Translations under genes and position numbers: made by a program | The notes under the pieces: generated by a model | What the model saw: the letters and a program-made list of their open reading frames with translations, nothing else | Databases searched by the model: none | Told to the model about the DNA's origin: nothing | Origin: Takakia lepidozioides | Lineage: Eukaryota; Plantae; Bryophyta | DNA length: 64,000 nucleotides | Assembly (NCBI GenBank): GCA_030704615.1 | Contig: CM060731.1 | Span: 37,076,001 to 37,140,000 of the forward strand | Direction of reading: 5' to 3' | Shown here: positions 1 to 64,000 of the stretch, one piece after another | Layout of the letters: each line of letters opens with the position of its first letter | How positions within the stretch are numbered: position 1 is the stretch's first letter

Positions 1-2899
1 GCAGCATACGATAAAATTATTATGGAGAGCTTTCGGGATCGGAAGAAATCGAAAATCAATTTAAAGAGCAATCTGAAGAAAAAGGTCTCGGAGTCGCCAG
101 CATGGGTTCGAAACCTTGCTAACATGGTTGAAGTCCCCACTTCTCAAGTCATTATCCAGAGGGCTGTCCTCTTTGCCCTTCTTGGTGTCTGGAGCGTCAT
201 GAATTCTGCTGAGGGGGGCCCTGCCTTTCAGGTGCCTTTCTCCCTCTCTCTTTCTCTCTCTAACTTCTTTCGCAGGGAACGGCATGAGTACATGCTCTAA
301 CTTCTTTCTTCTGCTATCTTTCTTTCTTTCTCTCTCTCTCTCTCTTTCTGTTCCGCTCAAACTGAGCGCGGGGTCAATGGCCACAAGGCTACGGCAAACA
401 ACGTCTTATGAGTACATTCTCTGTCTCTTTCTCTTTGCCCTTTCCTTTGCCACGTACTCCCCATCTTGTGCTGGGTTAGACAACAATTCTGGAATCAACC
501 TCATTCCGTTGAGTATGATGTCAGTGCCAATCTTTCTATCAACAGTTGATTCCTTGTATCGGGGGTTGTCCTCGGGCTGTGGGTGAGTGCTAAGACAAGG
601 CAAGGCCAAGATTGTGGTTTGAAAACCCAAAACCGACTCTAGGAGGGTAATTGGGATGCCAGGGCAAGGCTATGACCAAAAGGCTATGCACCAGTATTCT
701 AAGTACATCTCTTACCCTTCTTGTCTGCCTATATTTATAACAGGATTTGGATGAAAGTACCCTAATATATCTAGATTGTGCTAACCGTGAGCTGGCTTCA
801 CTTGCAGGTAGCGGTGTCACTGGCCGCATGTATCTATTTTCTCAATGACCGTCTTAAGAGTCTCGGCAGAGCTTTCATTCTTGGGTGAGGTCATCTGTAC
901 GCTCCCCACTTATGAACTGCAACCTACTTTAGTGCTCTGGAACATTTGCAACGTTTTTTTAGCCCAGCATCACATATGAAGCCTACAAAATCACTCAAGG
1001 GTGACTCGGTAGGTTGGTACTGGCACTACGACAGTTTAATAGCTAGATTTTATTCCAGTTCTGAAAAGCGCACTGCTAGTTGAAGCATTGGTCATGGGAA
1101 AGAGAGTGAGCATGAGTTTGTTTAGATTTTTGTTGCAAAACCCCTCTGGCTATAGAGATAGATGTACTACTTACTGACCATGCTTTGAAACATTGCCATA
1201 ACAGTATGCCTAAGGAGAATCATTTCTGAGCTGATCTTGAAGATGGGTGCTAATCTCATCTTGAACCTGCTGGCACGGTGGATAACATCCATCTATAGAC
1301 ATTGAGACTTGAGGGCTGGTGTGGGCAACATACAAAAGAGTGTGTACTGATTCCAGCTCTGCAATTAGCTCTCTACTTTTTACATAGACATGAAGCATGG
1401 CCTTGGTTGCACTGCTGGTGGCGCTCTAGTGAGAAGAGGACAATTGTGAGAATGTACTCATAAGACTTTGTGAGGGGCACTCCAGTAGTGGGAGTTCACT
1501 TGGTATAAACAATTGGTTCAGGCTTTCCAGATTTCCTCTAGAAAGCCCTTCACACAATCATCAATCTGCTGTTTGTGAGCTGCCCAGCAATTAGACCCCG
1601 ATGGGGCCAGGCTTTAGGCTCAACCTTGGATTTTGAAAGTTGGTGAACAGAGAGAGGTTCACGGACTACGTTCTCGATGGTCCTGAAAAGGGTTTCTTTT
1701 GATGAGAGTACCTCGGACAGCAAAACTGATACAATCCAGTCATCGTATCAATCTTCAGGCTGCCCGCACATTGAGCGTCAATCTCCCTCTCCTCTCTGCA
1801 TCTCTTTATTGTTCGAAGGAAAACTCCCGGCCATGAATATAAATTTCAGTGTAGTGCCAATCGTAGGTAGGTCCTTCAGATCATCCTTAAGGTCCTCACC
1901 CATGTCACAAACTGGAAATAAGTTCAGGGAAGTTTTATGCCTAACTTTGTCAAGAGAGAGAGATAGTGTGTGTGTGTGTACTCATAAGGACTAGGTAGCA
2001 GGCCCGTCAAGCCTGCTACCGGACAGTGGTCAAGGAGGGGCCGCGAGCTGCTGATTTTTGGAAACCTAATCCTAGTCGTCCAATTTACTACCACCCCTGC
2101 TACTGACCTACCTAACTACCAGTATCCTCAAAATAGCATCCCCTGCTTTTGGCGAATGGCAGGGTGCCACGGCGGCGAGTGGTCCCTCCTTGACGACTAT
2201 GGAGTGGTAGGTAGGAAAAGCAAACAAAGGCAGGAAAATACTCAAAATAGCACCCCCTGGGAGGGTGCCACGGCGGCAAGCGGCCCCTCCTTGTCGACTA
2301 TGATGTTGTTTGACTTAGCATTCCGGCCATAGACCCTGTGCCTAGTTTGGGCGGAACAAAAGGGAACAGATACTACCTTTGGTAGTGGGACTTACCTTGG
2401 TATAAACAAATAGTTCGGGCTTTGAAGATATCCTCTTGAAAGCCCTTAACACAAGCATGGATCTGCTGTGTTTAGCTGCCCAGCAATGATACCCCAACAG
2501 GGGCCAGGGCTTTAGGGTCAGCCTCAAGATTATCGAAGTTGGTGAACAGAGGGTCACTCTCTGGTGAGAATACCTCTGACATGTCCTCCTTTTCCTCTCT
2601 CCATCTGTTCATCCTAACACTGTAGGATGGCTTGATGAGGGTCTGCAGAATTATTCTTCTCAACTTCTCATATTTTTTACCCTACAGTGAAACTTCCTTG
2701 TCTATTGAGTAGCAAACTGATACATTTCTGTGCCCTGGTTGTAAACAGATTTGGCGCCCTGGTGATAGGATGGGTGTTGGGCTCTTTTTTGGTACCAGTG
2801 TTGCCCACAATCTTGCTTCCTCCTTCCTGGAGTCTAGAGCTCACCACATCCCTGATCTCTTACATTTTTTTGTGGGTTGCTTGCACATTTTTAAAGTAG
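1..2899 (+). CDS. CPP1: Chaperone-like protein of POR1 / CDF1 (DUF3353), 3' part; exons <1-231, 808-884, 2749-2899
   Basis: Spliced translation [26 protein letters not shown]|[26 protein letters not shown]|[20 protein letters not shown] with GT-AG junctions in phase; matches the recalled CPP1/CDF1 C-terminus. The 5' end lies outside the window. Confidence 0.88.
1445..2575 (-). mobile_element. Degenerate 3' fragments of a LINE-like family in the CPP1 intron (related copies at 340-425, 24235-24565, 24970-25085, 35885-35940)
   Basis: Recurrent sequence GGGGTCAATGGCCACAAGGCTAC..AAACAACGTCTTATGAGTACATTCT and peptide PLFTNF(D/E)xLEA(D/E)PKA found in several introns in both orientations. LINE identity is an inference from the truncated, intronic, coding-remnant pattern. 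Confidence 0.55.
1991..2302. mobile_element. Small MITE-like insertion inside the LINE fragment
   Basis: Interrupts the LINE tail (gtactcataag | atgttgttt). Inverted pair CAAGGAGGGGCCGC (~2031) / GCGGCCCCTCCTTG (~2280) and an internal direct repeat 2130-2200 vs 2244-2302. No TSD found. Confidence 0.4.
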
Positions 2900-4936
2900 A
2901 GTTGGAGGCCAAAATGTTGATAGGGGACTAGATTTTGAGAGAGGGAGAAAATGAGGGAGAAATGAAGTTTGTCAAGAGAGAACAATTTATTCTGTAATTG
3001 GATGGTTTGCTATGTGGAAAATATCTGCACACATCTGGAGGTTTATATTTGCTTGAGCTGAGATTGAGCCATGTGGTTGTAGACCAGGGGAAGAGGGTGA
3101 AACAGTCTATGAAATGGAAAGAAAAGGTCTTATTTTGTTACTGGGAGGTCTTCTTAAATGTAGATAGAAAACAGAAACATTAGTCTATATTAGCAGTTAC
3201 TCAACTAGATAGTGCATAGACCATATTAGAGCATTCTCACATGAGAGGAAGAGGGCTGGAAAGCGGAGTTGTTTGGCATTGATTTGTGGAAGTCGAAGTG
3301 CCCAGAACGGACATTAACAGACGAGGAAAGGCATGCATACTACTAATGTTCAGCCAAGGTGATAGCCATGTCAGGGAACAGCAGAAAAGGGATCTCTCAG
3401 GTGAAAACCCCAAAGAGTACTGCAAACCCATACAGCAGTATTCACACTTGGGTACCAGTCTTCTTAGTGGGATCAACCATGAATGTTAATGCTTCAGTTG
3501 AGCTCGGGACCACCTTCACATGTTCAGCATTGGTCAATCTTTTCATAATAAGGGTATTGAATATTGATAGGGTTCTGTGCAACATTATGCCATACTAAAG
3601 TGGACGATGCAGTGCACGACTGGCAAATATCATGGGATTGAATAGGTGTACGCGAGTAGTATCCCCATGCACAATACAGGTTGTGGCCCCAATGGCATGT
3701 TCAGTCCTAATCCCTATTCATTACATTATATCCTGTAATTTATGGTGAATGCATGCTACCTCTCAGAGCAGTCTTCTACTGTCCACTTGAGCAAGGACTC
3801 CCAGTGTTGAATACATGAGTAGGTTCGAACCCGACACCTTCAAATATATTTTCAAGGCAAAAAGCTCCCAACAAGGATTCTGGGAGGCCTGCTCCATCCT
3901 GAGTGCCAAATTCCTCCTACCTGGTCTATGTTGAACCTTTAAGACCTCCATACTGCTATCCATTGGGCAAGGGTCCAACTTTTGGGCTTCATATGATGGC
4001 TGAAGACCCACAATTTGTGAAGACTCAGGTCGGTTCCAGACCAACGTACAAAACCCTAAAATGTGGCTCTCGGCCACCTTTACGTCCCTTACATAGGATG
4101 CCATGCAGAAAGCGGACAAGAATGGTGCAAGTGGACAAAATCAAATCATGTGTATCCCTCTCTCTTTCTTTGTTTAGGGTTTATTGTTGAAAGTACGGCA
4201 CACAGTCGTGATCTTCGATGCTGCAACTGCCTGTGAGCTGAGTCGGATCAGGGACATGTCGGATCATCGGGTACATACTCTCATCGGCTAGTGTCCAAAC
4301 TCCGAACTGTGTCCCCTATGTCCCTGAAGCCTTAGCAATACTTGTGAATTCTCAAGTTCTATTTTTCTGATGGATATCAGTTGTAGAGAAGAGGGCAAAC
4401 ATGGTTGCATCTCATGATAATGGTAAAGATACCTTAATGTAAAGTTTAAGAACTGATCATACACAGCCGATCGATTAAAAGCATAAGCAATGACGAGGAG
4501 GAAAGCAAATGCTCCACTACTCTTGAAAACGAAAAGGACATGCCGTCACCCTTGTTTCATTTATACTCTCCTCCTTCATTATGTCGTGTATGTGATCCTT
4601 TGTTCAGCACAGTTGTGGAATTGGTTTGCACTTGAGCACTACCAACTCTCCTACTGAGAATACAGGATCCAGCTAATTCTGTGTGGAGGCTAAACTAGCA
4701 AGGTTTTTGTAAGCCAAGCAAACAATTGTTTTATTGCATAGAGCTAAGGGTCTATGCAATCCTTGCAGCCAGGTGCTACAGGATAAACAACTGAGAGACT
4801 GGCATCCCTCAATGGGCCTCAAATCTGCATGGTGAGCCGTGCAAGTCAGCCTTGTCACTTCCACTCACCGCATATCTGTGGGCCCTAGCCCCAAACATAA
4901 GAAATCTTTGGTTTCAGTTTGCTGGTGCGAGGCGTC

Positions 4937-7900
4937 TTAGAACGCAACTGTGTCTAGTTTACGCAAAGAGATTTCCAATCTTGCCGACCTCCATGTAGAG
5001 GATGCTCTTTGCAAACTCTCTGTGAGCCCCAAAAAGAATGCCTTAGCCCAAGGCTCAGATGATCCAGAGGGGCTCAAGTCACTTGGCACCGTGAAGCTGA
5101 CAACCCCAGAAGAACCAGTTGCTAAGTATCAACACCTCAACTTCGTGATCAACAAGACAAGCACTTCGTGAGACACTGTGGAGATTAAGATTATCAAGCC
5201 TTTCAATCATTCCCTAGTAAACAACTTAGTTTTAAGTAGCTGCATCTCTAAGCAGTCAGTTAGTGTCTACATCACATGTCATTAGAGAGGCCTCTCCGTA
5301 GAGAATTTTAGAGACCACCTATAAATGGACTACCAAATATGAAGCTAGTGCCCTTGAACATCCCGAGTCCCATTAAGGATCCCAATCCCAGTTGGCAGTA
5401 CTTGAAAACTATCAATTTATCTTCCCTATTTCAGGTGGACATTTACCGTTATACATTTGACTTTGTACTTTTCCTGAGGTTGCCTTGACTAGACATTCTT
5501 GTATAATCTGTCCCCAAATTTCTGGCATGCTAACCCAAAGCCAGATATTTCTGATAATTATGCCGAGTGATCTGGAAAGAACTATAACAGCATCTTGGAT
5601 GCATTTCAGAAGACCATATGAGGAGGTTTCACAAGCTTACCTCAAAAGCTCATCTTCAAGTACTGGCGCCATGCTACCTTCAGCTGCTATTGGTTTCAGC
5701 AATTTACTGTTTCACATAAGATGATCACTCAATTGACACCAACCGACAGTTTCTCAAAATGTAAAAACTTGTGCTATTGCAAAGTGAAAGAACATACTTC
5801 GTATGCACATGGGAGAAAAGCTGATACCTGAGAAACGATGCCCCATTCAGAGTCACAGAATTTAACATAGCTGTGGGTAGTCGACCTTCTATCCCCAACA
5901 TAATAAATGACTCAAATAGAAGAACAAGCATGATCAATGACAAAACAGCTGACATTGCATCCAGCAGAATTGAAGTGGCACAGAGTAGAACCTGTAAATT
6001 GTTTTAGTACTTGTTTAACTACAGCTTGTGTGTACATGGGCTCAAAGGTGAACCTCAAGATAATAGTGGCCTGCAACAAAATCTCCAGCTAAACTGGGAA
6101 GAGAAGCGAAGGAATGCAATGAGGTCTGGGTTTGGTCTGGTTTGAAGGTGAGTGAGGAAACTGTCTTATTTGCTGTTGCTAGTGCTGAAATGGGACTTGA
6201 TGGGGCGGATTCAGCTGGATAGAACCTGACTTTCCTAATTGTGAGGAGGCATTGCTGGGCTTCAGAACCTGACGGGGAATGCTCCTCACTCCTCCAGCGA
6301 ATTATGATGCGCTGTAGAATGTGACAGTGCCTGTGTCACACTCTAAGCACACTCCTTGGTGAGAGGCCTGCCGGGATTTTAAGAACTATTAAGGCATGTT
6401 CAACATGATGCTCCAACTCGGACTGCATCACATTTGGACTAGGGATTTTGATTTGGTGTCGTATATGAGCTGGCAACATGAGGACTTTCGTTGAGAAGCA
6501 TAATTGTTGTCAGAACATGGATGTCTAGGTGGGCCCCACTTGTCTCATTGGTGACTAAACTGTCTCCCCCTAGAGTCACAAAATTTGTTCGTTAGCTAGC
6601 TGTGGTGCCAGAACAGACCTGACTACAAAAACCTGGTAGAGATGGAGCGCTCCTCCTGCCAAGCAGCGCCCTGCAAATGTTGCACTCTCTTTCTTGAACA
6701 CGTAGACCACTGGGTAACCTAATAACCATCTGCAATCCACACAAAGATGTGAGAAACAAGGTAATATAACCCACAAGGCAAATGTGTATGGACCACATAG
6801 TTGAGTTCACTTCCAAAGCAGCTAATCTTTGATCTGAACTCAACAAGAGGATTAGCTGCTGAAAACAACATACACAGAAGATTTACGCACAATACTTGTC
6901 CAACCGACACTCTCTCTCTCCTACCTGTGAGCCTAACAATGCGCCATTTCTGTGTCTCTCTCCTTTTCCTCCTTCCCCTCTCAAGAAAAAAACACACCCA
7001 TTTATTGTGGGCAGCACGATTTCGGTGCCGCTAATTATATTGGTTGCCTCCAGGACTGTCTCTCTGTGAACACTGCTCTTCGAGGCAGTGCTGGCAGAAG
7101 CCTTGGGCGATTGGGGAGTCTGAGGGCCCTGCTCCCTAACATTATCGTCCAAACCTTCTCTGTAGTTTGAGATACGTACTCCCAGACCTTGCAAAGAGTG
7201 AGGCCCATGAGGCAGTAGACTGAAGTTCGTATGAGCCAATAGAAGGGCAGAGAAACGCTCTTGTACATCGGCGAGATGCCGCAAGACAGTCTTGTGTTCA
7301 CCTTGAGAAGCAATCTGTTCAACACCACCAAAATAATGGTCTGCATGAAGTCAAGAAGCTACAACACCCAAATAATGTGTAATAGGAGTGAGTGTAACTA
7401 CTATCACTTTCATTCTTCCTACTATCCTAGCAATTGAAGAGCTAGTACAATTCAATGTTTCAAATTGATTCACCCACATCATCCCCTTTTAACCTTGTTT
7501 TGGGTGGTAGGCGTAATTGCGATCTAATTTTTGCATAAGAAAGAAATAGTTGCACATCTCCTCAAAGCTTTGCTTCAAATTGTACTTTGATCTGTCATTG
7601 TCATGCTGGAAACAACAAAGAGAGAACATTATATGAATTCACTTCCTCACCCTAGGAACGGTGTCATCAAGAATGACAAACATCAGTTGAGACCTTGGAT
7701 TCAAGCTTTGCTCCATAAAATGTAGCAAAAAGAGAGGGTGCACTAGATATGCAGTATCTTCGATGTGCATAACCCGCAAGGGCATCACCTCTTTCACTTC
7801 CTGTTATCATTTTGCACACACATGCATTAGATTACTTGAATTTTATTGTTCAAAGTTCCCCAACTGTGTTACATGTAGACCAGCTTCCACAACAGAATTG

Positions 7901-8910
7901 TGTGTCAAATATGGGTTGAGATTAAGTGTAAGTGACAATTAGGAAGTGCCCACCTCCTAAGTGGCCACAGCAGCCCTGATGCATGTAGCTGGCAGCATTT
8001 AAGGCTTTGTTATCTTCTCCAACGTGTTATTAGCAAATTTGGAGCTGAAACGTCCTGGCTGCAAGACCATGCGTGACTATGGTTACGTCACAATGGACAG
8101 GGATGCTTTTGACATCGGTAGTCAAATGGGGCCTGGTTGGAGCTCTGCGTTGAGATACGGATATACAAAGCTCACCTCGCCCTCCAAGCCAGTGTCATAC
8201 ATTTGAGGAAAGCCAAACACACTGGACTTGAATATGAATTTATCAAGAAATGGTCCTCAATGGCCTATCTTATGCCCCCGACAAACGCACCTTCAACCCC
8301 AAATTCTCCCTTACACTCAGCCTACGTTCAATTTTCTCTTCATTGCAGACCAGAGTACCAACCACGCTCCAATTTGTACATTGAGGCGAACGCAGAATTC
8401 TGGAATACATGCACGTCATATCGAAGGACAAAACTTTCTGGAAAAGCATACAAGGAGAGGGTGGTCTTCAGTCAACCAACCTGCGAGAGAAGGAAAAGCA
8501 GCTCGCATAACTGCTGCAGCAAAAGAGAATTATGAACCACATAGTCTAGCATTGCCAATGCCCTCAGCCCTGTGCCCAAGGCCATTATATCTGCCAGCCA
8601 ATCCAACGATACATTACTCCTTTACACCTCCCCAATTCGGCTCCCCCATTCACAACCAGTTGATCTGGCGTACAACAGATGTGCAGGGAAATACAGAAGG
8701 GGTCCTAATGAGGTCGAAGACACAGAAAGCTAGACACGGCCAAGTACCAATAGCTAGGCGACGCCGCGCAGATGCTCGAAGACGCAGGCGGAGCTGCTGC
8801 AGGTGCCCCTGCATTAGATTCCAAATTGGCTTCATAGCCTCTGCCCACAAGGAAGAATCTCTTTCTTCCTCCTCCTCCAACGCTCTAGGACCGTCGAGCC
8901 CGAATTGCAT
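4937..8910 (-). CDS. DUF4504 / UPF0739 (C1orf74-like) protein, 7 exons: 8910-8748, 8590-8481, 7800-7651, 7314-6998, 6729-6619, 5706-5641, 5096-4937 (358 aa)
   Basis: All junctions GT-AG and in phase, 1077 nt in total. Motifs RLRASARRRLAIDIMAL..LDY, LRVMHIED, LPTINGWLLGYPVVYVF and EDELLSFTVPSDL..EPWA are typical of plant DUF4504 proteins. Confidence 0.85.
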
Positions 8911-8965
8911 GTTATGTTTGTGGGTAGTCCTTTGTTTGCCTCATAAGCTCTCGGTGGGTTATAAA

Positions 8966-9865
8966 CAGTGTTGGGCGGTTACCCGCCTGGGCCCCGGGTA
9001 ACCGCCGGTTCCGGTTCCGGTTATGTGGAACCGGACCGGAACCGGACCCGCCTGTGCAGAACCGGAACCGGAACCGCTCATTGGGGATTGTGTGGGAACC
9101 GGAACCGGCGGTTCCAGGTACGACCACATGTGTGGGAACCGGCGGTTCCAGCTCCAAAGCTGTTCCGGTTCCGGTCCACCCGTGGGCTGTAGCCCTAAAT
9201 GTCTCTAGTACCTACCAAAGCGCTTCTAAGTCCGGTTCTTGGTTCTTGACCCCTTGGTGGGGCTGGTGGGCCCAGGGAAAAACTTATTTAATGCTCTTAA
9301 GCTCCTGAGATCCTGGGTTCAATGCTTGAAGGCCATGAGATTCTATGTTCAATGCTTCAGCGCCATGAGATCTTGGGTTCAATCTCCAGCTCCATGATAT
9401 CCTGGCTAAGTTCATTAATAAAATGTTTGAAGATGCCAATACTTGCCAGGTAGCTGAATAGTACTTTCAACCCATAAAATTTTACCCATTTTCTTCTACC
9501 AGTTTATTTAGAGTATTTTTGTTTGTTTTTTTGTGTTAGTGAAAACTATCAAAATCGTTGGATTTTAGTTCAAATATGTGAATACACTGCTATTTAATCT
9601 ACCGGACTGATAAAATATTTTAAATCTAATTAAATTAAACAAATATATTTTTAAAATAGAACCGGAACCTAACCGGAACCGATGGTTTTTATCAGCAACT
9701 AATCGGTAACCGGAACCGCCCCCATGTTTAAAAGTTGGATCCGGAACCGGACCGGAACCGGCTCAATAAAAAAAAACCCGGAACCGGATCCGGAACCGTC
9801 TCTTGAAATAATTTTGGAACCGGAACCGAAGGTTCCTTCACAAATGCAAGAACCGCCCAACACTG
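8966..9865. mobile_element. Non-autonomous hAT element (MITE), 900 bp
   Basis: Perfect 15-bp TIR CAGTGTTGGGCGGTT / AACCGCCCAACACTG; 8-bp TSD GTTATAAA (8958-8965, 9866-9873); dense subterminal GGAACC/ACCGG repeats. Confidence 0.92.
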
Positions 9866-9944
9866 GTTATAAACTCCATCTTTAAGTATCTCTTCCTCTC
9901 CACACCCACGGATCTTCACAGCAGCTCCTTGTCATTCTTTCTCT

Positions 9945-10108
9945 GAGCAGTGGTTGGGTATTTTGTCTTGCCTGTGCATAACCTAGGTGATCCTGGGTTC
10001 AATTCTTCAACAATGTGCCTTCAGACCGTCCATTGGCCCCTTGATGGGTTGAGCAGTAGGCTCTGTAAATTGACTAGGTGTTAAAGAAACTTTACCTTAT
10101 CTTTATCT
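9945..10108 (+). mobile_element. tRNA-derived SINE-like repeat (second copy 46203-46372, partial copy ~13576-13670)
   Basis: A-box-like CAGTGGTT, B-box-like GGGTTCAATTC and a (TTTATC)n tail; closely similar copy at 46.2 kb. Confidence 0.65.
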
Positions 10109-10232
10109 CTCCGGTGGTGCCGGGCTCAAATCCACGACCGCTCATACAGATATAACTTCCTTGACTATGAGACCAAAAACAATGTGGATACTGGATACCT
10201 TGCCGAAGCAAGCATGCACATGGTGTCTCAAC

Positions 10233-11835
10233 CAGTGTTGTGGGGGTCCGGGTTTTGAAGGCGGGTACCCCGGGGGGTTAGGATCCGGGTTACCTGGACC
10301 CCGGCTATCACAAAAAACCAGACCCTGACCCGGGTTCATTTTGAACCCGGGACCGGACCCGCCTGCTGGGTCCAGAACCCCTCAAACGCGGCCCAATTTA
10401 GCAGGTCAGGGTCCCGGTCTTAATTTTAGATGGGGCATGTGGGGTCCACATTAGATCTGGTAGGTTTTGTCCAGTGTTGGTATGGTATCTGGTTTCGTCG
10501 GGTATCAACCCGGGTCTCTCCTAACCTAACGTACTGTTCTATGTTTCCGTAAACATTTGCAGTACCTTACCATAGGGTTCTCAAGTTCCCCGGCAGCCCC
10601 CCAAACCCTACCAGGCAGCGGTTCGGGTTCTCCTTTCCCCGCCCCCTACCAGAGCTCCATTCGTCGCTGCAGGTTTGTACGGGTATCATATTAATATGCA
10701 CATATGTATAGATATTATGGATTTGCAGGGTTCGGTGTGTTTATGAGCGCCTCTTTATGATCTTCATTTTGCGAGACACTATGGATGTAATTATGATTCA
10801 GTGTATAATTGTATGGGGGTTGGTATCCTATGAGATGAGCAGGTTTCCTTGTGGTTTTCTTGATTATTCAAATGGCCATTGAATAGTTTAGATGGCCATT
10901 TCAATATTGAATTTGAATTTGAGTACTAGTACCATTTTTATTTTATTATTTTTTAATACCATATCCGAGTTCATATTTCTAGGTTATTGACATTCAGATA
11001 CCATTGCTCATATCCGGATTGATTTTCTTAACAAACGACTCTATGCATACCAGATTCATACTTGAAAAAATAAGGGGATGCATTATTGGAAAACCTACCC
11101 GCCTTAAAAAAATCAGCACTACATACCAGGACCCTTCTGGTATTTCCAATTCAAGATACCAGACCAACACTGGTTTTGTCATATGTGTGGAGGGGACGAG
11201 CAGCAATAGGCCACTGTAGCAGCAAGCCCCACTACGCTGTAGCCCAGTGGTAATGGCCACATACCACCTCAAAAGCGGTTGTGGGTTCAATCCATGGCGT
11301 GGTGTCACAAAGTTGTGCCCTATGGGACCATAATTTACACCTCCAAAAGGAGGCGTCTTATATTATTATTAGGCCAGATCCCACACATCCATGCTATAGT
11401 GATCTATCCTCGAGGCATATTACTATTCTTAACATGTTTAAGGAATTGATATTAAAAAATAGATCAAACTTCTATTTTAATTCTTGTGTTAAATGAGCAA
11501 TACATATTCATGGTATATTTTGAAGGAATGTCTCTTAAAATAAAATTCATTATTAGGATTTAAAGTTTTTTCCAGCCAAAAATAATTTTATCCCTAACTA
11601 ATCTTATTTATTTAATCAATTAATTAGGACCCGGATCCGAACCCGTGAACCCGCTAATATTTCCCAACAACTACCCGGACCCTAACCCGAGTCTATGTTG
11701 ACAAACCAGGACCCAAACCCGGACCCGGATTTTCCAAATTTCAAAAACCCGGATCCGGACCCGGACTTGGCTCCAAAAAAAACCCGAACCCGGACCCGGC
11801 GGGTTCCTTTAAAAGGCAGAACCCGCACAACATTG
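10233..11835. mobile_element. Non-autonomous hAT element, 1603 bp, carrying a nested hAT MITE
   Basis: TIR CAGTGTTGTGGGGGT / ACCCGCACAACATTG; 8-bp TSD GTCTCAAC (10225-10232, 11836-11843); subterminal ACCCGG repeats. Confidence 0.9.
10472..11172. mobile_element. Nested hAT MITE, 701 bp
   Basis: TIR 18/19 match CAGTGTTGGTATGGTATCT / AGATACCAGACCAACACTG; 8-bp TSD GTTTTGTC (10464-10471, 11173-11180). Confidence 0.92.
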
Positions 11836-11846
11836 GTCTCAACATA

Positions 11847-11910
11847 GTAGCCCAGTGTTAATGGGCACATACCACCTCGGAAGTGGTTATGGGTTGAATC
11901 CGCCCATTGG
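11847..11910 (+). mobile_element. tRNA-like SINE head (related copies ~11239-11300 on +, ~14395-14462 on -, ~46610-46672 on -)
   Basis: GTAGCCCAGTG(G/T)TAATGG.CACATACCACCTC....GGTT.TGGGTT(C/G)AATCC gives spaced A and B boxes, but no intact cloverleaf. Confidence 0.55.
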
Positions 11911-12044
11911 TGTCACAAAGGTGTATGCTAGATGCTTCGGGTCAAGAGATACCATAATTTACGCTTCCCTAGGGAGGAGTCACTTGACCACAAAGGACTA
12001 TTGCTTGGTGAACACCTTTTTGATATTCAACATATGGTTTGAAC

Positions 12045-12528
12045 CGGTGTTGTGCGGGTACGGGTTTTGACCCGTTGTACCCGGCGGGTTAGGATCCGGG
12101 TTACCCGCACCCGCACCTGTGCTATCTCCAAAAACCCGGACCCTAACTTGGGTTCATTTCAGAAATGAACCCGGACCCGGATCCCATTAAACCCGCTACC
12201 CGCGGGCTAAGATAAATAAATAAAAATATATATATATGTAAAAACTGTATTTAAAAAATGAAAATTTGACACTTATCTGATATTTATTTACTTAAATCTG
12301 ACAGAAAAGAAATTATTTCTAATTAATCTCATTTTTCTAATATATTAATCAATTAAATAGGACCCGGATCCGAACCCATGAACCCGTTAATTTTTTCCAG
12401 CAACTACCCGGACCCGAATCCGGACCCGGATTTTCTGAATTTCAAAAACCTGGATCCGAACCCTCCAAAAAAAAACCCGAACCCGGACCCGGCGGGTTCC
12501 TTAAAAAGGCAGGACCCGCACAACACTG
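12045..12528. mobile_element. hAT MITE, 484 bp, same family as 10233-11835
   Basis: TIR CGGTGTTGTGCGGGT / ACCCGCACAACACTG; 8-bp TSD GTTTGAAC (12037-12044, 12529-12536); right arm nearly identical to 11610-11835. Confidence 0.92.
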
Positions 12529-14103
12529 GTTTGAACCCACAATCACTAGTAAAGCGCCTTATGCCCTTACCATTGGCCCGGCTAAATGTCCATTAGGGCA
12601 CGCACATGAGCAAGCAAAGTGGCAAATTCGCCATGGCATGGTGTGTCAGCAGGGCGATCGTCGGGAAGTGAACTTGAGGTTTGCTACTCACCCTATAGCT
12701 TCCCTCCATCACAAACAACTTGTAGCACAATACTATGGAATTTGTCGATATTGCAAAAATCACTAACTGCAAATGTGACTATTTTATTAGGAAGCTCAGC
12801 TAAATGAATGTGGCTGCCATCAATTGCTCCACAAACATTAGGTAGCCTTGTGAGCTCCTAGAAATGGTTTATAATGTCTTTCACATTCACCTGAAGGGAT
12901 ACTAATGCACATTGAAACGATCAGCCGTATGTGTAGCACTATACCCATGAGCAAACCTATATAGAACAATGGCCACAATTTTTTGGATCTCGAATTGTGG
13001 CCTCACAGCATAAGACATTGAGATTGCAAGAAAGATGTCAGTTCTAAAACTAAGTTGTTGAAAGCTTCAGAACTCATTATGTAAAACATTAAACATTTAT
13101 TGTCTTTCATTTCAGGTGGGGTATACCACACATTTCTTCCACATGATCCCAATGCGTTATCTAGATTCTTTCCACCACAAAGCGAGGTAGATGCCTCTTC
13201 CTCTTTGAAAGGCAGAGAAGATTGGAATAAATTAAAACCATAGTGAAGGTTCCTTGTCTGCAAGCATGTGCCTCACTCTAGACTTAAACATTTCACAATT
13301 TCCCAATGTAACATAAAGAAGCATCCAAAATGAGCAAAACCGTTGCCAAGACAGCTCAATCCATTTCTATGGAAGGTTTTGATATACAAACAAGAAAGCA
13401 CGTAATGGCAAGCACTCTAAGCAACCAACACCAAAAAAAGACCAAAGTGGCAAGGTTAGCATGCTAGCTAGGAGGCTTCGCTTTGCTCTCTTGAGGTAGG
13501 GCCTGTGGGTGGCGAACTCGCCTCGCTAACATAAATGAGCAAAGTGCCATGTGCGCGGGCCTATTGTCCTGCACTACAGTAGGTTGGGAGTTTGTTCCTT
13601 GCCTCTGCATAACAAAGGTGCTCCAAGGTGCAAAGTGTCACATAACCTAGGTCATCTAGGGTTCAAAATGTCCACCTTCCAATGAAAGAGACACCACAAT
13701 TTACGCTTCCTCGAGAGAGGGTGTCATCATTTTTTATTTTTTTGGGTTGTCCTATCATCCACATTATTCTGCAGATGGCCCATAGATGGTCCATAATTTA
13801 CTCTTTCTTGGGGACGCGTCGACGTATCATCTCTTTCCTTCTTTTCTTTTTCCTGAAGATGGTCCAACAACGAACATATTTACACTGGTGGTTGTGGGTT
13901 CAAAACTTCAAACCACATGTTGGAAGTCATAAAAATGTCCACCTTCTAACCAGAAGGTGGTAGCCCTCGGCATCCATAAAGTTAGGCTTGCTTCGTCAAC
14001 GCGTTCAAATTTGTGTTTTTGGAAATGGTCCGGGGTTCAAACCCACACACAATCATCCTTCAGCAAAGATGTTCTTTGTTTTGTTTTCACGCTTGGTATC
14101 GTG

Positions 14104-14782
14104 CAGTGTTGGTCTGGTATCAGGTTTCTTACATACCTGAGTGGTCCTGGTACCAGCCCCATCACGAAACTTTCATACCAGACTGGTCTATATAATGGTG
14201 GATGTATTTTTTTTTATAGATATTGGCATGAGTAGCATGACGACAATACCAGCTGGTATGAGATATCAAAATTTTTTTTTTTTTTTAAATTTTTGGGAAG
14301 GGGACTGAATCAAAAAATAAATAAAAAATAAAAAATAGTCCAATTCTTTTTTATTTTTCTTACCTCTTATAACAGGAAGGTGGACACCTTCATGACACAC
14401 CAGATGGTGGTTTGAACCCAGAACCACATCCAACGTGGTATGTGCCAATTACCACTGCGCTACATGCTAGTTGTCAATCAATTCTGGTATCATTCCAAAG
14501 CCATTTGACTTACAAGTTTATCAAATATCAAGTGAAAAAAATACAATAAACATAAAATAAATATAAATAAGTACATGTATGTCCATATAAACTAGTATAA
14601 TACACATACCAGAGTAAATGAGGAAGGAGGGGGGGGACTGGTATTGTGGCTGGTGTGAGAAAACGATACCAGCCTGGTTTGGTATATGACCTAAGTATTG
14701 TAGAACTTAAGACCAGGCTGGTCTGGTCCGTGACACCAGGGTTGATACCAACGTTGATACTCGGGTCTGATACCCGTCACTG
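14104..14782. mobile_element. hAT MITE, 679 bp, related to 10472-11172
   Basis: Left end CAGTGTTGGTCTGGTATC, right end ...CCCGTCACTG; 8-bp TSD GTATCGTG (14096-14103, 14783-14790); GGTATC/GATACC subterminal repeats. Confidence 0.82.
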
Positions 14783-17289
14783 GTATCGTGCGCAGGTTCA
14801 AATCCCGAGGCAAAGAGAGAGCATGGGATCGTGCCTGGTCTGCAGAGCGTGGCAGGCAGGCAGCTCAGTGAGGCCTTGCATCTCCCCGAAGGATCTCTGC
14901 AACTCTCCATGAATCCCTGCTTGCATCGGGGTTTTCTCTGCAAGTACCGGTGCTGCTGCCATTGCCATGGTCTCCTACATCTCCTCGACTTCATATCGCA
15001 GGGAGCAAGCCATGAAGGCGCTTCCGCTTCGCATATTGTCTGGCGTTTCTCCTGTACGTTCACTTCTCATAGCTCTGTGGATGTGTTCTTCTCTATGTAT
15101 CCGGTTTTTCTCTTGGTAGGCTCACGTCTGGAAGAGCTTCCGTTATCTATCCAGCATTGTAATTCATCGTATTGCAGTACAGTAGTCCAGTATGTTACTC
15201 CCGGTGTGGTTGTAGGTTCTGTGAACACCGGGAGCTTCTCACAGCTTAGAATAGTCATTCGTTTTCTCTCTTAGGTCCCTTCTCTATCCGTTTGCTGTTT
15301 GTGTCACTGTTTACGACTCACATTGAATCGTAATTTGGAGGTTTCTGTCTTGACTGCATTTGCATTCCTCTGCCGCAGAGACAGGCTCGTAAATCCAGAC
15401 CCGCTTTCTATGCTGGTCACGTCAGTGGATATCTTCTAGCGTATGTTCCCATTCTCGTGGTTCCATGCAGGATCAGGTTCTCTGTCCCGTCCTAGACGTT
15501 GTCCCTCTCTTGTCAGTGCTATTTCATATTCTGGGATACACATAAGTGGGCGGGAGTGTCCCTGTATGAGCTGACACACCAATGTGGGTGGAATTTAGAG
15601 TGTATTGATGGGAAATGGCAATGTAGGAAGTATTCATAATCCAGTTTTCTGCTCACACTGTCAGACATCTTCCCTGGAAAATGCACATTACTTGTTTGCG
15701 CCTTCTTTACTTCTGTCTTTCTCTTCACGCCCCAGCTGTATCTCCCAGTGTCACCAATACTGTCACATGACATAATTGTACTTTTGACCTCTATGTGCTT
15801 GTCAGAGACAGCTTATGGATTAGTAAGTCGATGTCCCTCTTCCCTCTTTCTCCTATCTTTGTCTTGTTGCTTTCTATGATCCTGGCACTGATCAGTTGAG
15901 CTTTGAGGGTAACTGGCTCCGGAGACATATAGTCTCTCTTTCTAGAATTTCGCCTCTGTCTCTGTCTCTGTCTCTGTCTCTCTAGAGGAGCCATTTCCCT
16001 GCACACAGACCTTCTGTCTCTATCACTCTCTTACCTTCCCCTGGCCCTCAGTAATGCACGCACCCTCACACATATGTTGTTAGGCATACCGCACCAGCGT
16101 TTCCTCCTGTCTATCTGCCTGAAGCATTCCTCACTGGTCCTTCCGCTGCCATCAATTGCACTCCTTGTCTTTGGCACTGACGTTGCACACTGTATTGTCC
16201 AGGACCAGTCAGTGAGCTAAAATCAAGTGGAGCTGATGAACATTTTGTAAAACTTCTTGAAAAACAACCATCAGCTTCTTGGAGTCATGGATGGGTAGGT
16301 GTTGAATCACCATTCCTATCTAGCCCAGTCTTTTCCTCCTTGTATCTGTTTTCCACCTAAAATGTGTGCATGTGTGCTCTTTTTACTCCTTTCTATTCAC
16401 TGACCTCCCAAAAGTCCATTGTCTGTCTCTGATACATTGGTCTTTCCCCTGACTTCATCTACGTCTCTTCAGCAAGCTCCTGGATTATAGGCGAGCTACA
16501 TTGTATGCAACTTTTGGCAATGAGGACACTGCAGTTGGGAAGGCTAGAGACACAAGTTATTTGCAAGGTGGAATAAAATCTGTAGTCTGAATATGGGTAA
16601 CCATGACTCTGCCCAGTAGATCTCAGAAAAGGGTAATTTCTCTGAGAGATTTTTGTGGTAGTTGAGTCGTTGACGTGAATGAATTGAACTCCAAGCAGCT
16701 AGTTTTTAAGCATGTGCAATAGACACCCACTTTTCTTTTGTCCTATATTGGTGTGTAAGCTTTCTGTAGGTTCATGGACAACTCTCCACAACTTGGTGTA
16801 TGGGCACAACTTGGTTTCTGTCATTCGATCTGGTTCTCTTGTTCTTTTTCTTTGTTGTTCGGTCCCCCTGGGCCCATGGATGTCTTTCTATTCTCTGCGG
16901 CATTAGATCTTAGATCTTCTTCTTCTTCTTCTTCTTTGTTGGTGCTCCACTTTCTTTCTTGTTTCATGCATTCTCTTGTCCCATGAGCTCTTCGAGTCTA
17001 CTGCGGATGTTATAAACTATCAGTTTCATTTCCTTCCCTTTCTTATTTGACACCAAAAACCCTAACCAGGGTTTATGCTTTTCACCATTTAATGTTCAGG
17101 GAAAGTAACATCTTCCATTTCTGTTAAGATGGTCATAAACTAATGCCCCGGTTACTAAGCCTGATTCAAAATTAAAATTAGAACTAGGTCATTGCAGAAG
17201 CACATGGTGACCTCTGGCACCAGTGTAAGTGTGTCTTGTCAAGGCAATGTAGGATAGCTGTCTCCACCAAGCTGTATAAGGATCTTCAA

Positions 17290-20200
17290 ATGATGTTAGC
17301 ATGGAAATCAGGAGGAAGAAAGAAAGAAAGGTAGCAAGTAGCGCGTAGCAAAATAGAGTGATAACAATCAAGATGTTTACATTTGGATTGCAGGCCAACA
17401 GATGTTGAACTACTGCAGCGGTATCGGCGTGACCGGCGGGAACTTCTCAACTTTCTCCTTTCAGCTAGCGTGATTAAAAAAGTTGTGATGCCTCCAGGGG
17501 CAGTCTCATATGATGACATTGATCTTGACCAAGTCAGTGTTGATTACATTCTCGAGTGTGCTCGGAAAAGTAAGTAGCACATTTTTAAGCATTATGGAGG
17601 ACGCATGTTACTGAAAATTGTTCTTGCATACATTGGCCACGCTAGTGCTGAGTATGCTTTCCTTCTGCATCTCATGCACAGCAATCAACTTATGTGTATA
17701 GCTTGGCAGGCTTGTTTCAATTTGAATACCCATAGATTATTGTCCAAGCTGCATCGACCATTGCATTACGCCAAGGTCTATGCAACATATGTTTCTAAAT
17801 AGAGTCTGTTCTTAGGGAATTGTGACGATATGAGGTCTTTCCTTGTATGTCAGATGCTGTTTTGGAGCTCTCAGAGGCAATTAAGAGATATCATGACGAC
17901 CTCAACCTTCCACCCACGGTAAATAAACCTTTCCTAGTCAGAGTTGACAGAATCTGGTAACAAAGCATCAAATCATGAGTGGCTCCATCACTATTTCACA
18001 TGATATTGATGTTCCAGCCTGCATGCATGGTTTGGGCTTTCTTTAGCTCTCCTTCCTCTCCCTTTGGGCCTCCCATGTGGGTTGTAAGTTTCTTTCTTCT
18101 CTCTATGTGCACTCGGGGTATCCTATGCTTCTTTTTCTGTATCTGGGTATCTCTGTCCCTGTGTGTGTGTCTTCTTGCCAACATGATCGTTTCTCAGTAC
18201 AGTAAAGTGGCAGTGCAATCATAGCTACGTCTGTCACATCTGTAAACCCTGAAAACCCTGAAAGCAGGTTAATCCAATTCACAGAGTGGCCAGGACAATA
18301 ATTCGCATTCAGCTACTCCCCAGGATAGCCTTTTAACTCAACTTTTATGTGGCAGATTTCCTCACAATCTGGATCAATTCATACTGAGTATGATAAATAG
18401 ATTGTGAAGCCAGATGTGTCCAAAACTAGACCCAGCAAAAAGTCCAAGCTAGAAAATCCCTCTGCAGAAACAACTTGAGGATCTTTACAGTCAGCCAGGG
18501 TTCTTAACAGCCTAGATTGATAAGCTCCTAATGATCCCGAATTACACTGCACTGCATCGGAGGCTAACCCAAGGACTGATACACCATAGGATGTTATGAC
18601 AAGAATGTTCCCCACTGTTACTCAGAAAACTGAGACAAATATGTCCATTGTAAATGGCTTGTCAAAAGCAGCAAAAAATGTTGATGTAACTTGAGGATTC
18701 AAATAATGAGGAAGAAAGATGGCACTACAGGCCATGTTGTAAAGTATTTCCCCATTGGAACTGTTCTAGGAAGACTGTCCCCATTCCTTATGCTTTTTCT
18801 TAAATAGTGACCGAACTGATTGTTGCAAAGTCCCCCAATTTACGGAACCAAGTTCTTCTGTCTTAGTTCCCTCGTTTTTTTTGTGTGTGTGAGTGTGTGT
18901 TCCTTCTCCTCATTCTCCTGTGATGCAGTTCCTTCAGAATGGTCTAGGCCATCCTCTCTTTTGAGTACTTTCGTCCCAATTTACGTATGATTTGGCTGGG
19001 ACTTATGTTGAGGCTTTTTGCCATACAATCGCTGCAAAATCTTGCACAAAAGGTGCTATCACTACGTGTTTATATGGTTCCAAGGGCAACATGGCATGTT
19101 GTTGAGTTATAGGCACTTGTTTTCTGGAATTAATGCAAGGAGAGTGACGTGTTTGCAGGCTGGTGGTGGTTTAGGGGAGGTCTTCTTCTTGGTTACACAT
19201 CCTGACTTTTCAGGTCCTGTGCCAAACCGATCAGCCCCTGTCAAGGCAGCTGCCCTTCCCCCACCCCTTGCTCTGACTCTCCCTTTGCGATCGACGCCTT
19301 CTAAATCTATGGACATCGATGAAGAGATTGATGATTTCGAAGATGGCGATGCAGAAGAGTATGTCACAGAGACCACAAAACGTACACTAAACGATATCAG
19401 TGATTTTGTCCTGGGCATGCCCCCCTTTGCCACAGGTTTGATTCTTTGACATGACAGACATGTTTTTGGTTTGCTTTGTAAGGTACAACAATCTTCAGAA
19501 AGGTTTTCTATTCTTCAAACCACTTTTTATGTTAAAGCGATGTTCAACCATGACTTTTGCATATCTGATGTCATATCATGTGAGTTGTTAGCTCACTAAA
19601 GCTCGGAAGAATGCGAGAAAGTTGGGTGTAGCAGCTCTAGCCAAAGTTGACAGATAAAAATGTAGTGCAACATACACCATCATTATTAGCATTGCATAGC
19701 CTCGCTCCAGGAAAAGCTGTCAGGTCTCAGCTGATTGGTTAGACACTCAATCATAGATCATAGGGTTATCTTGCAGAAATGAGAAACTTCTTGGCTGTCC
19801 AAGAAACTGATGCTTTCGACATGGATGTAGAAAGCCTTCAGTCACATGTCTGAACCCTGGTCAAATAGAATAGTCAATAAGGAAAATGGGAACGAGTTAC
19901 TTGATGCTGCACAAGTGGACATACCCTGAAAGTGTGGTCCCACCATGTAGGTACATACACTTCACTCCATCAAACAAATAGTGTAATCGTTGTATTTGAT
20001 TTGTCATTGTTCTTGCGTTTATGCAGGGTTATCAGATGATGATCTTCGTGAGACATCTTACGAAGTCTTACTCGCTTCGGTTGGTGCTGCTGGGTACGCT
20101 TGTCCCATTTTCTGCCCTGTTCAAGTATTCTGAGAGGTGGAGGGAATTGAGTTGGACTGTGCTCAGTTGTAACAAATTCTCTCTTCCCCTCCTCTCCCTT

Positions 20201-23200
20201 TCCCAATTATTCCCATGTCTTGTTGAGTAAGGTATATTGGAAACAAAGCCCCATTCAGAGAATCAGTATGTTTGGTATCAAGAGTATCAAGAGTTATGTT
20301 CGGTATCATGAGTATGATACAAACATAGAGGTGTAACCTTTCTCTCCTTTTTCTATCTTTGACTCTGGTTTTTGTTTCCTCTCTCATGTTTTCTTCCATT
20401 TTGTCCCATAAGCTCTATGAGCTTTCCACGGACGTTATAAAGCACCATTTCATTTCATTTCATTTCTCCTATTTTGCAGGGGCCTCATTTCCCCGGCTAA
20501 AGAAAAGAAAGAGGAGAAGAAGTCAAAGCTGGTTAGAAAGTTCACAAGAAACAAGCCTGATAAGTACCAGCCTCAGCCAACGCGTGCACCAGGGCTTGCC
20601 GGTCTAATGGAAACCATGCGGACGCAGCTTGAGGCAAGCTCCTATGTTGACCTAGTGACAATCTTGCTTGTTATTGCACTTTTTGTAATTGCATTTGATC
20701 AGATGTATGAAATGAAATGGAAAGAAAGCTTGTGAGCCCTCTTTGGCCATGACCCTCCTGTTGCATGGGAGGGCAAGAGGGAGAACCAAAAGAAGAAATG
20801 AAACGAAATGAAATGGTACGTTATAACGTCCGCGGAAAGCTCAAAGAGCTTATGGGATAAAAGGGAAATTCAAGAAAGAAGAGACAAAACCACAGCCAAA
20901 AGCAGCCCAAAAGCAACTACTGCTCAAGGGATTGCCTAAGGGTCAAGTTCTCATGCTGATAAGCTGCCAAGCATTTCTGATCCTCATAATGGAAGACTTC
21001 AGTGAGAGATTGGGTTCCACGGAATAGACAGTTGAATCTCCCATGGATCTCATAGTATGGAGGGCAATAAAAGAAGAAATGTTCTTCAGTTTCGATTTCC
21101 CGGTTGCGCCCAGTGCACTCTGGGCATAGGCGATCCTCCCGTTGCAGGTTTTCCCATCTACCAGTCTCTATCCGTAGATTGCGGGAGCCGACCCTGAACT
21201 GCCCCAATGCCCTGAGGAGGGAGGGACATAAAAGCGCTGAAAGGTAATTGGGCCGCAAGATTCTATCATCACAGAACCAAGAATGTCCCCCGATAGAAAT
21301 GGAGTTTTGTTGTGAGAGAGGGTAGCTTCCAGGTTCTCCGGACATGTAGTTCCATAAGTTCTCTTCTGATGAGTCTGTTGCGATCTTGTTTGGATGTGAT
21401 TTCCACCCCTTCTGTATTTTGTGGCATTAGGGGAGCAATAGGGAGTCCATTGTGCTCGTAAAAACCGAACATACCAGGAGGCTTCAAAACCTGCTGTTTT
21501 GAGTCTAATAGATGTTGTGTGGACTCTTGCCCCGAGCCCTTCGGGTGAAAGAAACTTTACAACCTCCACGAAATGATACTTTATCATGTCCGCGAAACCT
21601 GAAAGAGCTTGTTGGACAAGAAAGCAAACAAGAAAGAATCTTTATAACGGTCGCAGGAAGCTCACAGACCTCATGGGACAAAGGAAAGTAAGATCCAAGA
21701 AAACTGTGGCCCTGAGTAAGCAGCTCAAAAAATCAAAATCATTTTCAAAAGATTCTATAGGGTAGGCCTGTCATCTCTGATCCTCATAATGAAACAGGAG
21801 CGATTGGCTTCTACAGAGCAGTAGTTGCATCCCTGAAAGAAACGAGGAACAAGGAAAGAAACAAGGAAATGAAATGAAATGAAATCATGCTTTATAACGT
21901 CCGCGGAAAGCTCATAGAGCTTATGGGACAAAATGGAAGAAAACATGAGAGGAAACAAAACCAGAACCTAAGAATAAGAACTAATGTTCTAGTGATTGTC
22001 TACGGGTGAAGGCCTTGTGTAGGTAAGCTGCCAAGCATTTCTGATCCTCATAGTGGAAGACTTCAGTGAGAGATTGGGTTCCACTGAATAGACAGTGGAA
22101 TCTCCCACGGATCTCGTAGTATAGAGGGCAGTATAAGTCTTCAGTTTCAATTTCCCGGCTGCGCCCTATGCAAGCTGGACATAGGCGATCCTCCCGTTGC
22201 AGGCTTTCCCATCTGCCAGTCTCTATCCGTAGGTTGTGGGAACCCATCCTGAACCACCCCAATGCCCTCAGGAGGGAAGGAGATAAGGATGTTGAAAGAA
22301 ACAAGGAAAGTAAGGAGAGTGGTGGGGTGGGGAAACTTTTGGCATTTAATGTGTTGGTTGTTTTTCTGATATAGATCTCAGAAGTCACTGATCGGCGAAC
22401 AAGAGAGGCATTGCTACATGCAGCGGCTGCAAGAGTTGGAAAGAGGATGGACACACTGCTGGTGCCCTTGGAACTTCTGTGTGCTGTGTCACGCTCTGAA
22501 TTTACTGACAGAAAACTTTACATACGGTGGGAAAAACGGCAGGTAACGAACAGGTCTTCTAAAGCACCCCTTGAACCCTTCTTCTGGTTCTTTCTTGCAT
22601 CTGTGAATAAGTTTATTCTCAATCTCTTCACAAAATTTGAATGACCGTATCAGTTTAGAGGGAAGGCGCAGGGACAAGGTAGTCAGGAAAGGAAAGATGT
22701 AAAATGTGTTAAAATAATGGATTGACACTGCAGAGCTTTGAGTGGTAAATCTTACAAGCAATGCCCTCCATCTGACAGCCACTAGGGATTGGAAACCTGG
22801 TACTCTTGTTTTAGAAACTGAAAGCTGTACAGTTGACATTGGATTGAGCTGTAGTAGCTATTGTGGCTGTCTAATGAATTGCTTCTAGTTTGTTCACAGG
22901 TCAATCTACTTGTGGAAGGGCTGTTGAACCATCCTGCTGTTGGCCTTGAAGCTTCAGATCGCATGGCAGCTGAACTTCGAGGTTGGGTTACCAAACTTGA
23001 AGAAGCAGAGGTGAACCAACATTTCTGTGAGCTGTGGTTGTGGGTTTAAGTTTATGATATTTCTCGGAGATTAGCCATCGTTGGGAGAATGAGCCTGCCT
23101 GTTTCACCTGTACATGCTAGAGGTCCCTAAAATGGAAATGAAGCTCGAGCAGAATGGAATGACAAAATCCTCCTCATTGATGCAGTGCTTGTCCCACAGT

Positions 23201-26200
23201 ATTGATTTGACCCATCCAAGTTCAAGTTCCTGATCATCCTACATCCTTTCTTGCTTCTTAGTTGACTCTTGATGTGACCCCCTACCTTGGTAGTTCTGAT
23301 ATCCTGCATGGCAACACCACTCAAGATTTGCGTAATCCCATTGTTGCTGCTCAACACCTCCAGCAGGGATGACTTAGGTGTAGGATCATTTAGAGAGGTC
23401 ATGTGGCTTGCATTCATCTGCTAGGGTTGGGCATATGATGAGGCAGTGTAAAGCTTGAGTGCTAAAATGTGTGTGTATAATCTGCAAGATCTTGTTTTCT
23501 GTCTTCAACTTTGATTAAAGAAGTTCGGGCAATGTGTTGCAGACTCTCCCATCTCCTGCAGGTCCTGCCCAGCGTGCTGAGAGCTTGAAAGCCATGAGAG
23601 GTGTGGCCATTGCTTTGGCAGAAAGGGCTGGAAGAGGGGACCAGACGGGCGAGGTTTGCCATTGGGCAGATGGCTATCATTTGAATGTGCGCCTGTATGA
23701 AAAGCTGCTGATGAGTGTATTTGATGTTCTGGACGAGGGCCAGCTTGTGGAGGTACTTTGGGCTGGACTAGTTTTGCTCCACTTGTTGTCCCATTAGTCC
23801 TTGGAACCTCTGTGAATGTCACAAAGTTTCTTTCTTGTTCTTCTTGGATCATTCTGGCTTGAAAAGATTGCAGATAATTCATGAGCTTGTACGTTTCTCA
23901 TCTGTGGCGCAGGAAGTTGAAGAGATTTTGGAGCTGCTGAAGTCGACGTGGCGGGTTTTAGGAATCACCCAGACTGTCCATGACACTTGTTATACTTGGG
24001 TTCTTTTTCGTCAGGTTAACTCCAAGCATATTACACCAGAAAGGAAAAACCAGGGGCTAGGAAATGCTGTGGTGACCTCTATCCAAGATTGTTATCTAAG
24101 TTCAGAGTTTGCTAGGCTCTTACATAGATATATAAGATTGCATAAGTTTTTAGTTCGTCTTGTGCTTTTCCTGCATGGTACTTGACCAATCTCCACATTG
24201 CTATCTTACTCTCTTATCTAAATAGTCTGTCCGGGGTTCTCTCACCAAAGAGACGCTCTCTTCAAATCTATCAAGGGAATTGTGCCTGTACCTCTGTTTA
24301 CCAACTTTGAAAGTCTCGAGGCTGAGCCAAAAGCCCAGGCCCTCCTGAGGCCTAGTTATTGGGCAAATCACACACAGCAGATTGATGCTTGTGTGAAGGG
24401 ATTTCTAGAGGATATCTGGAAAACCTGGATTAATTCTATATATGAAGGTAAGTCTTACTACCAACGTCAGCCCCTGACAGAGGTAGGTTCTGTCCCTTTT
24501 GTTTCCGCTCAAACTGGGCGCGGGGTCAATGGCCACAAGGCTACAGCAAACAACGTCTTATGACTTATCTAAATTTATAACTGTCCCTTCTTTGTTGTTT
24601 GCCCCACCGCGCCACTTCCTCTCCCCCCCCCCCCCCCCCGGTCCGTGATCTTTCACGTGTGAGGCTGATACATTCTGGTTGCAGTATGTGTTGACAGGGG
24701 AGTCAGTGCTACTGCAGCATGCCACACAACATATGAAGAGAATTGCTTCGGATAGCCAAAGAAGCACACAAGAGAAGAACCACATGAAAGGGCTAAGGTC
24801 CATAGTGGAAGGTGCTGAGGGGCCCCAGGAGCTTACTTACGTTCAGTCAGTGCTTACGCCCATAAAGCAGTGGGCAGACAAGCAGCTGGATGATTATCAC
24901 TTACATTTTGCAGATGTATGTATTTTCTTGCTCGTTTTGGCATATGTCAAGAGGGAATCTTAAACTGTGAAGAATGTGCTCATAAGACAGTGTTTTCCAT
25001 AGCCTTGTGGCCATAGATTCAGTGCCCCAATTTGGGCGGAACAAGAGGGAACAGACTCTACCTTTGTGAGGGGCTCTCTCCAGGAAGAGAGGGATCAAAA
25101 GAATAAGAGAACTGAAGCAAAAGAGCTTATATGCGAGAAGAAAAGAAAAAATGAGATGAGGTATCTTATAATGTCTGCGTAAAACCCAAAGAGCTTATGG
25201 GACGAGGAAGCAAGAAACAAGAAAGAAAGAGGGTCTCAAGCAGCCCAAAAGCAACTGAGGGATTTGAAAGCCAAAAACAGTGGGGCCCTAAACATGCCCA
25301 AAATCTACTCAGAAATTTTCTACGTGTGAGGCCTCATGAATATATTGCACCAGGCATCTCTGGTCCTAATAATGGAAGATCTGTCAGGGATTTTCTGTTC
25401 GTGATGAGGCAGTAGAACCTGCCCTAAGAAATCCTTGAATTTGGAGTCCATATCTGCCTGAGGCATGTCTGAATTTGGCAATCTACCATTTAGACCTTTG
25501 ATTTACAGTGGTTTTCTGCAGTTGATGAAGCATCTCTACCTGTGTTGCCTGTTTGATACAAGCTATCAAGAAAGTTTAATTTATATTGAATCACAAACAC
25601 ATCAGGGAAGATACTTGCATGGCTATCCTGAGGCTGTTGACTTATTTCTGAAAGCTTTTGAATGTTTGTATGAGCAGTCTCCCAGCAAGATGGAAGTCTT
25701 GGTGACAGTGGCGATGATTTCGGGGCGGCTTATAGCAGATGAGGATGAACAATCTGGGGTAAGGAATAGATCTTTCGTAAAGCACATTGCTTTGATGTCT
25801 GTACATTTGAAACTATGTGGCAGAGCACTTATGTTGCTTAAGATTGTCTCACAATCTTTGTGGAACACTCATTGCAGCAAAAGAAGGTACCAAAGAGGAC
25901 TTCGAGACAAGCCTGGATGTGATAGATTACGTTGAGGCTTTGTGTATATGTATCTGGTGAGAATACAACTGCAGACTGATTGATTGATTATTCCTGGCAC
26001 CTTTGATGTAGGTTATGAGAATGACATCGGCAGCAGAGATGGCAGCAGTTGCCAAACAGGCTGAAGATTACATCTGGTCTTCCATAAAGTTGGCATATGA
26101 AAGGGTGAGTTGAGTCTTCGTCTTATACAATTCTGGTTCACTGCTTACTGTTTTCTGATGAATTACTGAGCCCTCATTTGTGGGTCTCAAGTACTTTAGA

Positions 26201-29200
26201 TGTTTTGCCTACTGAAGACTTGTCAGCTTGCAAGAATGACTTGTAAGCTCCTATTGTCAATTTGATTTTGGGTCCATTGGGCTGTGCTGAACAGTTCTGT
26301 TGCCAGCTGTATAGGAAACTGATTTGGACTCAGAAAAATGCTATCTGATTTTCATGTGCATTAGCAGACGCTGCAGAAACTGACGTCAAACTCAGAGGTA
26401 GAACGTGAGCACCCGTTGGCTTTACTAGCAGAAGAAGTTCAAGGGCTAGCTAAGAAGGATGCAACCATGTTTGCACCCATTCTCTCACGATGGCATCCCC
26501 AGGCTATCGCCATCACTGCAACTCTTCTACATACTCTCTACCAAAAAGAGCTGGTAACAACTAATACAAAGTATTTCCTCCCATGTAGTTTTCTTGTTCC
26601 ATTTGTCCCATGGCAGTTTTTTCTTTTCTTTGCACTGCTTGTGGAGGGCCACTCTCTCTTTCTTGTCTCATGCTTTCTCTTATCCCATAAGCTCTTTAAG
26701 CTTTGCACGGACATTATAAAGTATCATTTCATTTCATTTCTCTGGCCTACTGTGGACATAGCTTCCTTTTGTCCTCTCTCCTGCCACCTGGTGCTGTGCC
26801 CTGCTTACTCTCTCTCCGGCCCTTCCCCGATTTGTTGTACAGTGGTCATCCTCTTATATTGTTCTTCAGTAGCTCATCCAGAAGCACTTTTGCGAAATTC
26901 GAGCTCATCTAACTTGTTTTGTTGGCTTGTGTTCTTCTGGTGGGTAGAAACCTTTTTTGGATGGAGTGTCACATCTTACAGACGACGTTACCTCAGTTTT
27001 GCCAGCAGCTGACAGCTTAGAGCAGTTTTTGAATGAGCTTGTAACGTCGGTCACTGATGAGGAGGAAGGCAGGCGTGTGTTTGAGCAGCAAATGGTACCT
27101 TACCAGGTGAGGAGCGTCATATATGAAATAGTTTGACAAGCATAATGTCAACTGATCTCTCTTCCATCATTAGACCTTAGCTATTCTAGGATCTACCGCT
27201 CATTCATGGAGGGGGGCCAGGTTGAAGTGGTGTCAGGAACGCTCATAATGAGATGGGTCAACATGCAATTGTCGCGAGTGTCAGAATGGGTGGAGCGCTC
27301 AGTTCAACAAGAAGTAGGCACCTGCTCTTTTGACATTGATCTTGATCAAATAGTCATCCTTCTTGTGGTTCACATCAGGCTTCGTTCCCTGTATTCTGCA
27401 ATAACTATGACCAGTAGATTTTGGCTTGTGAATATTTTTACTACATACATCTTATTGGGGTGTGTTGTGGACATGTAGAAATGGGAGCCTATTTCAACAC
27501 TGCAACGATATGGGGAGTCGATTGTGGAGGTTTTCAGAATCATTGAGGAGGTACATGCCCATCTTGAGATCATAATAAGAGACTGCAAACAGACGGGCTG
27601 CCAAGTATGAAGATGCTATGTAGAAATAGTGCACGAGGCTTTTCAGGGGGTGCAAGGAACTCCTTCAACTGTGAGCATCCTATATGTGGATCCTTTCAGG
27701 AAGAACCACATTAGTGAGGAAGGGGGGGATGGGGGCTGCTCGAAAGAGCCCACTTTTAACCCTCTTTGCATCCTATCTTCACTTGGGTGTAAATTGTGCT
27801 GCCTTCAGTGAAGCACAGATGACTGCTTTCCTTTACTGACTTTTTTGGGATGGTTGGCCAGACAATAGATCAGTTTTTCAACTTAAAGCTTCCAATGAGG
27901 CTGCCACTGCTCAAGGGCCTCACCAACGGCTTTGATAATTCACTGCAGCTGTATTCCAATAAAGTTGTGGCTGAATTAGGTGAGCTTGTCTTTGTTCAAT
28001 AATGTTTACCGGCAATCTCTTAGATTATGATTGAATACTTAGATAGCTGGACATAATAACAGCAGGGAACTTAATTTGGTTCATTGTGTGTGCACAGGGG
28101 ATAAAGGAGATCTCATGACACCTCCTCCCGGCTTGACCCGCTACAAGAAAGAGGTGGCTTTGAAGGCACTAAACAAGAAGAAAGTTGTTGACCCTCGCCT
28201 TCCTGATGATAGACGCTCTAGTGAGATCAACCTTCTCACTACTGCAAAGCTGTGTGTTCGCCTCAATACACTCCATGTGAGTAAAACAAAATTTCTCTGT
28301 GGATGTTAGCCATTGAACACTCTATGTGTGAAGTAATTGTGGAATTGTGTCTGTTGCTGACTGGTGAAATTACTCATGACCTGACTTCAATCCCCTTGTG
28401 GGTGCAGTTCCCACTGCTGTCCGCCAGTTAGTGTAGGTGCATGGAGTGGTTCTCCAACCAGAGGGTTTTGATTCCAAAAACAGGTTCTACAATGGGAATG
28501 GCATAGCTTATCATCAATTGCAACTTTGTCTTTCTCAGTTTGGTAGGCCCTGCGTAACGATGGAATATGTAATCGCCAAGAGCATTCATTCATTCAAGGT
28601 AGCACAAAGCATTGAAGAGAAAGAAAAAGAATGTTAATAACATGGTTGGTAAGCCTGTGTGAGGAGAGGAAATGAAATGAAATGGTACTTTATAACGTCC
28701 GCGGAAAGCTCATAGAAATGAAATGAAATGGTGCTTCATAACGTCCGCTGAAAGCTCATAGAGCTTATGGGACAAAATGGAAGAAAACATGAGAGAGGAA
28801 ACAAAACCAGAACCCAAGAATAAGAACTAATGTTCTAGCGATTGTCTAAGGGTGAAGGCCTCGTGCAGGTAGGCTGCCAAGCATTAAGCTCATAGAGAAA
28901 GAAAATCGTGGTGTGTGAGGGAGAGGGAGAGAGAGAGAGAGGTGTGTATTAGTTTGGGGTGGTGTTGTAGCCTCAAGCAGGTAGAACCTTCCAGTTGGTC
29001 TTGTCAAGGAAATGAAGGCAGCATGTGATGGATGTGGTGTATGTTGCAGTATCTTGTGAGCCATGTGGATCTGCTGGAAGACAATATTCGAGAACGTTGG
29101 GCTGTCAAACGGCCACAAGATGATCTCACCCATGCTAATGGGTCTATTTCAAGTAAGTTGCCTAGCAACGTCAATGTGCCCAACTTGTGACTATTCATTT

Positions 29201-32009
29201 TCAATTAGGCTGAGGGGCATATGCTTGCAGCTATATGTGAAAGGTGACTTCAAGAAAGATAGATAATAAGATGAGAAAGGGCGGGTGGGTATAGAAAATG
29301 GGAGTGTTGAACTTTGTAGGGGTGCAGGACGTGGCTCAAACGATGGAGACTTCAGAGTTAAACGGATGCCTGGAACTCGACCGATGGATGAGCTGTCACT
29401 TGCATTTGAGGGCTCAAGAAAGTCTGTGAATACAGCAATCGACGTAATTTGTGAATTTACAGGTATGAGTTTGACACCTCCCAACATGGAGTTGCAATAG
29501 ACTATGAACAGCTTCCATGTATGCCCTTAGTAATGTTCTGCTTTCTGGAGTTAAGCCAAACCTCGCTGATCTCTCCACGGGCGTAAGAGAGTCTGAGAGT
29601 TACTGCAGTGTGACCTCAGACAGTATATCCTATTTAAGGTGAAAACTCATGCTGAAGAACAAGAATGCAAATAAATATATGGTATTGGCTTCTAATCAAT
29701 TCACGCTGCCACATATGACAAAGTTTGAATATGCACCTATAAGTTATCTGATCTTGGCTACTGCTATGGGTGAGGGTTGCTTTGGTGGTATTTACATTGA
29801 GCTTAAGTTGTCCTTACTGGACGGGGCAGGCACCAAAGTGATATTCTGGGACATGAGAGACACCTTCATTGATGGCCTGTATAAGGTCAGCGTGGCTCAA
29901 GCACGTATGGAGAAAGTTGTTGGCGGCCTTGACCCGGTGAGAACTCAATTTATTCTTTCTGTTACAGCTCAAACATGTGGATTTCTCAGTTCTAGAGGGG
30001 CTGCAACGAGGGAGTCTCCCTGGTGTCCAGATGGTCATTCATCTTTTTTATTGTGGAAATTATAATACGCACAACTTCCCATACTTTTTACATTGTACTT
30101 GGTGACAGGTCCTAGGGCAACTCTGTGAAGTGATCGTGGAGCCTTTGCGAGACCGTGTTGTCCTTGGACTCCTGCAAGCTGCCTTGGTATGTATGCCACT
30201 CTTTATTATCCTTTCTGCAACCCAACCTTTTACATGAAACCAGTTTTGGCCGAAAATCAGAAAGACAGGAAAAATGAAAAAAAGTTCTAGGTCTTTGGCA
30301 GCAGAACAACACAAACAAAGGAATGAAATGAAATGAAATGGTACTTTATAACATCTGCGGAAAGCTCAGAGCTTATGAGACAAAATGGAAAAAACAAGAG
30401 AGGGGAAACAAAGCCAGAGCCAAAAAACAGCCCAAAAGCAACTACTGCTCCACGGGAACCTCAAACAGGTTATGGGATAAAAGAAGGCAGGACATGAAAT
30501 GAAATGACATGAAATGGTACTTTATAACATCTGCGGAAAGCTCAAAAGAAAGTGGGGCCCTTAACAACCAGCCCAACAACAACTAGTCAGGCATCAAGAG
30601 ATTCTCTAAGATGGAAAGCCTCATACAGGTATGCTGCCAAGAGGGAAAAGAAAAAGAATGAGCCATTGTATGCTGCCTGGAGAAATGAAATGGTACTTCA
30701 CTCCGCCGAAGGTCAAAGAGCTTATGGGACTAGAGAGCAAGAAACACAAAAAGAGAGAGGGGCTCCTCTACAAGCAGCCCAAACATAACTATTTCCCAAG
30801 GTATTGTCCAAGAGTCAAGACAAAAAGACAAAAGGTTCATAACATATTGCAGGCCCAAGGGCCATGGACAAAATAGAACAACAAGAATGAGAGCAAAAGA
30901 GAGTTGAGTGTGAGAAGAGTCATAAATGGATGTAACATGTGAAGGTTTTCACAAGTCCATGCTTGTTCTCTACCTTTTGTTAGCACAGAGAAACTTATGG
31001 GTTAGCTGTTTCTAGGATGGGCTGTTGCGTGTTCTACTAGATGGAGGGCCAACACGAGCCTTTGCACAGAGTGACTCCCAGATGCTCCAGGAAGATGTGA
31101 ATGTGCTCAAGGTTTCTCTCTTCTCTCTCACACAGAAGAGATAGGGTTCAATGCTATGGTGAAGGGTGTAAGGTATTTCAGACAAGCAGCAGCCTCCAGA
31201 AAATAAACTGAAGTTTGTTCTGAAGTTTTTTGTGTTTGGGATGTGCATTTATGTTGTTTTATAGAGATATGTGTACCCTTTTAGACGTTCCACACTTAAA
31301 CGGTTCAACATTGTACCTTCGCTTTATTCACAGCAAGCTTGGTCTACCTAGTATCTGATGCTCAAAGACTTTTTATTTGTGATATTTATCTTTTCAGGAC
31401 TTCTTCATAGCAGAAGGAGATGGGCTGCCAAGAGGAGTAGTGGAAAATGCTGCTGCCCCAGTTCAACAAATATTGAATCTATACAGCCTCGATGTGCGTG
31501 TCTCTATTCCACTATCCTTCTTTTAAGGCAAGGAAAGGATAAACACTCCAGAACAGCAAACATACAAGGGAGTGTTTGAGCAAACACCTCCCAGATGTGT
31601 TGAATACATGAAGGAATAAAATCACCACAAGATGTTTTCTTCAATTGCTGTGAGTAGGATTAGCAATATAACTATGGGGCTTCAGAGACCCAGCAGGCCT
31701 TTCTGCTTAGCTCTCATGTGTCATTTTGACTAGTTTCCACAGGATTGAAAAGTTGTCCTATGCTGCAACCAAACTGATCTCATGGTAGCACTGACAATGA
31801 CGCTAACTGTGCAATGGCATTGGCAGACACACGTAGTTATTGATAATTTCAAGCGAGCAAGCGAGCAGATGGTGGCGGGTGGAAACATGCAGAGACAAGG
31901 ATCTTCTCGCATTGCCACGGATGCTGACACTCTCCTCCGTGTTCTCTGCCACCGAGTGGACCAAGTTGCCTCAAAATTTCTGAAAAAACAGTACAAGCTA
32001 CCTGCTTAA
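17290..32009 (+). CDS. PATROL1: PATROL1 / unc-13 homolog (DUF810 + MUN domains). Exons: 17290-17330 (tentative start), 17394-17569, 17854-17918, 19159-19435, 20027-20093, 20480-20633, 22375-22542, 22900-23010, 23543-23752, 23913-24014, 24685-24915, 25678-25758, 26012-26104, 26368-26553, 26948-27106, 27221-27313, 27479-27550, 27862-27979, 28098-28276, 29050-29152, 29320-29462, 29830-29936, 30109-30186, 31016-31111, 31398-31493, 31827-32009
   Basis: Signature peptides ELLQRYRRDRRELLNF..KKVVMPPGAVSYDDIDLDQVSVDY, GLSDDDLRETSYEVL, EVCHWADGYHLNVRLYEKLL, KLCVRLNTLH, RVLLDGGPTRAF and DADTLLRVLCHR..ASKFLKKQYKLP. The first coding exon is uncertain. Confidence 0.93.
20795..21345 (-). mobile_element. 5'-truncated non-LTR retrotransposon (RTEX-like), ORF2 C-terminus and 3' tail
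   Basis: Peptide FRVGSRNLRIETGRW..REDRLCPEC..EIETEEHFFFYCPPY (CCHC), followed by 3' UTR GAGCTTTCCGCGGACGTTATAA and an (ATTTC)n tail. Confidence 0.8.
21870..22293 (-). mobile_element. 5'-truncated RTEX-like LINE copy with a 16-bp TSD
   Basis: HNLRIETGRW..RLCPAC peptide and (ATTTC)n tail; flanking direct repeat GAAAGAAACAAGGAAA at 21854-21869 and 22294-22309. Confidence 0.85.
28668..28885 (-). mobile_element. Stacked short 3' tails of the same RTEX-like LINE
   Basis: Two consecutive GAAATGAAATGG..ATAACGTCCGC.GAAAGCTCATAG units; the second extends into sequence nearly identical to 21900-22036. Confidence 0.75.
30321..30790 (-). mobile_element. Cluster of three short RTEX-like LINE 3' tails
   Basis: (GAAAT)n GGTACTTTATAACATCTGCGGAAAGCTC at ~30321 and ~30495, with a degenerate copy at ~30682. 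Confidence 0.7.
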
Positions 32010-33195
32010 GACTGCTGGGGAACTTGAGCGTTTCTCTTGATTGAACTGGAAGTCCCTTTCAAAGAATAGCCTTATACTTGTTTTGGTAGTTCTGAAGTTC
32101 CTCTGTGAGATCTCTGGTCAACAGTGGCAACACATTCTTCCATTAGTTGCTGAATTTTTCTCGAGGTTTAAGAGCCTGTTCCTGCGCTGCACTTCGCACA
32201 TGTTATTGTGTAACAGAAAGTCTGACATGACTGAATATATACTTACCATCAGCTGCTACCCTGAGCCTTACGGTAGTCTTACAGTACATTATAAATGATG
32301 TCCGATGCACAGAAGTGGTTGGTCAGCTTCAAGATCCTACAGAAGACACCTCTTCAGTTGCAGCTATACAATTATGCCCTTGCTTTATATATGCACAATG
32401 TTGACTAGGTCAGCTGGAATTTCATGTTTCAACTGTATACATATTGACTACCAGGAAAACTGCCTGATTCTCAGTACAAAATTCTTTTTCAGTATTCCTG
32501 GTGGAGTGGGGAACCCCATCAGCAGTATATGGTGCTTTAACCATCCAAAATCAGCTCTATGGCTTTCATTTTTTCCCTCTTGTCTTCAAATACTCTTTTC
32601 TTGTACTATTAGTGCCTATACTTGGCACATTGGTTTTGGGTCTTGCATACTTTTCCCACCCAAAACCTTGCTTGGGCAATTGACATGCCCAGGAGCTCTG
32701 AGATGTCCTTGGCATTTCCTGTCAACTGTCTAAGCATGTATTCACTTGAGAATTATCCTCTGCAAGGAATTGTAGCATTCAAACATTTTAGCATGATTCT
32801 TGGATCCCTCCTGAATCCCACAAACTCCTAGGACATATGGCCCGACTTCGCACCCAGAGACTCCAACAGATATAAAAAATTGTGATTACTCAAAAACATG
32901 TTAGCATTCAACATTTTGGTGGGAAACATCATACAGTTACACAATAAAAGAGTTCTCTTAACATTAGACAGGTACCATACTCGTAGAATGACATCATGTG
33001 AGGACATGGCATGAAATAACAAGCAAACTTGACAACAATGAAAAGATATTCAAAGATATTTTGAATGTTATGCATTCAAACCAGGTTTGGTATAGTGCAG
33101 TGTAGTTCCAGCTAAGAAAAGACAACTGTTCTGCAATTGAACGCAGCACGTGCCAATATGCCAAAATATTTCATGCCAGTTCAAGAGGCTGAGCT

Positions 33196-37040
<3,845 letters not shown>

Positions 37041-37971
37041 CAGGCTCGCTTCCCCCCCACCCCTTCCACCCCCGATTGCTGCTAACAACTAATCCAAAAA
37101 CCCTCAAACGCCACTTTCGTTTCCAACAAATTCCCCTTCCAACTCACACCCACACACACTCTCACCCTCCCTCCCTCCCTCCCTCCCTTCTCTCTCTCTC
37201 TCTCTCTCTCACTGAGTGTTTTTCTCCCTTTTCTTCCCCCTCTTTGTTTCTTTTTCTTTCTCTTTTTTCTTTTTTCTTTGTTTTCAGTTGAAATAATTCC
37301 GTGAAAAAAACAGAGAATGCATCAGAAATATTATTCATATGTTTTTTTTTAAATGATTGTTGAGAAAAAGACATCCAAAATTGGCAAATTTGATAGGCCT
37401 GGGAAGATTTAAACAGTCATATAGAAACTGTTTAGAGGTCCATGTGTTAATGTTTGTTGTGCAATGTGCAGTGATGAGTCCCCAGACAATTGAGTTCACT
37501 AGTGAACCCCCCACTTGTTTGAGAGTGATTTCATTTCAGTGATGTTTCCGGATGTGTCCAGCTAAGGATCAAATGCAAGCAGAGTAGTTTGGAAGTTTCC
37601 AGGAGAGACTCGCACACGTGATGATTCTGGATGGGTCAATCTTGCTTGCTGCCTGAAGATTTTGTGGATAGTATTAGTGCTAACAGTACAAACCACTCGG
37701 CAGTTGGGATACCCATCCAACACTAGCACAGTATGAGCATTGCTTGATTGACATGACTCTATATTAGGTAATGTAGAATTGAATATAAGACGAGGTAGCA
37801 CCTCCTCCCCAATTCAATACTAGATACACAAGTAATCAGTAGTTGTCTGCTGCTTTTTATTAACAGTTGGTTCTTCTGGAACTGTCCATAATTTACATAA
37901 TAGGGATGCATATAACCTCGAAGGAATGTGTCCAACACACTGTTACAAGGACCAAAAATAAAACCTTTATT

Positions 37972-39777
37972 TCACATAAAGCTCCATCGCTTCCGTCCCT
38001 TTTTCTTTGTTGGCTTTTGTTGTAGCTCTGACGAAGAATCTGAGTCTTCGAAATCCTTAGGCTCCAGTTCATCATCGCTCTCACTCTCAGACGCCTCAAG
38101 GCGTACAGCATCCTTAGCCCATTCCACCACCTAAGAACCAGTTCACAGAAAGTAAAACTGATTGATATGCACTTCCACATTACAAGTACCAGACAAGTCT
38201 GAAGAAGGCAAAAACAAAGGACCATCACTATGCTACTATTTGACATGCAACAGAGGAACTTGTAATCACAGAGCACAGATCTTCGAACAGTTCTGAGAAA
38301 GAAAAATAGCATGTTTCACCTGTGCCGCATCCACCTCCCCACAGTTGCAGACACAAGTGTCTTGCAATTTCACTGTCTTGAGGTCCTCTAACCACATTTC
38401 AGCTGGTAACTTTGCAAATACTTTGTGCAGGTCAAAACATATCAAAAGGTTAGGTTCCTATAGATTAGACAGATGCCTAAACTGCCTGACACTCCCTAAC
38501 GGGATTCTCACCTTCTCTGCCTCGAGGGTCAATGCGTCCTCATTCTCCATTGCTTTGATGAGTTCGTCTTCCCTGTCTTTCACACAGAAAGTTCTCCGAT
38601 CTCCTGCCAACTGAATATCCTCCACCGAACCCCTCTCTCTTTCTGGCTGGCTGTCACCAGAAACAGCTGCAAGCAACCTCTGTACATCTGCAACCATCAT
38701 GGATGGATCAACCTGCTCATCATCTAATTCCCCTTTCTTTGACTTCCTGGACAAGCTTTTCCTGAGAGCCTTCTTTGGTTCTCTTCCCTCAGACGGCGAA
38801 CTTTTAGTAGGAGAACTAGAAGCTGATCCACCATGGTCTGGCTTGATCATGTTCAGTTGCTTCAGAAGTTTGAAAGGAGACGTGGGGGCACAAGACCAGG
38901 ATGATCCAACAGAAGATGAAGAAATAGCTACTGAGGAAGAGGAAGGAGGAGGCAATGGTGAGGGTTTTGTTGACCGTGTCCTCAAAGCGTGCAGTTGTTG
39001 TGTCAGAGAAGCTGAACTGGTAGCAGGGTTAGTTAATTCCCCGGAGCCCAAAACTGGTAGCACTGCAGATCCCTGCATACAAGGCATTTTCACATGACAG
39101 ATGACATCAACTTTCAGCAGGGGAAAAACCCCAAGGAAGATAGAGAACAAGACTCCATAGCATTTTCCATCCCACTATAAGACGACTTTATGCTCTAATA
39201 CCCACACAAGCAACCTCCCCAAAGATAAGGAAACCAGTACCTCAACTCTTTACTTTTCCAATCTTTTCTTCCCTGAATTCTTGATGATATTATGTAATTT
39301 CAACCTCACCTGGAGAGACATGGAAGGCCCCTTCAGCACCCGTAACCGAGCAGCCAATTGTGCATCCAGGCCGTCTGTTTCAGCAATATCTTGAACCCCT
39401 TCTTCCAGGAAAGACGATGATTTGTTTGGGCTCTTGCTCATCACTGCTCTTTTTTTGTCACTCCGTCTTCTCTCACTGGATGAGGAACCACTCTTTTGTA
39501 CATCAGCTGTTTTCATACACTCAGAAGCCTTTCCCTTCCCACTGATCTTTGGGCGATGGGCCTTCAAGCTTGCGAGTCGAACAGCCAGGTCATTTTCAAG
39601 GCCTTCATTGCCAGCCTCAAAGGATAAGGATTGATCCTCTGTGAAAGAGGATCTGATACCATGAGTGGATGTGTGAGTGCCAAGAGATAGTGTCAACAAG
39701 CTCTCCTCGCTAAGTTGAGCAAGCAACTCTTCAACTTCAGCATCATCATGTGTCTGTCGTAGATAAGCTTTATCCAT
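37972..39777 (-). CDS. Uncharacterised plant protein, exons 39777-39310, 39072-38512, 38130-37972 (395 aa)
   Basis: Three in-phase GT-AG exons. Motifs EVEELL..LLTLSLGTH, repeated DLxxRLxxLK and EAEKVVEWAKDAVRLE resemble a conserved plant family of unknown function (recalled, not verified). Confidence 0.75.
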
Positions 39778-41316
39778 TTGCTTCCTTTGTTGTTCAGACG
39801 ATGGTGAGAGGGAGCCTTTCGTTCAGGTCTTGGCAAACACTCGAGAAAGAGAAACAGAGAAGTGTCTACCTAAGTACCATACCAAGATGTTTAGGATAAC
39901 ATTCCACATCAAGCATTGTGCACCCCTGTTCTACCATGGGAGTATCACAAACAGGTTATTTCCACGCCCCTGCAAGCCATTTTCTCCCCTTTCAGTTTTA
40001 CCCCTCATTTTGAGCACCAGAGAACAATTGATGGAGATGTCACCTGCAATCATCACATTCTAAGCTCCAGTTAGTTATCCCGGTAGAAATACTGTTTCTA
40101 GATTCACAAACAACACTTGCAATATATGATCTGTTAGGTGCAAAATGAGGACCGATTCCACAGCCTTAATGTAATTTCACTCATGTCACGGCCACAGGAA
40201 CGTTCAAGATTCTCAAATTAATCTCTAAGAAGGCTATGTAAGTCTTCAATTTTATAAGCTCTATGTTCCCTCTTAGAAACAAAAACCGGAAGTTTATAGA
40301 GGATTGAACGATAAAGGACATGTGTGAAACCATCTGACAGCTCTGGGGGTTGAATCCCCTTCAACCAGACAAAGAATGTCCACCTTTGGTTCTGGAGGTT
40401 TTGCCAGTACACCGTATACTCTATACATGGAAGGGGTAGCACGTTATCAACAGAGATGATACGCCAACATTCGAAGATTAAAACTTGTGGCCGTACTGGT
40501 GCAATGAGAGAAAATTGAAAACTTTCAACCAGCTTTGTACTCTACGAAGACATGGATTTCAGTTGTATGATAGCAGGCATCCTTGATTGGGTTCATCAAA
40601 ACTGATAAAACATGTGAGGATAAGCTTTGAAGGAATTAGCACGAGGATCACAATCAGGCGGTGCAATGGTAGTCCAAATCGCCACATCCTCACAATCAGC
40701 ACAACACTTACAGACGTTTAGACAATAACCGACATACTTACTGATTCTCGGTGAAGCTTCGTTTCAACAGTGAGCTTTTGATCAGCTACAATTCTCACCA
40801 ATTGGCACAGGTTTGATAAAGGAGAGCAATACTTTACTGAACTGAACATCCTCGAAAGTTATTTCAAGAATGAATTTTGATCAAGGCGAATCGTCTCCCA
40901 ACTGCACTTACGCGGACGATCCTGGACGGAATTTGACGATGTAATGAATCCAAAACAACAGGACAGCTACTTTTGATCAAGTGGAATTCTCACCAACTCT
41001 GACGAGCCTGGACAGGATTGATGATGGACTGAATCAAGAAAAGAAGAAGAGAGAGATACCTAGCTGGAGAAGGCGAGTTTGATTGAGCCAGTTGTCTGAT
41101 GCACGTGGCGTAGCGATTGATACTTGTAGCATCCCCCCGCCTTCTTGAACAGTGGACTTGCAAGAAAAGCAGCGCCAGCGGACGAACGGCTCAATATCAA
41201 GTAGAGATGAAGGTTGCATGAATGCAGGACATTCATCTTCATCCACGAATATTGCCCCTCAAATTCTGGATGATAAATTTTGAAATCTCAAGATGGATGG
41301 AACTATAAATGGCGGG

Positions 41317-41349
41317 AAACCCTAGCCACGAGAGCTTCGTCTAGGGTTT
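41317..41349. promoter_or_regulatory. Pair of inverted telo-boxes, probable promoter region
   Basis: AAACCCTAG at 41317-41325 and CTAGGGTTT at 41341-41349 in a CpG-containing stretch upstream of the minus-strand gene; a probable 5' UTR donor lies at ~41059. Confidence 0.4.
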
Positions 41350-44300
41350 GCGCTCGATAGCGATAGAGGAGAGGATTCACAAGGGAGGAGGGGAATGAGA
41401 ATGCCAGTTAGTCTTTCTTTCGGATATGTCGGTGGAGCCGAGGGCTGAGGATGGCTCCAATCGTGTCGTGGATCTTTTGGCATGAAAGGGGCCTGTACTC
41501 CTGGAGGCGTAAACCAGAGGTTCTTTACTACGTTATGTCATGTTTGCTGAATATTTGCTTTTTCCTGCTTGTCTAGTAGGTTTTGTTCTGATAGAAGGAG
41601 ACTATGCTTTTGAAGATGAGTATCAGGTGCCCAGCGCTTCTGCACCCGATGTTGAAGTTTGGACAGATGCCATAGACCGTCCAGTAAAGCTGCAGAGTAG
41701 CACCACTTGTTCTGGACAAGAAGGCTCTCCTGGCCTGTCTTTTCGGATCTACCGTTCTGAACACAACATTTATTAGTAGCGATTTCAGCAAGTCCGGTGT
41801 TGCCGCTGGGATTTCATTGTGTTAGGTCTTACTTTCAAGACAGGCATGCCAGATTTTGAGGATTTGACTTCTAGTTTACAGGACACTGACTTTGTATCTC
41901 TCTACTATCTTTTGTTGTTGTCTGCCACAGTCACATGTACCCATTTTGGTGGTAACAGAGCACTAGGATGTTTTTCGTTGATAATGTCAACTGTCAAACT
42001 TTGCAGTGGACTATTCTTACTTGTGCCTGGCTCATCGACATTTTGACTGGTTTCCAATGCCCGGAAAGGTGGCGGTAGATTTGTTACCTAGTAGAGGTTG
42101 TGCGGTTAATAGTTATCATAAAGCCAATGGTCCCTGGGGAGCGTCGATGGGAACACACAAATTGTCAGATCGGCCCATAGTTGTGTCGGATGAAGTGCTC
42201 CGAGCTTATTATGAGGCTTCAACCCTGAAAGAGTCTGGCATACTCTGCAAATGTCTCACCTATATTTTGGCTTTTGGATATTTGCCTGCAACCCTAATAG
42301 GAGGAACATGTGAAAAACTCTTAGACCCTCTCTGTGTTGCCTCCCCATGCTCACTCACCAGGCTGTTGTCTCTTCCTGGGGTGATACTAGTGGAAAAATA
42401 GAGTTCTCCTCCAGTCTTACATAGATATAATAGTGGGAAGATGTTATCATTTGTAATGCTCTGTAGCTTGTAGCCATTAGTCCGTCTGAGCTTACGGCTG
42501 TCATCCATGACATCGTGGCCAGTAACCAGTTTTATGCTAGAACATCTGCACAACCCCCACGGTTATTAACTGGTCTTCAAAGACCAAAGGGTGGGGATTC
42601 GAAATGAAAACCCCGGTGAGAATGCCCTGTCTAGCCAAATTCAGCCACTTGTAGATGTCAAAGTTTTGTCTAGTGTTGAAAGCTTTCTTTAAGTATGCAA
42701 CATGCATGACCTCTTCCATCATCTGTCTAGGTCTGGGGTCCTATCCATAATTTGATTGCCTTTTCAACCTGTGTATGGTTGGAAGGTGGGGGAGGCTTAA
42801 TGATGTCATCTAGCCAAATCTGAGCCTTGTCTTGCTGTCTCATTTTTTTTTGAAGTCTCTGAGAGGGCTTCTTCAGGCTTTTGGTGGGGCCTTCTGAGAC
42901 AGATGCTGATGCCATGGTTTAACCCCAGGGTTTTCTGTCCAGCAGGTTGATTCTTCAGTTTTTTGACACCTTACCAAGTCTGGGAGGGCCCTTGTACAGA
43001 CTTTTGGGAGAAAGAGTAGCTTGCCAAAAGGCATGAAGACAATGCAACCGAGAAAGCCTTTCAGGCCTGAAACTCTCCCTCTGCTTTCTACCATGCTCAC
43101 TCTCCAGCTTGTTGTACTAGTGGACAAATTTTGTCCACATTGTTTTTGCTCGACAAGCTTGTAGCCGTTAGTCCACCTGAGAATGTGGTTATGAAACCCA
43201 TGTAGGAATGTTGTCATCCATAGCATAGTGCTGTTGGCATGTTTTGTGATAGAACAACTCCATAGCTCTGGATGTCTGACAGATTCCAGTGTTGAAAGTG
43301 TTCTCGCTGGCTATATTCTGAAAATTGAGCATAGTATTTACCTACATATGATCTCACCCAACATAGTGGACCCATTTATAAGGATAATTTCTGGTGAGGT
43401 GCTTTGAAGCTGGAAGTAATACTGAAAGAAGTAACTTGGAAGAAAACTATGGGAAGTATGCCTGTGCGGCTTCTTGAATGGTTGAAAGTATGGTTTTGTG
43501 CTTACTTGATGCTGAAATGTTCCTTTGATACAACTATAAGGATATGAGAGGTGCTCTTTCATTCTTGTGACTGCTATGTATGGCCCTTGGATGCACTCAT
43601 GAAGGACAATAGAAGGTGGCCATGTCAGCCATTCCTGTATCCTTTAGATTAGAACGATGTCTCCAGTCTTACTTACAATATAGCAGAATGTTACGTGTGG
43701 GATAATTGTTGACAGTGGCAATGTCAGAATCTAAGGGTACAGAAGCTAGAGAAGAAAGAGGAGTAATGTCGCCTTGGCAAGGATTGGAATGAGGAAGGGC
43801 AGTAGAAAGTGCCGCCGAAGTCCGGCAGGCGCCTTCAGTAACTGACTAATTCAACACTTGATATGAGCCAAGGACGATTTTGATTCACAAACAAAGGAAC
43901 AAGCATATGGTAGGTTGTACTTAGCTCCATCCTCCAATGATGGAGACTACATTGTGGGTACAGGGTGTAGGCATCTATATTTGGATTTTTAATTTTGGCA
44001 GCCCTGGCCAAAGCCATGTGTGGGCGGTAGATAGGGTCCACCTCTGTTCAAGAAGCAATAGGTACCATGGGTGATGGAAGGACTGATGTAGCCCAGGATT
44101 GGTTAACCTTGCACTCCATCTCAACCCTGCATTTGTGTGGTCAAGATTCTGATAATGCACCCTAAGCAGGGTGCTGGTTCATTCATCTCCATCTTGGTTT
44201 CCTCATTTATAAAATTGGCCTTACCTCTACTATCAATCAACTTTATGTTTTAGATTGTATCAGGCATGTTTTCATTTGGACTATTCACTTGGCAGTATCA

Positions 44301-45112
44301 TTTGAAGACTAGGACTGTAATGAGAGTATGTTAATAATGTTGTCTAACTGGTTAGGGTCATAGTAATAGAGAATGGATTTTATTCAAATGCAAACATTAA
44401 TTCAAAATTAAATAGGAATGCAAAGAGAATGTAAAGTAACCAATTGATTATGGGGGGGTATTAGTATGATTTAGATCATGTGTTATACACACACATATAC
44501 ATATATCTAATTTTGTATAACCTTTTGCTTGGAGGAGGGACAGATATTGATTATGTTGCGGATCGAACACAGCCATTGTCGAGTAAGTTTTTATTATCCA
44601 GATTCTTATTTTGGGATTTATCTTAAAACCTACGGTTAGGTTGATTTTCTTAAATCGATGAAAGGGACAGTAGACAGTACCCAGTAACCTTTATTAACAA
44701 AAACAATTGTGTAGTATATAATATAATCATATAAATAGGATGAAATAGAAAATGTTATACATTATATAATTGTATACAATACTGGAATGGTCGAATAAAT
44801 TAATAATTTAATCGAATGAATGAAGTGCACTGTCTTTCTTTTTTCTTTTTTCTTTTGAAGTCTTTTGAATGTCACTAATTCACTGGCAGATATCACTTGT
44901 GATATTTAGTCTAGGAAAAATAAAAAGATGCTATCTGATAGTTATTAGGAATGCATTGCAAATAAAAATTATTGTCAAATTTCAAAGATAATATAAATGA
45001 TGAAGGTATATTGGTTTTATTTACTTGTTGGTTCCTTTATTGATGTATTTCTGATGTCCATCATGTTTTACTTTGTGGCATTGGGTTTTTGGCATGTTAT
45101 GGATGAACACGA

Positions 45113-45895
45113 TTGGTGAATGAAATTGAAACATGTAGTATGGACGGTGATCTTGGTTTGCCCCTCAAAGTTGAGGCACATCCCGTACTCCCACCGAAAC
45201 GTCCACGACGTCGTATGCCTGATATTCTTCCAAAGATAGCCACGCCATGGGGTGGACAATTGCTTTTTACTACAAGTGGTGTTCATCGGCAGAGACGTAA
45301 GAGTGGCACATTGGAATTGCATGAAGATGCAATTGGTCCTACATTACCTGAAGAGGTAGCTTCTGTTACCGTTCACACCATCATTGATGATAGTGATGAG
45401 GTTCCCAATCATTTGGATGTAGATCTTGTTCTGAATTCAAATGCTCTTCCCTCTCTTATTGAGGATAAGTTTGAGTTTTTACACCGTCGTGCTCCTAATA
45501 TTCTTCCAGAGATAGCCACACCGTGGACTGGACAACTACTTTTCACTACAGCCAGTGTTTCTCGTCAAAGACGTAAGAGACCAGCATTAGAATTGCGTGA
45601 GAATACAATTAGTCCTACATTTGTACCTAGCCAAGTGGCCTCCATTTCCGGTCAAAACATCATTGATGATAATGATGATAGAGTTCCCCATCTTGTGGAT
45701 GTAGGCCCCGATCTTGATTCAAATGCTCTTCTCTCAAATAGTAAAGATAAGTGCAAGGTTGAGTTGGAGGATATACAGCATTTCACATGTAGTCGCAAAT
45801 GTTTGGATGTAGAGGGATATTGTCATGTGCTTCGCCGATCAAAGAAGTGCGTGCAGTCTCTTCCACCTAAGTTTCTTCCACCTGACATACATTAG
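45113..45895 (+). CDS. Intronless ORF with an internal ~92-aa tandem duplication, function unknown (possibly TE-derived)
   Basis: 260-codon ORF in AT-rich surroundings; two copies of RRxPxILPxIATPWxGQLLFTT..RQRRK..IIDD..SNAL, followed by CSRKC. Confidence 0.45.
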   Translation: MVNEIETCSMDGDLGLPLKVEAHPVLPPKRPRRRMPDILPKIATPWGGQLLFTTSGVHRQRRKSGTLELHEDAIGPTLPEEVASVTVHTIIDDSDEVPNHLDVDLVLNSNALPSLIEDKFEFLHRRAPNILPEIATPWTGQLLFTTASVSRQRRKRPALELRENTISPTFVPSQVASISGQNIIDDNDDRVPHLVDVGPDLDSNALLSNSKDKCKVELEDIQHFTCSRKCLDVEGYCHVLRRSKKCVQSLPPKFLPPDIH

Positions 45896-46202
45896 AGTCT
45901 TTATTATCCATAGTTTCTAGTTCTGCATTTGAAGGTTGCAGAGAATAGAGAAGCTGCGGTGGAGGTCGTCAAGGTCGTATATCTAAAGCATTCATGTGTG
46001 TGGTACTTGATAACCCATTGAGACAATTTATTTTAAATTTCATGTCTTGTATTTGTAGTTCTATGTTGCCATCGTTGATCACCAGGATATTTCACTATAT
46101 TGATTGATTATATTTATTTTTCACTAGCACATATGCAATAACCACCGTTGTGCAGGTCAATCAGGATAAGGGTAATTGATTTATTGAATTGAGCAGGTAA
46201 CC

Positions 46203-46372
46203 CAGTGGTTGGGTGTTTGTGCCTTGCCTGTGCATAACCTAGGTGATCTTGGGTTCAGTCCTTCAACATATGCCTTCAGACCGTCCATTGGGCCCTCGAT
46301 GGCCTGTGTGTTGAGCAGTAGGCTCAGTAAATTCATTGGACGTTAAAGAAACTTTATCTTTATCTTTATCTT
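46203..46372 (+). mobile_element. tRNA-derived SINE-like repeat, copy of 9945-10108
   Basis: High similarity to 9945-10108, including the (TTTATC)3 tail. Confidence 0.65.
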
Positions 46373-46725
46373 GATGTATTTTCTTTCACATGGGTAAATA
46401 TTTTGATTTATACTCCTCCAGATTCCACATGGAGGATAATTTTTTTTAATATATAATCGAAAGGAAACACCTGGGAGTGACAGCTCACAAATCAGGCCCC
46501 TTAGTAGTGAGAGGAGAAAATAACCTCTTTCATAGTAGCCTGCCATGAAGGTGGAAGAATGGGACACCACCCGGGAACTGGGAGAAGGGTATATCACACC
46601 CGTCATTAGCAAGATTTGACCCCAGAACCATCTGGGTGGTACTCAGTGCACTTAATCAACTGAGCTATTGACTGGTGATGGATAAATAATTTTTATGTAC
46701 CCTTCACCCACATATAAACGTATAT

Positions 46726-48043
46726 TAGGGCTTCGTGTTGCTCCGCACTACTAGTGACAAATTTTGAGAACTACGTTCAATTTTTCAATTTTTCACGCGT
46801 CATCCCTCGAGTGTTACATGCAGAGATCTCGTGTTTTGTTTTTTTCTGGAAGAAAAATGGGGGATTTGCATTTCAATGTTCAATTTTCACAAGTCGCATC
46901 AATCAATTACATTCACTATATGAACTTTCAAGCATCCACCATGGGATTGGATGTTGGTGGGTTAAGGCTACCTTTTGACAATATTCATGCAAGTTCGTCA
47001 AGGGCTCCATCCAAAGCCACACCACGAGAAACAAACAAACATGTCCAAATTTAAGATGTTGAACAAACTTGTGCACAAGACTGTCTTTCTCATCAAACTT
47101 ATTAAAATTCGTATTCACTTCCATCTTCAAGCTTTGGAGAAGCTCCACCCCCAAACCCAGAATTAGGACAGCACTCTGATTTCCATCCACTGTCACCAAA
47201 ATCAGTAAAAAATCACCCCTTCAGTCAAATGCAATTGTGGGCTGACTTCACACCTATGTCGGGTAGACCCCACTATCAGGAAATGGTGGATGGTCTGAGT
47301 AACTACACAGATCAATACATGAAGCAAAACACTTGCATCTTGCACTCAACAGTACATAATGGTCAGTACTCTCAGGAAATGGTGGATGGTCTGAGTAGCT
47401 ACACAATCCCGTCTTCAAAGTGATGGAAAGTAGTTAGCGTCCTATACAACAATTGCTCGGCCAACAATCTTTTGAGATGAATTTGGGAGGTGTGGCAGTC
47501 TCCACACACTCGAAGATTCTTGATGAGTTGTGTTGATCAGCCCAAAACCAATGGCCAGCTTTATTCCTCCACATCATGCAATAAAAAGTGTGTTAGGCAC
47601 ATACTCCGCCTCCTTCATCTGCTCAGACAATCTTCTTAGCTCAGCATGGATTTCCTTACTTCTTGGATGCAACTTATCATCTGATATAACCCCTGTGACC
47701 TTCATCATTCTTCTCAGCTTTGCAGTATCATCCCACCTGCCAGCTGCAGCATAGATGTTTGATATAGCAACACATAAGTCGCGGCATCCTGTTCATCCCA
47801 CTTAAGGATAAATGTTGTCACATATTCAGCCATCTCCACATTGTCATGGATTCTGCAGGCCCAAGCAAGGCCTTCCACACCACAACATCTGGATTGATTG
47901 GCATTTTATTAATCAGGTACCCTGCCTCATGTAGTTGTCCCGCACGTCCAGAAGGTCCACCATGCAGCCAAAGTGCTTTACTGGCGGGGTGACACCATGA
48001 TCTTTACTCAGGGAATCGAAGTAGCGTCTTCCGTCATTCAGTA
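46726..48043. repeat. Segmental duplication unit (continues at 59321 after the retrotransposon); paralogous to 62255-64000
   Basis: Colinear high similarity from TAGGGCTT..GTTGCTCCGCACTACTAG onward, through the PPR-DYW remnant. Confidence 0.9.
47400..48043 (-). pseudogene. PPR-DYW pseudogene copy 1, 3' part (E/E+/DYW remnants)
   Basis: Frameshifted KMPINPDVVVW..ACRIH, YAAAGRWDD, HPRSKEIHAEL..QMKEAEYVP, LAIGFGLI, NLRVCGDCH and FEDG. The terminal CSCxDYW is replaced by a local duplication. Confidence 0.85.
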
Positions 48044-48128
48044 TGTCGTGCACCTAAGCATCGTGCCACAACATACATCGCTGTCCACCATACATTCTAA
48101 GCACACAATCCTAGAAAGCTATGCCACA
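48044..48128 (-). repeat. Terminal repeat A (85 bp), outermost copy
   Basis: Direct repeat of 48496-48580 with 3 mismatches counted by eye. Confidence 0.92.
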
Positions 48129-48129
48129 A

Positions 48130-48493
48130 TGATAATGGAAGTGAACACACAATGGAAACACTCCACTCATGAATCCACTCAATCACATAAACTAAGTCAA
48201 GCCAAGGGCATCTTTGCTAAAGGAATCCACCCTACAAAGCCATCACCACACTCCCTCTCAATAGAGCTATGGAGGTTGGAGATGCTCATGGAGGCTCAAC
48301 TACAAGAAGATGAGCCCTCATCAACACTCACAAGGGGAAAACCCATCCCCATGTCCCAAGTGAGGTTTGACACCTCACTTGGCATGTGAGACCAAATGAA
48401 GTCCCAACACACAAAATACAAATATAAATATCCAAAATGTCCTAGTTAACTAGAAGTAGGTAATTCTAGTTAACCATGACTAAAACCATGACA
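48130..48493 (-). repeat. Terminal repeat B (364 bp), 3' copy
   Basis: Direct repeat of 58953-59320, with about 8 substitutions and one 4-bp indel counted by eye. Confidence 0.95.
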
Positions 48494-48495
48494 GC

Positions 48496-48580
48496 TATCG
48501 TGCACCTAAGCATCGTGCCACAACATACATAGTTGTCCACCATACATTCTAAGCACACAATCCTAGAAAGCTATGCCACA
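48496..48580 (-). repeat. Terminal repeat A' (85 bp), directly after the PPT
   Basis: Starts TGTGGCATAG on the minus strand, 2 nt after the PPT; separated from B by the dinucleotide GC. Confidence 0.92.
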
Positions 48581-48582
48581 AT

Positions 48583-48591
48583 CGCCCCCCT
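48583..48591 (-). other. Polypurine tract
   Basis: Minus strand reads AGGGGGGCG-AT-TGTGGC, about 250 nt downstream of the pol stop codon. Confidence 0.75.
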
Positions 48592-48838
48592 AGCTGGTGA
48601 TTAGGTCCCTCTAACACCGGATAGCTGACAAGTATCCATCTCAATAACATCATCGCTTGGTCTTCAATCGCACATGTCCCAGTATCTAAAGTCAATAGAT
48701 CAAGAGGCCGGGTGCAAAAGTAGCCCCATCGTTACTCGCCTTCCTGCAATCCATGATCTTCAATAGTATCCATGGCGTTGAGCTCCCATCAGCTAGACCT
48801 TGGATCACTTGTCAATTCCACCATTGTCATGCCCACTA

Positions 48839-50120
48839 CCTATGTCTAAGGCATCATGGACACAACCATTCTCCACTAGGAACCTCCTCAAGTGGTGGTA
48901 TCAAGCATCCCATGTGCCACCCCCTTAAGCATTTGTCACACACCAACATGGTCGCGGCACCACCAACATGCCCACATAGCATGCAACGCAACCCTACAGG
49001 TACCACTGCAAGGTTGGGATCTATCCTTCCATCCACATGTGGAAGGTGACATGGCGCACAATTGCGCACATGGTCCTTCCATACCATGCCATCTCGACCC
49101 TCCAGAATCAACACTCCTGAAGGCAACACCTCCCGGACCCTTAGAATCACACGCCCTACTGTGACATCCAAAGTCGTAGGCGCTGTCTGCTGCAGATACA
49201 CATAGTCCCCAGGGTGGAAACACCGAACACCTGGCCGATATCCCCCTCCACGTATAGTGACGTACCTCAATGTGTCTCGGTGTTGGGCAATAACAAGGTT
49301 CTCAAAAAGCCATAGGCATGACTCTCTTGAACAACTCTGCCTGCTGGGCACATGCTTGTATCCACACATCTGGATCATCAAGGTTGAGAACTACTGCAGT
49401 CTCCCTGCGAATAGATGCAGGCAAATCTGGCTCTCGGCCAAAGAGAAGGAAATAAGGCGAGAACGAGGCAAGTGATGCTTGTTTGCTAAACCTGTAGCCC
49501 ATGGCCAACCAAGGTAGCTGAAGGTCCCAATCTCCTAAATGTCCCTTCTGCAAGCCATACTTGCGCAAGCCTCGCTTGACTGTTTGTACAACCCTCTCTG
49601 CCAGGCCATCAGCCTCGGGATGATCCCGAGAAGTAGTGCGGTGATCTATCAAGGCTTGCTCACACAAAACCTAAAACTCCCCTAAGAACTCTCTCCCCTG
49701 GTCCGTGAGTACCTCGGATGGAGCACCAAATTGGCTAAGCACTCGATCTAAGAATGCATACGCAGCCCCCTCACTTGTCTTGTTAGGCAATGCCACCAGT
49801 TCAATCCACTTGGAGAAATGTTCCACCATCACTAACACATACTTGTTATGGCAAATCGTTAGTGGCAATGGGCCTGCGAAGTCAAGACTCCAACGATAGC
49901 CCAAACCCATAATGGGTAAAGGATGCAATTGTGGAGTAGGTGCATTGAAAGAAACTCGCACTCTATCACACACCATGCACCTTGCCACTAACTGTTGGAT
50001 ATCCGTGTGCATGCCCCGCCACCAGTATTATCCTTGCAGCAAACTATGAGTACGTCGCACCCCAAAATGTCCCAACTCCTCATGGGCATGGCGTACCAAT
50101 CGCGCTCGTTGTGTTGGATG
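48839..50120 (-). pseudogene. Integrase (HHCC, DDE core) with C-terminal PHD finger
   Basis: HEELGH..CMVC, SLDFAGP, TDQGREF and GLAERVVQTVK, then CMLC..MLVCDKC..WHMGC..GEWLCP*C (C4HC3). Stops at 50028, 49671 and 48854; frameshift near 49305. Confidence 0.93.
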
Positions 50121-50449
50121 AGGCACAATCCTCATTCGTCCATCCTCCCATACTCGGAGTAGGTGAGTCCCCTCCCACTTGAACCTCTTGGCTCGTTGTA
50201 GGATCCGATCTCTTTCCTTAGCAGTCACACTGACTGCTGTCTCTCTAGTACGAAGGTAGGCCAACACTGCTGCATCTTCATGCACATCCTTAGCACCACC
50301 AAACTCCTCACTGATCTCCGGATCGTCATGCACACCATCAACATGACCAATGCTATGGGATGGACTAGCTTGAGCTCCCATTGCTAGGATGCACAAAAAG
50401 GCAGATGCATGCCATCCTGGCACCATCTCCTCATCCATCTCACCATGCC

Positions 50450-51840
50450 ACCGGGCTCCAGTATCATCATGCTCGCTCGTGCATGGATTACGACTCAATC
50501 CATCTGCATCCCGATTGACAATACCGGCTTGATGCACCACCTGAAAGTCGTATTCTTGAAGCATAAGTGCCCACCGTGCAAGCTTCCCTGTAAGCTTGTC
50601 TAACTCCATCAACCACTTCAATGGTTGGTGATCCGTGACAAGGGTGAAGAGATTGCATAGAGGTAGCATCTGAAATGTGCCACTGCCCATACCGCAACTA
50701 GACACTCCCCTTCATAGGAACTATACTTCGCCTCGGCATCATTGTTTGAGCGGCTAGCATATGCCACTACAAACTCTCTTCCCTCATCATCCATCTGTGT
50801 GAGCACTACTCCAATCCCCAGCATACTCCAATCCGTATGTAGCTGGAAAGGCCGCCCCCGAATAGGCCGCCTCAGAATAGGTGCAGAAGTCAATCGAGCC
50901 TTGAGTTCCTCAAAGGCTTCTTCCTGCTCCTCCTCCCATTGCCACTCCTGACCCACCTTGGTCAACTTAGTAAGAGCCTTTGCAATGCTGCTAAATCCCT
51001 TGACAAACCGTCGATAGTAGTTTGCCAACCCCATGAAAGCACGAACTCTGCTAACATCTATGGGGCGTGGAATGCGTGCAATGGCCTCCACCTTCGTCTT
51101 TTGAACACCCAATCCTCCAGGGTGTATCATGTGGCCCAGATACTCAATCTGGTTGTGGAAGAACTTGCACTTCCCAGGTATTATTTCAACCCATGCGCTC
51201 TCAAGCGCTCAAACACCACCTGAAGGTGTCTCTCATGCTCCTCAACCATAGCACTAAAGACGATGATGTCATCAATGTAACACCGGGCAAAGTCTAGCCC
51301 CGCGAGAATCCTATCCATAACCCTCTGAAACTCTGCATGAGCATTCTTCAACCCAAATGGTAGGAAGTGCCATTGGTACAAGCAATCCTTCCCATGTTGG
51401 TCAATCCCCCATAATGTCGTCTTTTGCTTGTCAGCCTCTTTGATTGGCAACTGGTGGTAACCGGATCGCAAGTCCAATGTGCTAAACACCTTTGCATGCC
51501 CAATGGCATCAAAGATTTCCTCTGGAGTTGGCATGGCATATCTATCGGACTTAGTCTGACGATTCACAGGACGATAGTCCCCACACATCCTTCTTTCTGT
51601 CCAATTGCCATAGATATCCTTCTTAGCTGACATCACCGTTGTCGAGGCATACTCCCCGCCTGACAACTCCACCAATCCAACTTCGAACAACTCCATAGTC
51701 CGTGACTGGATCAATGACCTCTCCATATCACTATACCGGTAGGGCCTTCGAAAGATTGGCGTGTCACTTGCCAAATCAATACGAATCTCCTGACCCTTCA
51801 AACTCCCCAAATCCTTCAAACCGAAGGCAAAGCAATTTCT
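50450..51840 (-). pseudogene. Reverse transcriptase + RNase H (Gypsy type)
   Basis: RMCGDYR, LDLRSGYHQ, LPFGLKNA, YIDDIIV, FMGLANYYRRF, LHTDWS, YASR and TDHQPL; frameshifts near 51181 and 50655. Confidence 0.95.
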
Positions 51841-52349
51841 ATAAGCCCTTAGAAATCGTTGGATCCTCTGTCTCTCTCCTCCGGTGACTGTAGGTCCAAC
51901 ATCTGGTTCCCAATTGTCCTCAGTGACTGCAACCTTGGGTACATCAAGCTTGGGGGTAGGAGACGAATCCTTTGGTTGCTAGATAGTAACCTCTTGGGCC
52001 TTGTCTGCCCAATCTGACTGTGGCGTAGCCTCCACTTGCTCTGCCATAACCACCTTGAGAACATCCTCTGGGGAAGAAACATTCTCAACCTCTTCAAAAA
52101 CATTGGCCACCTTGGCCTCCAACTGATCCTCAGTGTATGGCTCTCCCCACTCCTCATATTGCTGCTTGAGAGATCCAAGGACTCTCTTTTTCCGCATCTC
52201 ATCCCACATCTGCCATGGGTGTTTGCACCCCATGATCCTGTGCTCGCCCCCACTCACTGCCTCAACCGTCCCGGTTGGCAGAGGGGATACAATACCAAAT
52301 GGGAGTGCAGAAGTAGCCACCATTGTCTGCAACCTCCATTGCTCAGCCA

Positions 52350-53334
52350 TGCACAAGCCAATGACCCATGTCAAGCAATTTAGATCCATTGCTTGACCCA
52401 ACACATGTCAGCGTGATGCCTCTGACAGAGCTGGCACAGCTGTAGTGCCCGTGGCAAATCCCATTGCCCGCTCTCGCTCATCTGCATTGGGCTCCACCAA
52501 TTGCTATAGCACACTGTCCCAAATCAACCCAGGACCATTGTCTCGAAAAGCATGAGACGAGGGAAAGCTCATGAGCGTAGGCAAGGCCGTACATGGCTGC
52601 CCCACTCAATTTACCACTGCTAGAGGTGGACGGTCATCATGTCGTACCCTCTGTGGTTGCCTCCCTTGGTCCAAAATGCCCTCAACTGTGAGATTGGGTG
52701 GCTGTTGAATGGAATCGTATGCTCTCTTTAGCAGCTCTGGTGGTGCAAGATTGGTCCACCACAATCGAGGTCGATGCGCTCGTGATCCCACCGCTGCTGC
52801 ATCCAATAGCACCGCCGATCCAATCCAAGACCGCACCCGATGCACACTGGCCATAACCCTGGCCCAAGAGTCCCCCATAAGAGAAACATTCTCCAAGATA
52901 TAGGCTAGAGGTTGCACTTGCCTCGTCTGCAAGTCACGCAACACTCTCAACATCTCCCAAAACAAATACGATCGTGCATCATGCAAGCCGTTCCCATGAC
53001 CTGCGGGAGAGTGTCCTTGGCAAGGCCATCCAACTATCACCAAGTCAATGACACCATGCCGGTCCAAATCATCCGCCCCCAGCAAGGTAATGTCTGCTGG
53101 CAAGGCCTTTTGATACCCTTGAATTGCTGAGAGAGGCAATAACTCAGGATACCGGTGTGTGAGCAAGGCGATGTGGCGCATAGAAATACGCCGAGCTATC
53201 TCATCCTTCTCCACATACAAGTACTTGTGTACTTTAATCCCAGCTTGCAATACTCCTGCAAGCCCAGTGCTCATGCCTCCAAATAGGTCTAGCAAACAAA
53301 TCCCTGAGTCAGGTGGTTGCCAGGTAATGGGCAC
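52350..53334 (-). pseudogene. DNMT3-type C5 cytosine DNA methyltransferase domain within pol
   Basis: Motif I LDLFGGMSTG, II YVEKD, IV DLVIVGWPCQG (Cys at 53022-53020), VI YILENV, VIII AHRPRLWWTNL, IX ERERAMGF and X R*HVLGQAM, in linear order and in frame with RT. In-frame stops at 52606, 52504 and 52408. Confidence 0.93.
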
Positions 53335-53583
53335 TGTAACTGAGGAAGTCCAAGTGTCACTGAACTCCCCTCACTCACCAATGGATATGCCTCCTGCCAT
53401 GCTTGGTGCACACACTCGCCTGCTACTCGATGCAAATTCCTAACTGTACCCCACAGTGGAATATGAACAGACACATGAGGAAGCAAATCAGCCTTGTATG
53501 CCAATTGTTTGTCCTCGTCAGGTGGTGGCCTATCATCTGCATGGCTATTGCCCTCCAAGAGCTCACCACCCCAAGCCACCACT

Positions 53584-54340
53584 TGTCGCGGCCCTTTGCC
53601 TTGAGGGCAGGGGGTCGAGACACATGAGGGGCTGCCCCTGTGGTGGGGGCAGCGGCAGCGATAGGTATGGGGGGGCTGAAGCACCCTTGAGTGCCCAAGG
53701 CACTCAAGGAGGCGGAGGCGCTCACTAGGTGGAGCCCCGCACACCGGGTTGCGGTGGGGGTGGCTCCACAAGGGGTGGTGGTAGCTTAGCGGGACTTAGT
53801 GGGGGTGGCATATGACTCACCATGGGGGCGGAGACCTCATGGTGGGAGTCGTGGGGAGTCTTGGGACTCATCACGGTCCAGAGGGGCCGTGGTGAGTGGG
53901 CCAAGACTCACCGCGACTCATCACCGGGAGTCAAGGGTTTTCGTGGTGGTTCGCCATAAAATGGCATGGCTGGTTGTGAAACCCCCACGGACAGCTACAG
54001 AAGTATATATAAGGGGAGTAGTGACCCCGAGAACGGTGCAAGCCCGTTGGTGACCAAAAACTAGTGAGTAAGCGAGCGAGCCGGAAAGCAACCAAAGAGT
54101 GGGGAGCTGTTCCGGACTGCCATCTACCAAAGGGAATTCTCCTAGGCCCAAATAGGTGGAGGGTTTAGTAGGAAGCGAAGGGGGGACTGTTATGTCCCGG
54201 TGAGCACCCGAAGCTCCAAGTTGGCCCGGGCGGCCACGTTGGGAGTCAGGCGTGCGCATCGGAGCGAGCAACTATGACTTGAAGGGGAGCTTACCGAAGT
54301 GAGGTGCGCGACACCACCCTTGCTATGATCCGCCGCTACA
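53584..54340 (+). mobile_element. Nested solo-LTR-like insertion (757 bp) between protease and methyltransferase
   Basis: Ends TGTCGCGGC ... GCCGCTACA (8/9 inverted match), TATA box GTATATATAAG at ~54004, GC/CpG-rich, interrupts the pol frame; flanks do not form a TSD. Confidence 0.7.
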
Positions 54341-54790
54341 TTCCCAATAAACCACACTGGGAGCAGTGCACGTCGACCATCCCCTGACTACCATTCCGGC
54401 CTGTAGGATGTCGTTTCCTCCCAAAAGTCCAAAGTAAAGCCCATCGGGTATAACACAGCCCCACCAACAAGCACATCATAAGACATCGTGTCCGTAACAA
54501 TGACTTTAGCTCTCATGACAGAGCCATCTGTAGGATGATTTGGCTACAATCGAATGAAGAGCTCATGGCGTGTAATCCCTCGTGCCTTCTCTAAACTGCC
54601 CAAAGATGTTTGAATTTGGAAAGGACAAGGCTCTAAATCCGCCTCTGTAAGGCCCAAGCTTGCAATTGCTGCTCTCCCCAACATCAATGGTTGTGCTTCC
54701 GAGTCCAACAAGACCCGCAGTGGCCTATACCTCCTCCCGGCTGGGCCACCCAACTGAAACACACCATCCTGATTGTCCATCAGGACTACC
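54341..54790 (-). pseudogene. Aspartic protease (retropepsin) domain
   Basis: VLLDSEAQPL (D-S-G site mutated to D-S-E) ... YDVLVGG; same frame as gag; stops at 54544 and ~54388. Confidence 0.85.
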
Positions 54791-55619
54791 CCAGGAGTCA
54801 CCATACTATGCTCAATGGCTGGTCTAGCTGGCAACTCCTGCAACCTTGTAGCTGCCGCTTGCCATGGCGCAGCTGTGGCTGTTTTCACCCTTGAATCCAA
54901 GGCATCCATGCACTACACCTGATCCACTATCCCCTTAGATAGTGCCGCATCACCATTCTCACAGAGTGCAGTTGCTAGTCTAAACACTGCAGCTAGCCGC
55001 ATCCCCGGCATTGCAATTGTCGTGGCAGAAAACAATGGAGCTTGGCAAATTGTCGTAGCCGCCCCCAACAATGTACTGGCTGCACCTTGCTTTGCAGTAC
55101 CACCCACTGGCATTTCCCGAGCCATACCAACTCTCCCCAATGACACTCGTGGCTATACTTCTGACACACTTGGGCGAGCGGGTGCCATCGATGGCTTAGT
55201 TGGCACTATCTCAGCCAATGTGAAAGACTGTGGAAGCCTTGTCTGCCGACTTGCTTCCCTTCTTTGTGGATCAAAATCCACATCCGCTCCTCTTGGCTCA
55301 GGAGCACGCGTTGTTGCTCGAGTGACAGCAGCTGCAGAGTCCACATGCAATGGTCCTGCAAGTGCGGCTCCACACATGAAGCCCATACCAATCTGGTCTT
55401 CCCTAGACATAGGAGGTTGTGCAGGTGGGGCTTGAACCTCAAGCCTTGGAGCTGGCGCAACATGAGTAGTGGCCATGGCAGCAAGACGTTGCTCTTAGTA
55501 GGCAAGTCTATCCACCATGCCTTGGTCATGACCTTGACCTTGACCCTGTGCTCCTTGGTTTTGGTTACGTCCTCCACCCCGACCTCTACCTCCTCTACCT
55601 CTCTGGACTACATTGTCTC

Positions 55620-56537
55620 GTCCTCGGCCACCATTGTTCCCTTGGAACTGGCCTGGCCGTAGCTCAGGATGCAAGTCATAACAATGGGCCTCTTCATGCC
55701 CATACTTGCCACAATGCCCACATTGTAGTTGTGTAGGTTGTGCCTATGCCGGCCCTAAGCCTCTTTCCGGGCAATCTCTCTTAACATGGGGTCCTCCACA
55801 ATCCCAACATGTCACACCCGACTGTTGTTGGCCTGAGAATGAAAGAAGTGACCTCTACGATTGAGATCCTCTCGGCCCTTCCCTGGGCTTCGCCTGAGCC
55901 CCCTTGTTGCCTTGAGCACGTTGGGGTAGTGGTTGTTGTTGGCTAGGAGCCCCACTTCGTTGTGTCTCCTGACCAAACCCCACCATGACCACTCGCTCCT
56001 CCACCATATTGAGCTCTATCCGTTCTGCCAGCAAAAACACATTTGCTAAGGTGGGTTGGTCCACTTGTAAGAGAGTTGCATCCCGCATCCTTCTCCTCAG
56101 CTCCTTGTCCAGGATCCCATACCAGAACTGGACTCCCTGAGCTTCTGTAACCCCTTGGGTTACGTTTATCAAGCGCCTCATGCGAGTGTAAGCCTCCCTC
56201 AAACTCTCGGCAGACTTTCGTTGGAACTCTTGTAAACTCCGCAATTTCTCCGTCCTTATCCCCTGGTAGTTTCTCCTTAACTCCTCGACGAACTCCACAA
56301 CTGGGTTAAAGGCAGGCACGGGTGTTGGTGCTGCAGCAGGAGATTGGGTGGACTTCCCAGCTCCTGTTCCACTTGACGTCCCACTGCTGTTTGCAGAAGT
56401 TGCCGGTGTAGCTACCGGTGTCACCTGCATCCACCGCAAACACTCATATGGTCTGCTAGTCATCAACCCAGCCTCACCATAAGAGAAACAATGGTGGTCT
56501 GACTGGTCATCACCCCAACCTCACCACCGACAGCATG
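55620..56537 (-). pseudogene. Gag with two zinc knuckles
   Basis: FQRKSAESLREAYTRMRRL (major-homology-like). Reading through stops gives CWDCGGPHVKRDC (55809-55771) and CGHCGKYGHEEAHC (55722-55681). Probable ATG at 56537 with a disrupted N-terminus. Confidence 0.85.
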
Positions 56538-56964
56538 CTCTAGGATTGGCCGGTGATCAAATCCGGACCAACCTCCTATGAAAACAAGCGCCCACACAAA
56601 GCTGACATGGCGCACAATCAAGCATGCAGGTGTGGGGGGGATCCAAACACAAGAAAATCAAGACAGTAACTCCCCCACAAAAAAAAAAAACACTCCACAG
56701 TGTCGCTCTTGCAAGGACATCCGAGCCCAAACCCGGACTGACTCTTGCCTCCACCTATGGAAAGGTTTTGGCCTACATAGAGGGTGGAAGACTACGAGGA
56801 AGAGAGACTAAAACAATTCCTAATCCCAGAATGCTCTCATCCCACTAGTCTCCCCCTATCTCTAAATGCTCTTGCTCATGACCAACAAACAGAACTACCT
56901 TCCAGGGTCTCTCAAATAATTCTCCACGAGCCCTCAAGATGTCTCTCAAACAATCAAAGGTCCC

Positions 56965-57290
56965 GAAAGCTTGCCAAATCTTGGCCCTCAAGGACCCCAA
57001 AAAGTCCTTCAGACAAGTTGCCAAAGACTCTTTAAGCTCGCCAAATATTAGCCTCCAAGGACCCCAAAATAGTCCTCCAAATAGCCCTCCAAAGCCTCCA
57101 AATGTTTGCCAAATATTGGTCTTCAAGGACCCCCAATGGTCCTCCACATAGCCTTCCAAAGGCTCCAAAAACTTGCCGCAACTTGGCCTTCAAGGACCGC
57201 AAAATAGTCCTCCAAATAGTCATCCAAATACCTCTTCAAGAGCTCTTCAAATGTCTTACAAAAGCTCCTCAAAGGACCCCCCAAAGATCC
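56965..57290. repeat. Degenerate ~66-69-bp tandem repeat (4-5 units) in the retrotransposon leader
   Basis: Recurring GCCAAAT.TTGGCC.TCAAGGACCCCAAAATAGTCCTCC core at ~56973, 57039, 57108 and 57176. Confidence 0.75.
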
Positions 57291-57327
57291 TCCAAAGGCA
57301 ATACTCCTCAAGATACACCCTAGATGT

Positions 57328-57548
57328 CATACACTTTCAATGAAAACGTATGGTAGGCAAAGTCTCTCCACTTGTATCCATACACTGTTCAAAAAAGTGT
57401 TTGGTGGGGCAGAGGGAGCCCATACACTGTTCACAAAAACGTATGTTGGGCAGAGGGGGCCCATACGCTGTTCACAAAAGTGTATGTTGGGTTCCATACC
57501 CTGTTCACAAAAGTGTATGGTGGGGCAGAGGGAGCCCATACACAGTTT
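57328..57548. repeat. Tandem array of ~33-50-bp units, each with an internal hairpin
   Basis: Consensus CCATACAC-TGTTCACAAAA-GTGTATGG-TGGGGCAGAGGGAG; about 5.5 copies. Confidence 0.85.
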
Positions 57549-58940
57549 CTTGAAGAATATGGAGACTAGGGTTTGTAGAGTATAGTAAGAAACACCTTCT
57601 TCATGGTATCTTCCCCCCTAACATGCATGCAAAATTGCATTATCTTACTTTGCAATGCATTCATCCCAAATTGACAAGTTCCTCTTGATCTCCTTGGAAC
57701 TCATAGCACGCTAATGTGCCCAATGACAAGCGCCAAGCCTTGCTTGAATTTGAATTTTGTATGCCATCTTCCATGTGTTTTCCCTTGCATGGGCTAGTCA
57801 CACACACTTCCACCTCTTGACCTAGGTGTTGTCTTCATTCATCATAATGTGTATCCACACCTCTATTCAAGAGCTCATCTTCTCAAACTTGAAGTCACAA
57901 GCCCTAAAGAGCATGCTCCACATAAGCATCACTTGCTTGATCAACCATCCACCACAAAACTTAAGCAAAAAGGGAATGAATACATGAGCTTCACCTTCCC
58001 CTTCCTTGTCTTGTCACATACTAATGTATGGTTGAAGTTGTTATGCATGCCGTGAGCCACAATCTCATTTCTTCATGAAGACCACCTCTAATGATCTCCC
58101 ATATGTGCTCCAAGCTCTTCAATACTCTAGGCTTGGTTTCACATCATCATGGATAGAATTCTCACCCACATGCTTCCCTTTGGAGTCATCTTGAGCTTCT
58201 TGATGCTCTCCAAGTGGTTGTTTTTTGTTGTCTTCAAGCCCTAGCCTATGTAGCTCCTTGGCTTTTCTTCCACAACATGCACCACCTCATACACAAGGAA
58301 TGAACTTGCTCACTTCACCTTCTAGCTCTCCTCAAGCTTGAATTGGAAGCCACACTTGGAAAGCATGCTCCACACATGCGCCACTTGCTTGGTCAATCAC
58401 TTGCTTCACCAAGAGCAATCCAAGAACTCATAGAACTAGCAAAAGCACTCCCTTCTAGCACCGCCTTTGCTTGCTTGTTTGTCAACCAAATAAAACCCCA
58501 CTTGACTTCATTTCACCATGGATAGAACAACCACTTCTTAGCTTCTCTTGAGCTACTTAATGCTCCTCAAGCTACCCTTGTTGTACTCCTTCTATTCCAA
58601 CCCAAGCATGTGCCGCTCTTTGGCTTCTCTTTCACACCATGAACAACTAGAGCTTGCTCTTGAAACCCTAGTGTCTATCTTCTCCACACACAAGACGTTT
58701 CTCTTGTGATGCAAGAGCTCTTTTCCAAACTCTCCACCTCTATAGAGCAAAGTCTTGTAACTCAAGAACTCTTTCCTTGAGCTCTCCACCTCTTTGATGC
58801 AATGCAAAAACACTCCTCCTTGCAACACATTGCAAGCCTTTGTGAGATACTTGAGCTTTCCTAGCTCTCTCACTCCTTGGTGTACACCAACACAAGTGCT
58901 AAAACTAATCCTTACACTCCGCACTCACAAGCATAAGGTG

Positions 58941-58952
58941 ATCTTCTTGTAG
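58941..58952 (-). other. Candidate self-priming primer-binding site
   Basis: CTACAAGAAGAT immediately follows repeat B on the minus strand and is the perfect complement of ATCTTCTTGTAG at 59138-59127 inside B; no tRNA-type TGG PBS at this position. Confidence 0.7.
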
Positions 58953-59320
58953 TGATAATGGAAGTGAACACACAATGGAAACACTCCACTCATGAATCCA
59001 CTCAATCATATAAACTAAGTCAAGCCAAGGGCACCTTTGCTAAAAGAATCCACCCTACAAAGCCCTCACCACACTCCCTCTCAATACCTAGAGCTATGGA
59101 GGTGGGAGAGGCTCATGGAGGCTCAACTACAAGAAGATGAGCCCTCCTCAACACTCACAAGGGGAAAACCCATCCCCATGTCCCAAGTAAGGTTTGACAC
59201 CTCACTTGGCATGTGAGACCAAATGAAGTCCCAACACACAAAATACAAATATAAATATCCAAAATGTCCTAGTTAACTAGAAGTAGGTAATTCTAGTTAA
59301 CCATGACTAAAACCATGACA
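58953..59320 (-). repeat. Terminal repeat B (368 bp), 5' copy
   Basis: Minus strand TGTCATGG ... CCATTATCA; direct repeat of 48130-48493. Confidence 0.95.
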
Positions 59321-61672
59321 AGTAGGCCAGTGTGGCTGCACGCAGAGAGAACATATATAAAGGTGATACTGTCCGGCTTCAAGCCATTCTTTTGCATTCC
59401 TTCAAATAGTTGCAGGACCTCTCTATGACAACCATGCTGGGCATATCCTGCGATCATTGCATTCCACGACACCACATTTCATTCAGCCACATTGTCAAAT
59501 ACTCCCTTTGCATCCTCAATGCATCCACATTTCGCATACATGTCCACCAGGGCAGTGTCCAGAATGACATTTGGTACAATTCCAGTTTTGATGATGTCAC
59601 CATGCACCATTTGTCATTTTCCAGGGCTGCCAGGCTTCCACACAAACGTGATGTGGTCGGACTTCACCCCTTCCCCATCATTTGCTCATAGGTCTCCAAG
59701 CCCTCCATCTCGCGCCCCTACTGTGCAGATCCTGCAAGCATGGCATTCCATGATACCAAAAATCTCGTTCAACCATACTATTGAACACTCCCTCCGCATC
59801 CTTGATGCACCCACATTTGGCATACATGTCCACGAGGGTATTGTTCAGAATCACATTTGGTACAATTCCAGCTTTGGCGATGCAACCATGCACCTCTTTG
59901 CTCTTTTCTAGGGCTGCCAGGCTTGCACACGAACTGCAAACGCACACAAATGTTATGTGGTCAGGCTTCACCCCTTCCCCGTCATTTGCTCATAGGTCTC
60001 CAAAGCCTTTATCCTGCACCCCTGCTGTGCACAGCCACTCCCTCCGTATCCTCGCTCCCCACATTTGGCATGTCCACGAGGGTATTGTTTAGAATCACAT
60101 CTGGTACTACAATTCCAGTTTTGGTGATGCAACCATGCACATCTTTGCCCTTCTCCAGGGCTGTCACCAGTGATTGGGGTTAGAAAAGTATTCATTCCAC
60201 AGCTTCTCCTCATCTCTGTTACGTGTTTTTGGCTGCTTTCCTATTATGAGGGAAAAGCAGGGTGAAATGTGCTGAAGAAGGTACCTTGATTAGCAGTGCC
60301 TAATTTTATCAATTGTGCTGCTGCTGCTGCGGCTTCCAGTTGACCATCTACCCATGCACGCTCGGGGAGGTCACTCCCTATCTAGTTTCCAGGCACGTGA
60401 GGCAAACATGCATTTTCTATGGGGGTATTAATTTTATTTTCTGAATTTTTGGCCACCCTATTATTACATAATGTTGTAATATGGCATATTTTCTTGTAAG
60501 CTATATTATTTATATTTTATAGCAGGTAACAAATATTGGGTACCCTATATTAACCTGAAAATAAATAAATAAAAACATTATGGGGTTGCCATCATTCCCC
60601 TCTCAATCTACGCTTCTTTACTGTCACGCCTTGCAAGCTTTTAAACCTGTGGGCCACAATGCTTGTACCACTGAGTGCACCACCATTTCTCTCTGCTTGT
60701 CTAGCACAATGCCGCCACGAATTGCAGCCGACAGGAAAGAGGGAAGCCTAGGGTTGTTGTGCACATGCATCTACGCCCTCTCCGCTGCATGTTCCGAACT
60801 GCTTGTCACTGAACGACACATGTCCCTTTAATTTCTCTCCACCCTATATTAGTTTTAATATTTTTTGGAAATACGTCTTTATTTTGGACCCTATTTTAAT
60901 TTAAATGTGGTGCCGCCAATATATTGGCACCCTATAGTATTTCTAAATGTATTCTAAATTTTATTTTCTCAGAACTTTCGGCACCCTATAATTTTTTGCA
61001 CGTCAAGTGGTAATATTTGGAAGTGACCTCCCCTTGCATGCAGGTTTCTTGTAGCTAATGGTTCACAGAGAATCACAGGTACTCTTGTGCTTGCAATCTG
61101 GCCCCCTTGGATGAATCTGGACCCACACTCTATCCCTGCTCCTTTAGCTATCCATGCCTCTACACAAATCATGCATACATCCTTGTCTTGCTCTAGGAAA
61201 CACAGAACTCAACTCATTACACTAGTTCCTATGCTAAATTGCATCTGCTACTCTCTAAATTGCATCTGCTTCTCTCTGTAGTCCAACAGGCATTCACCTT
61301 TTTGTCTCCATTGTCCCACCATTGACTGGGGTCGAAAAAGTGTTCATTCCAAAGCTTCTCCTCTGTTTCCCGCTGCCATATCGGCAGTAATTTGTCAAAG
61401 TCACTCCAAACGATCACAGATCCACCCAACAAGCTAACTCACAGAATTCAATATGCATCTCAAGGCAAAGTCTGATGAGAGGGCAAAACAGGCTGAAATA
61501 GGTTGAAGAAGATGCCCTCATCACATTGTCTTGTGTCATGACCCAGGAGACCATCAACCCAAAATGACCTCTTGTGTGTGTTGCTTGTGTCCGTAGTCAG
61601 ATAATATCGGATTGGTCTGTGACACGGTGCAGCTAAGCAGGCAGAGATTGAAACACGACCTCGTAAGACCAA
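59321..61672 (-). pseudogene. PPR-DYW pseudogene copy 1, 5' part: putative transit peptide, two PDF-like motifs and PLS-class PPR repeats
   Basis: [37 protein letters not shown] and KPDHITFVCV with many frameshifts; upstream EEKLWNEHFFDPSQWWDN (~61365-61310) and EEKLWNEYFSNPNHW (~60211-60167). The 5' boundary is tentative. Confidence 0.75.
60355..61042. mobile_element. AT-rich MITE-like element
   Basis: 24-bp imperfect TIR TGCACGCTCGGGGAGGTCACTCCC / GGAAGTGACCTCCCCTTGCATGCA; no clear TSD. Confidence 0.6.
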
Positions 61673-61770
61673 GCCGACTCTCCCAAGAACCTTGTAAACA
61701 TCAGGAAGAATACCAAATCATGGTACTAACAGGAGCCAAGAGCCCACATTCGCAGGATGGACAAACTTCT

Positions 61771-61974
61771 TCACATCGTACAGTCTCCAATGCCTCCATC
61801 CCACATCCATGCTTGGCAAACCCTCAGCCATTCTGTTGAACACTGCCATCTTTCATGCTCACACACTTCGCATACATGTCCACCAGAGTAGTGTCCAAAA
61901 TGATGGTTGGCACGATTCCAGCTTTCAATGGCAGCATGGACCTCTCTAGAGCTTGAAATCCAGCCTTCTTGCAT
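61771..61974 (-). pseudogene. Isolated degenerate PPR fragment
   Basis: Frameshifted EVHAAI..GIVPTIILDTTLVDMYAKC. Confidence 0.65.
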
Positions 61975-62899
61975 GAATCTGAATGTAACTTATTCATTCC
62001 AGAGCTTGTCCTCGTCTCTGTTATCTGTGATAAAGGTTCTACATGTAGGATCTCCGTCTGATCGCTGTGTGAAACCTCTTCGCGCTCAAGGACGCGGGGG
62101 CATTGTCAACCAATCCCCACGCACATCTCTCCCGGTTATTTTCTGGTTACTTTTGGGCAGCCCGGGCAGATTCCAAAGAAATTGACGACGATGATGTGGC
62201 TACGATTCCTGCTCTACGCCAAACTAGCTTCCGACCTTCAGTCGTCGCTAGAACTAGGGCTTGGCGTTGCTCCGCACTACTAGCGACGAATTCTGAGAAC
62301 TATGTTCAATTTTAACAAAAAAAGGGGTGGGTCATCCCCTCGGTGTTACAAGCAGAGATCCCTTGTTTTGTTCTTTTTTGGGAAAAAAATGGCGGATCTG
62401 CATTTCAATGTTCAATTTTCACAAGCCGCATCAATCAATAACAACATACCCATATACCCTTACATTCACTATATGAACTTTCAAGCATCCACCATGGGAT
62501 TGGATGTTGGTGGGTTCAGGCTACCTTTTGACATATTCATGCATGTTCGTCAAGGGCTCCATCCAAAGCCACACCACGAGAAACAAACAAACATGTCCAA
62601 ATTTAAGATGCTGAACAAACTTCTGCCCCTCTCATCAAGCTCATTAAAATTCGTATTCATTTCCATCTTCAAGCTTTGGAGAAGCTCCACCACCCAAACC
62701 CAGACTAGGACAGCACTCTAATTTCCATCCACTGTCACCAGAATCAGTAAAAAATCACCCCTTCAGGCAAGTGCAATTGTGGGCTGACTTCCCACCTATG
62801 TCGGGTAGACCCCACTATCAGGAAATGGTGGATGGTCTGAGTAGCTACACAGATCAATGAATGAAGCAAGACACTAGCATCTTTCCAAGAAACATCCTT

Positions 62900-64000
62900 T
62901 CACCAGTAATCAGCACAAGAACAAATCCCATCTTCAAAGTGGTGGAAAGTAGTCAGCGTCCATACAACAATTGCTCGGCCAACAATCACACACTCGAAGA
63001 TTCTTGATGAGTCGTGCTGATCAGCCCAAACCAACGGCTAGCTTCTCACTGTGGTGGCAAAGAGAAAATTCCTTTCCTCCACATCATGCAATAAAAAGCG
63101 TGTGTACATACCCCGCCTCCTTCATCTGCCCAGACAATCTTCTCAGCTCAGCATCGATTTCCTTAATTCTGGGATGCAACTTGTCATCTGGCTCCTTTCT
63201 AACCCCTCTGACCTTCATCATTCTTCTCACCTTTGCAGTATCATCCCACCTGCCAGCTGCAGCATAGATGTTTGATATAGCAACACATAAGTCGCGGCAT
63301 CCTGTTCATCCCACTTGAGGATAGATGTTGCCACACATTCAGCCATCTCCACATTGCCATGGATTCTGCAGGCACCAAGCAAGGCCTTCCACACCACAAC
63401 ATCTGGATTGATTGGCATTTTATTAATCAGGGCCACTGCCTCATGTAGTTGTCTCGCACGCCAGAAGGTCCACCATGCAGCCAAAGTGCTTTACTGGCGG
63501 GGTGACACCATGATCTTGACTCAGGGAATCGAAGTAGCGTCTTCCTCATTCAGTAGGACAGTGTGGCTGCACGCAGAGAGAACACATATAAAGGTGATAC
63601 TGTCCGGCTTCAAGCCGTTCTTTTGCATTCCTTCAAATAGTTGCAGGACCTCCCTATGACAACCATGCTGGGCATATCCTGCGATCATCGCATTCCACGA
63701 CACCACATTTTATTCAGCCACATTGTCAAATACTCCCTTTGCATCCTCAACGCACCCACATTTCGCATACATGTCCACCAGGGCAGTGTCCAGAATGACA
63801 TTTGGTACAATTCCAGCTTTGATGATGTCACCATGCACCCTTTGCCCATTTCCAGGGCTGCCAGGCTTGCACAAGCATTGCAAATGCACACAAACGTGAT
63901 GTGGTTGGGCTTCACCCCTTCCCCCATCATTCCAAGGCCTCCATCCCACGCCCTTGCTGTGCATATCCTACAAGCATGGCGTTCCATGACACCAAATCTC
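62900..64000 (-). pseudogene. PPR-DYW pseudogene copy 2 (5' end outside the window)
   Basis: PPR repeats, E domain VVWKALLGACRIHGNVE, CHHSEKLA and terminal HHFEDGICSCADYW* (stop 62902-62900); several frameshifts and a deleted PG box. Confidence 0.9.

Follow-up and report, generated by a model that had tools for sequence, protein, structure and literature searches.

The 64,000-nucleotide stretch of Takakia lepidozioides DNA analysed here (assembly GCA_030704615.1, contig CM060731.1, positions 37,076,001 to 37,140,000; hereafter the window) harbours a Gypsy retrotransposon whose coding region includes a cytosine methyltransferase (DNMT). This raises the question whether the enzyme is a genuine part of the element, with which of the element's products it is made, and on which DNA it would act. 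What retrotransposon-borne DNMTs do has been an open question since 2018, and the known cases all come from algae in which experiments are difficult.

Overall structure of the insertion

The element occupies 11,277 bp on the minus strand (48044..59320), with TG...CA termini and a 4-bp target-site duplication, TACT, read on the same strand at the 5' (59321..59324) and 3' (48040..48043) element ends, as expected for a Ty3/Gypsy LTR retrotransposon. The corresponding empty site, joining 48039 to 59321, is seen in same-organism contigs from three of four sequencing runs. The host site is a PPR-DYW pseudogene; decayed PPR-DYW copies, likewise on the minus strand, are found at 47400-48040, 59325-60200 and 61800-64000, including a duplication whose copies lie about 15.5 kb apart, and many paralogous contigs map to these stretches.

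The Ty3/Gypsy order of gag, protease, reverse transcriptase (RT), RNase H and integrase is present, all on the minus strand. Gag (55600..56420) is decayed, with two zinc-knuckle-like motifs and a weak match to PF03732 (E 0.007, below the cut-off), and the decayed aspartic protease (54400..54744), recognised by homology to relatives, lies in the gag frame. The gag-protease part is 45% identical to the Marchantia ORF1, and the protease domains PF13650/PF13975 are present in some relatives. Downstream of the methyltransferase, the translation continues through an acidic linker (51982..52335), the putative C-terminus of ORF1, into RT and RNase H (50620..51900; PF00078, PF17919 and PF17917, with an RVT_1 match of E 8.7e-22 in the window frame and a frame change near 51180). 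The zinc-binding region and core of the integrase follow (49305..50150; PF17921 and PF00665, and tblastn with the relative P0337), and a PHD finger (48857..48997; PF00628, E 2e-09) ends pol. Gag, protease, DNMT and RT share one common frame. Eight element segments scanned with Pfam gave no tyrosine recombinase match, an rve integrase being found instead, and neither an adenine methyltransferase nor a chromodomain was detected by Pfam in the element segments.

With its many stops and frame changes, the window copy is a dead element. Between protease and DNMT it is broken by two frame changes and by a nested 730-bp solo LTR of an unrelated family on the plus strand (53584..54313; TGTCGCG...CGCGACA, 5-bp duplication with one mismatch), so that protease-DNMT continuity rests on two related contigs, L001 and L083, and on Marchantia relatives. 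In these the domain indeed lies between protease and RT, as claimed in an earlier note made from the sequence, but the window copy itself does not show the continuity with the protease. The family of the nested LTR is apparently very abundant. Contig depth peaks at this LTR, and loose ends that start with TGGTATCAGAGC lie at 54314; other copies of it run on into TGGTATCAGAGC, which we take to be a tRNA-Met primer site. CpG depletion is not stronger in the element (0.46-0.52) than in the remaining window (0.42) and is thus uninformative on self-methylation.

Elsewhere in the window, a PATROL1-like host gene lies on the plus strand at about 17300-30100, multi-exon with long, repeat-filled introns; one exon matches PF25761, the single Pfam match among 26 other window ORFs, and the other exons were read by eye. 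Together with the PPR-DYW sequence next to the element, this PATROL1-like exon speaks for a land-plant host. At 16970-34120 there is an interspersed repeat, whose ends are of the GAAATGAAATGAAATGG type and which may be a SINE or MITE, in at least eight copies on one strand and four on the other. Clusters of CCGGACCCG/GAACCGG short repeats at about 9400-12550 resemble the subterminal repeats of DNA transposons, and a minus-strand fragment with a GAIDGSH motif (about 12900-13300) is presumably a PIF/Harbinger transposase.

The methyltransferase domain

When stops are read as X, the frame that runs on the minus strand between 53370 and 51184 encodes an intronless, complete C5 cytosine methyltransferase that passes via the acidic linker into RT, in agreement with the earlier note. 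The domain (52336..53298, minus strand), identified by motifs, Pfam, PDB and fold, contains its motifs in linear order, with motif I at 53286, the PC of motif IV at 53028, the ENV of motif VI at 52893, the RxR of motif VIII at 52776, motif IX at 52473 and motif X at 52401. The window translation matches PF00145 (E 6.3e-12, 46 bits against a cut-off of 22), which bears out the identification of the enzyme by reading through three stops. As motifs I to X are linear, the circular permutation of the plant DRM type is absent, and the exclusion of a DRM enzyme stands.

In-frame stops of the DNMT-RT frame are found at 52606-08, 52504-06, 52408-10 and 51979-81. At each of the first three, which fall within the domain, 95-99% of the depth differs from the window in same-organism contigs of runs X1 and X2, which represent one sample with variants listed at a >60% threshold (40 of 42). 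These three stops are decay private to this copy.

The best 29 of 37 matches in a PDB sequence search are DNMT3A/B/C, and the predicted structure (pLDDT 93, 45-sequence alignment) is closest to DNMT3A (E 1.3e-19, TM 0.67/0.83). However, human DNMT3A scores 46-48 bits against the window domain and is outscored by several bacterial and phage C5 methyltransferases (62-65 bits), so that what supports the DNMT3 label is the fold match, together with the tree published for the Klebsormidium relative. The earlier assignment as DNMT3-like is kept in this form: the domain is predicted to resemble DNMT3, with some prokaryotic enzymes scoring equal or above. Atlas matches of the domain were to generic DNA-methylase clusters only.

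A conserved stop codon downstream of the methyltransferase

The stop at 51979 had been counted as one more lesion, a reading that we abandon. Together with the following codons it reads TAG-CAA-CCA (51973..51981, minus strand), which conforms to UAG-CAR-YYA, the established type I readthrough signal of tobamoviruses, sufficient in plants and with reported rates in viruses between a few percent and about 20% (PMC3542737, PMC2754532). Of 11 scorable in-frame stops of the window, this one alone is followed by the context, the chance of CAR-YYA behind any given stop being 0.0015. Among the variants listed (40 of 42, threshold 60%) there is no majority variant at 51973-81, a well-covered bin of the same-organism contigs. 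At the matching place, L001, a metagenome contig with 64% DNMT identity to the window, has TAG-CAA-CCA as one of two stops in 2,200 codons, the second being without readthrough context. L083 (52% identity) has TAG-CAA-TCA there, the sole such motif in its 9,285 bp, where it divides an open 1162-residue Gag-protease-DNMT ORF1 from an open 1047-residue RT-RNase H-integrase-PHD ORF2 in one frame. These three elements, to which Marchantia does not belong, are those in which the context was read at the DNA level.

The ends of the encoded proteins were compared for the 138 relatives of at least 47% identity that reach motif X. Ninety-one stop 70-170 residues past motif X, 40 end before 70 residues (decay or contig ends), three end later without RT, and four continue into RT, all of these being NCBI gene models with a shortened linker; the counts are given without a null distribution. 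Several relatives' proteins share terminal residues with L083 ORF1. We note that three proteins of Klebsormidium type (P0145, P0136 and P0353) all terminate right past motif X, which hints at an ORF boundary.

Judged by its context and by the relatives that share it, the 51979 stop is a conserved element and not decay. Its conservation and context place the DNMT in the Gag-protease ORF, ahead of RT and integrase. ORF1 is thus Gag-protease-DNMT, and production of RT-RNase H-integrase-PHD likely needs readthrough. Recoding signals in LTR retrotransposons have reportedly been treated by Gao et al. in 2003. No such stop is present in the Closterium-type members, which have DNMT and RT in one open frame, or in P0037, P0042 and P0337, which are likewise single open frames, and in the chlorophyte-type L084 the ORFs overlap and the DNMT is located within pol; a layout giving the enzyme at high stoichiometry is therefore not universal in the family.

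Distribution and evolution of the family

Among 199 retrieved relatives, the DNMT lies past the protease or ahead of RT in 58 and past RT/RNase H or directly ahead of integrase in 85, the remainder being two Copia-type and 54 DNMT-only entries. With other retroelement domains carried by 145 of the 199, the domain is integral to the element, as the earlier note held, but not simply part of Pol, since the conserved stop puts it in the Gag-protease ORF. Nor is it a loose or recent one-off capture of a host gene, in agreement with the earlier view: among 151 full-length domains, the catalytic cysteine is kept in 149, the motif VI glutamate in all and each motif VIII arginine in 149.

The named relatives comprise the liverworts Marchantia polymorpha (up to 70% over the whole domain), M. 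paleacea, Riccia and Calypogeia, the mosses Sphagnum fallax and S. troendelagicum, and the algae Closterium, Klebsormidium nitens (GAQ93235.1), Cymbomonas and Scenedesmus. No vascular plant is among the named matches, most retrieved matches carrying no species name. In chlorophyte relatives, the domain is positioned between RNase H and integrase. The Marchantia models Mp4g09160, Mp8g17980, Mp6g11220 and Mp2g26090 (P0004, P0006, P0009 and P0020) are element coding region labelled as hypothetical host genes. In Tetraselmis striata, Copia-type polyproteins (P0051-P0053 and P0349) have a distantly related DNMT that precedes integrase and RT.

The viral collection yielded no relative with a Marchantia query, and the best 80 loci of a profile search of it were all distant C5 methyltransferases (24-34% identity) with no family member among them. 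Among the 80 loci listed in a search of prokaryote genomes, L083 and L084 are the only family members. L083:1-9285, L084:1-10362 and P0221 are eukaryote-type retrotransposon sequence in prokaryote genome bins, a placement that likely reflects mis-binning rather than transfer.

In a tree of 61 DNMT sequences, the window falls together with liverwort, Sphagnum and L001 sequences (support 0.99), and 23 sequences of the integrase-adjacent type form a group of their own (0.86); these are FastTree supports, which are low along the backbone (0.21-0.33 at two nodes). A tree of 44 RT sequences splits the two architectures (88 and 87), with the long branch P0049 sitting loosely with the first; this separation indicates that the DNMT domain has travelled with its RT. 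Between the window and L001, the DNMT has a dN of 0.29 and a dS of about 2.7, which is near saturation, giving a dN/dS of about 0.11. Two close decayed copies, L001 and L002, have a dN/dS of 0.75, as expected from decay after insertion.

The K. nitens protein GAQ93235.1 has a protease-DNMT arrangement and is 36% identical to the window over 328 residues (E 1e-56), scoring 186 bits against at most 65 bits for prokaryotic matches. From its species and architecture, it is very likely a copy of the published element KnitGypsy-Dnmt3. The earlier note had invoked Klebsormidium as a precedent, which it is, but not a mere one, as its protein belongs to the same family.

Terminal repeats and priming signals

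In the standard Ty3/Gypsy plan, two identical LTRs form the ends and the purine tract lies beside the right one; here the ends are A and B-A-B, in the layout A1...tract-B1-A2-B2, all on the minus strand. At the left end, A1 (368 bp, 58953..59320) differs from A2 (364 bp, 48130..48493) by eight mismatches in 364 aligned positions and one 4-nt indel. B1 (86 bp, 48496..48581) equals B2 (86 bp, 48044..48129) at 82 of 84 aligned bases, and B2 abuts A2 directly to form the right end. The full A...B-A-B layout is known from the window copy alone, L083 being a collapsed circular assembly in which a second B is not displayable. The polypurine tract (48582..48594; GCTAGGGGGG, common to the window and L083) abuts B1, and L084 has a G-run ahead of B; the tract adjoins B, not A, in all three. 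A reading of A1 and A2 as ordinary LTRs was rejected, the tract being 88 bp from A2 and the target duplication outside B2.

Directly past A1, 12 nt form a putative primer-binding site of self-priming type (58941..58952), with no tRNA-type site, and are perfectly complementary to a predicted self-primer inside A1 (59127..59138), the likely RNA 5' end. This complement is the top match of 2,280 leader offsets tested, and L083 has the same arrangement with letters changed and pairing kept. The signals fit Tf1-type self-priming, and as in the self-priming Ty3/Gypsy elements of the Tf1/Sushi type and the plant Tcn1 clade, the primer site is complementary to part of the left repeat; a chromodomain is present in Tcn1 elements, whereas the window element has a PHD finger (PMC6317226, PMC5006619).

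At the B/A junction, a palindrome (48490..48499, minus strand) corresponds to the two ends of the element, except that CA and TG are separated by two additional bases. This GACA-GC-TGTC sequence has one mismatch in the window and is perfect in L083 (GACAGCTGTC); the terminal sequence of L084 is CACGACAGCTG. PAT and Ngaro are split-direct-repeat elements of the DIRS order with A...B-A-B ends. Unlike such elements, which employ a tyrosine recombinase, the window element combines a DDE integrase with TG...CA termini and a target duplication of 4 bp.

Discussion

Based on the architecture of the window copy and comparisons to its relatives, we lean towards the following account. The element is a dead copy of a Gypsy retrotransposon family with a conserved stop between a Gag-protease-DNMT ORF and a pol that is likely made by readthrough alone; the enzyme would be packaged at capsid-protein levels and would methylate element cDNA. 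Ribosomes would mostly terminate past Gag-protease-DNMT, and a minority, which may by the viral range amount to a few percent to about 20%, would read on to RT and integrase, giving DNMT at capsid stoichiometry and in excess over RT. The protease would free the DNMT within the particle, beside the nascent cDNA, and this proximity makes the cDNA or the fresh insertion the most likely substrate, a view to which we give somewhat more credence than doubt. The insertion would then arrive pre-marked by methylation, as self-limitation or camouflage, and the PHD finger would steer insertion by chromatin. With less confidence, we propose that reverse transcription from the observed signals yields a B-A...B-A product, whose ends are joined and which the integrase opens at the internal CA-GC-TG palindrome; a cut past CA on both palindrome strands would give A...B-A-B with TG...CA ends and the loss of two bases, matching the observed structure.

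KnitGypsy-Dnmt3 was described as having been acquired within the K. nitens lineage, with the DNMT in the Pol ORF (de Mendoza et al. 2018, PMC5890265). As there, the window element combines Gypsy domains with an intronless, non-permuted DNMT3-like domain that keeps its catalytic residues, and with DIRS-like A-coding-B-A-B repeats (PMC5890265, legends of Fig. 4c and Fig. 1e). The land-plant host and the relatives across bryophytes, Closterium and chlorophytes set it apart from that account, from whose main text the readthrough-type stop past the DNMT, the PHD finger, self-priming and the palindrome signals are also absent; its main supplement, outside our coverage, may show ORF boundaries. Its table gives nine DNMT genes for Physcomitrella and ten for Selaginella, and the supplementary files searched make no mention of Marchantia or Sphagnum (PMC5890265). 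Later literature on retrotransposon DNMTs, in the parts accessible, gives the host range merely as 'streptophytes'. In the literature covered, which largely excludes subscription journals, we found neither the readthrough nor the occurrence of this family in land plants or in chlorophytes described. The element is a relative of KnitGypsy-Dnmt3 whose range includes land plants and which has an expression signal that had not been noted before.

Retrotransposon-encoded cytosine methyltransferases are likewise found in SymbioDIRS-Dnmt3 and SymbioLINE-Dnmt, which belong to other retrotransposon classes (PMC5890265), and in the EpiLTRs of Cymbomonas and Euglena, whose pol ends in a DNMT4-related domain (bioRxiv 10.64898/2026.05.21.726589). 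As far as these sources describe them, the window element differs in having a DDE integrase without an adenine methyltransferase or chromodomain detected by Pfam. Its stop resembles tobamovirus type I readthrough, in which an in-frame stop sets an abundant N-terminal product against a polymerase extension (PMC3542737, PMC2754532), and the same ratio-setting principle applies to the SIRE1 pol/env and the Tca2 and MuLV gag/pol stops (PMC2194720). However, in the known cases of the latter source the stop is positioned directly past gag or ahead of env, whereas here it follows Gag, protease and methyltransferase.

The enzyme from the same two ORFs may instead act in the nucleus, on existing element copies or host chromatin, as dosage control. 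A bulk supply of enzyme would exceed the need of one cDNA per particle, and self-limitation and effects on the host genome were raised by de Mendoza et al. (PMC5890265). Nevertheless, the DNMT is fused to Gag and protease here and to RT or integrase elsewhere, i.e. it forms part of a particle-bound polyprotein in every architecture seen, and we consider nuclear action unlikely.

Similarly improbable, in our estimate, is that the domain is retained for a function other than DNA methylation, namely non-catalytic nucleic-acid binding, covalent capping of cDNA or action on an RNA substrate. In yeast, no methylation was obtained with the Klebsormidium domain, a result that its authors call inconclusive, human DNMT3B being likewise inactive, and SymbioDIRS-Dnmt3 of Symbiodinium performed de novo CG methylation in the same host (PMC5890265). 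In the window family, the proline ahead of the catalytic cysteine is replaced by glutamate in 67 of 151 members; however, the SAM-binding glycine of motif I (144/151) is retained together with the cysteine, ENV and RxR.

Alternatively, the stop may be genuine and the CAR-YYA context incidental, with RT and integrase produced through splicing or from an internal promoter. NCBI gene models of Marchantia, Riccia and Sphagnum fuse DNMT to RT by omitting the stop-bearing stretch, and Candida Tca2 has a gag-pol stop without local readthrough (PMC2194720). Yet the omitted stretches vary between models, as expected of gene predictors dodging a stop, and in each of the three DNAs the hexamer obeys the consensus, its second codon being CCA or TCA, and the two ORFs remain in frame; we regard this alternative as quite improbable. 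That the domain is a recent one-off host DNMT3 capture decaying neutrally, with the 51979 stop as a further lesion, is hardly credible: the window copy is dead, but the family spans liverworts to chlorophytes, is intronless, has a low dN relative to dS and shares the stop context, and in L083 both ORFs are open around the same stop.

Returning to the packaged-enzyme account, the stop past the methyltransferase predicts enzyme near 1:1 with Gag and exceeding RT and integrase, and its conserved placement suggests selection on expression level. The conserved internal palindrome is a concrete candidate explanation for the DIRS-like ends of these integrase elements. Tentatively, and with more doubt than confidence, we extend the account to one ancient green-plant Gypsy lineage, from chlorophytes to mosses and liverworts, that would have kept an active methyltransferase throughout while shifting its position in the polyprotein. 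The branch containing land plants would have adopted the leaky stop, loading at capsid stoichiometry, methylation of cDNA before insertion, and integration from an end-joined, palindrome-cut intermediate.

Marchantia has open Gag-protease-DNMT frames that are annotated as genes of the host; enzyme activity, readthrough and methylation of the cDNA can thus be tested directly there, and these frames may confound methyltransferase inventories and mutants. If the lineage is indeed single and ancient and its enzyme active, Marchantia 'genes' of the Mp4g09160 type would supply a model plant with de novo methyltransferase from a source that has gone unrecognised.
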